From IMG/VR virus record IMGVR_UViG_3300037440_000319, positions 1-52,850 of that record: a DNA stretch of 52,850 nucleotides; one strand, given 5' to 3'. Under the pieces are notes generated by a model that was given only the letters and a program-made list of their open reading frames with translations, did not search any database and was not told the origin of the DNA. Positions 1 through 52,850 of the stretch are shown here, in pieces. The position numbers and the translations under genes are program-made. The DNA is from a virus. Its lineage: Duplodnaviria; Caudoviricetes. Each line of letters opens with the position of its first letter. The first letter of the stretch is position 1.

Positions 1-2
1 GC

Positions 3-2048
3 CTGTCTGCGCAGGGACTCCGGGATCAGATCCGCGAGGAGGGCCTGCTCGCCACCCTGGAGACCCTCACCGCTGCATTCGGTGACAACGAGGAGGCCCA
101 GGCCCTCGTATTCGGCAACGTGCGGGCGCTGTCCGGCGTGATGGACCTCATGGGGGCCAACTCGGCCACGACGGCGGAGATATTCGCCGAACTGACCGAT
201 TCGACGGGAGCCCTCGACGCCGCGTTCGAGGAGACCTCGGACACCGCCCAGTTCCAGCTCAACCAGGTGCTGGCGGAGCTCAAGGATCTCCTGCTGGAGA
301 TCGGGCAGAGCCTGCTACCGATCGTGGTCGACGCGCTGAGCCGGGTACGCGACGTCATCTCCCGGCTCCGCACCGCCTGGGAGGGCCTGTCCGACTCCCA
401 GCGGGAACTGATCATCAGGATCGCGGGGATCGCGGCGGCTATCGGGCCGCTCCTCGTCGGCCTCGGCACCCTGCTCGCCACCTTCGGCGGAATGATCACC
501 CTGATCGGTCGGCTCGCCCCGCTGTTCGCCGCGCTCACCGGACCCGTCGGCATCGTCATCGCCGTGATCGGCCTGCTGGCCGCTGCATTCCTAGCCGCTG
601 ACGGAGACATCTCCGGGTTCGCGGACAACATGGTCAACTCGATCACCGGCATCGTCGAGAAGATCAGCGAACGGCTGCCGGTGATAATTCCGCAGGTCGT
701 GACCTTCCTGATCGACCTGATCGACACCCTGGCAACAACCCTCACCACTCTCCTGCCGGTGGTCGTGTCCGCGGCCGTGGAGCTGTTCCAGGGACTCGTC
801 GACGGCCTGGTCCAGGTGCTCCCGGTGCTGCTCGACGCCGCGATAACGACCGTCCAGTCCGTGGCAACGACAGTCGTCGAGAACCTCCCGCTGCTCGTCC
901 AGTCCGGGATCGACCTGCTCAACGCGATCGTCGACGGGCTACTGGAGACCCTGCCGGTCCTGATCGAGTTCATCACCAGCGACCTGATCCCCACGATGCT
1001 CGACACGATCGTTCAGCTACTCCCGATGATCCTGGAGGCGGGCATCGAGATCCTGCAGCAACTGCTACAGGGACTCGTCGACGCGCTACCGCAGATCATC
1101 ACGTTCATCGCCGAGGAGCTGATCCCGCAGATCGCGGACACCATCGTCGAGCTATTGCCAGTAATTCTGGAGGCCGGGACTCTGCTGATCATCGCCGTGA
1201 TTGAGGGCATGGTCCAGGTGATGCCGCAGCTCGTCGGGGCGATCGTCACGCAGATCATCCCCGCGGTAATCGGCGCGCTGATAAGCGCTATCCCGCAGCT
1301 AGTCGGTGCAGGCGCGCAGTGGTCGATCGGAATCCTGACCGGCCTACAGGACCAGCTCCATCGGCTCCTCGCGTTCTTCGGTTCCCTGCCGGGGCGGGCG
1401 CTCGCGGCGGCGTCTCAGTTCGTGGCGACGATGATTATGCTCGGCGCGCAGGCGATCGGCGGGCTGCTCGAAGGTATCGGGCGGCGGTTCACTGGGGTCG
1501 TCAACTGGTTCCGCAACCTCCCCGCCCGCGTGCGCAACGCGATCCCGAACCCGCTCGGCATCCTGATCAGCATCGGCGCCTCGATCATGTCCGGCCTGCT
1601 CAGCGGTCTACAGAGCAAGTGGGAGGACGTCAAGGGTTTCGTCTCGTCGCTCGGCGCCACGATCCGGAACCTCAAGGGCCCCGAGGACGTCGACCGCAGG
1701 CTACTCGTCGGCGCCGGCCAACTGATCATGCAGGGTCTGCAGCGCGGCATCCGCGATGAGATGGACAACCTGACCAGCTTGCTTCGCGAGGTCAGCGGCA
1801 CGATCGCACTTGACGATGTACGAGCAGCGCCTCAGATCCGCGCCGAGACCCTACTCGGTTCGACCGTCGCTGCTGCTGCGGTGACCGCGGCGGGACCAGG
1901 GATCAGCGGCGGCACGTTCGTCGGTGACCTCTACTTGGATAGCGGCGAGTTCCTCGGCGTGGTTAGGGGAGAGGTCCGACAAGAGATCAACGAGCACGAC
2001 CGGAATATCAAGCGAAAGATTACGTCGGGGACGGAGCTGGCGCGATGA
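3..2048 (+). CDS. Tape measure protein, C-terminal part (5' truncated by the window edge)
   Basis: Frame is open from base 3 (LSAQGLRDQIREEGLL...VFGNVRAL, TP901-type core); long amphipathic helical repeats; C-terminal KGPEDVDRRLLVGAGQLIMQGL motif; directly upstream of tail genes. Confidence 0.92.
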   Translation: MSAQGLRDQIREEGLLATLETLTAAFGDNEEAQALVFGNVRALSGVMDLMGANSATTAEIFAELTDSTGALDAAFEETSDTAQFQLNQVLAELKDLLLEIGQSLLPIVVDALSRVRDVISRLRTAWEGLSDSQRELIIRIAGIAAAIGPLLVGLGTLLATFGGMITLIGRLAPLFAALTGPVGIVIAVIGLLAAAFLAADGDISGFADNMVNSITGIVEKISERLPVIIPQVVTFLIDLIDTLATTLTTLLPVVVSAAVELFQGLVDGLVQVLPVLLDAAITTVQSVATTVVENLPLLVQSGIDLLNAIVDGLLETLPVLIEFITSDLIPTMLDTIVQLLPMILEAGIEILQQLLQGLVDALPQIITFIAEELIPQIADTIVELLPVILEAGTLLIIAVIEGMVQVMPQLVGAIVTQIIPAVIGALISAIPQLVGAGAQWSIGILTGLQDQLHRLLAFFGSLPGRALAAASQFVATMIMLGAQAIGGLLEGIGRRFTGVVNWFRNLPARVRNAIPNPLGILISIGASIMSGLLSGLQSKWEDVKGFVSSLGATIRNLKGPEDVDRRLLVGAGQLIMQGLQRGIRDEMDNLTSLLREVSGTIALDDVRAAPQIRAETLLGSTVAAAAVTAAGPGISGGTFVGDLYLDSGEFLGVVRGEVRQEINEHDRNIKRKITSGTELAR

Positions 2049-3487
2049 CGATCGCACTCGCGTATAACGACGACCTGAGTCGGGTACAGATCACGTTAAC
2101 GAGCATGGATCATGACGGCCTTGTTCGCGTTGAGCGGTCCACCAATCAGCTATTCTGGCAGACCGTCCGCGGCGGAGTTATCTTGCCGATCGACAGCGGC
2201 GCAGGCGCACTGGACGACTACGAGTTCTCTGCCAACGTCCAGAACTTCTACCGGGTGATCTCGGTAGACCCGGAGCCGGGGCTGCTACTTCCTGGCGCGG
2301 CAGGCGACTACGCATCGACGCCGGATCACGCCAGCCTCGACATCGTCGGGGATATCGACCTGGCTGTTGAGGCTACGCTGGCGGACTGGTCGTCGGGCAG
2401 CATCCAGAACTTCATCGGCAAGAGCAACGCGGCGGCCACCCAGAACTCGTACCGGCTTCGTGTAACCGCGACCGGCTTCCTGGAAATATCGTGGACCGAA
2501 GACGGCTCCACAGTGAAGGCCCGCACCTCTACCGTTGCACTGCCGGTGGACTCCGGGCGTCTGGCAGTGCGGGCCACCCTCGACGTAGACAACGGAGCTT
2601 CCGGGCACACTGTCACCTTCGACACAGCAGCGTCGATTGACGGACCTTGGACACCGCTCGGCGATCCGGTTGTCACAGCTAGCACCACCTCAATCTTCTC
2701 CGGCACGGCTGGGCTGGTTGTCGGTGCTGCTGTAGACGACGGTTCGACTCATCCGGTGACCGGCACTATCCACAAGGCATATGTCAAGAGCGGCATCGCC
2801 GGGACCGTCGCAGCCGACCCGGACTTCGCCGCACAGGCACACGGCGCGACCAGCTTCGCCGACTCGACCAGCAAGACGTGGACGATCAACGGCAACGGGG
2901 AAGTCATCGGCGAGGTCCTAGAGGCCGACTCGATCACACCGGACCTTGAGGGTGAGACGTGGATCAAGTCGATTCGCTACCCGTTCCTGAACCGACCGAG
3001 CGAATGTAATGCCTGGGACGAGATAACACGGGCGGCCCGGACTGGAATCCACCCTATCTCTGGCCGCTCAGCACCGATCGCGGTGACCGACCTGCGCCTC
3101 GGTCAACGATTCACGCTGACCGTGGTGACCCGCACTCTTGAACAGGCACGTGACTTCGACTTGATCCTCGCCTCGGGAGCAGTGATGTTCATCCAGACCC
3201 CGCCAGAAACACCGGAGGAGTGCGCCAAGGTCTCAGCGATTCCCGGAGGGTACGTGGTATTTGAGGATACGGTTCAACGCCGCATACTGCCCGGGTCTCA
3301 GGAGATGGTCTGGATCCTGCCGTGTGCGGTAATCGCACCCCCCGAGGCGACGGTCGTTGGCACGACGATGACATGGGCTACGATCTTTGACCTCTACGGC
3401 AACTGGAACGCTGTTATCGCCGCGAACCCAACCTGGGCAGACCTGCTAGCCGGTGTCGCTAGCCCCAACGACCTAGTGGTGTTGTGA
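2045..3487 (+). CDS. Minor tail protein (distal-tail-like) with inserted LamG/ConA-like domain
   Basis: ATGA overlap with the tape measure gene; actinophage tail-type N- and C-terminal parts flank a beta-rich YASTPDHASLDIVGDIDL insert. Confidence 0.75.
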   Translation: MTIALAYNDDLSRVQITLTSMDHDGLVRVERSTNQLFWQTVRGGVILPIDSGAGALDDYEFSANVQNFYRVISVDPEPGLLLPGAAGDYASTPDHASLDIVGDIDLAVEATLADWSSGSIQNFIGKSNAAATQNSYRLRVTATGFLEISWTEDGSTVKARTSTVALPVDSGRLAVRATLDVDNGASGHTVTFDTAASIDGPWTPLGDPVVTASTTSIFSGTAGLVVGAAVDDGSTHPVTGTIHKAYVKSGIAGTVAADPDFAAQAHGATSFADSTSKTWTINGNGEVIGEVLEADSITPDLEGETWIKSIRYPFLNRPSECNAWDEITRAARTGIHPISGRSAPIAVTDLRLGQRFTLTVVTRTLEQARDFDLILASGAVMFIQTPPETPEECAKVSAIPGGYVVFEDTVQRRILPGSQEMVWILPCAVIAPPEATVVGTTMTWATIFDLYGNWNAVIAANPTWADLLAGVASPNDLVVL

Positions 3488-4212
3488 TGCCTAATACTCC
3501 GATCTACGCCTTTCCGTTTGAGCGTCCACCGTTCTCGGGCAATCCAGACGAGCCTGGCATCACGCTCCACGGCGGATCGGCGGGCGGTAATCCGATCCTC
3601 GCCGAAGAGGTCGAGACCGAGATATCGCGCATTGACACTGACGTAGCGGACCTGCAGACACGCATGGCTGCGATGGAGGCAGGCACGTCGATGGTCGGCT
3701 GGGTGCCGGTTCAGGACGGAAGCAACACAGGCGCCAGCTTCGACATCGACCTGACTGACGGCGGCCGGTTCGCAGTCGGGGAGTTCGCCCTGGTGCGGCT
3801 GCACATGCGGCACGACCTGGACGCAGACGGATACGTCAACGTCCGGATCAACAACGACACCGCCGCGGTCTACCGCAATGCTCGGCTGGTGCATGACGCC
3901 TTGGGGAACCTGGACGACTCGGGGCATTCGGCGGCCTTGAACCGGTGGCAGCTCGGCCCAGGCGGGACCAACAGCACCAACAACTTCGTTGCCACCTTCT
4001 TCCACATGAACGGGAACTTCCTGCACGGCTTCCAGTCCCACGGCATGCAGCCGTCCAACACTGACTCGGTCCACCGCATCGCCGAGCACTGGGGATCGCT
4101 GACCGCGGCGCTGTCGGCGGCACCGTCAAGTCTGCGGATCTTCGCCACTGACGGGGCTACGAGCTTCTCAAACTCGTGGTGGTGGGCCGAGGGGTACCGG
4201 GTGCCAGCGTGA
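3487..4212 (+). CDS. Minor tail protein
   Basis: Position in tail operon; N-terminal TPIYAFPFE motif, short coiled coil, beta-rich C-terminus. Confidence 0.65.
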   Translation: MPNTPIYAFPFERPPFSGNPDEPGITLHGGSAGGNPILAEEVETEISRIDTDVADLQTRMAAMEAGTSMVGWVPVQDGSNTGASFDIDLTDGGRFAVGEFALVRLHMRHDLDADGYVNVRINNDTAAVYRNARLVHDALGNLDDSGHSAALNRWQLGPGGTNSTNNFVATFFHMNGNFLHGFQSHGMQPSNTDSVHRIAEHWGSLTAALSAAPSSLRIFATDGATSFSNSWWWAEGYRVPA

Positions 4213-6635
4213 CCGTAGTCAACATGGTGGTCGGGGCGACCACGCCAGACGGGGCGACGTTCGTCACCAAGGTCACTACGGGGCCGGTGCGGGTCGCCGT
4301 GGCCGACAACTCAGGCATGAGCTCTCCGGTGTTCACCGCCTCGCAGGCCGTCGACGCGCAGGGCGTAGCCAAGGTCAGTATCACCGGCCTGGACCCGTCT
4401 ACGGCGTACTGGTGGCAGGTCGAGGACAACTCGACGCTGGACACCTCAGTCACTGGACGGTTCACCACTCACCCGGCGCTCGGATCGCACGCCAGCTTCA
4501 CCATCGGAGTTGGCTTCTGTGCCGGGGCGACACCCGAGTATCCCGGCGTCGACGGGGGTGAGCTAGCGCAGAGCCGGGTATCGAACCACCCGATCTTCGA
4601 CACGATCCGCGAGGCTGACCCGCTGATGTTCGTCCACATCGGCGACTTCCACTACTACGACCTCGGCTCCGGGTCACACGGCATCGCAGGTGGCGGTTCA
4701 CTGGCCAACTACCGCACCAGCTACGACGACGTCCTGCTCCAGCCGCGGCAGCACCAGCTGTATCGAGAGGTGCCCTGGGCGTACGTGTGGGACGACCACG
4801 ACTACGGCCCGGACAACTCCGACGGCACCCTGACGGACAAGGCCAACGCCCAGGACGCCTATCGCGAGCGGGTGCCGCACTACCCGCTCGACGACGCCGA
4901 CGCGATCTACCAGTCGTGGCAGATCGGCCGCGTGCTGTTCGTCGCTGCCGACTCGCGCTCGGACCGCGACCCCAACTCCGACCCGCAGGGACCGAGCAAG
5001 ACGATGCTCGGGACGGCGCAGAAGGCGTGGTTCGAGAACCTGCTGGAGACCTCCACTGCAAAGGCACTGGTCTGGCTGATGCCGAGCGTCTGGCTGCACC
5101 CGGACGGCTCGGACACCTGGGCGTCATTCGCCGACGAACGGCAGGAGCTGGGCGCGATGCTGCTCGAACACGGCTGGGCCCACCGCACGGTCATGGTGTG
5201 CGGCGACCGGCACGCCGCCGCTATCGACTCCGGAATGGGCAACGACTGGGGCGGCTTCCCGGTGATGATCTCGGGCTCGCTGGACTCCTCGCCGTCCGAG
5301 GGCGACGTCGCCGGGTTCTACGATGTGCTGCCGTCGACCGGTGGGCGGAACAGGTACGGCACCGTCACCGTGACCGACCTAGGGACCGCTATCGTGGTCG
5401 AGCTGACAGCTCTGGACGGCACAGATGCGCTGGGCAGCCACTCCCTCGGGATCAGTATTGACGCGGCCACAGTAGTCGCACCAGACGCGCTGATCCGAAC
5501 ACTGTCCGGCTCACACAGGATCATCACCGAGGCCCGGATACTTGTTACGTTCCAGACCGGCGACGACCCAGACGGCGTTGAGATTCCTACCCTCGGAGGA
5601 GACGTTCGCTACGATGCCACAGCAAACGTGTTCGCCTCCGCAGGTTTAACTACCCGCGGCCATGACGGGCTCAACTCCCTATTCCCGCGCCGTGCCTCTG
5701 ATCTACTTGCCCCGTACGGCAACGAAATATTCATCCGCCGTGGCGTAGACATCGGCTCAACGGTGCTATGGACCCCGCTGGGCTACTTCCGACTGGATGT
5801 CACCGATCAGGACGGTGATAGCGACCAGCCAGTCACCCTCACCGGGCAGGACCGGATGGCTGGGATCATCGACGGACGGCTGGTTGAGCCGGTCCAGTTT
5901 GGCGCGACCCGCACATTCGCTTCGGTCGTAAACGAGCTGGTAGACGAGATATACCCGGACGCGGTAGTGCTATTCGATGATGACTCCGGCTCGCAGCAGA
6001 TCGGGCGGCAGATGGTAGTTGAGGAGGACCGGCACGCCGCGCTGCGCGATGTCGCCGAATCTCTCGGGAAGATCATCTATTGGGATAACGAGGGGTTCCT
6101 GCGGATCGAGGACGCGCCCGAGCCTGACGTGATCTCGTGGGAGATCAAGGCGGGCTATAAGGGTGTGCTCACCAGGTCTGGTCGCACCGTGTCGCGGGAG
6201 GGCATGAAGAACGGGTTCGTCGCCCGCGGCGAGGGCGCGTCGGAGAGCCCGGTTAGGGCGCTGGCGGTGGACATCGGGGTCAACTCGCCTACCCGGTGGG
6301 GCGGCAGGTTCGGGAAGGTGCCGGGCTTCTACTTCTCGCCGCTGCTGACCACCGAGACGATGGTCCGCAAGGCTGCGCAGTCAATGCTGCGCCGCCACAT
6401 CGGTATGCCGTACAACGTGTCATTCGGTAGCGTGCCCAACCCGGCGCTGCGGCCTCGCGACGTGGTGCGGATCACACAGAAAGACGGCAACCGGGAGAAG
6501 CACGTGGTGGAGACCTACACGGTGCCGCTGGCCGAGGATGTCGCTGCCAGCGGCACCACGAGGGAGCAGACGCTGATCTCGATCGGGCAACTCGTCGGTG
6601 AGTCGATCACGCTACCTGAACCGGAGGAGCCATGA
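4209..6635 (+). CDS. Tail protein: PhoD-like metallophosphoesterase fused to a DUF5047-like tail hub domain
   Basis: GTGA overlap start; PhoD motifs GDFHYYD, WDDHD, DSRSDR, MLGTAQKAW, DTW..F..ER, GDRH; C-terminal LAPYGNEIFIRRG, PLGYFR, GRFGKVPGFYFSPL, VPNPAL typical of actinophage tail hub proteins. Confidence 0.85.
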   Translation: MTVVNMVVGATTPDGATFVTKVTTGPVRVAVADNSGMSSPVFTASQAVDAQGVAKVSITGLDPSTAYWWQVEDNSTLDTSVTGRFTTHPALGSHASFTIGVGFCAGATPEYPGVDGGELAQSRVSNHPIFDTIREADPLMFVHIGDFHYYDLGSGSHGIAGGGSLANYRTSYDDVLLQPRQHQLYREVPWAYVWDDHDYGPDNSDGTLTDKANAQDAYRERVPHYPLDDADAIYQSWQIGRVLFVAADSRSDRDPNSDPQGPSKTMLGTAQKAWFENLLETSTAKALVWLMPSVWLHPDGSDTWASFADERQELGAMLLEHGWAHRTVMVCGDRHAAAIDSGMGNDWGGFPVMISGSLDSSPSEGDVAGFYDVLPSTGGRNRYGTVTVTDLGTAIVVELTALDGTDALGSHSLGISIDAATVVAPDALIRTLSGSHRIITEARILVTFQTGDDPDGVEIPTLGGDVRYDATANVFASAGLTTRGHDGLNSLFPRRASDLLAPYGNEIFIRRGVDIGSTVLWTPLGYFRLDVTDQDGDSDQPVTLTGQDRMAGIIDGRLVEPVQFGATRTFASVVNELVDEIYPDAVVLFDDDSGSQQIGRQMVVEEDRHAALRDVAESLGKIIYWDNEGFLRIEDAPEPDVISWEIKAGYKGVLTRSGRTVSREGMKNGFVARGEGASESPVRALAVDIGVNSPTRWGGRFGKVPGFYFSPLLTTETMVRKAAQSMLRRHIGMPYNVSFGSVPNPALRPRDVVRITQKDGNREKHVVETYTVPLAEDVAASGTTREQTLISIGQLVGESITLPEPEEP

Positions 6636-7894
6636 GCGACCTCGCACGGCTGCTTGTTCGGCAACCGCCACCGGGGCTTCGTTTCGGGCAGGGCCGCGTA
6701 GTGTCATGGGACCCGAGTGACTTTACTCATCGCATCGACTGGAACGGGGTGATCCTAGAGAACATCCCTGTGTTCTCTGGGGTGGACGCACTCGGGTTCC
6801 TACCCGGCACACCTATCGCGCTGCTCGGCTACGACGCCAGCGGCGGCAAGGGCGTCACGCAGTGGTTCGTCTTAGGCCGACTTGCCCTGCCCGGCATTGA
6901 CACGCCGAACATGGTTGTGCGGGGCAGCAACCTCGTCGTTGACGGCGGACAGCTCATCGTTGTGGGTGCTGGCGGGCTGCAGGTCAACAGCGGGGGCGAC
7001 CTTGAGGTCAATAGCGGAGGTGACCTGGAGGTCAACAGCGGGGGCGACCTGAATATCAATGACGGCGGCAACCTGTTCGTCAACGACGGCGGTGACGTCC
7101 TCGTCCGCGACGGCGGCAGCATCGTCATTGAGGACGAAGGGCGCTGGGAGTCCCACTACGGCGACGGCACCGTGAGTGCCGCGATGGGGCCGATCTGGAA
7201 CCCCGGACTCACCGCGATCACCGACGACGGCATCCTGGTGCAGGACAACAATGCAGGCGGCAACCTAGACATCTTCCGCGCCCTGCGGGACCGGACCACC
7301 GGTAACAAGGACATATTCGTCGGCCAGGGCTCGGGTAATCCGGTCGACGAGTTCTCCGTCAACGCCGACATTCTCATCCTGAACCGGACGACCGGTGCAG
7401 GGGTTGTCGTGTCCACCGACACCACCACCGACCCGGCCAACATGCGCGTCGTGGGGAACCTGCAACCGATGCTGCGAGTCACGTCCGCGGCCAAGTACAA
7501 GGTCGACATCACCGACCTCGTGATCGACCCGCAGGCGGTGCTGAAGCTGCGGCCGCGAGCCTGGCGGGACGCCGGGCAGGTCCAGCAGGACCCGGACATG
7601 GACCGCTGGACGGTCGGGTTCGTCGCCGAGGAGGTCGCTGAGGCGGGACTGACTCCGTTCGTGGACTACGACAGCGACGACAACCCGGAGTCGGTGGCGT
7701 ACGACCGGCTGGCCGTTGCCCTGCTGGCCGTTGTGCAGGACCAGGAGACCCGGCTGCAATCGCTTGAGGCGCGGGTGGCTGCCCTGGACGGTGAGCAGGC
7801 TCCGCGAGTTGCCGTGCAGCCGACAGAGCTGCCGAAGCGGCGCTTCGATCCGCCAGTCCAGATGAGTCAGATCAGCCAGGATAGAGGGCGTTGA
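6632..7894 (+). CDS. Tail fiber/spike with C-terminal intramolecular chaperone (peptidase S74-like)
   Basis: SAAKYKVDI...LRPRAW...GFVAEEV...VAYDRL plus terminal coiled coil; Gly-rich 8-aa repeats. Confidence 0.82.
   Translation: MSDLARLLVRQPPPGLRFGQGRVVSWDPSDFTHRIDWNGVILENIPVFSGVDALGFLPGTPIALLGYDASGGKGVTQWFVLGRLALPGIDTPNMVVRGSNLVVDGGQLIVVGAGGLQVNSGGDLEVNSGGDLEVNSGGDLNINDGGNLFVNDGGDVLVRDGGSIVIEDEGRWESHYGDGTVSAAMGPIWNPGLTAITDDGILVQDNNAGGNLDIFRALRDRTTGNKDIFVGQGSGNPVDEFSVNADILILNRTTGAGVVVSTDTTTDPANMRVVGNLQPMLRVTSAAKYKVDITDLVIDPQAVLKLRPRAWRDAGQVQQDPDMDRWTVGFVAEEVAEAGLTPFVDYDSDDNPESVAYDRLAVALLAVVQDQETRLQSLEARVAALDGEQAPRVAVQPTELPKRRFDPPVQMSQISQDRGR
6971..7118 (+). repeat. 24-bp (8-aa) tandem repeat in the tail fiber gene
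   Basis: GGLQVNS-GGDLEVNS-GGDLEVNS-GGDLNIND-GGNLFVND-GGDVLVRDGG; DNA units resemble gaggtcaacagcgggggcgacctg. Confidence 0.85.
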
Positions 7895-8450
7895 TCGTCG
7901 CGACGTCTAGGTCGGTGAGCCCGTAGTCGCCGTCGTCGATGGTGCCGTTCTCGTCGCGGCGCATCACTGAATCCTGGTCGGTGTGCGCGAGACCTATCGC
8001 GTGCCCGATCTCGTGCACGATCACCTTCTGCCACAGATCCTCTGAGTTGTCCCGCTGCGAGTTGAGCCAGATGAAGCCGCCCGGCGCGAGCACTAGCAAA
8101 TCCTCGTGATCGGTGAACGAGTCCTCAGATGGGATGTGGCAGCCGTTCGGCCCGTCGCACGGCAGGTCGTCCGTCGCGACGAGCGGCAGCATCGGCAACC
8201 CGTCCGGGCAGTCCGGCCACAGGTACAGCGTCACATTCGTCTGCTCGTACTCGGCGACAGCATCGGCCACCGGCATTCCATCGGTGTAGTCGGCCACGCA
8301 CAGCTCCGGTGAGCGAGACGGTAGGTAGCCGTACACGTAGTCGCCGGGCTGTTCGTCGGCTGCGGCACGCATGCCGCACGCTGCCGCTGCCACCAGTAGC
8401 ATGATCAGTGTCAGTGACCGGGCGGGTACGCCAGTACTGGCGATCGTCAT
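7872..8450 (-). CDS. Exported matrixin-like (metzincin) zinc metalloprotease
   Basis: HEIGHAIGLAH and SVM Met-turn; hydrophobic N-terminus ending AAACG; RBS gaggag before ATG 8450. Confidence 0.8.
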   Translation of the reverse strand: MTIASTGVPARSLTLIMLLVAAAACGMRAAADEQPGDYVYGYLPSRSPELCVADYTDGMPVADAVAEYEQTNVTLYLWPDCPDGLPMLPLVATDDLPCDGPNGCHIPSEDSFTDHEDLLVLAPGGFIWLNSQRDNSEDLWQKVIVHEIGHAIGLAHTDQDSVMRRDENGTIDDGDYGLTDLDVATINALYPG

Positions 8451-8470
8451 GTGAGCCACTCTCCTCTCAG

Positions 8471-8500
8471 TTCGTTTCCTGATAAGACCAAAGTAGCACA
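8471..8500 (-). promoter_or_regulatory. Promoter/leader motif (extended -10 TGcTACTTT followed by GGTCTTATCAGGAAA)
   Basis: Near-identical to the motifs at 15371-15416, 30922-30965 and 50227-50270. Confidence 0.7.
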
Positions 8501-8596
8501 GCTGGTCCGCGGAGAGCCGTGCCGGTTCTTGACCACGCTGATTGTAGGCTGCTCGCCAACTGCCGGATTCAGGCCTGGTAAGGAACGGTCCGCATA

Positions 8597-9253
8597 GTGA
8601 TCCCACGCATCTTCCACACGTTCTGGGACGGGCCGCCGATCCCCGAGGAGTTCGTCGAGTATCGCAGGCGGTGGGCGGAGCTCCATCCGAGGTGGCGGAT
8701 TCTGGTCTGGTCTGATGCCAGCTACCAGCGGGAGGTTATGTCGGCCCGCACGTCCCGGTACTACCGCGACCCGGCCCGCTGGTCTCCCAGGAGCAACGTT
8801 TGGCAGTGGCGTGCGGACATTGCCCGGTACGAGATCCTGGAGAAGTTCGGCGGCGTGTGGATCGACGCGGACCTAGAGCCGCTGAGGCCGATCGACTCGA
8901 TCGTGGAGCGGTGCTCGGCGTTCGCGGCCCGCGAGGATCAGCGGAACGTCAACAACGCGTTCATGGGCTGCGAGATCGGCCACCCGTTCATCGTGGACGT
9001 CATGGCCGGGCTCGGGGATCGGATCGTCCGCAATCGGCACTTGCGGGTCAACAGGTCCATCGGTGCGGGGTACCTCACGGCGGTGGCACAGCGTCACGAC
9101 GACCTGCTTGTCCTGCCGTCTGAGCTGGTCTACCCGTTCTCGTTCAACGAGCTGCACAGGCGAGATGAGTCGTTCCCCGAGGCGTTTACGAAGCACCATT
9201 GGAACAATCGCACGCAGGCGAGGCGTCGACAGCTCGCGCTGAGGCGCCGATGA
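8597..9253 (+). CDS. Glycosyltransferase, GT32/OCH1-like (DXD)
   Basis: IPRIFHTFW, ADIARYEILEKFGGVWIDAD, NNAFMG, HHW. Confidence 0.88.
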   Translation: MIPRIFHTFWDGPPIPEEFVEYRRRWAELHPRWRILVWSDASYQREVMSARTSRYYRDPARWSPRSNVWQWRADIARYEILEKFGGVWIDADLEPLRPIDSIVERCSAFAAREDQRNVNNAFMGCEIGHPFIVDVMAGLGDRIVRNRHLRVNRSIGAGYLTAVAQRHDDLLVLPSELVYPFSFNELHRRDESFPEAFTKHHWNNRTQARRRQLALRRR

Positions 9254-9954
9254 GTCTCGGTGTGCAGATCATGGCCCACCCGGCGAGGGTGAGCCTGGCT
9301 GAGGATCTGGCCGAGCGTCTCGGACTCGACGGCGGCGGGATCACCTGGGATCAGATCAACGACCCGTGGCACACGGGCGGGCGGGCGTGGCGCTCCCTCG
9401 CCGCCAGGGGGACTGACTGGTCAATGGTGATCCAGGACGACGTGCTGCCGTGCCGCGACCTGATCCCCGCGCTCACCGCGGCCCTGGAGCACGTCCCAGG
9501 GCAGGTGATCGTCTCTCCGTTCGTCGGCCGGAACCAGCCGCGAGGCTACGTGCGGCAGATCGCGGAGGCGGTCGAGCTGGCGAGGGTTAGGAACGCCTCG
9601 TGGATCATGACGGGGGCTCTGATGTGGGGCGTGGCGATCTGCGTGCCAACAGCCACCGTTGCCCCGATGGTGACTTGGTGCGAGCAGATGAACCAGTGGC
9701 GGTCCTACGACAAGCGGGTCGGCCAGTACTACAAGCGGCAGCACTACCGCACCTGGTACACGTGGCCGTCCCTCGTGGACCACCGGGACGTCCCGTCTCT
9801 GCTCGCCCACGTCAACGAGTTTCACATCCCGGAGCGGGTGGCGCACGAGTTCGTCGGCGAGGACACGTCGGCGCTCGGGCTGGACTGGTCGGGCCCGATC
9901 CAGCCGGTGTGGCCGGGTGGCTATCCGGAGGCGCAGGGTGTTCGACGCAGCTAG
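9250..9954 (+). CDS. Glycosyltransferase (actinophage GT-A type)
   Basis: IMAHPAR, QDD, WGVAICV, WPSLVDHRD; paralog of 11484-12197. Confidence 0.75.
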   Translation: MSLGVQIMAHPARVSLAEDLAERLGLDGGGITWDQINDPWHTGGRAWRSLAARGTDWSMVIQDDVLPCRDLIPALTAALEHVPGQVIVSPFVGRNQPRGYVRQIAEAVELARVRNASWIMTGALMWGVAICVPTATVAPMVTWCEQMNQWRSYDKRVGQYYKRQHYRTWYTWPSLVDHRDVPSLLAHVNEFHIPERVAHEFVGEDTSALGLDWSGPIQPVWPGGYPEAQGVRRS

Positions 9955-10507
9955 CTACTGGGATCGCCGCTACCGGAAGGGCCGGACCTCCGGCGCCGGT
10001 AGTGAGGGCGCTGCGGCGGAGGCGAAGGCGGCCTATGTGAATGCCCTGATCGCCAGAGAGGGCGTCGGGTCGGTGGTGGACTGGGGCTGCGGAGACGGCA
10101 CTGTCCTCGGTCTCCTTGACCCCGCGGTGAAGTACACCGGGCTGGACGTGTCCCGGCACGTGATCCAGCGGCACCGGAGAAGCGGCCGGGGCCGGTTCCT
10201 GCTGCTCCACCGCGGGAACCGCCCGAATGTTCGGGCTGACCTCGCGCTGTCGCTCGACGTGTTGTTCCACCTCGTGGACGACCGCGACTACGAGGAGCAC
10301 CTGGCGAACCTGTTCACCAGTGGGACGCGGCTCGCCCTCGTGCACTCCGCCGACTACGACGGGGGACACACGACGCGGCACGTCCGCTGGCGCCACTGGA
10401 CCGGCGATGTGCGACTACGGTTTCCCCAGTGGCACCTGCGGGAGCATCCAGAGGACCCGCAGATCATCGGGTTCTACCTGTACGAGAGGAACGAAGGGAA
10501 GCGATGA
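9938..10507 (+). CDS. Class I SAM-dependent methyltransferase
   Basis: YWDRRY..G.TSGAGS, DWGCGDG, GLDVS, SLDVLFHL; RBS ggagg before GTG 9938. Confidence 0.85.
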   Translation: MFDAASYWDRRYRKGRTSGAGSEGAAAEAKAAYVNALIAREGVGSVVDWGCGDGTVLGLLDPAVKYTGLDVSRHVIQRHRRSGRGRFLLLHRGNRPNVRADLALSLDVLFHLVDDRDYEEHLANLFTSGTRLALVHSADYDGGHTTRHVRWRHWTGDVRLRFPQWHLREHPEDPQIIGFYLYERNEGKR

Positions 10508-11487
10508 CAGTGGCTAACCTGCAACGACTTCGCACCGCACCTGGCCTGACGGAAGAGCCGTACTGCGTCCACCTCGCCGAGCTGGCCCAGGACGTGCCGG
10601 GCTCGCAGGCGATCGTCGAGATCGGCGTGTTCAAGGGCCGGACGCTCTGCTACCTCGCGTATGGGGCCAGGCACGGAAACGAGCCGATGGTGTACGGGAT
10701 CGACCCGTGGGATCTTCCCGGTGAGCGCCCTCCGTCGCGGCTGCGGTTCACTGCGTCAGCGACTCGCCGCGCTGCCGAGCAGACTGTCCGCCAGCAGGGT
10801 ATGCGGGCACACGTGACCCTGATTAGGGGGTTCTCTACCGAGGTCGCCAAAACCTGGCCCGGCCCCTCTGTGGGGCTGCTGCACGTCGACGGGGCTCACG
10901 ACTACGACGCGGTGGTCGCCGACGTTCGGGCGTGGGGGCCGCACCTCGCAGGCGAGGCGGTGATCGTGTTCGACGACTACGGCAACGACAAGAACCCCGA
11001 CGTGAAGCAGGCCGTGGACGACCTGGTGACCGAGGGTGTCCTGGAGCTCACCGAGGTCGTCGGAGACTGGCAGGCAGTCGCCAAGCTGGCAGAGGGCTAC
11101 ACGCTCGGAGACGAGCCCGCTGCTGACGTTGAGCGGGTGGGCGAGCCGGAGCAGTCGGTTGATCTCATCCCGGCAGAGGTCGCCCTGGAGGCGGAACCGC
11201 TGGAAGGGGCGCAGCCCGAGCCCTCCGCGGAGGAGCCGAAGATCCTAGATGATCACCCAGGCCGCCAGATCGTCCCCGAGCCCGACGAGTCCATCCAGGC
11301 AATGCAGGCCCACGATGAGGCCAAGCAGCCGCAGATCGAGCCGCCGCCTCACAGCGGAGCGGGGTCTGGCACAGAGGCGTGGCGGGCCTATGCGCATGAG
11401 GTCACGGACCTCGACGGGACAGTCCTCGCCGAGATGAACCGGGCCGAGATCATCGCCATCCTGGAGGAGAGGAACATCCCCACGTGA
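10504..11487 (+). CDS. SAM-dependent methyltransferase (Methyltransf_24-like) with acidic linker and small C-terminal helical domain
   Basis: VEIGVFKGRT, GIDPW, LLHVDGAHDY, VFDDY. Confidence 0.85.
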   Translation: MTVANLQRLRTAPGLTEEPYCVHLAELAQDVPGSQAIVEIGVFKGRTLCYLAYGARHGNEPMVYGIDPWDLPGERPPSRLRFTASATRRAAEQTVRQQGMRAHVTLIRGFSTEVAKTWPGPSVGLLHVDGAHDYDAVVADVRAWGPHLAGEAVIVFDDYGNDKNPDVKQAVDDLVTEGVLELTEVVGDWQAVAKLAEGYTLGDEPAADVERVGEPEQSVDLIPAEVALEAEPLEGAQPEPSAEEPKILDDHPGRQIVPEPDESIQAMQAHDEAKQPQIEPPPHSGAGSGTEAWRAYAHEVTDLDGTVLAEMNRAEIIAILEERNIPT

Positions 11488-12197
11488 CCAGCCTCTCGGC
11501 GGCGATCATGGCGCACCCCTCGCGGGCGCGGTACGTCGACGAACTGCTCGGGATGCTCGACCGGGAGATCCCGGTGTCCTGGGACATCGACGGCCCGCCC
11601 TCGGGGGACAAGGCGAAGCGGTGGGCTGTCGGCTCGGCGGCGTGGCGCATGGCCGACGCCGACTGGCACCTGGTGCTGCAGGACGACGTGACCGTCTGCC
11701 TGGACTTCCTGGTCGGTCTTGAGAAGGCGCTGGATCACGTGCCGGACAGCATCGGGATCGTGCAGCCCTACGTGGGTAAGAGCAGGCCGCTGGGCCAGCA
11801 CTTCGTGCAGCTAGCTCGGTCGGCGGATCAGGTCGGGGCGAACTGGATCCAGCACCGGTCGATGTGCTGGGGGGTGGCGATCTGTGTCCGCTCGGAGACC
11901 ATCGAGGAGATGCTCGGCTGGTGCGACGAGCGGAAGACGCTGACCTACGACTCGCGGGTGGGCCGCTACTACCGGGACGCGCTCGGGCAGGAGACCCGGT
12001 ACACGTGGCCGTCCCTGGTAGACCACCGCAACATACCGAGCCTGGTCGGGCACGGCATGGGGCGCACCGCGCACAAGCCGTACACCGGCAGTGCGCTGGA
12101 GCTGTCCTGGGACGGGCCGGTGATCCGCAACCGGGTGCCGCTCTCGCCGAGGCGACCGCGCACGGCGCGGCAGGTGCGGCCCATCGTGCGCGGCTAG
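11484..12197 (+). CDS. Glycosyltransferase (paralog of 9250-9954)
   Basis: IMAHPSR, LQDD, WGVAICV, WPSLVDHR. Confidence 0.75.
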   Translation: MTSLSAAIMAHPSRARYVDELLGMLDREIPVSWDIDGPPSGDKAKRWAVGSAAWRMADADWHLVLQDDVTVCLDFLVGLEKALDHVPDSIGIVQPYVGKSRPLGQHFVQLARSADQVGANWIQHRSMCWGVAICVRSETIEEMLGWCDERKTLTYDSRVGRYYRDALGQETRYTWPSLVDHRNIPSLVGHGMGRTAHKPYTGSALELSWDGPVIRNRVPLSPRRPRTARQVRPIVRG

Positions 12198-12745
12198 AAC
12201 CCGAGCTGGCTCAGCAGGTCGACGTCCGCGGGTAGCGCCAGCTCATCGAGCACCGGGTAGACCCGGATGATCGCGCCGCTTCGCCCGTCCAGGCGAGCCG
12301 CCAGCTTGTGGTCGACGTACACCTTGAGCTGCTGCCCGCCGACGACGGACGAGTCGTCCTCCCATACCTTCCCGGCTGAGGTGATCGCGTCCAGGGTGGA
12401 GCGCAGCAGCTTGTCGACGTCGTTCTTGCGCTTCGTGATCGGGAAGCCGGGCGCGTCTGCCCTGAGCACCGGCTCGGGTCGGCTGCGGTTCGCGGGCAGG
12501 AAATGGTTCTGCGGGCGGTAGAACGCGAACACCGCGTAGACCACGACTGGCCCCTCAATGCGCTCCCGAGTCCACTGTTCCTCGAACGCCTTACGCACGT
12601 CGGTGCGCCACGGCTCGACCGCCTCGCTGGACTCCACCATCGCGACCTTGCCGGTGAACTGCTTCGCTGCGCCGCGGCCTTTGTAGATCGGGCGGCCGTG
12701 CTTGCTTCCCTGCGGGGCCGGGTGACCCGGCACTACGATCTCCAC
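12194..12745 (-). CDS. rusA: RusA-like Holliday junction resolvase
   Basis: PAPQGSK, DVDKLLRSTLDAIT, WEDDSSVV; RBS ggagg before GTG 12745. Confidence 0.88.
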   Translation of the reverse strand: MEIVVPGHPAPQGSKHGRPIYKGRGAAKQFTGKVAMVESSEAVEPWRTDVRKAFEEQWTRERIEGPVVVYAVFAFYRPQNHFLPANRSRPEPVLRADAPGFPITKRKNDVDKLLRSTLDAITSAGKVWEDDSSVVGGQQLKVYVDHKLAARLDGRSGAIIRVYPVLDELALPADVDLLSQLGF

Positions 12746-12883
12746 TTCGCTTCCTCCCCCGCAGCCCTGAGAGCGATTCTCCGGGCCGCGGACTCGTCCG
12801 TGTGTGATTCCATGCAGGAGACGCTGAACGCGCCTGCTGCCCGGCAAAGCTCGCCGGAACGACCGCGATCCGCGCCGGTCGCC

Positions 12884-13240
12884 TCAGATGCTGCGCATGA
12901 TGCGCTGGAACTTCCGGCTGAACTCGGCCTTGCCCTCCTCGGTCGTGTTGTCGCACTCGACGACGTAGTTGGCGATCTTCTTGAGCTTCCACGGCGGCTC
13001 GATCCCCGGCATGTGGACCAGGACGATCGGCTTGTTCAGCAGGATCGCGAAGCCGATCTCAATTGCCTGCTTCGGCTCGTGCGTCCCCGAGTACAGGATC
13101 ATCGACGCCCGGCTGCGCTCCATCTGTGACACGCTCTCGGCCAGGATCTTCCCGGACCACTCCTCCCAGTCCGGCCTGCCGGTGAGATCACGTAGGTCCA
13201 TCAGTTCCCCTTCAAGAACGAGATCAGGCTCCGCCACCAC
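12884..13240 (-). CDS. Hypothetical protein, weak nucleoside 2-deoxyribosyltransferase-like motif
   Basis: AIEIGFAILLNKPIV resembles the NDT-family E.G.A...KP motif. Confidence 0.5.
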   Translation of the reverse strand: MVAEPDLVLEGELMDLRDLTGRPDWEEWSGKILAESVSQMERSRASMILYSGTHEPKQAIEIGFAILLNKPIVLVHMPGIEPPWKLKKIANYVVECDNTTEEGKAEFSRKFQRIMRSI

Positions 13241-13398
13241 GACGGCTGCGACAGCGGGCGGAGCGACGACAGGCCGTACCGGGCCCTCAGTTGAGACCGC
13301 AGCATGAGCTGCCGGTTCCGGTCGTGGATCTTCCGGTAGTGCGCCAGCAGATACTCGTCAGGCATCGGTGGCCCGAACGGGTGCGGTGTGCTCACCAC
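13201..13398 (-). CDS. Hypothetical protein
   Basis: Fills the gap in a tightly packed minus-strand operon. Confidence 0.4.
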   Translation of the reverse strand: MVSTPHPFGPPMPDEYLLAHYRKIHDRNRQLMLRSQLRARYGLSSLRPLSQPSWWRSLISFLKGN

Positions 13399-13615
13399 GA
13401 TCCTCCTTGATCCATCGAATCAGATTCCGCACGTACACGAACGTCAGCGCGGCAGCCATCGGTGCTAGGCCCCATAGCTCGAACAGGATGATGAACCACC
13501 ACCAGCCGACCTGCCCGCCCACGGCGAGCCACCAGCCGAGCACCTTGCGGTTCCCGACGAGCCACATGAGCGCGATCGTGTTCGCCGACAGCGCCAGCGG
13601 GAGAAGCTGCCTCAT
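13358..13615 (-). CDS. Small membrane protein, PnuC-like
   Basis: Three hydrophobic helices; WLVGNRKVLGW, GQVGW pattern. Confidence 0.6.
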   Translation of the reverse strand: MRQLLPLALSANTIALMWLVGNRKVLGWWLAVGGQVGWWWFIILFELWGLAPMAAALTFVYVRNLIRWIKEDRGEHTAPVRATDA

Positions 13616-13893
13616 CAGACGTCCCGCCGCTCACCTAGCACCCGGCCGGTCCACTCGTACACAGACTCGCCGGGACGCCTCGGCGGCGCCTCATCAAGAT
13701 CGTCCGGGTCGAACCGCAGCATCTCGGCCGCAGTCGCCTTCGCTACCCGGTCGCCGTCATAGCGAACGAACACGTAGCCGGGGTGCTCAAAGGCTGGGCG
13801 CACCTCCGTGATCATGCCGCGCTCAGGCGGTGCGCCGGGCGGCTCGTACACCACCCGGCGACCGATGCCCTCGCGGGCCTCCTCGATATTCAC
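13615..13893 (-). CDS. Hypothetical protein
   Basis: GTGA-coupled start; IGRRVVYEP...VFVRY..D..AKAT. Confidence 0.65.
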   Translation of the reverse strand: MNIEEAREGIGRRVVYEPPGAPPERGMITEVRPAFEHPGYVFVRYDGDRVAKATAAEMLRFDPDDLDEAPPRRPGESVYEWTGRVLGERRDV

Positions 13894-14387
13894 GACACCC
13901 CCGCCGCAGACTTGAGCGTCAGCGGGCGGCACGAGCAGCCGACCTTGAGCCCCTGCTCAGTGGCATAGTGCTCGGCATCCCGCAGAGTCGAGGCCCAGTG
14001 CCACGGCACGCACACGTCCATGTTGGCGTGCTTGCAGCCGCGTCGATGCAGTGCCTTGGTCGGCTCGTTGAGCACCCAAAATGTCTCCGGTATCTCGGGG
14101 ACGTAGCTCTCCGGCTCAACGTAGCTGAGCTGCACTGTCGGGTCTGGGTCCTCGCCGGGCGACAGGAACCGTTCCCACAGCCGCTCGTACCAGCCCCGGA
14201 CACGGCTACCGATCCTCTTTCTGGCCCGGTAGTCCCGCAGCCAGTCCCACCCGTCTCTTACCGCGGCCCACACGGTCTCCCACGACCACAGGATCAGGTC
14301 GTAGATGCCGCAGCCGACGACGATCGCAGCGACGATCTGCCACCACGTGGGCCAGTCGATCGCCAGGTCAACGAACTCCTGCTCCAT
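13890..14387 (-). CDS. Membrane protein with C-terminal Cys/His motif
   Basis: N-terminal TM segment; HRRGC...CSC. Confidence 0.6.
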   Translation of the reverse strand: MEQEFVDLAIDWPTWWQIVAAIVVGCGIYDLILWSWETVWAAVRDGWDWLRDYRARKRIGSRVRGWYERLWERFLSPGEDPDPTVQLSYVEPESYVPEIPETFWVLNEPTKALHRRGCKHANMDVCVPWHWASTLRDAEHYATEQGLKVGCSCRPLTLKSAAGVS

Positions 14388-14389
14388 CG

Positions 14390-14761
14390 CTACCTCCACT
14401 CGGTTCGGTAGACGGAGCCTGTCGCCAACTCGACGAGCTTGACAAACTCATCGAACGAATCGCCGGGGTGGATGCAGACCTGCGGCTCTACCCAGCGTGA
14501 CCGCAGCCACGGTTCCAGGTTGGCGTTAATGCCTTTCACCGACGCCTCAACGTCGAGATCGGCGGGAGTCCACAGGTTGCCGTCGTAGGCGACCTTGAGC
14601 AGCTCGTACCGCGGAACGCCGCGGTGCTCAGCCCACTCGTAGGGGTCGCCCGCGTTGTCCTGATACGGGGAGTCGTCCCAGTCGTCGCCCCACTGGTCCG
14701 TGAACGGGTCGCGGGTCGTGAACCACGCCCACGGCCCGTCCACGTAGCACAGCCGGAACAT
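14390..14761 (-). CDS. Hypothetical phage protein
   Basis: LCYVDGPWAWFTT...QWGDDWDD.PY..NAG.PY; packed operon. Confidence 0.7.
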   Translation of the reverse strand: MFRLCYVDGPWAWFTTRDPFTDQWGDDWDDSPYQDNAGDPYEWAEHRGVPRYELLKVAYDGNLWTPADLDVEASVKGINANLEPWLRSRWVEPQVCIHPGDSFDEFVKLVELATGSVYRTEWR

Positions 14762-14762
14762 G

Positions 14763-15203
14763 TCAGCCCTTGATCTCGGGGCGGAAGTCCCGCGCCGACT
14801 TCGGCGTGCTGAGCGCGAGCTGAGACGCCTGCTTGACGGCCTCCAGTACCCGCCGCGCCTTGACCGCAGCGTCCTCAGCCTGCTCGACCTGCCGCCGCGC
14901 CGCGTCCCGCACGTCGTCGAAGAACGTCTCCACTTCCGCGGGAGTAGCGACGAACAGGTTCAGCTCCGAGTCGTCGGCGAACACCTCGATCTTCGGGGTG
15001 GCCGTGTTGTAGCCGGTCTGAAACTCCAGCGCGGTGAGCGCGGCCCGCTCGCCGTTGGACACGACGTCCTGCACGATGCCGATCTTGATCTCGTACGTCT
15101 CGCTGTAGTCCTTCTTGACCAGCCGCTTGTACACGTCGCCCGGCGCCAGCTCGACGACCCGAACCACCTGCGCGCTGTCCTTGATCAGCGTCTCGGTCCT
15201 CAT
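14763..15203 (-). CDS. Hypothetical protein with C-terminal coiled coil
   Basis: Strong purine-rich RBS aggaaggaaggaag; first gene after the 15416 promoter. Confidence 0.75.
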   Translation of the reverse strand: MRTETLIKDSAQVVRVVELAPGDVYKRLVKKDYSETYEIKIGIVQDVVSNGERAALTALEFQTGYNTATPKIEVFADDSELNLFVATPAEVETFFDDVRDAARRQVEQAEDAAVKARRVLEAVKQASQLALSTPKSARDFRPEIKG

Positions 15204-15227
15204 CAGCTTCCTTCCTTCCTGTTTCGC

Positions 15228-15361
15228 CCCGGCCTATCCGGGTACGTGGAGTGGGGACCGCCTGCGGAGCTAGGCGAGTCACTGCGAGCGGTCCCCTGGG
15301 CGAGCGGCTCCGGGGAGAGCCCCCACCCGTCGCGCAGTCGGGTCGATCTGCGAGCGCACCC
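15228..15361 (-). ncRNA. Candidate structured RNA / 5' leader (multi-stem junction)
   Basis: Closing stem GGGUGCG/CGUACCC encloses hairpins CGCAG/CUGCG, GGGUGGG-GGCUC/GAGCC-CUCGCCC and GGGGACCGC/GCGGUCCCC; lies between a promoter and an RBS. Confidence 0.45.
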
Positions 15362-15370
15362 GCTGCCTTT

Positions 15371-15416
15371 CCTTTCCTGACTCTTCCAAAGTAGCGAGGG
15401 CACCGGCTGCTGTAAA
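15371..15416 (-). promoter_or_regulatory. Sigma70-type promoter TTTACA-17-TACTTT plus GGAAGAGTCAGGAAA
   Basis: Exact 17-bp spacer; same hexamers as the promoter at 30922. Confidence 0.78.
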
Positions 15417-15446
15417 CCACCCCGGGCCGGTGCCCTCGATCTTGGG

Positions 15447-15650
15447 TTACACGGTCACGAGCTTGGGGTCGAACTCGCCAGCGCGAACGCCAGCGGTGAA
15501 CGCCTCCCACTCCTCGTGCGTGTACCGCAGCACCGGCGAGTCGTCACCGAGCTTGCTATCGCGAACCTCCACGCCTCGCGGCGTGTCGCGAACCTCCACG
15601 CACTGCGGCTTATCGGCTGCGCAGAACGAGCTTCTGATCCACTGTTCCAT
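15447..15650 (-). CDS. DUF397 family protein
   Basis: WIRSSFC...CVEV...VRDSK...L.YT..EW.AF..GVRAGEFD. Confidence 0.9.
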   Translation of the reverse strand: MEQWIRSSFCAADKPQCVEVRDTPRGVEVRDSKLGDDSPVLRYTHEEWEAFTAGVRAGEFDPKLVTV

Positions 15651-15665
15651 CTCTCTCCCCTCCCT

Positions 15666-16028
15666 TCACACTCCGAGGATTATGTCCCCGGTCGACTGTA
15701 GGGTCACCCACTCGATGCCCCACCTCTTAACCGGAACCTGGTCCGGGACCTGCCCCGACAGCCGGGAGATCAGATACCCGAGCGTGGTCGCCTGCTCCCG
15801 GTTCTGCTCGACCCAGCCGTGACACCCGTCAACACCGGAGCCGCACAGCAGCAGCAGATTCGCGGGGCTACCGAGTAGCCTGCTACTCGACCCGCCCATG
15901 CCCCGCGGTATCCGGTGGTGGACCGAGTAGCCGCCCTGCCCGCGGTGCAGCATCCGCTGGCAGCGGAAGCACCTCGACAGGTCGCGCTCCCACACCAGGT
16001 CCAAGGTTGCCTTCGTCGGCCTAGCCAC
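15666..16028 (-). CDS. HNH endonuclease
   Basis: RD..RCFRC, HHRIPRGMGG, NLLLLCGSG..GCHGWVE. Confidence 0.85.
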   Translation of the reverse strand: MARPTKATLDLVWERDLSRCFRCQRMLHRGQGGYSVHHRIPRGMGGSSSRLLGSPANLLLLCGSGVDGCHGWVEQNREQATTLGYLISRLSGQVPDQVPVKRWGIEWVTLQSTGDIILGV

Positions 16029-16506
16029 CGCTGTCCCCGATCTCGATGAGACCGTACAGGCGATAGTCCGAATAACCTGCCCTGCGGCACGCCAGCAATT
16101 CGATCTCACCGTCTCGCGGAGTGGCGTGGACGTCACCGTCCCAGTCGATCTTTAGAATCGGGCCGCCGTCGTGCCCGGCGACTACGTATCCGGCGAACTC
16201 GACCCGCTGCTCACCGGCTCTCGCGATCTCTGCGGTTCGCTGCGACATAGCCTCGACCGCCGGTATCGGAGTTACGGAGATCATCTGCGAGCTACCGCGA
16301 GTGGACACCTGAGTCGAGACCGAGAGCCGCCACAGCTCCGTGTCGAACTTGCAGCCGCAGGCAAGGTCGAACATCGAGACGTGCCCGGACTGCTGGATCC
16401 GCCCCGCTTCGATCTGTAGCCGCTCTCCCTGGCCGTTGATCCATAGCCAGATCTCCGCTGCATCGGAGACCGCGCCGCAGCGCGGACACTCCACCCGCCC
16501 GATCAC
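16021..16506 (-). CDS. Hypothetical protein with Cys motifs
   Basis: CPRC and CGC; overlaps coupled to neighbouring genes. Confidence 0.55.
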   Translation of the reverse strand: MIGRVECPRCGAVSDAAEIWLWINGQGERLQIEAGRIQQSGHVSMFDLACGCKFDTELWRLSVSTQVSTRGSSQMISVTPIPAVEAMSQRTAEIARAGEQRVEFAGYVVAGHDGGPILKIDWDGDVHATPRDGEIELLACRRAGYSDYRLYGLIEIGDSGG

Positions 16507-16688
16507 GCGGGCTCACCGCACTGGTCGTGCTGGGCCCGCCAGCTAGCGGCTACGAGCGAGATCCCCCGGTGGTGGCTCGACCAGGAATGAAGCTCGGCGT
16601 CGCAGTGGCGGCAGTGGGCATGGAACGAGTACGCGAACCTACGGTCGTTGAGCCAGTACCCGACTCTCTTGAGAACCTGTCTCATCAT
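16503..16688 (-). CDS. Small hypothetical protein (CxxC)
   Basis: ATGA-coupled start; HCRHC. Confidence 0.5.
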   Translation of the reverse strand: MMRQVLKRVGYWLNDRRFAYSFHAHCRHCDAELHSWSSHHRGISLVAASWRAQHDQCGEPA

Positions 16689-17083
16689 CGGCTCCACTCC
16701 GGCTGCGCCTGCCCGGCCAGCCCCATCGAGATCTGCACACTCCGGGACAGGGACATCACCAGCATCGACTGATCCCGAAGCGTCCGCAGGTGATCCGCCG
16801 CCGCCTCCCGCTTCACCACCGCGATGTTGTAGACGTGCTCCTCCCCCTCGCAGCGCAGATCCACCCAGGCATCCCGCACCGCCGTCGTCACTGACTCGAC
16901 ACCCCTGCCAGTGCGCGGACAGTCCGGCGACAACAGCGTGCGCCGACGCTTCGCCTCCCACACATGCTTGGCCTCCACCTCGTCGTCGCGGGCATCCGCG
17001 AGCATCCTCTGTGCCCGAGCCAGCTCGGTCACGAGTTCGCGCATCTTCTGCTCGGTGTGGACCAGCGTCAGTTGCTCAGTCAT
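16685..17083 (-). CDS. Helical coiled-coil protein, possible recombination accessory factor
   Basis: All-helical; lies in the ERF operon. Confidence 0.65.
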   Translation of the reverse strand: MTEQLTLVHTEQKMRELVTELARAQRMLADARDDEVEAKHVWEAKRRRTLLSPDCPRTGRGVESVTTAVRDAWVDLRCEGEEHVYNIAVVKREAAADHLRTLRDQSMLVMSLSRSVQISMGLAGQAQPEWSR

Positions 17084-17423
17084 CCTCAACCACCCCGTCC
17101 TCTACGAACCACTGAGCCCACTCCGGGGTATCTCGCCAGAACGGGCCCTGCTCCGGCCACACCAGTACATCAATATCCGCAGTCACATGGCCGCTACCAG
17201 ACGGGTCAGTGATCTCCCCGGAGCGGATACGGTCTCGCACCCATACGCTGCCGGGCATCGCTACCTGCCAGACCACCTCATCGACTCGCCAGTGGAACTG
17301 GCCCTTGAACGGGCTCCACTCTGGCGGCGCATAACCGATCAGGTCACCACGTAGGGGACGCTGGTCCGCGTGGATCTCCCCGAGATGTACGTCTCCGATG
17401 CGGCAGTACAGGCGCCAGATCAC
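17076..17423 (-). CDS. Hypothetical protein
   Basis: Coupled overlaps at both ends. Confidence 0.6.
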   Translation of the reverse strand: MIWRLYCRIGDVHLGEIHADQRPLRGDLIGYAPPEWSPFKGQFHWRVDEVVWQVAMPGSVWVRDRIRSGEITDPSGSGHVTADIDVLVWPEQGPFWRDTPEWAQWFVEDGVVEDD

Positions 17424-18142
17424 GACTCCACCTCCGGCAGCCCCTCGATCTTCGGTAGCCGGTTCTCACGCCACGCCCGAGCGATTGCCTCCCGGCCCGC
17501 TCCGCTGCTCGGCTTGTACAGCATCCGAAACCTCGTCGGCTCACCAGCGGGCTCATACTCCACGCCGGGCACGATCTCTCCCGTCTCCGGCTCCAGCATC
17601 CGCTGCGGCGGCTCGTCGGTGCCCTCAACGATGCTGTCTGGGTCGCGCTCCACGAACCACAGGGAAGCCAACAGAGCCTCCTCGTACGAGCGGGACACGC
17701 GAGGCTCCGGCTTCTCGTTCGGGTCGATACCGATCATCCACAGCACCTTGTCAGCCAGATCACTGACCCACTGCTCCTCGTCGTAGATCAGTTGCCGGAC
17801 ATCCGCCTGCGGAGCTAGGAACTCGCGAATGGCATTAGTCACGCGATCGTGCTGGGACGGGTCCTGCGTGACCATCTCTGGTGCCCGCTTCCGCACCCAC
17901 TCCGTGAACGCCGCCCGATCCGAGACGATCACCTTGCGACTCGGATCCTCCAGCGTGATCTGCGCCACCTTGTGCCCGTCCGGGAGCTGCACGTCGACCG
18001 ACTTCAACGGAACGCCCGACCGGCGAGCCTCCAGCAGCCGGTCGAGCACCTGGCCGCGGGCGTGCTGGTACTCGCCGTCGATCACGTCGCGGAGCGCGCC
18101 GAGCACCGCCGCCCGCAGCGTCTCCTGCCGCAGATCACCCAT
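17420..18142 (-). CDS. Hypothetical protein of the recombination module
   Basis: Strong RBS; ETGEIVPGVE motif common in actinophage recombination-region proteins. Confidence 0.7.
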   Translation of the reverse strand: MGDLRQETLRAAVLGALRDVIDGEYQHARGQVLDRLLEARRSGVPLKSVDVQLPDGHKVAQITLEDPSRKVIVSDRAAFTEWVRKRAPEMVTQDPSQHDRVTNAIREFLAPQADVRQLIYDEEQWVSDLADKVLWMIGIDPNEKPEPRVSRSYEEALLASLWFVERDPDSIVEGTDEPPQRMLEPETGEIVPGVEYEPAGEPTRFRMLYKPSSGAGREAIARAWRENRLPKIEGLPEVES

Positions 18143-18168
18143 CGTTGCTTCCTTCCTTCCTCGCTTAC

Positions 18169-18519
18169 TTACTTGGGCCCGAACTCCACCTCGGCCTGGC
18201 GCCGGGCAGCCTCCACCTGGTCCATCAACGCCCGCGCCGCGGGGCCGGGGTCGTCGAAGAACAGGTGCCAGTACTCCGGGTGGTGATCTCGCACGTGGGC
18301 GGGCACCTCGATCACGACCTGCCGCACGTCACGGGGCAAGCTGTGGTACTCGCCAGTAGCCACCGCCGCGTACAGCAGGCGACGAATGTCTCGGAAGTGC
18401 CCACACGCCTGAGACAGCGCGCGGCCCTCGCAGCGGGCGTCGATAGAGGCCAGGAACTCATTCGCGTACTGCGCCCACGCGTCACCGAGGCGTCGGGCGA
18501 TCTCACTCGGTGCGGTCAT
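18169..18519 (-). CDS. Hypothetical protein
   Basis: Packed in operon downstream of ERF. Confidence 0.6.
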   Translation of the reverse strand: MTAPSEIARRLGDAWAQYANEFLASIDARCEGRALSQACGHFRDIRRLLYAAVATGEYHSLPRDVRQVVIEVPAHVRDHHPEYWHLFFDDPGPAARALMDQVEAARRQAEVEFGPK

Positions 18520-19156
18520 CCTCTAGCCTCCCGCTCTGCTCAACGAACGCCGTGTACTCCTGGATCTGCTCCAAGGTAGCGTCCTTCGGGGCAACACCGA
18601 TCTTGCGGAGCATCGCGTCCGGGACGTTGTTCTCGCCGAGGCCCTTGGTCCGAACGACCTGCCGCAGCTTGGTGAATGCCTGGTCCCGGTCGGTCGGCTG
18701 GTAGTTGTCGGCGGCCCGCTCGTACTGCTCGGCCGCGTCCGGCTCCGGGTCGTGAGTCGGCAGGCACAGCGCCTGCAGGATCGCGGTGCGGTAGGCCACG
18801 CTCATCGCCTTGGGCACCGACTTGTCCATCGTGTCGGACGCCTCACCCCAAGCCATGGCAGAGACGTACGTCTCGTCCGGCGCGGTGAACCGATACTCGG
18901 CCTTGATGATCGCCCGGTTCATCACCGTGTTCTTCGTCGTCTGATACGAGTCGATCCGCACGTCGTGAACGATCGAGGAGACGACCAGGCCGTGGTCCCG
19001 CAGAGCGGGTCCGACCGCGTTCATCACCGAATCGACGCCGCGAAAGTTGAACCCGAACTGCTCGTTGCGCTCCCGCTTCCCGAGGGACTGGACGTCTCTC
19101 ATCACCGCGGAGAGTCGCTCGACTGCGTTCCCCGAGGCCGGTTGCTGGTCTGTCAT
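18503..19156 (-). CDS. erf: ERF family single-strand annealing protein
   Basis: FNFRGVDSVMNAVGPALRDHG, GEASD..DKS..KAMSVAYRTA.LQALCLPT. Confidence 0.88.
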   Translation of the reverse strand: MTDQQPASGNAVERLSAVMRDVQSLGKRERNEQFGFNFRGVDSVMNAVGPALRDHGLVVSSIVHDVRIDSYQTTKNTVMNRAIIKAEYRFTAPDETYVSAMAWGEASDTMDKSVPKAMSVAYRTAILQALCLPTHDPEPDAAEQYERAADNYQPTDRDQAFTKLRQVVRTKGLGENNVPDAMLRKIGVAPKDATLEQIQEYTAFVEQSGRLEDDRTE

Positions 19157-19383
19157 GTCGCTGATTCCTTCCTGATCGGTGGCTTGCCGAACTCGGCCCG
19201 GAGCCGGTCCAGCTCGTCGGCGCACGGCTGGCAGAACGGCACCTCGACGACCTGCTCCAGCGCCTTGTTGAGAAACTTCCGAAAGGTGACCGGCTGGCGC
19301 AGCTCGCAGACTCCCTTGGCCTGCGGATGGACCAGCCCACACATGCAGTCGCAGGTGCGTCTCACCGAGGTACCCATGTTCAC
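19153..19383 (-). CDS. Small Cys-rich protein
   Basis: CDCMCG..H....C...CQPC. Confidence 0.6.
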   Translation of the reverse strand: MNMGTSVRRTCDCMCGLVHPQAKGVCELRQPVTFRKFLNKALEQVVEVPFCQPCADELDRLRAEFGKPPIRKESAT

Positions 19384-19664
19384 GGCCGGTACACCACCGT
19401 GGTAGTGATCTCGTGAGCCCTGCCCTCGTCGTGATCGTCCCAGGCGTGCAGTTTCCCCCGGTAGCTCACGCTGTCGTCAGGTACTCTCTCGACTCCGTAC
19501 AGGGTGTCGCACCACGACTCCACAGCCTGGTGGCTATCGAATACCAGTGTCAGGTGGCCCTGCCTGTTGACCGACAGGCCGATCGGTTCCGGTAGCACGT
19601 CGGAGCTAGCGGCGCGTCGAGTGTGGATGAGCGCGGCGATTCGCAGCGCAGTCAGCTCAGCCAC
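19380..19664 (-). CDS. Hypothetical protein
   Basis: GTG start with RBS gggagg. Confidence 0.5.
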   Translation of the reverse strand: MAELTALRIAALIHTRRAASSDVLPEPIGLSVNRQGHLTLVFDSHQAVESWCDTLYGVERVPDDSVSYRGKLHAWDDHDEGRAHEITTTVVYRP

Positions 19665-19788
19665 GGCGTGCCTCCCGCTCTCTCTTGAGTCGCAGCTCAC
19701 AGCGCGCACACATGGACTTCGGGTAAGGCAGCGGCGTGCCGCACTCCTGGCAGTTCTCCCAGGCATTGCCGTCTTGGTCGATGAACAT
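19657..19788 (-). CDS. 43-aa zinc-ribbon peptide (absent from the ORF track)
   Basis: MFIDQDGNAWENCQECGTPLPYPKSMCARCELRLKREREARRG; strong RBS aaggaaggg and ATCAGGAA leader. Confidence 0.6.
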   Translation of the reverse strand: MFIDQDGNAWENCQECGTPLPYPKSMCARCELRLKREREARRG

Positions 19789-19839
19789 CTTGCCCTTCCT
19801 TCGTTTCCTGATGTGACTCTACTCCCGAGCAGTGACACT

Positions 19840-20283
19840 CTAGCGAGATCGCGCAGGGTGTCCAGGGTGCTCCGCGTATGCCTCGCCGATCTCCGGCATC
19901 ACCTTCCGCGCAGACTCGATCACCAGCCGGGCTGGTTTCGAGAAGAACCGCCCGGACCGCCCGTCGCCGGACAGCAGGTCCACCAAGTCGTCCTCAGTCT
20001 TGGCCCGCATGAACCACGCCCGCTGCGTCTCACCCGGCACTGAGGAGACCCCGACGTACGAGACCGTGAATTCCTCCCCGTCGTCGTATATGCGGATCTC
20101 CAGCCAGCGACACGCCTGGCACTTCGCGCCGACCTCGGCAGACCTGTCCGCCGAGTGCTGCGTGTGGTAGGGGGAGTGTGAGGAGCCGAACCCGACGAAC
20201 CGGCCCTCAATCTCTAGTTCTCCGTCCTCGTGCGGGATCAGCCACGTGCCAGTCTCGTCGAGGCGATCGTGCCCTGGGAGCAT
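19840..20283 (-). CDS. Hypothetical protein
   Basis: RBS ggaggg before ATG 20283; H..H...CQAC motif. Confidence 0.7.
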   Translation of the reverse strand: MLPGHDRLDETGTWLIPHEDGELEIEGRFVGFGSSHSPYHTQHSADRSAEVGAKCQACRWLEIRIYDDGEEFTVSYVGVSSVPGETQRAWFMRAKTEDDLVDLLSGDGRSGRFFSKPARLVIESARKVMPEIGEAYAEHPGHPARSR

Positions 20284-20401
20284 TGCTTGGCCCTCCGTTT
20301 CCTTCGTTGATTCTTGCCAGCTTAGCCTGACGAACGTCCACGAGATAGACCACCTGCTGTCGTACCGTGAACCCCGAAGGTAATCACCGAAGGGAGCTCC
20401 G

Positions 20402-20701
20402 ATGGTCCGGGACTTCGTCCTATCGCTCATCCGAACCTACATTCCGCTGGTCGTAGCCGGTGCGCTGACGTGGGTCGCACTCGCGCTCGACCTCGATCTC
20501 ACGGAGGACATCACTACCGGCGTCACAGCATTCGCCGTGCTCGCCGTCACCGGCCTCTACTACCTCATCGCCCGATTCCTAGAGACTAAGTGGACGTGGC
20601 TGTCCGTGCTGCTGGGGACACCGCCGAAGACGGCCGCGCCGACCTACGGGACCATCATCGAGGGCGAAGTAGTCCATGACGCTGAGGTTGCTGGTCGCTA
20701 G
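20402..20701 (+). CDS. Two-TM membrane protein, putative holin
   Basis: SLIRTYIPLVV...YYLIARFLE..W..L..LLG....P.Y pattern of actinophage holin-like proteins. Confidence 0.6.
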   Translation: MVRDFVLSLIRTYIPLVVAGALTWVALALDLDLTEDITTGVTAFAVLAVTGLYYLIARFLETKWTWLSVLLGTPPKTAAPTYGTIIEGEVVHDAEVAGR

Positions 20702-21080
20702 CTGGCGGCAGCTCGCAGCCTGCCGGGGCAGGGACACCGACGCGTTCTACGTCTCCAAGGATGTGCTCCACCCACCGGACGAGATCCGCGAGGTGTGCGA
20801 GTCCTGCCCCGTGCGGGCCGACTGTCTATTCGAAGCGCTCATCCACCGCGAGCAGGGCGTGTGGGGCGGCACGACCGAGAGACAGCGGCGACTACTGCTC
20901 CGCAGGTACCGGAGAGCGTCCTGCCCGTCGTGCGCCGGAGTCAACGTGCCGATGCTCGAAGGTCGGCAGGTCTGCCTCGCCTGCGGCCTGTCCTGGCTCG
21001 CCCTCAAGATCCGCACCGCGGAGGGTGTCCGAACGCTAGAGGTGGTTCATCCGAGCGGAGTAGAGTCGGCCCACACGTGA
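20676..21080 (+). CDS. whiB: WhiB family transcription factor with extra C-terminal zinc ribbon
   Basis: W...AAC, C..CPV...C, GVWGGTTE..R; then CPSC...CLAC. Confidence 0.9.
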   Translation: MTLRLLVASWRQLAACRGRDTDAFYVSKDVLHPPDEIREVCESCPVRADCLFEALIHREQGVWGGTTERQRRLLLRRYRRASCPSCAGVNVPMLEGRQVCLACGLSWLALKIRTAEGVRTLEVVHPSGVESAHT

Positions 21081-21082
21081 GA

Positions 21083-21113
21083 GAACCCCCGGCCCGCCCA
21101 AGGCCAGGGGTTC
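21083..21113 (+). terminator. Hairpin downstream of whiB
   Basis: GAACCCC-C-GGCC / GGCC-A-GGGGTTC stem. Confidence 0.5.
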
Positions 21114-21150
21114 CACCCCTCAACTGAACACGCCTCGCGAAAGGACGTTC

Positions 21151-22002
21151 GTGGTGAACGATATCAGCAGCGACCGACCGATCCGTAGCCGCAGCCGCAT
21201 CCCCAAGTTCGGACGCGTCCCCAAGGACCTGCTGCGAGACCCCCAGCTCTCACCCAACGCCAAGGCACTGTACGGACTCCTCGACGACATCGCCGGGTAT
21301 GAGACCGCGACCATGGCACAGCTCGGTGAGTGGCTCGGCTGCTCCACCTCGACGATCCAGCGGGCGGTGCGGGAGCTAGAGAGGTCCGGGTGGGTCGAGT
21401 CGTCACCGCGCATCGTCAACGGGCAGCAGGCAGCGAATGAGTACGTCTGCAACGCCTACCCGTTCCAGGTCGACGCCCGGTCACCCATGACAGGGGGGGG
21501 TGTCACCAGTGACCGGGCGGGGGGTGTCACCCATGACCGACCAACTACCGAGACCAACTACCGAGACCATAGCGAGACCACTACACCGGGACTACAGCAA
21601 CCACTGATGGGTGATCTTGTTACCAATAACTCTTCGCCGAAATTGAGGAAAGATCCACAACAAGACCCCGACCTGAGTGACTTCGCCGAGTTCTGGAAGC
21701 TCTACCCGAGGCGAGTCGGCAGAGGCCAGGCGGTGAATGCGTGGCGTAAGGCGATCAAGAAGATCCCCGTCGACACCATCCTCGACGCGGCCAAGCGGTA
21801 CCGCGACGACCCGAATCTGCCCGAGACCAAGTTCATCCCCCACCCGGCGACGTGGCTCAACGGGGAGCGCTGGGGCGACGATCCGCTGCCCTCGCGAGAC
21901 GGCGACGAGCAGCCTGTCCGGGTCGCTGGGTACTGGCAGCAGGCGGGCGTCGGGGCGCCGTCTCAGGGCGCTGTTCCGGGGTACTGGCCGAGCACCGCGT
22001 GA
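21151..22002 (+). CDS. Replication initiator (N-terminal HTH, C-terminal DnaD-like domain)
   Basis: LSPNAKALYGLL, HTH LGCSTSTIQRAVRELE, FAEFWKLYPRR, HPATWLNGERW; upstream of DnaB. Confidence 0.88.
   Translation: MVNDISSDRPIRSRSRIPKFGRVPKDLLRDPQLSPNAKALYGLLDDIAGYETATMAQLGEWLGCSTSTIQRAVRELERSGWVESSPRIVNGQQAANEYVCNAYPFQVDARSPMTGGGVTSDRAGGVTHDRPTTETNYRDHSETTTPGLQQPLMGDLVTNNSSPKLRKDPQQDPDLSDFAEFWKLYPRRVGRGQAVNAWRKAIKKIPVDTILDAAKRYRDDPNLPETKFIPHPATWLNGERWGDDPLPSRDGDEQPVRVAGYWQQAGVGAPSQGAVPGYWPSTA
21480..21660 (+). repeat. Putative replication origin: iterons inside the initiator gene
   Basis: GTCA-N4-TGAC palindromes at 21480, 21502 and 21526; GACCAACTACCGA x2 (21539-21564); AT-richer tract about 21613-21660. 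Confidence 0.75.
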
Positions 22003-22261
22003 CCGTATCCAGAACCCGGATTCTGCGGCTCGCTGAGCAGCGCGGATCTCGCAGGACCGGCAAACAGGCGGAACCGACAGAACTCCACCTCGGAGCACGG
22101 TCGGTCGCTCTCCGCCGAATCTCCGGCTGTACAGGGGCGGTTCACAACCATGCATCAAGCACCCCGAAACGGACACAGTTTGATCTACAAAACAGGCGCT
22201 GGGACACGACTCAGGGCCGCTACCAACCGGCGTCCGGAGACGCTACTCTTACCAGCAATCA

Positions 22262-23623
22262 GTGAGTGATCATCAGGAAGGGAATTGGGTGTTGAGTGAT
22301 GGACAACCACCAGCGGATCTCGGAGCCGAGCGGCAGCTTCTCGGAGCTGTTCTCGTGGCTCCCGGACAGATCGACGCAGTATCCGAGATCATCCAACCCG
22401 AGGACTTCTATCGCCCAAGTCACGAGGCGATCTGGCGTGCTGTCGTCGCCCAGCAGGACGCTGGTGAGCCGGTTGATCCGAAGCTGGTTGGCGAACGCCT
22501 CCGCGTCTCGGGGGAACTACAGCGAGCCGGAGGCCTGCCGTACATCGCTGAGCTTGTCGGCCAGTTGCTCACCGCGAGCAATGCCACCTTCTACGCCGAG
22601 ATCGTTGCGCGATGCTCTGCTCAGCGCGCGCTACTCCGAGCCGGACAGCACATTCAGCAGCTTGCCACCGCAGGCGACGTAGACGACGTCGGGGAGGTCC
22701 AGGCCCGCGCCAGGCAGGCACTGGACGCCGCGATCGTCGACCGCAACCGCGACCCGATCGTGTGGGCGCACCAGTCCATCATCGACACCCTCGCCGCGCT
22801 GGAGGACCCACCGGAGGCCATGTCGTCACCGTGGCCCGACCTGGACCAGTTCATCAGCGGTGCGGCGCCGGGCAGGCTCTACGTGATCGGCGCCAGGCCC
22901 TCAGTGGGTAAGACGGTCATGGCGGCGCAGTGGGCGGCCTACCACGCGGCCCGTCACCAGAAGGCGGTCTTGTACTTCACATTGGAGATGTCCCGCCGCG
23001 AGATCGACATTCGGCTCATCAGCCAGCGGGCCAAGGTCAACTACGCCTCGCTGGTCACCCACCACCTCACCGACCACGACTGGCAGAAGATAGCCAGCGC
23101 GCAGGGTGAGCTGGCGGAGCTCCCCCTCTCCATCGTGGACAAGCCGAACATGCGGATCGACGACATCAGGCGCATGGCCCGCACCGTCGCGAAGGACCGA
23201 CAGCTCGGCATGGTGTGCGTCGACTACCTGCAGTTGATGAGCCACCCGGACCACAAGATGCCCAGGCACCAGCAGGTCGCCGAGTTCTCCCGCAGCCTCA
23301 AGCTGCTGAGCCGAGAGCTGGAGATCCCGGTGCTCGCCTGCTCGCAGCTGAACCGGGCGTCGGAGCACCGCAGGTCGGGGATGCCCGGCCTATCGGACCT
23401 GCGGGAGTCCGGGGCAGTGGAGCAAGACTCAGACGTGGTGATCCTTCTGCACCGCAACACAGAGGAGCCGGACAAGGCCCACGACCTGTTCATGGGAGTG
23501 GCAAAGAATCGGCACGGCCCACCTGGCGGGGTGCGGATGCAGTTCCAGGGCCACTTCCAGCGCATCGAGCAGACCGCCTGGCGCCCCGCCGACGTACTCG
23601 ACACCATGCCGTCTAGCGGCTAG
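22262..23623 (+). CDS. dnaB: DnaB-like replicative helicase
   Basis: AERQLLGA, Walker A GARPSVGKT, LEMS, VDYLQL, SQLNR, DLRESGAVEQDSD, KNRHG. Confidence 0.96.
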   Translation: MSDHQEGNWVLSDGQPPADLGAERQLLGAVLVAPGQIDAVSEIIQPEDFYRPSHEAIWRAVVAQQDAGEPVDPKLVGERLRVSGELQRAGGLPYIAELVGQLLTASNATFYAEIVARCSAQRALLRAGQHIQQLATAGDVDDVGEVQARARQALDAAIVDRNRDPIVWAHQSIIDTLAALEDPPEAMSSPWPDLDQFISGAAPGRLYVIGARPSVGKTVMAAQWAAYHAARHQKAVLYFTLEMSRREIDIRLISQRAKVNYASLVTHHLTDHDWQKIASAQGELAELPLSIVDKPNMRIDDIRRMARTVAKDRQLGMVCVDYLQLMSHPDHKMPRHQQVAEFSRSLKLLSRELEIPVLACSQLNRASEHRRSGMPGLSDLRESGAVEQDSDVVILLHRNTEEPDKAHDLFMGVAKNRHGPPGGVRMQFQGHFQRIEQTAWRPADVLDTMPSSG

Positions 23624-23627
23624 ATGC

Positions 23628-23677
23628 TAGACAGCGGACGGCTACCGTGAGTAGTCTGCATTTGTTGGTATCAGGAA
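23628..23677 (+). promoter_or_regulatory. Putative promoter TAGACA-18-TAGTCT with ATCAGGAA leader
   Basis: Intergenic position, hexamer spacing and the shared leader motif. Confidence 0.55.
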
Positions 23678-23698
23678 TCACAGGAAACGGAGAACACC

Positions 23699-24097
23699 AT
23701 GAGACCACTCAACGCGCTCGCAGTCGCTACTGCCCTCGCAGTACTAGCTGCCTGCGGAACCGGCGACATAGCCCTCGTCGCCGACCAGACCGAGCTAGAG
23801 GCAGTCGAGGATGAATGCGACGGTGAGGAGGGCGATCCAGGCTGGGCGTTCATCTACACCGCAGACGACGGCCGGACGCTAATCGTCGACATGAAGGGTG
23901 CAGAGGATCTCGTCGGAGTGACGATCGACCAGATCGACTGCGTCCTGGTCGAGCTAGACATTCCCGCTTCGGTCACGGCCCGGATGGACAGCACCCGCGC
24001 CCTCGACGGTGTACAGACCGGCACGTGGGACAGCTACACAGCCACCTGGTCATTCCACCCTGACACCGGACTCGACCTGATCATCGAGGAGTCCTGA
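23699..24097 (+). CDS. Lipoprotein
   Basis: Signal peptide with lipobox LAAC; TRALDG.Q...W..Y...W.FHPD.GL. Confidence 0.78.
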   Translation: MRPLNALAVATALAVLAACGTGDIALVADQTELEAVEDECDGEEGDPGWAFIYTADDGRTLIVDMKGAEDLVGVTIDQIDCVLVELDIPASVTARMDSTRALDGVQTGTWDSYTATWSFHPDTGLDLIIEES

Positions 24098-24447
24098 TGA
24101 ACGTTCGCGACCAGGTGGCGCGGATCATCGACCGGCACGAGTGGTCCCGCCTCGGCGGCGGCTCCAACGGGCAGCAGATCGCAGCCGACCTCGCGGCGAA
24201 GGGCCTGCTGCGGATTGAGGAGCGCCCGGAGGCGCTACACCGGCTTAAGTCGGGAGACATCATCGTGATCTGCCTAGGCGACGTCGTGCCGGGCATCGAG
24301 AATCCTCGGCTGTATCAGATCACCGACCCGCGCCAGTGGGACGGCCACGTCTATCTGATCGGCTTCCCGGTCGGCAGTGACGAGACCAAGGCGTACGAGT
24401 TCCTCAGCGGACCGGCGAACATGATCGTGCGGAAGGTAGTCGACTGA
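24097..24447 (+). CDS. Hypothetical protein
   Basis: TGATG coupling. Confidence 0.65.
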   Translation: MNVRDQVARIIDRHEWSRLGGGSNGQQIAADLAAKGLLRIEERPEALHRLKSGDIIVICLGDVVPGIENPRLYQITDPRQWDGHVYLIGFPVGSDETKAYEFLSGPANMIVRKVVD

Positions 24448-24803
24448 TGGCTAACGAGTTTGAGATCCCCTGCCCGCATCGGGACTGCGGCGAGGCGCTG
24501 CACTTAGTCTGGTCGCTGATCTACACGTTTCAGCCCGCGGACCTGCTCGCCGAGTGGGAGCCCCCTGTAACCGCCACCGGATACGGGCACGCACAGAGCT
24601 GGCAGGTCGAGTGCGGCAACGGGCACGTGATCCTGCTGCCCGGTCCCCTCGGCTGCCCCTGTGAGCCAGGCCTGGACGACGAGTGCCCGCACAACGAGGA
24701 CGACTACGAGTGGTCCGAGGACTGGCGAGACTTCCGCCCCGCCGACGTCCAGCGACTCCGAGCCGTGATCGACACTCTCACGAGAGGGGACTCCGATGCC
24801 TAG
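24447..24803 (+). CDS. Hypothetical Cys/His-rich protein
   Basis: CPHRDC, CGNGH, CPC; coupled. Confidence 0.65.
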   Translation: MANEFEIPCPHRDCGEALHLVWSLIYTFQPADLLAEWEPPVTATGYGHAQSWQVECGNGHVILLPGPLGCPCEPGLDDECPHNEDDYEWSEDWRDFRPADVQRLRAVIDTLTRGDSDA

Positions 24804-25050
24804 CCCGACGCAGAACCCGAGAGACATCTACCTAGAGGGCCGCCAGCGAGCCCGATCCAAGCAGATCCTGTACGACGGGAGCAAGTTCCCGATCTCGTTC
24901 GACCGCCAGACCCAGCAGCGGGTGGAGAAGCTCGCCGCCGCCTGGCGGGTTCCGAGGGCCGAGATGGTTCGCTATCTTGTCGCCTCAGCCCTAGACGCCG
25001 CAGAGGCAATCCCCATCCCATCATCAGATCAGAAGGAGGAAACGAAGTGA
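24796..25050 (+). CDS. Ribbon-helix-helix DNA-binding protein
   Basis: FPISFD...RVEKLAAAWRVPRAEMVRYLV. Confidence 0.6.
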   Translation: MPSPTQNPRDIYLEGRQRARSKQILYDGSKFPISFDRQTQQRVEKLAAAWRVPRAEMVRYLVASALDAAEAIPIPSSDQKEETK

Positions 25051-25664
25051 TCAAGACACTCATCGCCTTGGCAGCCGCGGTCGCACTTGTGGCCGGATGC
25101 TCGGGCGACGACCCGGAGAGACTCGCTGTCCGCGTGGAGCGGACGACCGAGGCAGAAGCAGAGCCGGACCCGGTGGACGAGCCGGAGCCGACTGCTGAGC
25201 CAGAGCCAGCCGAGCCCGAGCTGGACATGACCCCAGAGACGGTACTCGTCGAGGCCACCTGGGAGGAGGCCGGAATCATCCTCACCCTCGGCAACGTGCA
25301 GTTCGCGTCAGCCGAGTACCTCAACGGCCAGGGCCTGCTCCTGGAGGAGCACACCGCGACCGGCATCATCATCGTCGGCAGCATCCGCAACGACCGAGAC
25401 AAGGCCGTCGAATTCTACCCGAACCAGGGCACCCTCGTGGTGGGGGAGGACCAGTACGAGGCTTCGCTGTGGGAGAGCGACCTCGGCGGCACCGTCTACG
25501 ACGGGGTGTCTACCGAGGGTTTCATCCTGTTCGAGAGCTCCCGCGACATCGAGTGGTTCGACGACGTGGCCGAGATCCGGTTCCTGGCTCCCGGCGCGTT
25601 CGACCCGGACACGTTCAACAGCGTCACAGGCGACATCGACCTGACGCTGCACCTGCAGCGGTAG
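25047..25664 (+). CDS. Lipoprotein (DUF4352-like Ig fold)
   Basis: Lipobox VAGC, EP-rich linker, FYPNQGTLV, GFILFE. Confidence 0.75.
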   Translation: MIKTLIALAAAVALVAGCSGDDPERLAVRVERTTEAEAEPDPVDEPEPTAEPEPAEPELDMTPETVLVEATWEEAGIILTLGNVQFASAEYLNGQGLLLEEHTATGIIIVGSIRNDRDKAVEFYPNQGTLVVGEDQYEASLWESDLGGTVYDGVSTEGFILFESSRDIEWFDDVAEIRFLAPGAFDPDTFNSVTGDIDLTLHLQR

Positions 25665-25771
25665 GTCCGGCCGCCTGGCATCGTCCCTGCACTAGCGGCG
25701 GGCGGCGGTGCGAGCCGACCGGCTCACACATAACCGGGGGATCAGGAACCCCAGGAAGGAAACGAAGTCAG

Positions 25772-25921
25772 ATGTACGGAGAAACTCTGCCCCGGACGGG
25801 CATCGCGATCGGTGCCAGCGGGACTGTGCTGAACCTCTCCTGGCTAATTGTCGCGGCACTCGCGATCATCGTCGGCGGCGTGCTGCTGACCAGATACGGA
25901 AAGCGACACGAGAATGCCTAG
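25772..25921 (+). CDS. 49-aa stand-alone LPXTG sortase-sorting peptide
   Basis: MYGETLPRTG + hydrophobic helix + basic tail RYGKRH; RBS aggaagga; overlaps the GT2 start. Confidence 0.75.
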   Translation: MYGETLPRTGIAIGASGTVLNLSWLIVAALAIIVGGVLLTRYGKRHENA

Positions 25922-27173
25922 GGCAACTGCCTGGGCAGTCGTCGCGCTAACCGCTGCTCTTATCGCCGGGTTCCACCTGGATCAGTGGTCAGGCTCGTGG
26001 AACGCGGCGATGGTGTTCTATGTCATGGTCGCGGGCTGGCTACTGTGGACGCTCGCTGCGTCTGCATGGCACCCGCGCTATGTCGACCGGCCTATTTCAC
26101 CGGGGCATGTGGTCGTGATCGTGCCGGTGTTCAATGAGAAGCCTGAGGCACTCTACGACTGCATCCGCTCACTGATCCTGCAAACGCGACCACCTGAGCA
26201 GATCATCGTCATGGACGACGGCTCGGACATGCCGGTTATCCCGATCGATCTGCCGACTGTGGAGTGGTACCGGCAGGAGAATCGCGGCAAGCGGTGGGCT
26301 CAGATGGAGGGCCTGCGGCTCGCGGCTGCTGCTGAGTGGGCTGACTACGTAGTAACTGTGGACTCTGACAGCGTGGTTGCGCCGGACGGGATCGAGCAGC
26401 TCCTGCGAGCTATGTCAGATGAGAGGGTACAGGCCGCAACGGGAGCCTGCGTAGTTCGCAACCGCACAGACAGCCTGCTCACGCGAGTCGTTGATCTGGA
26501 GATCATGCTGTATAACGCGGTGATGCGGCGCGTCCGCTCAGTGGTCGGCGCGGTGGCCCCTACCTCTGGCCCGCTGGCGATCTACCGGGCCGAGATCCTG
26601 TGGGACAATGCCGAGGACTATCTCACTGAGGGCACCTACTCAGACGACCGGAGGCTGACGCATTACAGCCTGCTCCGAGGCCAAGTCGTAGCAGTTGACG
26701 AGGCAGTCGTTGAGACCGAGATGCCTGCCACGCCGCGGGCAATGTTCCGGCAGCGCACTCGCTGGTTCAAGGGCTACTGGCGGTATATGGGCTGGGAGAT
26801 CCGCAGCTTGTCAGGCTGGGCGTGGTTCCTGCGAGTGTGGAATCTCACGACGCTGACGCTCTACCCGCTGATCGTGGGGTTTGTGTTCGCTGCAGTGCCG
26901 CTCACCGGGGGTCTCGTGTACTGGCAGGCTATGCCGTACTGGCTCGGCCTGCTCTATGCGCTCACATCGCACTACATGGAGCGCCCAGGGCTGCCGCTGT
27001 GGAAGCGGCTTGTGACGTGGCTGACGTTGACTCCGCTGCTGGTCGTCGTCCAGGCGCTGCTGATTCGTCCAGCTATGTACTACGCCGTCACTCAAGTGCG
27101 GAACACAGACTGGGCTACCCGCGGAGCAAAGGTCCGCGGTCGTCACCGGAAGCTGGCCGAGTCTGCAGCATGA
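25914..27173 (+). CDS. Processive GT2 glycosyltransferase, hyaluronan synthase/NodC-like
   Basis: DDGS, GKR, VDSD, SGPLAIYR, DDRRLT, RQRTRW; TM helices at both ends. Confidence 0.88.
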   Translation: MPRATAWAVVALTAALIAGFHLDQWSGSWNAAMVFYVMVAGWLLWTLAASAWHPRYVDRPISPGHVVVIVPVFNEKPEALYDCIRSLILQTRPPEQIIVMDDGSDMPVIPIDLPTVEWYRQENRGKRWAQMEGLRLAAAAEWADYVVTVDSDSVVAPDGIEQLLRAMSDERVQAATGACVVRNRTDSLLTRVVDLEIMLYNAVMRRVRSVVGAVAPTSGPLAIYRAEILWDNAEDYLTEGTYSDDRRLTHYSLLRGQVVAVDEAVVETEMPATPRAMFRQRTRWFKGYWRYMGWEIRSLSGWAWFLRVWNLTTLTLYPLIVGFVFAAVPLTGGLVYWQAMPYWLGLLYALTSHYMERPGLPLWKRLVTWLTLTPLLVVVQALLIRPAMYYAVTQVRNTDWATRGAKVRGRHRKLAESAA

Positions 27174-27211
27174 GACCGTAGCTGGCAGGGGGGACAGATC
27201 CGGAGGAAGCC

Positions 27212-27850
27212 ATGAGGAAGATCGCACTCGCTGCTGCGCTCGCTGTGCTGGGTGTCCTGCTCGTCGCTCCGCCTGCCAGCGCGGAGTATGAGGGGGCACG
27301 CTGGTACGACAGTACCAAGACGATCTGCGTCGACACCACCAAGGTCGACAGCAGCGCCGCCCGCGCAGCGATGCACGAGGCGATCCGCGACATGCGGGAG
27401 CGCACTAAGCTCAAGCTGACCATCTCGGCCAGCAGCACCTGCAAGTCACGCGGCTACGGATACCGGGTCGAGGTGTACGACTACTACCTCGGCGGTCCGT
27501 CGAGCTGCTTCTACGGCTGCACGGACTTCCCTGGCGACTTTACCTGGAAGTCGTCGCTCAAGGGGCCGTGGGGCACTGGCACGTGGGTGTTCAAGAGCCC
27601 GGTGCGGATCAAGCTGAACCTGTCCAAGCTGAACGACCTATCTGCGGGCCGGAAGTCCAGCGTGGCCTCGCACGAGCTGGGCCACGCGGTGGGCTTGGAT
27701 CACAACTCGCGGTGCGCGTCGGTGATGCAGGCGTCGATGAGCGGGGCTGTCAATAGGGGCTGTACGATCTACCGCAACCTGACCTGGCGCGACCGCGTCG
27801 GCTACTGGTCGTCTGACCCCGGCATCAACCTGATCTATAGGTACGGGTGA
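27212..27850 (+). CDS. Secreted matrixin-like zinc metalloprotease
   Basis: Signal peptide ending ASA; HELGHAVGLDH; SVM Met-turn. Confidence 0.85.
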   Translation: MRKIALAAALAVLGVLLVAPPASAEYEGARWYDSTKTICVDTTKVDSSAARAAMHEAIRDMRERTKLKLTISASSTCKSRGYGYRVEVYDYYLGGPSSCFYGCTDFPGDFTWKSSLKGPWGTGTWVFKSPVRIKLNLSKLNDLSAGRKSSVASHELGHAVGLDHNSRCASVMQASMSGAVNRGCTIYRNLTWRDRVGYWSSDPGINLIYRYG

Positions 27851-27863
27851 CCGCGGCACGGCC

Positions 27864-28646
27864 TTATTCATCGGCTTTACACATGCTCGCGGGCATCCCG
27901 CCGATCACCTGCTCGATGTCCCCGTTCGCATCAGGCTTGTCGTAGGTGATGATCATGCGGCAGTCGCCGCCGTTGACGAACACGATGGAGACGATGCCGC
28001 GACCATTTGCGCCAGCGGGTCCGGGAACAGTCGAATCCTCACCGTCGTCGCCCCGGCACGCGTCGTCGGCGCAGAACCGCTGGAATGCAGCGTCGACCTC
28101 GGCTTGAGTCAGCGCGGGGGCATCGTCGCCGCGACAATCGTCGCGGGTGGCGCAGAAGGTCGCTAACGCGGAGTCGAGCTGTGAGGCGACTGCCGCGAAT
28201 ACCTGCTCAGTCGTCGGCGGCGGGGCATCTCTGCCTGGATCCGGTGGGTTTCGGGTCAGGTGCGCGGCGACTGCTGCGATCAGCTCGGAGCGGATGAGAC
28301 CGGGCCGCTCGGTCAGGACGGTCTCGACTGCGGCCTCGATCTCTTCGGCTGTCGGCGGCGGCCCTGGGATCGGTGCTGTCGGCTCTGACTCGACCCGCTC
28401 TGCCGTCCTGCACAGGTCGCCGAGTTCGCGGGCGATGACGCTGCGCCGCTCACACTCGACGCGGACCTGCGCGGCGAGCGCGGCGGCGTTGTCCTCAGCG
28501 AGCCGCAGCTCCTCCTCGGCGACCTGGCGGGACTCGCGCTCGGAGAACCTGTCGACGGTTGTCCACCCGACCAGGAGCACTACTACTACGAGAAGGACAA
28601 TGGTGATGATCTGGCCGCGGGGCAGCCACCGCTCCCGGATATTCAT
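27864..28646 (-). CDS. Membrane-anchored Pro-rich protein of the lysis cassette
   Basis: N-terminal TM, coiled coil, PGPPPT, repeated FC...C.GDD, short GXY stretch. Confidence 0.7.
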   Translation of the reverse strand: MNIRERWLPRGQIITIVLLVVVVLLVGWTTVDRFSERESRQVAEEELRLAEDNAAALAAQVRVECERRSVIARELGDLCRTAERVESEPTAPIPGPPPTAEEIEAAVETVLTERPGLIRSELIAAVAAHLTRNPPDPGRDAPPPTTEQVFAAVASQLDSALATFCATRDDCRGDDAPALTQAEVDAAFQRFCADDACRGDDGEDSTVPGPAGANGRGIVSIVFVNGGDCRMIITYDKPDANGDIEQVIGGMPASMCKADE

Positions 28647-28993
28647 CAGCGTCCCTCTTCCCGACTACTCTGCTCCATCATGCGCCGATACTTAGCCGCA
28701 GAGTCCTCAGCCTTCCACCGGGCGCGCCGCTCCCCCTCGACCGTCTCCTGATACTCGACGACCTCGGCGCGTGAGACACCGAGCTGCAGGCGAAGATCCG
28801 TGATCTGCCGATCGTGCCGGGTAATCAGCTTCTCGATCTCCTCTGAGTGCTGCCTGCGGAGAGCGATCAACTGGCGCTGATAGTCGCCGCGGTCACCGGA
28901 CTGCTGACGCATGAGATGAATGATCAGAAAGATCAGGGCAACGAGGACGCCACCGGGCGGAACCAGGACGGGCCACTCTGTTCCAAGGTCCAC
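28646..28993 (-). CDS. Membrane protein with coiled coil (lysis cassette, holin-like)
   Basis: Single TM plus coiled coil, downstream of the endolysin. Confidence 0.65.
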   Translation of the reverse strand: MDLGTEWPVLVPPGGVLVALIFLIIHLMRQQSGDRGDYQRQLIALRRQHSEEIEKLITRHDRQITDLRLQLGVSRAEVVEYQETVEGERRARWKAEDSAAKYRRMMEQSSREEGR

Positions 28994-29019
28994 ACGGCAA
29001 CCCTCGTCGTCTCATCTCG

Positions 29020-29373
29020 CTACTGGAGTACGTTCCAGGTCTGGCTGCCGACGACCCCGTCGACGTCGATCTTCGCCTTGATCTGCACGTACCGCACCCG
29101 GTCTGTCGTGCGCGGCCCGAAGTACCCGTCGAGCGCGAGCCGGGACAGGCGCGGGTTGAAGGCGTTGAGCGCGTCCTGCAGCTCCTGCACGTCGTCGCCC
29201 GCGGACCACCGGCCTACGGTGCGGGAGCCAGCCTCGACGCCCTTCTGATACGGCTCGTACTCCGTCAGCGGCTCGTAGGGGGCAGGGGTCTCGGCGTCGT
29301 CGTCGGCCTGCTCGGCTGGGGGGAGCTCCGGCTGGTCGTCGGTGCTCTGCTGTGCTTCCTCTGCGTTCTCCAT
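29020..29373 (-). CDS. Stand-alone peptidoglycan-binding domain protein
   Basis: GDDVQELQDALN...LDGYFGPRT...Q....DVDGVVGSQTW (PG_binding_1). Confidence 0.85.
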   Translation of the reverse strand: MENAEEAQQSTDDQPELPPAEQADDDAETPAPYEPLTEYEPYQKGVEAGSRTVGRWSAGDDVQELQDALNAFNPRLSRLALDGYFGPRTTDRVRYVQIKAKIDVDGVVGSQTWNVLQ

Positions 29374-29426
29374 GACTCCGAAGCGTAGGCCAGTAGCCCG
29401 GCCCTGCTTGTTCGCCGCGACGGCGC

Positions 29427-30659
29427 TTATGCGGGCTCGCTCGGGAACAGCGCGCCGAATCGCGCCAGTACCCGAGCCGCTATCTCATCCTCATCGACTC
29501 CTGAGACGTCGCGCAGCTCCTCGCGAACCGCCGCGACCACAACGTCGTCCACGAGATCCAGCCTGTCGGCCAGCGCAGCGCGCTCCAGCGTGGCGCTAGT
29601 GGCTACCTGGTCGATCCGCTGCAGCACCTGATCCAGCTCGACCCCGGCAGCCAGGGCCAACGCAGCGTCGATCTTCGCTTCGAGCTGGTCCAGACGGCGC
29701 GGAACGGTGTACCTGGCTGCCTCGGTGGTGGAGGTCACGTGGCTCGCTAGAGACCAGAACGGGTTCTCCGCCGCGGTGGCCGCGGACGGCGGTGCCTTGA
29801 CGATGCCGTCGGTGTTCAGGACCGCGTTCTGCACGTGGTTGTCGACGCCGAGGAGGATGGTGCGGATGTACTTGCGTGCCGCCATTCCCGTCTTGGTGCG
29901 CTGATCGACGGGAAGTGTTGAGGCTTCGTACGCCTCGTTAAGGATCTCCATCACGCCTTGGCGAACATCTGCAACGCTCACGTCGTCCTCCGTCGCTCCG
30001 AGATAGTACGGGGTCAACTCGTTGATCCCCTTGGTTGCCGCTGTGCCGACCGGGTGACCGTAGCCGAGCCGGTCGATCTTCCGGCCGATTTGCTTGAGAT
30101 CCGCCCACGTCGAGTGCTCTCCGTGCGAGGTCCGCGGGCGGCTCAGGAACCGGAGAGTACCAGCGTGGCAGCGGCCCATGAACTCGCGATAGGTCATCCG
30201 CTTGCCGGTGGCTCTGTTGGTGTAGGTCGCGTCCCACACCGCAGTCGAGAAGCCGCCCTCGTGCTCCCAGCCGAGCAGATACGGTCGGCCACCGTCGCGA
30301 GGGATGCGGAACCCGTCGATAGTCCACGGTCCACCCTCGCCGGGGTGGTTCGCCCAGTCCAGGCAGATGATGCGGGCGATCAGGTCCATGCCGCCGTAGC
30401 AGTTGGACAGCGGCGCCGGAATGCCGGGGCGGCCGTTCTTGACCACGCTTAGGCCGGGCGTCGGGTTTGACGCCGAAGGGTTGCTCGCAATGTGGTGGCC
30501 GAGATTCGCGACGAACGAGGTGCCGCCGTGCGAGCCGGTGGACACCCAGCGTCCGGAGCGCCCGATCATCATCTCGATCGAGACCTGGGGTACGCCACAG
30601 TCGAGCAGGTCGGCCTTGAAGTCGTTGGCGACTGCGAGGGCGGATGCCGGGGGCGGCAT
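29427..30659 (-). CDS. Endolysin, N-acetylmuramoyl-L-alanine amidase (Amidase_2-like)
   Basis: GHHIAS, GRPGIPAPL, ANHPG.G, GWEHE, HSTW...RKID. Confidence 0.85.
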   Translation of the reverse strand: MPPPASALAVANDFKADLLDCGVPQVSIEMMIGRSGRWVSTGSHGGTSFVANLGHHIASNPSASNPTPGLSVVKNGRPGIPAPLSNCYGGMDLIARIICLDWANHPGEGGPWTIDGFRIPRDGGRPYLLGWEHEGGFSTAVWDATYTNRATGKRMTYREFMGRCHAGTLRFLSRPRTSHGEHSTWADLKQIGRKIDRLGYGHPVGTAATKGINELTPYYLGATEDDVSVADVRQGVMEILNEAYEASTLPVDQRTKTGMAARKYIRTILLGVDNHVQNAVLNTDGIVKAPPSAATAAENPFWSLASHVTSTTEAARYTVPRRLDQLEAKIDAALALAAGVELDQVLQRIDQVATSATLERAALADRLDLVDDVVVAAVREELRDVSGVDEDEIAARVLARFGALFPSEPA

Positions 30660-30835
30660 CAGTCGAGCCCGTTGTCGGTGTCGTCGTCCGGGTCGATCGC
30701 CTCGCCGAGCAGCCGCCCTCTCTCAGTCTCCTCCTCGGTTAGTGCACCCTCCGGGTCGAGCCAGACGCCGGACTTGGGTGGCTCGTCTACCTGGGGTAGC
30801 TCGACGGGCTCCGCTATGTCCTTCGCTTCGTCCAT
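30659..30835 (-). CDS. 58-aa acidic protein leading the lysis operon (absent from the ORF track)
   Basis: MDEAKDIAEPVELPQVDEPPKSGVWLDPEG...DDDTDNGLD; RBS ggag; TGATG coupling to the endolysin. Confidence 0.6.
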   Translation of the reverse strand: MDEAKDIAEPVELPQVDEPPKSGVWLDPEGALTEEETERGRLLGEAIDPDDDTDNGLD

Positions 30836-30921
30836 CTGGATGATCTCCGTTTTCCTGAGACTTACGGGCGTGCCTAGCGTATGCGGATCTGGTGAGAGTG
30901 GAAGTGCACGCGCTGAGGGTG

Positions 30922-30965
30922 TTTACAGCCCTACACCCAGGTGCTACTTTGGAGTTATCAGGAAA
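30922..30965 (+). promoter_or_regulatory. Sigma70-type promoter TTTACA-17-TACTTT plus GGAGTTATCAGGAAA
   Basis: Exact 17-bp spacer; motif repeated elsewhere in the window. Confidence 0.82.
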
Positions 30966-30982
30966 GAACGAAGGGAGCCACG

Positions 30983-31252
30983 ATGATCCTCAACCCAGCA
31001 CCCGTCAGCACCAGGCAGTTCACCTATGACGCGCCGACGAAGAACTTCGCCGCCGAGCTGAGCGACATGAACGGCCTGGGCCGTGTCTACGACGACGCAT
31101 GCGACGTCGGCTTCACCATGGTGAGCGCCCGCACCGGACGCCAGGTCGTGTTCGTCCTGGCTGACGAGAAGCGCGACACCGAGGGCGACACACTCCTTTG
31201 GGAGTACAGGTCCATCGACGGCGAGTTCACCGCCACCGTCTTCAACGACTGA
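30983..31252 (+). CDS. Hypothetical early protein
   Basis: RBS agggag; YDDACDVGF...S.RTG motif. Confidence 0.72.
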   Translation: MILNPAPVSTRQFTYDAPTKNFAAELSDMNGLGRVYDDACDVGFTMVSARTGRQVVFVLADEKRDTEGDTLLWEYRSIDGEFTATVFND

Positions 31253-31271
31253 TCACGAAGGGAAGCCGATC

Positions 31272-31520
31272 ATGTTCTACCACCTCACCGCAGGCCGCGA
31301 GACCCGCCACCCGCACACCAGCGTCCAGGAGGCAGTCGACTGCCAGACCCAGTTCGAGATCGACGAGGCCGACGCCCAGTGGGCAGCCTCCGAGCTTTAC
31401 GCCGAGAACGCAGTCGTCCGGGCAGCCGAGGCAGGTACTCCCGAGACCTGGCGCGAGGAGGACCTTGACCGCATGGTCGACGCTCTCGGATACGGCCCGC
31501 CCCCCGGCTTCCAGCTCTGA
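31272..31520 (+). CDS. Hypothetical protein
   Basis: RBS gaagggaag; ends before a hairpin. Confidence 0.65.
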   Translation: MFYHLTAGRETRHPHTSVQEAVDCQTQFEIDEADAQWAASELYAENAVVRAAEAGTPETWREEDLDRMVDALGYGPPPGFQL

Positions 31521-31533
31521 GAGAATCCCCCCA

Positions 31534-31558
31534 GCGGCCCGCCCACGTGGCGGGCCGC
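31534..31558 (+). terminator. GC-rich hairpin ending the two-gene unit
   Basis: GCGGCCCGCC-cacgt-GGCGGGCCGC, 10-bp perfect stem, no U tract. Confidence 0.65.
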
Positions 31559-31627
31559 AGTCGCGTCTGCAAGTGGGTCACGTGTCGGCACACCAACGGT
31601 GCACACGATCCTGCTAGAGTCTCCCGG

Positions 31628-31864
31628 ATGAAGCGGAAGCGCATCGAGCGAAAGCGCATCCACATCATGCTGCCTGTGAAGATGGTCAACGACCTGGAGC
31701 AGTTCGCCCGCTCACGCGGGATCTCGCGGTCAGCCGCGATAGCGTCGCTGCTTCCACCCCACATCGGAATGGAGAACCCTGATGGGCAGGTACGCGAAGG
31801 CACCGGAGGTGCAGGAGATCGCCGAGAGGCTGATCGAGGAGCACCACTCGCAGTTGAGCGGTGA
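31628..31864 (+). CDS. Ribbon-helix-helix DNA-binding protein (probably leaderless)
   Basis: RIHIMLPVKMVNDLEQFARSRGISRSAAI; TAGAGT 7 nt before ATG. Confidence 0.68.
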   Translation: MKRKRIERKRIHIMLPVKMVNDLEQFARSRGISRSAAIASLLPPHIGMENPDGQVREGTGGAGDRREADRGAPLAVER

Positions 31865-32309
31865 GACGCTCCGCTGCATCTTCCGCGACAAGCACACTCT
31901 CAGCAAGGGCAAGCCGGTCCTGGTCGCGGCCCGCAAGGTGGGCGGGCTGGCCGGGTGGCTGCACCTCGGCTACTTCGCCGACAAGGACCCGGATCGGTTC
32001 ACGGACCTGTTCGTCCTGGAGGTCCCGAAGGACGTGTGGGACCGGCTCGACGAGAGGCAGCGCATCGCCCTGGTGGATCACGGGCTGTGCCAGCTCGACG
32101 TGGAGATCCCCGACCAGGGCGACAAGGACCGGCGACTCCTGGTGCGCGCACCGGACATCGCCGAGTTCAACGCCGTCGTGGAGCGGCACGGCCTGTGGCG
32201 CCCGGCGCTGGAGGACTTCATCAAGGCCGGGAACCAGCTCACCATCGACGACCAGCCGCACTACACCGAGCCGGTCGAGGATCGCGGCGCGGAGCCGGTC
32301 GAGGACTGA
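31782..32309 (+). CDS. Phage metallopeptidase-like protein with degenerate HExxH
   Basis: W..L...QRIALVDHGLCQ...PDIAEFNAVVERHGLW. Confidence 0.7.
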   Translation: MGRYAKAPEVQEIAERLIEEHHSQLSGETLRCIFRDKHTLSKGKPVLVAARKVGGLAGWLHLGYFADKDPDRFTDLFVLEVPKDVWDRLDERQRIALVDHGLCQLDVEIPDQGDKDRRLLVRAPDIAEFNAVVERHGLWRPALEDFIKAGNQLTIDDQPHYTEPVEDRGAEPVED

Positions 32310-32695
32310 TGACGGTTCAGGCTGAGGCACACGTCTGCGACACGCCGTTCTGGCGGACTCCGGACAGCCGGTGGACGTGCCCGGACTGCGCCCAGGTGTG
32401 GGTGTGGCAGTCGATAGTCAGGACTGTTCCAGGTGTGCCCGCCTCGGTATGTACCGTCCGAGAGAACTACTGGGCCAAGGAGGCAGCGATGGGTGAGCCC
32501 CGCAACGAGATACCCGGCTGGGAGGGCTCAGTCGGGCCTGGGCCGAGCCAGTACGGCAAGCCACACGTGTACGCCCGCAGCGTCCACTCTGGCGCTGGTA
32601 ACTGCGTGTGCGGTGCCGCGCCGCGAGACAAGCGGCTGCACGTCCAGCTCGCGCCGGGAGTGCCGAACCCCGACTACGAGGGTGAGACTCCCTGA
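32309..32695 (+). CDS. Hypothetical Cys-rich protein (possible internal start at 32489)
   Basis: HVC...WTCPDCAQVW; second half GNCVCG; internal RBS aggagg. Confidence 0.55.
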   Translation: MTVQAEAHVCDTPFWRTPDSRWTCPDCAQVWVWQSIVRTVPGVPASVCTVRENYWAKEAAMGEPRNEIPGWEGSVGPGPSQYGKPHVYARSVHSGAGNCVCGAAPRDKRLHVQLAPGVPNPDYEGETP

Positions 32696-33057
32696 TGCCG
32701 ATCCGCCCCGAGAATAGGCACCGCTATCCGCCCGACTGGAAGCAGATCAGCGAGCGGATCCGGTTCGAGCGGGCGGAGGGGCGCTGCGAGTGCCGAGGTG
32801 AGTGCAGGCGGCACATCACTCACCTCGGCACGGACGGGCGCTGTATTTCTATACACGGCCAGCCCGCGCCGATCACCGGGGTGAAGGTGATCCTCACCAC
32901 CGCGCACCTGGACCACCGGCCGGAGAACTGCGACGACAACAACCTGCTCGCCATGTGCCAGGCATGCCACCTGCACTACGACCGGGACCACCACGCCGAG
33001 ACCCGCCGCCAGACCGAGGCGAAGGTGAGGGCAGAGCAGATGGAGTCGCTGTGGTGA
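32695..33057 (+). CDS. HNH endonuclease
   Basis: MPIRPENR.RYP.DW, CEC, LTTAHLDH.PENC...NL.AMCQ.CH..YD. Confidence 0.82.
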   Translation: MPIRPENRHRYPPDWKQISERIRFERAEGRCECRGECRRHITHLGTDGRCISIHGQPAPITGVKVILTTAHLDHRPENCDDNNLLAMCQACHLHYDRDHHAETRRQTEAKVRAEQMESLW

Positions 33058-33377
33058 GCGGGCGCATTGAGGTCCCGGAGGGCACCCCGGCAGATCACCG
33101 CTGTAAGCCTCCTGGCCCCGCCTTTCCGTCGCGCTGGGCAGAGCACCCAGTGGGGTCACGCTGGTTCTGCGACTGCGGCCAGGTGTGGATCGTCCGGCAC
33201 GTGCCTACGACAGTGCACGGGACGCAGGCTGTGGTCTCGCACCTGGAGTGGTTCCGCGAGTCGTGGCGGGAGCGCCGCCGTCGCCTCCGTGGCCGGGAGC
33301 GCCTGATCACACCGAAGCCAGCTCGCCCCCCGTCAGGGCCGAGTGGAGTCAGCCCATCGAAGGACGGGAGCAGATGA
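33054..33377 (+). CDS. Hypothetical Cys-rich protein
   Basis: HRC...WFCDCGQVW; GTGA coupling. Confidence 0.55.
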   Translation: MSGRIEVPEGTPADHRCKPPGPAFPSRWAEHPVGSRWFCDCGQVWIVRHVPTTVHGTQAVVSHLEWFRESWRERRRRLRGRERLITPKPARPPSGPSGVSPSKDGSR

Positions 33378-34132
33378 CCGAGCGCCGCATCGAGTACCTG
33401 CCGATTGACGAGATCCAGCCCGACCCGCGCAACCCGCGGGCGCACGAGTCGATTGAGGACGTCAAGGCTTCCATCCTGCGGTTCGGGTTCGTTGACCCGA
33501 TCATCCACGACGACCGCACCGGCCAGATGATCGCCGGTCACGGCCGCGTCGAGGCGCTCACAGACCTGCACGCACGCTGGCTCAAGGCCCCCAAGAAGGA
33601 CCGGGAGGTGCCGGGCGGCATCACCGCGGACGGGGACCGCTGGCATGCCCCGGTGATCGTCGGCTGGAGCTCTGCCGACGACGACGAGGCAGCCGGTCTG
33701 CTGATCGCGCTGAACCGCCTCACCGAGACCAGCAAGTGGATACCGGACAAGCAGCTCGCCCTGCTGAACGAGATCGCCAAGTCAGTCGAGGGTCTCGTGG
33801 GAGTGGGCTACACGGACGAGGATCGGGCCGCGCTGCAGCGGCTCGTAGAAGCCTCGGGGGAGGCCCTGGACGCCGCCGCCGAGTGGGCCGCGGCGGGGAT
33901 GCCCGAGTACAGCTCCGAGGATCTCCAGGGCGCGTACCGCACCGTGGTGCACTTCCGCACGATGGAGGACGCCGACAGGTTCTTCGTCGAGGTGATGGGT
34001 GGCCGGGATCGGATCTCGTACGTGTGGTGGCCCGAGCCTGACGGGCACCGCGGAATGAATATCGGCCGCCAGTGGGTGCACGACGAGAACGGGCAGCCCC
34101 GGCAGCAGGAAGAGGAGCAGGTCGGTGGTTAA
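33374..34132 (+). CDS. ParB/Srx-like N-terminal domain protein with C-terminal TAGT-associated domain
   Basis: PRNPRAH, FGFVDPI, IAGHGR.EA, IALNRL; C-terminal EW..GMPEY..E...Y...VHF...ED...F...VWWP. Confidence 0.82.
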   Translation: MTERRIEYLPIDEIQPDPRNPRAHESIEDVKASILRFGFVDPIIHDDRTGQMIAGHGRVEALTDLHARWLKAPKKDREVPGGITADGDRWHAPVIVGWSSADDDEAAGLLIALNRLTETSKWIPDKQLALLNEIAKSVEGLVGVGYTDEDRAALQRLVEASGEALDAAAEWAAAGMPEYSSEDLQGAYRTVVHFRTMEDADRFFVEVMGGRDRISYVWWPEPDGHRGMNIGRQWVHDENGQPRQQEEEQVGG

Positions 34133-35057
34133 TCCGCGGTTCCCGGTCTACATCCCGTCGAAGTCTCGCGCTGAGGTCGCGACGACGCCGAGAGAGCTGG
34201 ACCGGCTCGGCGTGCCGTACACGCTGGTCGTCGAGGAGGAGCAGTTCGACGACTACGCCCGCAGGTGGGGTGAGGACCGCATCTTGGTGCTCGACCCGAA
34301 GTACCAGCGCGACTACGTGACCTGTGAGGATCTGGGGAAGACGACCGGCACCGGGCCTGGCCCGGTGCGGAACTTCTGCTGGGACCACGCTATCTCGCAG
34401 GGCCATGACTGGTTCTGGGCAATTGACGACAACATCATGGTGTTCTACCGCCAGCATCAGAACCACGCATATCCGGTCGGGGACGGGACGATCTTCCACG
34501 CGATGGAGGAGTTCGCGACCCGGTACAAGAACACCGGGATGGTCGGGCCCGAGTACAAGATGTTCGTCCCGGCACGCCAGAAGCTCCCCCCGTTTCGGAT
34601 CAACCGCAAGCTGTGGTCCTGCTACCTGATACGGACCGCTCTGCCGCTCCGGTTCGAGTGCATCTACAACGACGACGTGGACATCATCCTGCGACTCATG
34701 AAGTCGGGCTGGATCACGGTCACGTTCCAGGCGTTCCTGCAAGACAAGATCACCACCCAGCAGCTTCCGGGCGGCTCGACGGAGCACCTGTACGAGAAGG
34801 AGGGGACGCTGGAGAAGTCCCGCGCTATCGTCCGCCGCCACCCCGACGTGGCCCGCGTGACGTGGCGGTTCAAACGGTGGCACCACTACGTCGATTACTC
34901 CGGCTTCCAGAACATGCAGCTGCTCCCTGACCCCGAGTACGTGCCGTCCGGCGTGACGTACAACTTCCGGGAGATTGAGCAGCCTAATCGGATCTATGCG
35001 GGGATTCAGAGATACGGGCAGGACAGGGGCTACGCGCCGCCCGGAGGCCGACAGTGA
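34125..35057 (+). CDS. GREB1-like / TET-associated glycosyltransferase (TAGT)
   Basis: PVYIPSKSR, GPGPVRNFCWDHA, DDNI, SCYLI, YNDDVD, K..TQ..PGG.T, RWHHYVDY. Confidence 0.82.
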   Translation: MVNPRFPVYIPSKSRAEVATTPRELDRLGVPYTLVVEEEQFDDYARRWGEDRILVLDPKYQRDYVTCEDLGKTTGTGPGPVRNFCWDHAISQGHDWFWAIDDNIMVFYRQHQNHAYPVGDGTIFHAMEEFATRYKNTGMVGPEYKMFVPARQKLPPFRINRKLWSCYLIRTALPLRFECIYNDDVDIILRLMKSGWITVTFQAFLQDKITTQQLPGGSTEHLYEKEGTLEKSRAIVRRHPDVARVTWRFKRWHHYVDYSGFQNMQLLPDPEYVPSGVTYNFREIEQPNRIYAGIQRYGQDRGYAPPGGRQ

Positions 35058-35518
35058 AGCCGCTCCTCGTCGGGCTCGCGCCGCGCAGCCATGCCGAGCT
35101 GGGCGCGTTCGGTGCGACCGGCTCATCGAGCCGGAGACTCGCCGGACTCCTCGGGGTGGACGTGGAGCACCTGCTCGACGTGGTAGACGCTGTGAACCTG
35201 TCTCCCGAGCCGCTGCAGTCGGCTTCCGTCGCCCGCTGGTCCATGCTCGCCGAGGATCTCGACCTGGGCGGTCGGGTCGTCGTCGCGTGCGGCCGGATCG
35301 TGTCGACCGCTCTCGGCGGCCCGCAGCAGTGGGGACAGTGGACCCGACTTGCCCCGATCGGTCGCACTCCTGGCCCGATCCTGGCGACGGTGATCCCCCA
35401 CCCGTCCGGGCTGAACCGCCTATGGAACGACCCCGAGGTGGTGTGCCTCGGGGAGAGAATCATGGTGGCCGCAGTGTGCGCGGCTCGCGAGTTCGAGGAG
35501 GAGCTATGCACCACGTAG
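35054..35518 (+). CDS. Uracil-DNA glycosylase superfamily-like protein (short, divergent)
   Basis: LLVGLAP (motif A-like), VNL, VVACGR, IPHPSGLNRLWN (motif B). Confidence 0.72.
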   Translation: MKPLLVGLAPRSHAELGAFGATGSSSRRLAGLLGVDVEHLLDVVDAVNLSPEPLQSASVARWSMLAEDLDLGGRVVVACGRIVSTALGGPQQWGQWTRLAPIGRTPGPILATVIPHPSGLNRLWNDPEVVCLGERIMVAAVCAAREFEEELCTT

Positions 35519-36417
35519 TCACCGGAGGGGCCGGGTTCGTCGGCACGCACCTGGTCCGCAGGCTGCTCGCGGACGGGCACGACGTGACCGTCGTCGACGA
35601 CCTGTCGACCGGCAGGCGGGAGAACCTGTACGACCAGGCGTGGTTCGTTGAGGAGGACGTGCGGGCCTTCGGCTGGATTACCGACATCGAGCCCGCGCCG
35701 AGCACTGTGTGGCACCTCGCATCGCCCTGTTCTCCCCCGGACTATCAGCAGCGCCGCATTGAGACGCTGGTCGTTAACTCGCAGGGCACTGAGAACGCGC
35801 TGGAGCTGGCCCGCATGTCCGACGCCAAGTTCGTGCTCGCCTCCTCCTCGGAGGTGTACGGAGATCCGCACGTTCACCCGCAGTCCGAGGAGTACCGCGG
35901 GAACGTGTCCACGACCGGCCCACGGTCGTGCTACGACGAGGGGAAGCGGTACGCAGAGGCTCTCTGCTCCGCCTACGAGCACAGGTGGGGGCTCGACGTG
36001 AAGATCGCCCGCCTGTTCAACACCTACGGGCCGTTCATGCCCGACGACGGTCGAGTCGTGATCCGGTTCCTGTCCGCCGCTCTCGACGGCAACCCGATCG
36101 AGGTCCACGGCGGGCATCAGACCCGCTCCTTCTGCTACGCGACGGACACCATTGACGGCCTGGTCCGCTTCGCCGACTCCGACCTGGACGTGTGCAACAT
36201 CGGCTCTGACAACGAGATCAGCATCGACCACCTGGCTGAGCTGGCCCTCTCCACAGTGGGCCAGGGCGGGCAGATCAAGCACGTTGACTACGACGAGGAC
36301 GACCCGAAGCAGCGCAGGCCCGACCTGGCCCGCCTCCACTCCCTCGGCTGGTCTCCGCAGGTGTCGCTGCGGCAGGGCCTACAGGCCACGGTCTCGTGGC
36401 TCCGGGAGTCGGTATGA
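35506..36417 (+). CDS. NAD-dependent epimerase/dehydratase, UDP-glucuronate decarboxylase (UDP-xylose synthase)-like
   Basis: GGAGFVG, HLASPCSP..YQ, SSEVYGDP..HPQ.E.Y.GNV...GPRSCYDEGKR, FNTYGP, QTRSFCY, DDP..RRPD; RBS gaggagg. Confidence 0.9.
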   Translation: MHHVVTGGAGFVGTHLVRRLLADGHDVTVVDDLSTGRRENLYDQAWFVEEDVRAFGWITDIEPAPSTVWHLASPCSPPDYQQRRIETLVVNSQGTENALELARMSDAKFVLASSSEVYGDPHVHPQSEEYRGNVSTTGPRSCYDEGKRYAEALCSAYEHRWGLDVKIARLFNTYGPFMPDDGRVVIRFLSAALDGNPIEVHGGHQTRSFCYATDTIDGLVRFADSDLDVCNIGSDNEISIDHLAELALSTVGQGGQIKHVDYDEDDPKQRRPDLARLHSLGWSPQVSLRQGLQATVSWLRESV

Positions 36418-36695
36418 CACCGGAGGAGCAGGCGCGCTTCGACGCGGTAGCCGACCAGCACCCCGGCGAGACTGGCATCATCGGTGAGTCCGTCAACGAG
36501 TACGGCACCCCCGTCTCAGTACTGCGGTGCGCCAGCTGCAGTGCGGTCGTGTCACTCTGCCCGGTGTCGACGCCCGAGAAGTGGGGCGACGGCTGCCTTG
36601 CCGACACCTGCGCCTCGTACGACATCGAGCGGGACGTGGACCTGTTCTTTGAGCCGCTCATGGATCACGGACTGATCGGGAGGGACGACGCATGA
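36414..36695 (+). CDS. Hypothetical Cys-rich protein
   Basis: CASC....LCP...W..GCL...C.SYD..RD. Confidence 0.65.
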   Translation: MTPEEQARFDAVADQHPGETGIIGESVNEYGTPVSVLRCASCSAVVSLCPVSTPEKWGDGCLADTCASYDIERDVDLFFEPLMDHGLIGRDDA

Positions 36696-36940
36696 CACCG
36701 GAGGAGCGGGAGCGCCTCGCCACGGTCGGGTCGGCGTTCCTGGGGAAGGTGGCCCAGCGGCTGCAGACGCTCAAGCCCGACGAGCTGTCCGCCGCGGACG
36801 TGGCCCGCTGGACCGACGTGGCGCTCAAGCTGCAGCAGGCTGGGCAGCAGCACGACGTGTACGACCGGGATGCCAGAGAGCGGGCTCAGCGCATCACTGT
36901 TGACGACGAGCCGATCACCCGCTCGGTGCCGAGGCCGTGA
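36692..36940 (+). CDS. Hypothetical helical protein
   Basis: ATGA coupling; RBS gggagg. Confidence 0.6.
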   Translation: MTPEERERLATVGSAFLGKVAQRLQTLKPDELSAADVARWTDVALKLQQAGQQHDVYDRDARERAQRITVDDEPITRSVPRP

Positions 36941-36974
36941 TCTTGCACGTTTTTCGACCAGAAGTGAGGCCCAA

Positions 36975-37373
36975 ATGATCAGGACGTTCTACCTGGATCG
37001 GCCGACCGACGTGACCGGAGTGTCCGGCACCGGGGTAGTTGCTCACGGCGTGGTGTTCGACGACGGCACTACCGTGATTCGCTGGCTCGGCGAGCACCAG
37101 TCCACCGTCGTCTGGCCGTCGCTGGAGGACGCAGAGGCGATCCACGGCCACCACGGCACCACGTTCGTGTGGGACGACCCGGCTCCGCACCACCAGCCCG
37201 GAGCGATCGAGATCGCTGACGCGATCGACCAGGCCGCAGAGATCATCGCTACCCGCTGGCACCTCAACGCTGCCTCAGGTAAGCGGGCCGCGCCGGAGGA
37301 GTTCGCTACCGAATTCGCCGAGGACCTGGCCCGCGCCGGGCTTCTCACCGCACCGGAAGGAACGAAGGAATGA
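36975..37373 (+). CDS. Conserved actinophage hypothetical protein
   Basis: F.L.R..DVTGVSGTGVVA.GV.F.DG....RW motif. Confidence 0.75.
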   Translation: MIRTFYLDRPTDVTGVSGTGVVAHGVVFDDGTTVIRWLGEHQSTVVWPSLEDAEAIHGHHGTTFVWDDPAPHHQPGAIEIADAIDQAAEIIATRWHLNAASGKRAAPEEFATEFAEDLARAGLLTAPEGTKE

Positions 37374-37528
37374 TCGGATCGCGCCGCGAGGGCGGCGAAG
37401 TCTTTGACCTTGAGAACTGCTGCACCCGAGGGCTAGCTATCTTTGCGCTCGTCGTGCTAGCGATACTCGGTGATTGGCACCTCGGCGTATTCCTCGCCGG
37501 AAGTCTCGACCAGGGAGTCCCCCAGTGA
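37370..37528 (+). CDS. Small membrane protein (absent from the ORF track)
   Basis: 52 aa, one hydrophobic helix, coupled overlaps at both ends. Confidence 0.5.
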   Translation: MIGSRREGGEVFDLENCCTRGLAIFALVVLAILGDWHLGVFLAGSLDQGVPQ

Positions 37529-37989
37529 CCGAACCGCGGGAGCCCAGCGCAGAGCGCACCCAGCTCGACAAGCTCGGCGACTACATCTTCGAGAACGTGC
37601 CCGGAGCGCCGCTGCGCGCCTACGGCATCGCCGAGCAGGCGATCGAGGTCATCGCAGCCCAGCGCCGGGCGATCACCGACCTAGCCGTCGCGATCCAGCT
37701 CACGGTCGAGTACGTCGGCTACGACACGCTGCCGCCGTATCCCGGCTGGTCCTGGTTCGACGCCCTCGCCAAGCACGCACCCGAGCTGCTCAACTCAATG
37801 CGCGCCTCAATGCCGGGAAGGATTGATGTCGCGCCGCACGACTTCCAGCGCCTCTCCCGCTGGCTCCACCGCCACAAGTGCGCCCGCTGCTACCTTCCCC
37901 CCGAAGGACACCCCACCAGCAGCTACGCGCCAGCCCGCCCCCTAGGCGACTACTCCGACGACCTCGACATGCGCCGCCGCAAGCCATGA
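37525..37989 (+). CDS. Hypothetical protein with C-terminal KCARCYL domain
   Basis: LTVEYVG...LP...GWSWFDAL; C-terminal domain shared with the next gene. Confidence 0.65.
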   Translation: MTEPREPSAERTQLDKLGDYIFENVPGAPLRAYGIAEQAIEVIAAQRRAITDLAVAIQLTVEYVGYDTLPPYPGWSWFDALAKHAPELLNSMRASMPGRIDVAPHDFQRLSRWLHRHKCARCYLPPEGHPTSSYAPARPLGDYSDDLDMRRRKP

Positions 37990-38039
37990 CCGATATCCCC
38001 CGAGTCAGGCTTCTTATCACGCCGGAAGGAACGAAAGGA

Positions 38040-38495
38040 ATGACCGAACAGAGACGCTTCGACGAGATCACCCGGCACACCTCCCCGGCTCTCGTCGACC
38101 AACTCCGTCAGCTCGGGCAGCAGTACGGGCCGCTCGGTGTAGCACTTGCCGCAGCCAGACTCACCGACCAGAACCTAGTCGTTGAGCGCATCACAGCCTT
38201 TCAGGAGAACCGCTGCCCCTCCGACCGCGCCTCACTCCCAGACATAGCCAGCAGCCAGCAGCCGGGCTCGATAACCGCCGCGGGTGGCTGGTGTGCACCG
38301 ACCCAGGCCGAGCTACACAGCGAGCCTGAGAACCGGGTCGGGCCTCACGAGTTCGAGCCGCTCTCCTGGATCACGTCGCTATTCCGGCACCGCGGAAAGT
38401 GCGCCCGCTGCTACCTCCACCGCGACCTCCACCCCACCGAAACCTGGGCATGGGCCCGTCCCATCGGTGACACCAGCCTGATCCGCAAGAGCTGA
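38040..38495 (+). CDS. Hypothetical protein with C-terminal KCARCYL domain
   Basis: Strong RBS before ATG 38040 (alternative start 37986); contains AAGGWCAP. Confidence 0.62.
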   Translation: MTEQRRFDEITRHTSPALVDQLRQLGQQYGPLGVALAAARLTDQNLVVERITAFQENRCPSDRASLPDIASSQQPGSITAAGGWCAPTQAELHSEPENRVGPHEFEPLSWITSLFRHRGKCARCYLHRDLHPTETWAWARPIGDTSLIRKS

Positions 38496-38503
38496 GAGCA
38501 CTC

Positions 38504-39157
38504 GTGACCGACATCTCGCCCTGCACCCAGTGCGGCAAACTCCACGTCGCCTATGACGGACAACCAGGCTGCAAAGGCCACAAGTCCGGACAACCCGACG
38601 AACCGTGTACTAAACGATCCATGAAGGGCTCAACCGTCTGCCGAAACCATGGAGGAGCGCTCCCCCAGGTCAGGAAGGCAGCAGCCAGCAGGCTCGCGAC
38701 ACAGAGAGCGGAGCAGATCATGGCTACCCTCGGCGCACACCCCACCGACACCGACCCGGTGGAGGGTCTGCACCTGGTGATCTGCTGGTCCCGCACCCAC
38801 ATGGACTGGCTCCGCGAGCGCGTCCAGGAACTACTTCCGTCGGCGCTGACCTGGGGCGACTACCAGGTCGTCGAGTCCCAGCTCAGGGGCATGGAGATCA
38901 AGCAGCGCGCCCAGGTGAACGCCTGGCTCGATCTGTACTACCGCGAGCGCCAGTTCTTCACCGACGCCTGCGCCAAGGCGATCCACGCGGGGCTCGCCGA
39001 GCGGGAGGTCAGGCTAGAGGAGCAGCGCGGAGCTCTCATCGCCGACGTCATTCGCAGGGTGCTGTCGGACCTGGAGCTGACGCCGGATCAGCAGTCGCGT
39101 GCTCTGACGGCGGTGCCGTTCCGGCTGCGCGAGGCTCAGCAGGGGAGCCAGAACTAG
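38504..39157 (+). CDS. Putative terminase small subunit
   Basis: Zn-binding C...CRNHGG.LPQVRKAA..R, followed by the helical actinophage TerS-like region (W..LY..ER, AGLAER.VRL.E). Confidence 0.68.
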   Translation: MTDISPCTQCGKLHVAYDGQPGCKGHKSGQPDEPCTKRSMKGSTVCRNHGGALPQVRKAAASRLATQRAEQIMATLGAHPTDTDPVEGLHLVICWSRTHMDWLRERVQELLPSALTWGDYQVVESQLRGMEIKQRAQVNAWLDLYYRERQFFTDACAKAIHAGLAEREVRLEEQRGALIADVIRRVLSDLELTPDQQSRALTAVPFRLREAQQGSQN

Positions 39158-39192
39158 ACCCACATCGGACCACCTTGTGGTACAGTGTGGGC

Positions 39193-39573
39193 ATGGCCAG
39201 AGAGCACGTAAGGCTACGCATGGACACGGACCTACTCCAGCGCGTAGATGCCGCCGCGGAGCGCGAGAATCGCACTCGCAGCAACATGATTGAGGTGCTG
39301 GTCCGCGTCGGGCTGATCGAGCAGGGCTCCGGCCCTGCCGACGATGTGTTCGCTGCGCTGGAGAGCGTCACCGTCGCCGGGGGCGTCGATCTAGAGGCCG
39401 CACTGCAGCAGCAGGCGATCAAGCCGACCCTCGATGCCCGCCGTGTCGAGAAGCCGCACCGGCACCGGTTCCAGATCGAGGTCGCGGGCACGCGCCGCGG
39501 TAAGGCCGGTCGCCAGGTCGCGGACTACGCCTGCGACTGCGGCCAGATCAAGAAGGAGATCCCGGTGCGGTGA
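39193..39573 (+). CDS. Ribbon-helix-helix protein with C-terminal His/Cys motif (probably leaderless)
   Basis: VRLRMDTDLLQRVDAAAERENRTRSNMIE; HRH...CDCG; TACAGT 6 nt before ATG. Confidence 0.75.
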   Translation: MAREHVRLRMDTDLLQRVDAAAERENRTRSNMIEVLVRVGLIEQGSGPADDVFAALESVTVAGGVDLEAALQQQAIKPTLDARRVEKPHRHRFQIEVAGTRRGKAGRQVADYACDCGQIKKEIPVR

Positions 39574-39620
39574 CGCGCTATGGTCTCACCAACAGCGATC
39601 AGATCAGGAAGGAAGGCATC

Positions 39621-39959
39621 ATGACAACGATCCACCTGCGAGACGAGGCCCGCCCGCACATGTCACTGTGCGGTCTCGGCTACGACTGGCCGTCCACGAT
39701 CCCGCTCGCACGCGAGGGCGAAGAGGCCTCCTGCCGGAGGTGCCTGGAGCGGCGCTCAGCCAGCGTTCAGGTAGATATAGAGGCGGACACCAGTAAGTTC
39801 GTCGAGGGCCTCGGCCTAGAAGGCGAGATCGCGGAGGCCGCGGCATCGATGGACGCAGAGGAGGCCCGCGAGATATGGGAGCGGCAGTCTGACGAGGACG
39901 TCGACCCGATCCGCGTTGAGGCCGCTAAGCGGGTCCTGACCGCCGCGGGGTGGGAATGA
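39621..39959 (+). CDS. Hypothetical protein
   Basis: ATCAGGAAGGAAGG leader; H...LCG...CRRC. Confidence 0.6.
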   Translation: MTTIHLRDEARPHMSLCGLGYDWPSTIPLAREGEEASCRRCLERRSASVQVDIEADTSKFVEGLGLEGEIAEAAASMDAEEAREIWERQSDEDVDPIRVEAAKRVLTAAGWE

Positions 39960-40270
39960 TGGAGAACCCGGCGACCTGGGGTCCCTTGGAGCACGTCGTC
40001 GACGCTGCGCTCGACCAAGCCGAGAAGAACCACGCAGCCGGTTTAGTTGGCCTATCCCGAACTCGCATCATTACTGATGCGATGCGCCAATGGCTCGCCG
40101 AACCGGATGAAGCCACCGTGGAACGAGTCGCGGCAGCCCTATACCTTGGCGCTGGTCGCCAACTCTACGACGCACCCGCAACTTGGCGGTCCCTAGAAAG
40201 CCATGAAGCTGACGAGTGGCGTTCCGAGGCTAGGGCCGCGCTGGCTGCGATTGGAGAGGGGACCCGATGA
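39956..40270 (+). CDS. Hypothetical protein
   Basis: Coupled overlaps. Confidence 0.6.
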   Translation: MMENPATWGPLEHVVDAALDQAEKNHAAGLVGLSRTRIITDAMRQWLAEPDEATVERVAAALYLGAGRQLYDAPATWRSLESHEADEWRSEARAALAAIGEGTR

Positions 40271-41289
40271 ACGCACGGGAGGCTCTAGCTGAGCACCTAT
40301 TCCTAGCGACCTATCATTTTCGACCCGACATGAACTGGTCCGTGTTGTCGGTTTCGGCGCGGGCGCTCTGGTACAACAAGGCCGACGCGGTGTTGCAGGT
40401 GCTCGCCGAACACGGCGACACACAGCAGGTGCGGGAGGAGATCGCCGACGCGGTTAGAAGGGCTCCCCGGTATCAACTGGACGCCGTCATGGCCGTCGTC
40501 GCCCGCATCGTGGCCGCCCGCGACGCCGCCGCCGTACGGGCGAACTTCGCGGAGGCGTACTTCGAGGGCGCACAAGGCAAGGTCGAGTACCTAGCCAAGC
40601 ATCTTGGCCTAGCTAGGCGCCACGCCGACCGCGCCGAGGCCGAACTGACCGACGCACGAGCGGACATTAGCGATCTCAAAGGGTGGGTGACGAAAGAACA
40701 ACGTCGCGCCGAGCGCGCCGAGGCCGAGGTCAAGCGACTTGCTACCGCTCGCCTCGTGCTCGCTGTATTCGGTACACCCGACGACGCGCCGCAGCCGTTC
40801 TCGCTCTGCCGCGACACCAAGGTCGTCGGGCTGGGTGTGCAGTGGCCGGGCGGCGCGGTGACAATCAAGTGGACGCCTCCGGAGCGATTGGCCACGGTCA
40901 CGTCGCACTCGCTGGAAGATGCACTGGCGGTTGCTGACTTTCCTGACGGCACGCTAGGCGTGGTCTGGCTGTCTGAGGATCTCGGTACTTTGGCCGAGGC
41001 CGAGGAGCGGGCGATACGAGCCGAGGCCGACCTGGCCGCTGCGCAGATGCAGGTTCGCGTGCGAGACGCGCAACTCGAACAGATGCGGAAGCTGGCCGGG
41101 CAATACGCCAGAGCCGCCGAAGAGCGTGACGACTTTGCTGGCTCGCTGGCAGAGGCGGAGGATCGTATCCTCGCCGTCGAGAAGCTGATCGAGCACCGCG
41201 AGCAGCGGTACGCAGACCGAGGCGGGACCACCATCAAGGCGATCCCAGTGGCCGACCTGCGGCGGGCAATCGGAATGGAGAAGACGTGA
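40267..41289 (+). CDS. Mosaic coiled-coil hypothetical protein
   Basis: Repeated RAEA coiled coils; internal domain similar to 36975-37373. Confidence 0.68.
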   Translation: MNAREALAEHLFLATYHFRPDMNWSVLSVSARALWYNKADAVLQVLAEHGDTQQVREEIADAVRRAPRYQLDAVMAVVARIVAARDAAAVRANFAEAYFEGAQGKVEYLAKHLGLARRHADRAEAELTDARADISDLKGWVTKEQRRAERAEAEVKRLATARLVLAVFGTPDDAPQPFSLCRDTKVVGLGVQWPGGAVTIKWTPPERLATVTSHSLEDALAVADFPDGTLGVVWLSEDLGTLAEAEERAIRAEADLAAAQMQVRVRDAQLEQMRKLAGQYARAAEERDDFAGSLAEAEDRILAVEKLIEHREQRYADRGGTTIKAIPVADLRRAIGMEKT

Positions 41290-41588
41290 CGACCGCGGTA
41301 GCGCACCCCGACCTGGAGCTGATGCTCAATGCCGAGGCTGACCGCCCATGCGACCTTCGCCGCCTCTCCCCCGAGGAGCAGTGGGTCAACTGCAAGAATC
41401 CCGCCGCATGGATCTTCCGCCTCCGCCTGACGTGCAGGCACCGCCCCAAGACGCGCACGATCCTGGTCTGCCAGGAGTGCTGCGACGACGTGCTCGGCGA
41501 GGTGCCCGCCGACAAGCAGCCGGTGATCCTCTGCCCGGCGCAGAAATGCACCAGTGCGGCCGAGATCCTGTCAGTGGAGCCACTGTGA
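41286..41588 (+). CDS. Cys-rich hypothetical protein
   Basis: Multiple Cys pairs; coupled. Confidence 0.6.
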   Translation: MTTAVAHPDLELMLNAEADRPCDLRRLSPEEQWVNCKNPAAWIFRLRLTCRHRPKTRTILVCQECCDDVLGEVPADKQPVILCPAQKCTSAAEILSVEPL

Positions 41589-41848
41589 CCAGGCTCCCGG
41601 ACGAACTCGCGCCCAAGCTGCGCGCCGCCGCTGAGAAGCTGCTCAACGAGGTGGGCGAACGGGAGTGGGACGGCCAGATCGACAGGAGTGCGCGGGACAC
41701 GCAGAAGTGCTGGAAGTGCGGCGGCGCCGAGGGCTCGCTCACGTTCCACCACCTGCCGAACGGGTCAACGGTGATGGTGCACAAGCGGTGCCACCGGAAG
41801 ATCCACGGCCAGGCCGGGGGTAAGTCCCGCAAGCGCAAGCGCAAGTGA
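41585..41848 (+). CDS. Small HNH-like / zinc-binding protein
   Basis: CWKC...FHH...VHKRCHRKIH, basic tail. Confidence 0.55.
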   Translation: MTRLPDELAPKLRAAAEKLLNEVGEREWDGQIDRSARDTQKCWKCGGAEGSLTFHHLPNGSTVMVHKRCHRKIHGQAGGKSRKRKRK

Positions 41849-41864
41849 TCAGGAAGGGGAAGGC

Positions 41865-42290
41865 ATGTCTACAGACCTACGCCCGGAGCCGCCCATTGCG
41901 GTCTCGATCGCTCGGCTCCGCAAGACGTGGGGAGCTGCCGGGTACGAAACGAGTGACTGGGTGCCGTTCGGCCAGTTCGGGGTGCAACTCGGGCTCGTGA
42001 CCCGCAACGAGCGCGGCACCATCATCGTCTCCGAGGCCACGTTCCCGGTCGAGGTCGATCTGCAGGAGCGAGACTGGATCCACGCCTCGCTGTCCTGGAT
42101 CTCACGTATCCCAGGCTATGAGGAGCTGGCCCTGCTGCACCAGTCCGTGTTCGGACCCACCCGCTGGAGCTACCAGGTATTCGCCGCTACCGAACGGCAC
42201 GTCAACTTCCACCCGAACGCGCTGCACCTGTGGGGTCTGGCATCGGGTGAGCGGGCGCTCCCCGACTTCGGAAAGTACGGGATGGTCTGA
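41865..42290 (+). CDS. Conserved phage hypothetical protein
   Basis: WIHASLS...P.YEEL...HVNFHPNALHLW. Confidence 0.75.
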   Translation: MSTDLRPEPPIAVSIARLRKTWGAAGYETSDWVPFGQFGVQLGLVTRNERGTIIVSEATFPVEVDLQERDWIHASLSWISRIPGYEELALLHQSVFGPTRWSYQVFAATERHVNFHPNALHLWGLASGERALPDFGKYGMV

Positions 42291-42571
42291 TGAACCTGCC
42301 AGCGATCGACTGCCCGAACTGCCTCCCCCCGAAGACGGTCACGAACGTCGAGATCATGACCGAGCCAGAAACGCAGACAGAGCTGTTGCGCTCCGACGCA
42401 ACCCGGCCGCGGGAGCTGCCGGACATCATCGTCGGCTGGCGCCTCCTGCCCTGCGGCCACACGTTTCTGGCCCAGGACTGGCTGCTGATCTGCGACGAAC
42501 TCGGTACGCGAGTGCTGGAGCGGAAGCGGGTCCTGCTCGTCGACGTCGACGGGACGGTGATTCCGGCATGA
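42290..42571 (+). CDS. Hypothetical protein (CxxC, PCGH)
   Basis: Coupled. Confidence 0.6.
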   Translation: MNLPAIDCPNCLPPKTVTNVEIMTEPETQTELLRSDATRPRELPDIIVGWRLLPCGHTFLAQDWLLICDELGTRVLERKRVLLVDVDGTVIPA

Positions 42572-43053
42572 CCAGCCTGGACCTTGGGGTCGATCCGCCC
42601 GGCCCGTTCCACGACGTGTCGGCGCTGCACCGCCTGGTCGTGGGCGAGGACCCAGAGGACAGCTTCGAGATCCTCCACCTGCCCGAGTGCGAGGTGCAGA
42701 TCCAGGAGTACGAGGGCTTTACCTGGACCGACTACCAGTGCATGGTGTCCTGGCACGTCGATAGCTGCGGAGTCGACAACGACTACCGGCACGCCTTCGA
42801 CGAGCCTGACCTGCCCGGCTGGCAGCACCGCGATCCGCTACTGCCCGGCGTCTACACCTGCTGGGTCGAGGTGGTGAAGTACCGGTGCTGGGACGCCTGG
42901 GGCGGCTACGAGTACGACTCCGTGCTGCACGTCGAACCGCAGGCCGCGCTCGACGCCGGGCCGGGCTGGGGAAAGGTCTACTGGACCAAGCTCAACAAGG
43001 ACGGCAGGCCAACCGCCGAGCGGCAGTATCTCGGCTGGGGGAGGCTGCTGTGA
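42568..43053 (+). CDS. Hypothetical protein
   Basis: ATGA coupling. Confidence 0.6.
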   Translation: MTSLDLGVDPPGPFHDVSALHRLVVGEDPEDSFEILHLPECEVQIQEYEGFTWTDYQCMVSWHVDSCGVDNDYRHAFDEPDLPGWQHRDPLLPGVYTCWVEVVKYRCWDAWGGYEYDSVLHVEPQAALDAGPGWGKVYWTKLNKDGRPTAERQYLGWGRLL

Positions 43054-43328
43054 CGGAGGCCCGCATCGAGTACGCAGTCGGCATCCGCTGGCCCGAGGGC
43101 ACCGATACTGAGGCGTACGACTACCTCATGGCCCTCCCGGACTGGGAGCCGGAGAAGCACGAGCTGTTCGCCCACATGCTGCTACTGGCAGTCCGCAAGG
43201 AGTGGAAGGCGGCCGAGCGACTCCGCGGATTGAAGCACGAACGGGAGGCCAGAGAACGACGCCGCGCAGAGCGGGCCGCTGCTAAGCTGGCCTCACAGAC
43301 ATCAGGAAACGAGGAAGGAAGATCATGA
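43050..43328 (+). CDS. Hypothetical protein
   Basis: GTGA coupling; RBS ggagg. Confidence 0.55.
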   Translation: MTEARIEYAVGIRWPEGTDTEAYDYLMALPDWEPEKHELFAHMLLLAVRKEWKAAERLRGLKHEREARERRRAERAAAKLASQTSGNEEGRS

Positions 43329-43678
43329 GCCAGCAGACGTATGCCGACACTCATCCGCCGTACCGGGTTGGGCCGTGGGGCAGCATCGATGAGATCGAGG
43401 CAGCCAACGAGGCAACGGGCCAGGTCTGGTTCAGCGAGGAGACAATGCGCTGGTGGGACACCGTGATCCTTTCTCGGGTCTACGGCGGCCGCTACTTCGT
43501 CACCTCTGAGGCCCCTGCCGACTCGAACCGCCGCTACACCGTTCGCCGCGCACTCGACGACGGCACGGTCGAGACGCACGGCGAGTTCATGGCCTACGGG
43601 ACGAGGCGGGAGGCGTCGAACGCGGCGATCGCAGCCTGGACGTCCGAGCTGGATCGGCAGCGGGGAGCGTCTAGATGA
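43325..43678 (+). CDS. Conserved phage hypothetical protein
   Basis: AN...G..WFS..TMRW......VYGGRYFVTSE...RRYTVR; ATCAGGAA leader. Confidence 0.72.
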   Translation: MSQQTYADTHPPYRVGPWGSIDEIEAANEATGQVWFSEETMRWWDTVILSRVYGGRYFVTSEAPADSNRRYTVRRALDDGTVETHGEFMAYGTRREASNAAIAAWTSELDRQRGASR

Positions 43679-43950
43679 GTGACCATCACGACTACGACTG
43701 GGTAACCGACGACATGTTCGACAGCGCGCTGGAGTCCATCGTGGACGCCATGAGCGCTGCTGAGATCCTGCGGATAACGGACGTGTACGAGGTGCTGCGC
43801 GAGGAGCTGAACAACGACGTGCTCAGCGTCCTGGAGCAGCAGCGCGACTCAGAGCAGCCCGGAGAGGACGGCACAGGCGGTCAAGATCGGGAGTCATACA
43901 CCGACGATCAGGACCGCGAGAGCTACACAGTTGGGGGAGGGGGTGATTGA
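43675..43950 (+). CDS. Acidic hypothetical protein
   Basis: Coupled; QDRESYT repeated twice. Confidence 0.62.
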   Translation: MSDHHDYDWVTDDMFDSALESIVDAMSAAEILRITDVYEVLREELNNDVLSVLEQQRDSEQPGEDGTGGQDRESYTDDQDRESYTVGGGGD

Positions 43951-44248
43951 CCAATGACGAGTGGACCGTCGCAGCACGAGGGCCAGCCGTACTCCGAGAA
44001 GCAGTTCCGCAGGGACGAGGCCCAGCTAGTGCGCGATCAGCAGCTCGGCCGGGAGCGCCGCGGGGCAGAGGACGCCGCGCAGCTCTCGAAGGCGACCGAG
44101 CGGGCACGAGCGAAGGGGAAGATCCGGTGAGTGACCCGAAGCAGCCCGAGGACCAGCAGGAGCCGGAGAGCGAGCCCGGCCAGGACGCATCGAGGCAGGC
44201 ACCGGAGCCGCCTAAGCCGAACACCACCGGCAAGAAGGACTGGCACTG

Positions 44249-44512
44249 ATGACGCCGCAGCAGGAGCGAGAGTGGCGGGAGCACCCGCCACACCGGCACA
44301 CGCACAACGTGGCTCACAGCAGTGGCGTCACTGAGGTCGTAGATCCGCCGCCGCCGATTCCGGGTGAGGGTGTCGTCGGGCGCTGGAGGCGGCGCCGGGA
44401 GTGTCGTAAGCGAGGTGGGCACTGGTGGCACCCGGAGGGCATGATCGACTGGTTCTGTTGCCAGTGCCCCGCCCTCACGGACGGAAGTCCGAGAGACGGG
44501 ACGAGCAGGTGA
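44249..44512 (+). CDS. Hypothetical protein
   Basis: C...GGHWWH...WFCCQC. Confidence 0.55.
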   Translation: MTPQQEREWREHPPHRHTHNVAHSSGVTEVVDPPPPIPGEGVVGRWRRRRECRKRGGHWWHPEGMIDWFCCQCPALTDGSPRDGTSR

Positions 44513-44698
44513 TCCCCTACGAGCCGCCCCTGACCACCACGCGGGCACTACCGAACGCGCTCATCCTAGAGGTCACCGACGCCGCATACTGGCAGACGGT
44601 CAAGCCGGACGACGTGGAGGAGCTGGAGACAGCGGACGGCGGGCGCATGTTCGTGATCTACTGCGACTGCATCGCCGGGCCGCACCGGTCGATCTGGA

Positions 44699-45007
44699 TT
44701 GACGCATCAACGAGAGAGGAAGGAACCGATCACCGTGGTACAGAGCAAGAACGGGACCAGGCGCGAGGCCGGGTTCGCCGCGACGAACCGCCTGCGAGAC
44801 CTGCACCCGAAGGACTTCAAGCGTCTGCTCGATGAGGAGTACGAGGCCCGCGGCATCCCGGTCAAGAAGTCGCCGGAGGACAAGGCCCGCAGCCAGCTCC
44901 AGGAGTTGGCGACGCGGTATCCGGCAATCGCGATGGAGGTAACTCGCGGCCTGTTCGTAGCCGACGATCAGGCAGAGTCGCCCGAGGAGAACGCCGAGAA
45001 GGTCTAG
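44699..45007 (+). CDS. Hypothetical protein
   Basis: Helical; purine-rich RBS nearby; start uncertain. Confidence 0.55.
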   Translation: MTHQRERKEPITVVQSKNGTRREAGFAATNRLRDLHPKDFKRLLDEEYEARGIPVKKSPEDKARSQLQELATRYPAIAMEVTRGLFVADDQAESPEENAEKV

Positions 45008-45009
45008 CC

Positions 45010-45291
45010 GTGTGGGAGGTCCGGTGGGGGCGGGCACTCCTGATCTCAGGAGCATTCGCCCTTCTGCTCAGCCCGCTAGCCGGTGCCGCGCTCCTGGGCG
45101 GCGTACTCGTCCTCGTCGGCTACGACTGGCTCCGCCCCGTCGTCGGAGTGCGTGAGATGCCGAACTTTGACACCGAGGCAGAGGCACTTGCGTACTGGCG
45201 CTTCACCCGTAATCCGCTGCTGCCGGTGCCGCCTGCTGCTGTGCGGACGTGGCGGTGGCAGCTAGGATCAGAGGGCGAGTTGAGGAGGTGA
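45010..45291 (+). CDS. Membrane protein
   Basis: Two hydrophobic segments. Confidence 0.5.
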   Translation: MWEVRWGRALLISGAFALLLSPLAGAALLGGVLVLVGYDWLRPVVGVREMPNFDTEAEALAYWRFTRNPLLPVPPAAVRTWRWQLGSEGELRR

Positions 45292-45296
45292 GATCC

Positions 45297-45488
45297 ATGA
45301 TCAAGCGTCTGATCGCCGCCACTGCGCTCGTCCTCGTCACCATCGGCGGTGCTGCGCCTATCGCTGCGGCTGACCCGTCCTTCGGTCCCGGAGCTGGGCA
45401 GGGAGGCGGTAACAACGAGCCCCACGAGAACCCGGGCACGAAGTGTCACCCGCCAGGCCAGACTAGCGAGCAGCCCGAGTGCAAGTAG
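45297..45488 (+). CDS. Small secreted peptide
   Basis: RBS aggaggt; signal peptide; mature part ends CHPPGQTSEQPECK. Confidence 0.65.
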   Translation: MIKRLIAATALVLVTIGGAAPIAAADPSFGPGAGQGGGNNEPHENPGTKCHPPGQTSEQPECK

Positions 45489-45842
45489 GACTCCCGATTA
45501 GAGTCGCTGCCTTCGGGCCAGGGATGCCAGGTGAGCGTGGCACCGCGTTGGCAGGTAAGGGCGACTCGCTGATGATGAGTACGGTGCCCCCGGTCTCCAC
45601 GTGGCCGGGGGCACACTCATGTCCATGAGATCCGCGCCGGAGGAGATCCGAGTCCCCGAGATCGGGCTGCTGCAGTGGTGGTCCGACTCGCCGTGGGACC
45701 GCCAGCACTGGTACGTGGGCGAGGACCGCAGAGCGTACCGCGTAGCTGTCGAGGACGGTCGTGCTGGCTCGATCCGTGACGCTGACGGCTCTCCCATCAC
45801 GGATCGGCTCAGCGAGCCGGAGAACCGGCAGGAGGCACTGCT

Positions 45843-47279
45843 GTGACGGTCACTGACCTGGAGTACGCAGCCCGCCAGTTCGAGTCGCAGACCATGCGCC
45901 TCGGCCGCCCACCGCTGGAGCCTCATCAGCGACCCCCGGAGGCGCTGCTCAAGCGTGAGAAAGATGTCTGGCTGATAGAGGGGGGCCGCGGCTCTGGCAA
46001 GACCGAGGCGATGGCCCGCTACTTCTCCCGGTACATGCGAGACAACCCCGGCGTGCGCGGCCGCATCATCGCCCCGACGCTGGGCGACGCGGTGGAGTCC
46101 TGCATCACGGGCGTGTCCGGGCTCCTCGCTGTAGACGACCAGGTGGTGTGGCGAGCCGGTGGAGCAGGTGGCTCGCATGTGAAGTGGCCGAACGGCTCCG
46201 AGGCCCTGGTGATCGGGACGCACTCGCCGCTGGACGTTGACCGGCTCCGGGCAGGAGGCAACCGGCATCTGGACTGGTGGGAGGAACTGGCTGCGAACAG
46301 GCAGCTAGGGAAGCCGGACGAGAACGGGAACCTGGACGAGAAGAGCGCTTGGGTACAGGCGAGCCACGGGCTGAGGCTCGGCCTGTTCCCGCACACCATC
46401 GCCTCCACCACCCCGAAAACCACCAAGGCTTACGTGGTGATCCGTGCGCTCCCGGAAATAGTGCGCATCCACGCCACCATGTACGACAACCCGTACTCGT
46501 CCCCCGGCTGGCGAGCCAAGATGGAGGACCGCTACAAAGGCACCCGGACCGGCCGCCAGGAGATCGAGGGCATCCTGCTGGAGGACATCGAGGGCGCGCT
46601 GTGGACTCTGGAGCTCATCACCGCCGCGCAACTCCGCCGCCCGCTGCCGGACCTGGCTCGGATCGTCACTGTCGTGGACCCGTCCGGCTCGGAGGACGGC
46701 GACGCGACCGGCATCGTGACCATCGGCCGCGACAAGGATCACGTGCTGTTCGTCCTCGCGGATGACACCACGCAGGGTACGCCGGAGCACCGCTACGAGA
46801 CCGCGTGCCTCGCGGCCGCTAGGTGGGGCGCGGATGAGATCCTGTACGAGTCGAACTACGCCGGGGATAACGTGAAGGCTCTGCTGCGGTCGAGCTGGCA
46901 GCACCTCGTCCGGGAGGGCGAGATCGAGGAGGAGAAGATCCCCCGGCTGTCTAAGTCCAACGCGAAGGGCTCCAAGGCGCAGCGGGCCGAGCCGGTCGTG
47001 GGGTTGTACGAGCAGCACGCGAAGGGCACGGAGCGGATCTGGCACGCGCATCCGCTGCCGCTGCTAGAGGACGAGCAGACGACGTGGGAGCCGGACGCGG
47101 ACTGGTCGCCGAACCGCATCGACGCCATGGTGCACGGGGCTCGGAAGCTCGGCACCTGGGTGGGCCGCCAGCAGAACCGGGACCGCACGAAGCGGGCCGC
47201 GTCGACACTAGCGAACGCGTCGGTGATGTCCGGGGGCACGGGGCGCTCTCCGCTTCCGCCGATGCGGGGCGCTCGCTAG
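45843..47279 (+). CDS. terL: Terminase large subunit
   Basis: LEPHQ.PP, Walker A GGRGSGKT, Walker B WWEE, RQEIEG, nuclease VDPSG, SPNRIDA. Confidence 0.93.
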   Translation: MTVTDLEYAARQFESQTMRLGRPPLEPHQRPPEALLKREKDVWLIEGGRGSGKTEAMARYFSRYMRDNPGVRGRIIAPTLGDAVESCITGVSGLLAVDDQVVWRAGGAGGSHVKWPNGSEALVIGTHSPLDVDRLRAGGNRHLDWWEELAANRQLGKPDENGNLDEKSAWVQASHGLRLGLFPHTIASTTPKTTKAYVVIRALPEIVRIHATMYDNPYSSPGWRAKMEDRYKGTRTGRQEIEGILLEDIEGALWTLELITAAQLRRPLPDLARIVTVVDPSGSEDGDATGIVTIGRDKDHVLFVLADDTTQGTPEHRYETACLAAARWGADEILYESNYAGDNVKALLRSSWQHLVREGEIEEEKIPRLSKSNAKGSKAQRAEPVVGLYEQHAKGTERIWHAHPLPLLEDEQTTWEPDADWSPNRIDAMVHGARKLGTWVGRQQNRDRTKRAASTLANASVMSGGTGRSPLPPMRGAR

Positions 47280-47325
47280 AGTGGTCCCTGCGAGATGCCT
47301 CCACTTTGCGGCGGAGCAACTCCAC

Positions 47326-47359
47326 CGGCTGCCCCGTTCCCCCCGGTTCGGGGCAGCCG
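47326..47359 (+). terminator. Hairpin downstream of terL
   Basis: CGGCTGCCCCG / CGGGGCAGCCG, 11-bp perfect stem with a C-rich loop. Confidence 0.6.
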
Positions 47360-47396
47360 ACCACAGATCAGATCAGCGAAGGGAAGGAAGGACTCA

Positions 47397-47810
47397 ATGG
47401 ACCCGAATCAGACACTGCAGGAGATCCGCGCAACGGCAGAGCAGATCCGAGACGCGCCGCTGGCGACTGAGCGGGAGCTAGCGCTGGAGGAGTCTGTGAC
47501 TGCGCTCGACGAGTGGCTCAGCAAGGGCGGGTTTCTGCCCGAGCCCTGGCGGGGCAGGCAGGACGCTCTCGGCAGCGATCCGGGCCTCGCCGCGCCGCTG
47601 GAGTTCGCTCTCCACGCGCCGGACATGAAGTCGGCGTGGGAAGGTGCGCACGAGATGTGCCGCCGCTACTTCGGTGACGTCGCCTACGTACTGCGGGCCG
47701 ACAAGGCTGGGCTCTACGACGAGCGGCGCAACGCGGCGGGCGAGCTGCTCGCGGTGTCGTTCGACGTCCAGTTCTATGCCTACGTCCAGCAGGTGATCGT
47801 CGATGCGTAG
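47397..47810 (+). CDS. Hypothetical protein
   Basis: MDPN.TL..IR...LDEWLSKGGFLP.PW; strong RBS. Confidence 0.7.
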   Translation: MDPNQTLQEIRATAEQIRDAPLATERELALEESVTALDEWLSKGGFLPEPWRGRQDALGSDPGLAAPLEFALHAPDMKSAWEGAHEMCRRYFGDVAYVLRADKAGLYDERRNAAGELLAVSFDVQFYAYVQQVIVDA

Positions 47811-48282
47811 CCAGGCTGAGATCCGTGCCCGCTTTGACCGGCTCCGTTCCGGCGAGGAGGCCGACGTGTTCGGCTTCGCCGGGGAGGCGATCATCGAGGC
47901 GCTTGAGCGCCCGTCTGTGGAGGATCTGCTCACGGACCCGAACACGGAGTGGCACACCGTTGACCTGCCGCAGACGATGCGGAACTACCTCGCGTTCGCC
48001 GTCGACAAGGCGCTGAACCACCGCGGGATCTCCGCCGTCCGCAGCCACGAGAAGTTCCAGGTCTGGCTGTGGTGCCTCAACGACCAGGACCTGACCGACC
48101 GGTTCGAGTCCGCCGACTACGCGCAGTACGGGGCTCCGAAGCTGCAGGTGATCGTCGAGCACCTCGGGCTCGGGTCGCTGCCGGAGGAGACCCGAGCGGC
48201 GCTGGACACCGACGAGTGGCGGAACATGAGCGCGGGCCGGTTCTGTGTCTCCGACTGCCGGGAAGGGTGCGGGAGGGAGTGA
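47803..48282 (+). CDS. Hypothetical protein
   Basis: YL.FA..KA.NHRGISA.RS; YGAPKL; terminal C..C..GC. Confidence 0.72.
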   Translation: MRSQAEIRARFDRLRSGEEADVFGFAGEAIIEALERPSVEDLLTDPNTEWHTVDLPQTMRNYLAFAVDKALNHRGISAVRSHEKFQVWLWCLNDQDLTDRFESADYAQYGAPKLQVIVEHLGLGSLPEETRAALDTDEWRNMSAGRFCVSDCREGCGRE

Positions 48283-48416
48283 GTGATGGGTAAGGACGCG
48301 ACGCCGAAGAACGGCTCCACTGACGACTCGGTGAAGGCGATCCGCGCCGAGCTGGCAGCGGAGCAGAAGATCGAGCCGCCGCCCGACAATCAGCAGGGCA
48401 GCGGGGGCAGTTAGTC

Positions 48417-48833
48417 GTGACCCGGTTCACCGGCTGGCTCGCCCGCCTCGATGTGCCCACTACAGACGGGCGGATCCTTACGGCCCCGCACGACGGCCCG
48501 GGCCTAGCAGCGGTCGGCTCGGTAGGGCTGATCCCGGTCCTCGGTCCTGCGCCTGGTCCGATGCGCTCCTCCTGGGTCGGTGAGGTCCGGGAGGTGTGGG
48601 TCGAGGACGGCTGGCTCCGCGGCAACGGGGAGATCAACGTCGGAGCCCTCCCGATCAGATACCGCGGCGTTCCGAGACTCGGCGCTGAGATCGACGTAGA
48701 CGGAACCTCTCAGTACGTCCAGAGCAGCGACGACGACCGGAGTCTCCTGACGATTACCGGCTGGACACTCCGAGCGGTCACGATCGGCGACCGCCCGGCG
48801 TGGCCCGACGCCCGACTGGAGATCCAGCGATGA
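48417..48833 (+). CDS. Minimal prohead-protease-like protein
   Basis: PT.DGRIL...VG.V......LRG.G...IDVD...LRAVTI...PAW.DAR resembles actinophage capsid maturation protease domains. Confidence 0.55.
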   Translation: MTRFTGWLARLDVPTTDGRILTAPHDGPGLAAVGSVGLIPVLGPAPGPMRSSWVGEVREVWVEDGWLRGNGEINVGALPIRYRGVPRLGAEIDVDGTSQYVQSSDDDRSLLTITGWTLRAVTIGDRPAWPDARLEIQR

Positions 48834-48991
48834 ACATCCAGCTGTGCCCAGAGTGCCGCGCAGGCAAGCACCGTAACTGCGACGGCACGAGCTGGGATCA
48901 GGCTGCCGATGCCCCGGTGCCCTGCCCTTGCTCGTGCAGCGACGGTCTGCTCGGCGTGGCCTACCCAGAGGAGGAAACCAATGGCGGATAA
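48830..48991 (+). CDS. Small Cys-rich protein
   Basis: CPECRAGKHRNCDG..WD...D..VPCPCSC. Confidence 0.62.
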   Translation: MNIQLCPECRAGKHRNCDGTSWDQAADAPVPCPCSCSDGLLGVAYPEEETNGG

Positions 48992-49151
48992 GCCGAGACC
49001 CCGAGACTCCGCAGCAGCGAAGGCCCTGCGACAGCAGCGCACCGCCGCGGCCACCCGCCGCGGGCTCACCGAAGCTGAGGCGGAGAAGCTGGCCGACCGG
49101 GCGATCTGGAAGCCGGGCCAAGGCCCGCGAGATCAGCCACCCAAGAGCTGA
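48981..49151 (+). CDS. Small basic protein
   Basis: RBS gaggagg before ATG. Confidence 0.55.
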   Translation: MADKPRPRDSAAAKALRQQRTAAATRRGLTEAEAEKLADRAIWKPGQGPRDQPPKS

Positions 49152-49165
49152 GAGCGGAGGAGCCG

Positions 49166-49753
49166 ATGCAGCTCGACACCATCGAGATCGACCAGGATGA
49201 GGCGAGAGCCCGCCTGGACGAGTACACCGAGTCCCTCAAGCACGATCGCAACGCGGAGGACGAGGCGATCGCCCGCGCCTACCGCGCTGCTGCCCGCGGC
49301 CTGCCGATCATCCGTCTCTCGGAGGCGATCCACGCCGGGGGCTACTTCGACAAGGGGCTTCCTCGGCTCGCGATTGCCCGCGCCGACGCATCTCGCTGTT
49401 GGGTCCGGGACGAGTGGGCTCGGGCAGGCCGGATGACCCTGATCTATCGTGACGAACCGGACGCCGACAATCGCGGCGCTCTCGTCGGGAGGTACACGGT
49501 CCGGGTTGAGGTCCCCCGCGAGCGGTCCTACGCCGCCTCTGGGTCGACGATCGTCCCGATTATCCCGCCACGCTTCCGCCCAGGCCGGTTCCGCATCCGC
49601 AGTTTCCACGTGCTGTGGGAGGTCGAGAAGTGGGAACCGCAGCCTCCTCACGACCCGGCACTGGTCAAGCACATCGGCGGCGACCTGTGGTCTGTGCACG
49701 CGGTGTGGGATCTCACGGAGCTGGAGCGGGCTGTCCTGATCGGGACGCGCTGA
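49166..49753 (+). CDS. Conserved phage hypothetical protein
   Basis: PRLAIARAD, VPIIPP, LWEVE.W...P.DPAL...GDLW.V...WDLTELE. Confidence 0.75.
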   Translation: MQLDTIEIDQDEARARLDEYTESLKHDRNAEDEAIARAYRAAARGLPIIRLSEAIHAGGYFDKGLPRLAIARADASRCWVRDEWARAGRMTLIYRDEPDADNRGALVGRYTVRVEVPRERSYAASGSTIVPIIPPRFRPGRFRIRSFHVLWEVEKWEPQPPHDPALVKHIGGDLWSVHAVWDLTELERAVLIGTR

Positions 49754-49754
49754 G

Positions 49755-50195
49755 GTGAAGTGGCACCAGAGCGGGTTCCTCCGCTCAGCTATAGAGGCGG
49801 AGGCGGCGCGGGTTATGAAGCGGGCTCAGGAGCTGGCACCCCGTAGCCGAGGTCGCCTCGCCTCGTCTATTTCGCGTGCGGACGGGCCGCTGTTCTCCCA
49901 GGCGTGGCAGGTGCCGATCATGCTCGACCCGACTATCTACGCGCAGGGTGGGATTATCCAGGTGCCAGCAAACATCGACGCGACTGAGGTCAAGCGCGTA
50001 GTGTCGCGCAAGGCAAACGGCCAGCCCACGATCATCGAGGTCGGTGTCACCGCCGAAGAGGCTGCAGACAGGCTCGCGGCGGTGTTTGGCGGTCACCGGC
50101 ACCGGGACCAGGAGGTCGACCTGATCTCGACGGGGGAGGTCGTGGCCTGGTTCTGCCTCGACTGCGATCGGGTGCGGTACGCGGACAGCTGGTAG
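49755..50195 (+). CDS. Hypothetical protein with HK97 gp10-like N-terminus
   Basis: A.RV...AQELAP..RG.L.SSI; C-terminal H.H...CLDC. Confidence 0.55.
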   Translation: MKWHQSGFLRSAIEAEAARVMKRAQELAPRSRGRLASSISRADGPLFSQAWQVPIMLDPTIYAQGGIIQVPANIDATEVKRVVSRKANGQPTIIEVGVTAEEAADRLAAVFGGHRHRDQEVDLISTGEVVAWFCLDCDRVRYADSW

Positions 50196-50226
50196 AAGAT
50201 TCTCCGAGATTGCCCCCTCGGAACAC

Positions 50227-50270
50227 TGGACAGGGACGCACCCAACGACTAGTTTGGAGTTATCAGGAAA
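50227..50270 (+). promoter_or_regulatory. Promoter TGGACA-17-TAGTTT plus GGAGTTATCAGGAAA
   Basis: TTTGGAGTTATCAGGAAA (18 nt) is identical to the 30922 promoter. Confidence 0.8.
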
Positions 50271-50294
50271 CGGAAGCCAGTCAGGGAGCCAGCC

Positions 50295-51065
50295 ATGACC
50301 GAGACCACCACCACCCAGGCCACAGACAAGGTGTTCGACCCCTGCAGCAAGTGCATGGGCGACGGTGTAGTCCACTACGGAAATGTGGTCTACACGACCC
50401 GCCGAGGCCCCGAGCGGACCTGCCACCGCTGCAACGGTGCCAAGGGCCGCTGGACTACCCAGGCCGCGATCGACAAGCGTGAGCGCGCCCGCGCCCGCCG
50501 CGCCGAGAAGGCCAACATCGAGGCAGCCCGCAAGCTCGCCGAGGCCGAGGCCAAGCTCAACGCCCGCCGCGCCGAGTTCGAGGCCGACCACGGCGACGTG
50601 ATCGAGTTCCTGCCCAACCTGACCGGCGACTTCGGCAGCAGCCTCCGCGAGGCCCTGGAGAGTCACGGCAACCTGACCGAGAAGCAGGTCGAGGCAGTCC
50701 GCAAGATCAAGGCCCAGCGCGACGCCGAGCCAACCCCGGTCCCCGTGGTCGAGGGCCGCATCCAGATCACCGGCCGCGTTGTCACCGAGAAGTGGGTGGA
50801 CAGCGACTACGGCACGACCCACAAGATGCTGGTCCTGGACGACCGCGGCTTCAAGGTGTGGGGCACCGTGCCGCAGGCTGTGGAGCCGGAGAACTACTAC
50901 GACGAGCACGGCGAGTACCAGCACGAGCACGGCGTCGGCTGCGGCGGACGCGACAGCAACCACGCTGCCGAGGTCCGGGTTACCTTCACCGCCACCGTCG
51001 AGGCCAGCCGCGACGACGAGACGTTCGGCTTCTACAAGCGCCCCACCAAGGCTGAGAAGCTCTGA
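50295..51065 (+). CDS. Hypothetical protein (zinc finger, coiled coil, OB-fold-like C-terminus) in its own transcription unit
   Basis: CSKCMG.G...CHRCNG.KG; L...G.LTEKQ; VTFTATV......FGFYKRPT. Confidence 0.8.
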   Translation: MTETTTTQATDKVFDPCSKCMGDGVVHYGNVVYTTRRGPERTCHRCNGAKGRWTTQAAIDKRERARARRAEKANIEAARKLAEAEAKLNARRAEFEADHGDVIEFLPNLTGDFGSSLREALESHGNLTEKQVEAVRKIKAQRDAEPTPVPVVEGRIQITGRVVTEKWVDSDYGTTHKMLVLDDRGFKVWGTVPQAVEPENYYDEHGEYQHEHGVGCGGRDSNHAAEVRVTFTATVEASRDDETFGFYKRPTKAEKL

Positions 51066-51078
51066 GCCAGAGGAAACC

Positions 51079-51103
51079 GGTGGGAGCCACCCCGGCTCCC
51101 ACC
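51079..51103 (+). terminator. Hairpin terminator
   Basis: GGTGGGAGCC-acccc-GGCTCCCACC, 10-bp perfect stem 13 nt after the stop codon. Confidence 0.68.
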
Positions 51104-51168
51104 TACCATCAGACCCGCGACGAGAGGAGGTGGTTCACTGATCGGACCGGAAGCAATCCATCTGGCAA

Positions 51169-51203
51169 GAGTCGGCCCAGCATCCCCCAGGCTGGGCCGA
51201 CTC
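51169..51203. repeat. 13-bp perfect inverted repeat upstream of the head operon
   Basis: GAGTCGGCCCAGC-atcccccag-GCTGGGCCGACTC. Confidence 0.75.
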
Positions 51204-51222
51204 GCTGTCTACGATCAGCCCT

Positions 51223-51552
51223 GTGGACGCTCTCCTCACCGTGGCCCTCATTGCCCTGGCTACCCACCGCCTCACACTCCTGGTCGTTGAGGACCGGGTT
51301 ACGCGTCGGCCACGCGACTTCCTGCAGCTCTGCTTTGAACGGGCGTACGAGAAGCGCACTGGTACCGTGAGCGACCAAGAGTGGCTGTCGGCGGGCGCGT
51401 ACCTGCTGTCGTGCCGCTGGTGCATGTCGATCTACGTCGGAGGCGCTGTGATCGCAGCGACGGCTTACTTCACCAGCGTCCCTTCCCCAGTCCTGGTCTG
51501 GCTGGCGGCCTCGTCGGTGACCGGACTCTTGGGAGGGCAGCATGGCCGGTAG
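51223..51552 (+). CDS. DUF1360-like membrane protein
   Basis: LA..RLT.L...D..T...R...LLSC.WC.S.Y; directly before the portal gene. Confidence 0.78.
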   Translation: MDALLTVALIALATHRLTLLVVEDRVTRRPRDFLQLCFERAYEKRTGTVSDQEWLSAGAYLLSCRWCMSIYVGGAVIAATAYFTSVPSPVLVWLAASSVTGLLGGQHGR

Positions 51553-52849
51553 TCCGCTCCCGGCGTTCAACGCGCTCACCGCGGCGGCGCAGATTGTCAA
51601 GCCGATGCGGCGCCTCGCCCCGAAGTACGAGTCCTGGCAGACCGAGCTCTGGGACTACTACGACCGGCTCGGCGAGTACGCAGACGGCGTGGGCTGGCTG
51701 GCCAAGACGATGAGCCGGGTCCGGCTCTGCGCCGCTGAGGTCGTGCCCGGTGGCGACGAGCCGCTGCGAGTCGAGGAGGGACCGGCAGCAGAGGCGGTCG
51801 AGCGCCTCGCAGGCGGCACCGCGGGCCAGGCACAGCTCATGAAGGAATCGACGATCCACCTGTCGGTGCCCGGCGAGGGCTGGCTCGTCGGTGAGCGCGG
51901 GATCTCCGAGGATCGCATGGCTGAGGAGGGGCTGATCACTGACGAGTGGTGGACTATGCGCTCCGCCGACGAGATCCGCCCGTCGAGCAGGCGAGACGAG
52001 ATGGGCCGCCCGACGTTCGAGGTCATGGACGAGATGTCAGTGTGGCGCCCGATCTCCGCCGACTCCATCGTGGTGCGGATCTGGGACCCCCACCCCCGCA
52101 GGGGCTGGGAGGCGGACTCGTCCGGTAGGCACGCCCGCGGGGCGATGCTCAAGCTGGACATGCTGAACAAGCGGATCGTCGCCACGATCGTCTCCCGCCT
52201 CGCCGGTAACGGCTTCCTGATCTACGACTCGGGGCGCCTGTCGACCCCGGTGAACAAGGGCCCGACCGAGGATGCCGACGAGAACGTCGACCCGTTCGCT
52301 CAGATGATCGTGGAGGCGGCCTCGCGGGGCATCGCCGACCCCACCTCCGCGGAGGCAGTGATCCCGATCCCGATCGGCGCTGAGATCGGCGACATGGAGA
52401 ACTTCGACCCGCAGCTGCTGATGCGGCACCTGACGTTCTCCAACCCGCTCGACGAGAAGCTGATGGATATGCGGGAGTCGGCGATCCGGGAGCTGGCCCG
52501 CTCGCTGGACATGCCCGCGGACGTGATGCTCGGTCTCGGCGACGTGAACCACTGGTCGGCGTGGCAGATCGAGGAGTCCGGCATCAAGATCCACGTCTCG
52601 CCGAAAGCCGAGACCGTCGTCCACGGGCTCTCCAAGGGCTACCTGATCCCCACGCTGCGCGCCGCGGAGGCCCCGCTAGTCGGGCCCAACGGCGGCAGGC
52701 TCATCGTCTGGTACGACACGTCCGAGATCGCCCAGCGGCCGGACCGGTCGGAGAACATCATCCAGGCGTACGACCGCTACGAGGTCAACGGCACAGCACT
52801 GCGGCGCGAGATCGGCGCGGACGATGAGGACGTCCCGACTCCGGCCGAG
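51542..52849 (+). CDS. Portal protein (3' truncated by the window edge)
   Basis: Frame open to the end: LTAAAQ, WQTELWDYYD.LGE, LSVPGEGWL, IWDPHP, SRLAGNG, GLGDVNHWSAWQI typical of actinophage portals. Confidence 0.88.
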   Translation, partial: MAGSPLPAFNALTAAAQIVKPMRRLAPKYESWQTELWDYYDRLGEYADGVGWLAKTMSRVRLCAAEVVPGGDEPLRVEEGPAAEAVERLAGGTAGQAQLMKESTIHLSVPGEGWLVGERGISEDRMAEEGLITDEWWTMRSADEIRPSSRRDEMGRPTFEVMDEMSVWRPISADSIVVRIWDPHPRRGWEADSSGRHARGAMLKLDMLNKRIVATIVSRLAGNGFLIYDSGRLSTPVNKGPTEDADENVDPFAQMIVEAASRGIADPTSAEAVIPIPIGAEIGDMENFDPQLLMRHLTFSNPLDEKLMDMRESAIRELARSLDMPADVMLGLGDVNHWSAWQIEESGIKIHVSPKAETVVHGLSKGYLIPTLRAAEAPLVGPNGGRLIVWYDTSEIAQRPDRSENIIQAYDRYEVNGTALRREIGADDEDVPTPAE

Positions 52850-52850
52850 T

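Follow-up and report, generated by a model that had tools for sequence, protein, structure and literature searches.

A 49-residue micro-protein with a sortase-type motif, paired with a hyaluronan-synthase-like glycosyltransferase in Actinomycetota and in phages

Small membrane partners, sorting signals and processive synthases

The poly-N-acetylglucosamine synthases IcaA and PgaC have small membrane helpers, IcaD and PgaD, respectively, and in both cases the gene of a processive membrane glycosyltransferase of family 2 (GT2) lies beside that of a small membrane protein. A similar arrangement is found in the window, as we call the whole 52,850-nucleotide stretch of viral DNA analysed here (Caudoviricetes; IMG/VR record IMGVR_UViG_3300037440_000319), where a small open reading frame (the micro-ORF) overlaps the start of a GT2 gene. 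IcaD and PgaD are, however, larger than the product of this micro-ORF and devoid of a sorting signal, and no Pfam or NCBIfam model related the micro-protein to them, the only matches being to anchor models (E-values up to 0.01 and 0.1). As for the synthase, its best match in both sequence and fold is to class I hyaluronan synthases (HAS), including the Chlorella virus enzyme, which is likewise virus-borne and of the surface-polymer synthase type. Class I HAS and the window GT2 share DxD, GDDR-like, QxxRW and gating-loop-like motifs; nevertheless, their identity is 20–22%, the GT2 lacks the helices TMH5 and TMH6, and the likeness is one of sequence and fold. We know of no solved HAS with a separate small subunit.

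The micro-protein also invites comparison with sortase substrates. To our knowledge, sortases act solely as anchors of full-size secreted proteins, no substrate with a five-residue cargo and no signal peptide has been described, and none of the synthase-dependent polysaccharides (hyaluronan, cellulose, chitin-like polymers, PNAG) is covalently fixed to the Gram-positive wall. Canonical actinobacterial substrates share with the micro-protein a tripartite organization of pentapeptide, uncharged stretch and basic tail and, in the case of its Streptomyces-type members, the LAxTG variant of the motif; the class E sortases of Streptomyces use LAXTG (PMC5148588), and the chaplins ChpA–C are examples of proteins that they anchor through it. 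A precedent for a glycan-bearing polypeptide fixed by a sortase to an actinobacterial wall is the GspA-LcpA-SrtA system of Actinomyces oris, in which an LCP phosphotransferase moves the glycan to a full-size secreted protein and the glycosylated surface protein is fixed to the wall by the housekeeping sortase (PMC6381275). The present locus differs from that system in having no nearby LCP gene, a micro-protein of only 49 residues and a GT2 of the synthase type.

The NCBIfam entry NF058583, “LAXTG motif-containing small protein”, is a curated, LAXTG-centred family of about 54 residues, and its existence means that stand-alone small LAXTG proteins have already been recognised by annotators. Its model gave 9.3–17.4 bits in six of the ten micro-proteins scanned, against a cut-off of 65, and nothing above that cut-off in the four genomes searched; judged by these scores, the micro-proteins and NF058583 are different families. 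In the literature searched, no paper on such a micro-protein/GT2 pair was found.

A genuine micro-gene coupled to one synthase clade

The locus comprises the following features, of which the Shine-Dalgarno-like stretch, the pentapeptide and the overlap are read directly from the sequence:

25047..25664, + strand: upstream neighbour of 205 residues with a putative lipoprotein-like N-terminus (phrog_3727, function unknown; lipobox assigned by eye)
25753..25767, + strand: Shine-Dalgarno-like purine-rich stretch 5' of the micro-ORF ATG, with AGGAAGG itself at 25753–25759
25772..25921, + strand: micro-ORF of 49 residues, with ATG at 25772 and TAG stop at 25919–25921
25787..25801, + strand: LPRTG codons, sortase-type pentapeptide (residues 6–10)
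25835..25888, + strand: core of the predicted membrane helix, residues 22–39, with Trp24 and Gly36 (limits set by eye from hydrophobicity)
25889..25918, + strand: basic C-terminal tail, residues 40–49, with a nearly invariant Arg41 (micro-protein alignment)
25914..25921, + strand: ATGCCTAG, the 8-nt overlap, with the GT2 ATG inside the end of the micro-ORF
25914..27173, + strand: membrane-embedded, processive, hyaluronan-synthase-like GT2 of 419 residues (Pfam, PDB profile and fold comparison)
27212..27850, + strand: downstream neighbour of 212 residues, a secreted matrixin-like zinc metalloprotease (Pfam Peptidase_M10, E 4.1e-7)

The micro-protein consists of MYGET, the LPRTG pentapeptide, 30 uncharged residues and a basic tail, whose charged residues (R41, K44 and R45) are expected, by the positive-inside rule, to keep it on the cytoplasmic side. 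An earlier, sequence-only reading of the window had pointed to a 49-residue MYGET-LPRTG frame overlapping the GT2 start, and this is confirmed by the start codon, the 8-nt overlap, the existence of homologues and the substitution pattern described below; the start it gave, 25741, took in the Shine-Dalgarno-like stretch but lies ahead of the actual ATG. GGAGG or GGGAGG stretches are similarly placed 5' of homologous micro-ORFs. The stop of the micro-ORF overlaps the GT2 start in the manner of translational coupling, with an overlap of 4–17 nt in three related viral contigs (L001–L003) and nine Streptomyces-type loci, of 4 nt in the cultured Streptomyces phage Kromp and of about 82 nt in a motif-less type known from metagenome-assembled genomes (MAGs). 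No sigma-70-like promoter was found in a promoter scan of positions 25000–28000, and a terminator scan of the same interval gave one terminator-like site, located inside the GT2 gene and no more than is obtained in shuffles.

The three related viral contigs all carry a homologous ORF of 48–50 residues with LP[KR]TG at the equivalent, overlapping position, and the dN/dS of the micro-ORF between the window and each of them is 0.26, with values of 0.08–0.40 within the MAG type; the micro-ORF is under purifying selection (dN/dS of about 0.1–0.3). Homologues are already listed by gene callers and in RefSeq as proteins of 53–56 residues, named, where they are given any name at all, “hypothetical”. 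Because a search with the single sequence returned the query only, a profile was needed to retrieve the family, which then extended to 62 database clusters. A blastn search of the region against cultured phages gave no match, and the Protein Atlas offered only unnamed small-protein clusters (below 0.9), which serve as leads rather than evidence. Spurious ORFs are plentiful in high-GC DNA, and that first search might be taken to indicate a chance open frame in the 66% G+C sequence before the GT2; such a reading is hardly credible, given a dN/dS well below 1, the clusters found by profile, conservation at the protein level down to 30% GT2 identity and the absence of any such ORF from all 22 loci of the sister clade. 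The 49-aa micro-ORF is a genuine gene, coupled to one GT2 clade.

This clade (SH-aLRT 98) has the upstream micro-ORF at 32 of its 35 loci, as opposed to 0/22 in the sister clade, where a looser scan of 21 loci likewise found 20 without a micro-ORF and one with an unrelated downstream ORF. The pair is present on chromosomes of Streptomyces, Kitasatospora and Actinoalloteichus, in many actinobacterial MAGs and in phage Kromp, as gp78-gp79. The two genes form a module of Actinomycetota chromosomes that phages carry, not a phage invention. Among long or fused proteins no natural micro-protein/GT2 fusion was accepted: seven of the eight matches are MAG-type micro-ORFs called with an upstream extension, a 610-residue protein (P0101) made of a truncated micro-protein and a GT2 was taken as an assembly error, its C-terminal part also being out of frame, and the long cluster members of 270–610 residues are unrelated proteins.

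Neither the 205-residue nor the 212-residue neighbour is conserved with the pair. The flanking genes vary from locus to locus, the Streptomyces contexts being mutually unrelated, and therefore micro-ORF and GT2 move as a unit; in L002 and L003 an integrase adjoins the pair. Motif-less relatives adjoin genes for a UDP-sugar dehydrogenase and a GH26-like protein, whereas the window pair does not. A survey of 101 neighbour proteins from 26 loci revealed no sortase or LCP gene.

The synthase and its C-terminal end

In the AF2 model of the GT2 (pLDDT 79.3, pTM 0.81), a pair of N-terminal helices precedes the GT-A domain and three C-terminal ones follow it. Pfam assigns it to Glycos_transf_2 (E 7.8e-21), Glyco_tranf_2_3, Glyco_trans_2_3 and Chitin_synth_2, and its motifs are DDGS (101–104), DSD (150–152), DD (244–245) and QRTRW (280–284), with D101, D102, D150, D152, D244, D245, Q280, R283 and W284 invariant in all 19 GT2 sequences. 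Two further sites on the same strand are of particular relevance:

26751..26765, + strand: QRTRW codons, residues 280–284, the QxxRW motif of processive GT2s (Q280, R283 and W284 invariant in 19/19)
27111..27125, + strand: WATRG codons, residues 400–404, at the place of the HAS gating loop (W400, T402 and R403 invariant)

The best PDB profile match is the Chlorella virus HAS (E 1.5e-18), Foldseek aligns the model with HAS at a TM score of 0.68–0.70 (E 9.5e-20), and a VIA comparison with the Chlorella virus enzyme gives Z 34.3 and an rmsd of 2.4 over 357 aligned residues. The likeness to hyaluronan synthases that had been proposed from the sequence is thus borne out by sequence and fold. The NCBIfam equivalog level was reached neither for NodC (120.2 bits against a cut-off of 550) nor for PgaC_IcaA (74.1 bits against 422.3).

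The protein ends just past WATRG, only 15 residues remaining after it, and both the protein and its structural alignment to HAS stop at the gating-loop motif. In Xenopus HAS1 the gating loop is flanked by IFH3 and TMH5, and the chain continues through TMH5 and TMH6 (PMC11750622). Judging from the model, in which the GT domain is followed by three helices rather than the four (TMH3–6) of solved HAS enzymes, the GT2 is without the final two membrane helices of the latter; this end was placed by invariant columns and structural ranges, the count of residues after QxxRW being noisy, as the pattern also matched an earlier site. The sister GT2 clade likewise terminates soon past the same region, yet without a micro-ORF, and the missing helices alone therefore do not demand a partner. 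Co-folding of GT2 and micro-protein from alignments gave no answer (score 0.00) and bears neither way.

The sorting motif, rival readings and a proposed function

A search 5' of GT2 homologues, as the sequence-only reading had advised, brought to light 32 micro-proteins, and 18 of them contain L[PA]xTG. It takes the form of LPxTG in the phage clade, where it is retained at 4/4 loci (LP[KR]TG in L001–L003), and of LAxTG in Streptomyces-type homologues, at an equivalent or shifted place, and in phage Kromp; the conservation of the motif on which that reading had staked its case does hold. In the tree, the 18 sequences that have it are spread over six branches (the phage clade, L094, L097, L093, Kromp and a Streptomycetaceae/Pseudonocardiaceae clade), and the LAxTG variant in Streptomyces is the one that class E sortases of that host use. 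Among database clusters, 22 of the 25 outside the MAG type have a canonical motif, compared with none of the 35 within it. The motif persists although the segment before it varies in length from 5 to 19 residues, and an uncharged stretch and a basic tail invariably come after it, a layout shared by nine bona fide LAxTG proteins encoded in one Streptomyces genome.

In other respects the micro-protein diverges from canonical substrates. It has neither signal peptide nor passenger, with a mere five residues before LPRTG in the window, and it is always coupled to a GT2; small N-out membrane proteins, however, usually lack a signal peptide. From the motif to the first Arg or Lys, hand counts give 30 residues in the window peptide and 23 in the L024 type, against 22–27 in the nine substrates of the Streptomyces genome. 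The anchor models PF00746 (18.3 bits against 20) and TIGR01167 (15.1 against 15.9) remain below their cut-offs on the window peptide and align with helix and tail only (residues 22–48), not with LPRTG. Moreover, 13 of the 32 micro-proteins have no sortase motif; this type retains a comparable segment rich in Gly, Ala, Ser and Thr, [ILV]A[STG]G, and the pentapeptide could therefore be a packing feature that merely resembles a sortase site. The idea that motif-less lineages have no sortases was rejected, since sortase genes are present in nine of the ten such genomes searched, and it follows that the core role of the micro-protein cannot depend on a sortase. The initial overall interpretation is partly supported: the conserved LPXTG and the HAS-like GT2 hold, and the points that need correction concern a phage origin of the pair, a sortase-dependent core role and a sortase decoy. 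The positions conserved family-wide in the alignment are Met1, Tyr, Trp24, Gly36, Leu39 and Arg41, not the pentapeptide; Trp24 and Gly36 are invariant, and the N-terminal Tyr (Tyr2 in the window) is present in 58 of the 60 database clusters of at least 45 residues, although Kromp gp78 lacks it. By this alignment, the N-terminal Tyr, the Trp, the Gly and the basic tail are more widely kept than the sortase motif.

Our preferred reading, to which we give an even chance, is that micro-ORF and GT2 form a two-gene module for a surface polysaccharide, in which the micro-protein would be the membrane partner of the synthase and, in some lineages, a sortase substrate. The micro-protein would insert without a signal peptide, N-terminus out and basic tail in, and would act with the synthase in the membrane, probably supplying part of what the cut-down HAS-type enzyme is missing. 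In the phage (LPxTG) and Streptomyces (LAxTG) lineages it would present a complete sorting signal, and the housekeeping sortase of the host may cut after Thr and attach the first nine residues, the conserved Tyr among them, to peptidoglycan; the simplest purpose would be to fasten to the wall the product of the synthase or the peptide on which it starts, either of which would be held at the membrane in motif-less lineages. In a phage, the module may be a conversion gene that alters the host surface. The components of this reading differ in strength: from their coupling, micro-protein and GT2 very probably act together in physical association, the predicted cleavage by a sortase could go either way, and attachment of a glycan to the peptide seems rather unlikely. 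A bolder version, in which the polymer is begun on the N-terminal Tyr of the micro-protein and its chain is held by the helix or by a wall stub, is doubtful. It would make the pair a peptide-primed, sortase-anchored polysaccharide system, with a priming step equivalent in bacteria to that of glycogenin, and the slender Gly/Ala-rich stretch would let the N-terminus reach or exit via the synthase channel; the chain would then be retained by the membrane helix in motif-less lineages or, after sortase cleavage in the phage and Streptomyces lineages, on a nine-residue peptidoglycan stub.

The micro-protein might instead be a plain accessory subunit whose task is to stabilise or activate its enzyme in the style of IcaD-IcaA or PgaD-PgaC, with L[PA]xTG a by-product of helix packing that is never cut. 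The set of conserved positions, which excludes the pentapeptide, agrees with this possibility, as do the motif-less third or more of the family (13/32) in genomes that mostly possess sortases, their look-alike segment, the sub-cut-off anchor scores, the spacing longer than in real substrates of the one Streptomyces genome and the absence from the synthase of helices seen in solved HAS enzymes. We nonetheless hold it only as a tentative candidate, for the motif appears on six branches, in its host-appropriate form in Streptomyces, and persists despite a shift in position of up to 14 residues and changing flanks; a pure packing motif is not expected to move along the sequence in this way, and a peptide of such composition would acquire L[PA]xTG by chance about 1 in 100 times per lineage (a rough hand estimate). 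The same conservation could equally be claimed for a sortase-gated regulator, whose cleavage would leave the C-terminal peptide in the membrane with the enzyme, switching the synthase or coupling it to sites of wall synthesis. Retained sorting-signal fragments do act as signals in streptococci, and the membrane fragment would retain the conserved Trp and Gly together with the basic tail; still, the Tyr would be discarded with the wall-linked peptide and its conservation left unexplained, and motif-less lineages manage without such a switch, which makes this an improbable account.

Far less probable again is a phage-made decoy that occupies or poisons the host sortase and strips the wall of its anchored proteins, with the GT2 a mere neighbour. 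The peptide is indeed almost nothing beyond a sorting signal and is carried by phages, but the majority of the family lies on chromosomes of Streptomyces and other actinobacteria and is always coupled to a GT2, about one third of them lack the motif, and translational coupling would set the dose of peptide to that of the synthase. A decoy had been among the roles first suggested, and the strict coupling to GT2 in non-phage genomes suits it poorly; of those suggestions, a primer or anchor and a synthase subunit rank highest.

Returning to the two-gene module for a surface polysaccharide, its interest lies in a near-bare sorting-signal micro-protein locked to a synthase gene, which joins the fields of sortases and of synthase-made polysaccharides and hints at an undescribed way of making or anchoring a surface sugar polymer. 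The pair is directly testable, because it is present in the cultured phage Kromp and in several Streptomyces strains, with chromosomal copies in strains of S. rochei and S. ardesiacus. Should the plainer reading of a subunit be true, it would be an obligate one for a cut-down HAS-type enzyme, defining an unannotated family; should priming on the peptide be true, there would be a covalent wall route for synthase polymers independent of lipid carriers and of LCP enzymes, and phages would be moving a surface-conversion cassette between hosts. For actinophage biology, the pair is a candidate module for lysogenic conversion or for remodelling of the host surface at the time of infection.

The pair in its phage genome

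The window contig (52,850 bases, 66% G+C, 62% complete according to CheckV) is that of a tailed actinophage. Among cultured phages, Streptomyces phage mu1/6 has the terminase closest to its own (40% identity), and the host is therefore an actinobacterium. In the window proteins scanned, no integrase came to light. The pair, formed by a micro-ORF encoding a small sorting-signal protein and a hyaluronan-synthase-like membrane glycosyltransferase (GT2), has replication genes on one side and a leftward block on the other, and is preceded by a lipoprotein-like gene and followed by one for a secreted matrixin-like protease.

Features of the window
120-2048: tape measure protein
7872-8606 (-): matrixin-like zinc metalloprotease (Pfam Peptidase_M10), among tail genes
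8597-9253 (+): second, soluble-type glycosyltransferase (Pfam Gly_transf_sug with DXD motif, plus Caps_synth), adjoining tail genes
18.5-23.6 kb: Erf, replication initiator and DnaB
20676-21080 (+): WhiB-family transcription factor, early region
25772-25921 (+): micro-ORF, 49 aa, ATG to TAG, read from the sequence
25914-27173 (+): GT2, 419 aa
27212-27850 (+): matrixin-like zinc metalloprotease (Pfam Peptidase_M10), directly after GT2
27864-30835: leftward gene block including an endolysin-like peptidoglycan-binding protein
33185-35057 (+): ParB-like/methyltransferase-like gene (PHROG ParB-like partition protein), then a TET-associated glycosyltransferase (Pfam TAGT, E 9.5e-36)
45843-47279: terminase

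The two genes at 33185-35057 look like a DNA hypermodification module, and the soluble-type glycosyltransferase may serve to glycosylate the virion.

The micro-ORF start is preceded, at a distance of 12 nt, by the purine-rich sequence AGGAAGG, and the encoded protein consists of MYGET, LPRTG, 30 uncharged residues and a basic tail, in this order. GT2 starts at 25914 within ATGCCTAG, so that both genes overlap by 8 nt. The sequence-only reading, which had described a stand-alone LPXTG micro-peptide coupled to a hyaluronan-synthase-like enzyme, proved correct in its account of the two genes, including the GT2 motifs DDGS, DSD, DD and QRTRW (sequence, Pfam, alignment). Three related IMG/VR contigs (L001-L003) encode GT2 homologues at 68-70% identity, and all three carry an ORF of 48-50 aa at the same overlapping position, with 51-69% identity to the micro-protein and an LP[KR]TG motif. 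The dN/dS of the micro-ORF (Nei-Gojobori) is 0.26 between the window and each of these contigs, and 0.11-0.20 among the three.

A micro-protein specific to one clade of synthases

The micro-protein is conserved, translationally coupled and specific to one clade of hyaluronan-synthase-like synthases. A wider set of loci came from a profile scan with one genome per species (80 loci) and from a search of 401 Actinomycetota genomes, 29 of which had a match at E <= 1e-20, a tally that counts two unpublished genomes left out of the other analyses. Micro-ORFs were looked for at 63 loci with an automated rule: same strand, a hydrophobic window with a basic end, and an end no more than about 170 nt from the expected GT2 start. 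Of the GT2 sequences, 57 rows went into a quick maximum-likelihood tree, which has SH-aLRT as its only support measure and leaves out L104 (it duplicates L021), four rows of fewer than 300 aa and the two unpublished loci. The tree is divided into two clades. One of them (35 rows, support 98) has the micro-ORF in 32 rows, and the same rule finds it in none of the 22 rows of the sister clade; as for the three exceptions, L018 is cut by the contig end, L019 has a candidate further upstream and L028 has none. A looser scan up- and downstream of 21 sister-clade loci found nothing in 20, which controls for ORFs arising by chance at high G+C content.

When searched with a profile of 23 members, a collection of 5.8 billion proteins yielded 62 small-protein clusters. 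Met1, Trp24, Gly36, Leu39 and Arg41 (window numbering) are invariant or nearly so in the 23 aligned micro-proteins, which have a Tyr at position 2 or 3. Of the 60 database clusters with 45 aa or more, 58 have this N-terminal Tyr and the remaining two are a truncated and a frame-fused call; the Tyr is missing from gp78 of the cultured Streptomyces phage Kromp. Streptomyces micro-proteins are already in RefSeq as a 53-aa 'hypothetical protein' (exact look-ups), and some of them bear the automatic UniRef name 'LPXTG cell wall anchor domain-containing protein'. Given the coupling to one GT2 clade, the dN/dS values, the related ORFs and the database clusters, the micro-ORF is a real, conserved gene belonging with this clade; that it is a non-gene, as a short ORF in high-GC DNA might be, ranks last among the rival explanations.

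One type of micro-protein, from actinobacterial MAGs (L006-L011; e.g. L006, 2756-2914 and 2833-4155), overlaps its GT2 by about 82 nt in a different frame and has an almost invariant C-terminal tail; a UDP-sugar dehydrogenase gene and a number of GH26-like genes are found in these loci as well. A single database entry, P0101 (610 aa, ENA metagenome), joins a truncated micro-protein of this MAG type in frame with GT2. Since the entry is frame-shifted in its C-terminal part too, it was taken as a probable assembly error and not as a natural fusion.

The short synthase

Among solved structures, the GT2 profile matches the Chlorella virus hyaluronan synthase (HAS; E 1.5e-18) and also Xenopus HAS1. 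The NCBIfam models that it matches best are NodC, with 120 bits against a cut-off of 550, and PgaC/IcaA, with 74 bits against 422; since these scores are far under both cut-offs, GT2 is an equivalog of neither. An AlphaFold2 model (19 sequences; pLDDT 79.3, pTM 0.81) has Chlorella virus HAS as its best structural match (Foldseek TM 0.68-0.70; VIA Z 34.3, rmsd 2.4 Å, 357 residues), followed by cellulose and chitin synthases. The alignment ends near model residue 398 and HAS residue 450-490, and the invariant W400, T402 and R403 stand in the place of the HAS gating-loop motif. In Xenopus HAS1, as described in an excerpt of PMC11750622, the gating loop joins IFH3 to TMH5, and TMH5 and TMH6 still follow; GT2 ends 15 residues after the gating-loop-like site and thus lacks these two helices. 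That a helix is supplied to GT2 in trans is plausible from the model, although the missing helices are no proof of it, since sister-clade enzymes are just as short and come without a micro-ORF. In IcaAD and PgaCD, too, a synthase is paired with a small helper, but that helper neither carries a sorting signal nor is homologous to the micro-protein.

The sorting signal and its possible purpose

The sortase-type pentapeptide is less universal than other conserved positions of the micro-protein, including the N-terminal Tyr. In the tree set it is LAxTG in 12 members, LPxTG in 6, IAATG in 1 and absent from 13; among database clusters, none of the 35 of the MAG type has it, against 22 of the 25 others. 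Three lines of evidence speak for selection on the motif wherever it occurs. The variant fits the host, with LAxTG in members from Streptomyces, Kitasatospora and Actinoalloteichus and in phage Kromp, this being the class E sortase signal of these bacteria (excerpt of PMC5148588), and LPxTG in the phage clade and two MAG lineages. The motif occurs on six separate tree branches, deep ones included, and its place shifts, with 5 residues before it in the window, 8 in L097, 13 in one Streptomyces subtype and 18-19 in L094 and L093, and with varying flanks; a chance L[PA]xTG would arise in roughly 1 in 100 per lineage by a hand estimate from peptide composition.

Other observations argue against a functional sortase site, and would suit the foremost rival, a plain accessory subunit whose motif is incidental: motif-less micro-proteins retain a look-alike segment of small residues, [ILV]A[STG]G, sortase genes are present in 9 of 10 genomes searched for motif-less lineages, curated anchor models score the window micro-protein just under cut-off, and the motif is 30 residues from the first basic residue (23 in one Streptomyces subtype), compared with 22-27 in nine ordinary LAxTG proteins of one pair-carrying Streptomyces genome. 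Cleavage of the window micro-protein by a sortase seems to us an evenly balanced prospect. The next two rivals are a sortase-gated switch and, behind it, a sortase decoy.

A survey of 101 neighbour proteins at 26 loci found no sortase or LCP gene beside any of them. Motif-less loci are usually part of a larger polysaccharide locus: 4 of them have a UDP-glucose/GDP-mannose dehydrogenase family gene, 8 have GH26-like genes and 1 has a polysaccharide deacetylase. Where the motif is present, the pair stands by itself as a two-gene cassette, and the surroundings are unrelated from locus to locus. In Kromp, gp78 ('hypothetical protein', LASTG) and gp79 ('glycosyltransferase') overlap by 4 nt. The pair adjoins an integrase in two viral contigs. 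Directly after it, L001 encodes a secreted staphylococcal-nuclease-like protein (4271-5071, +), which may be another surface-anchored product in view of the hydrophobic stretch and basic tail at its end. In Actinoalloteichus (L014, 4702-6495, +), the gene after the pair encodes a GH20 hexosaminidase that includes a CBM5/12 module for chitin binding, which hints weakly at N-acetylhexosamine as a possible component of the polymer.

Micro-protein and GT2 very probably act together. By the positive-inside rule, the micro-protein would insert N-out/C-in without a signal peptide, for which small phage coat proteins offer a precedent, and would associate with the synthase in the membrane. A sortase would then cut after Thr9, and the nine N-terminal residues would be transferred to peptidoglycan. 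Within these residues nothing but the Tyr is conserved, and the micro-protein has a polymerising glycosyltransferase as its sole partner; its simplest purpose would therefore be to fix the polymer, or the peptide it starts on, to the wall; motif-less lineages would hold either of them at the membrane. That a glycan is attached to the micro-protein itself is a tentative and rather unlikely proposal.

Among the nearest known arrangements is the virus-borne chlorovirus hyaluronan synthase. Ordinary class E sortase substrates share the sorting signal but, unlike the micro-protein, also carry a signal peptide and a passenger domain. In Actinomyces oris, the sortase substrate GspA is glycosylated, an LCP enzyme being the source of the glycan (excerpt of PMC6381275). 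NCBIfam curates small LAXTG proteins of roughly 54 aa as a family of their own, NF058583 ('LAXTG motif-containing small proteins'); model scans rejected the micro-proteins as its members, and the two families are distinct. In full-text literature with limited reach into subscription journals, no published account of such a pair of small sorting-signal protein and GT2 was found. If the micro-protein does serve as primer or anchor for the polymer, the arrangement would be categorically new.
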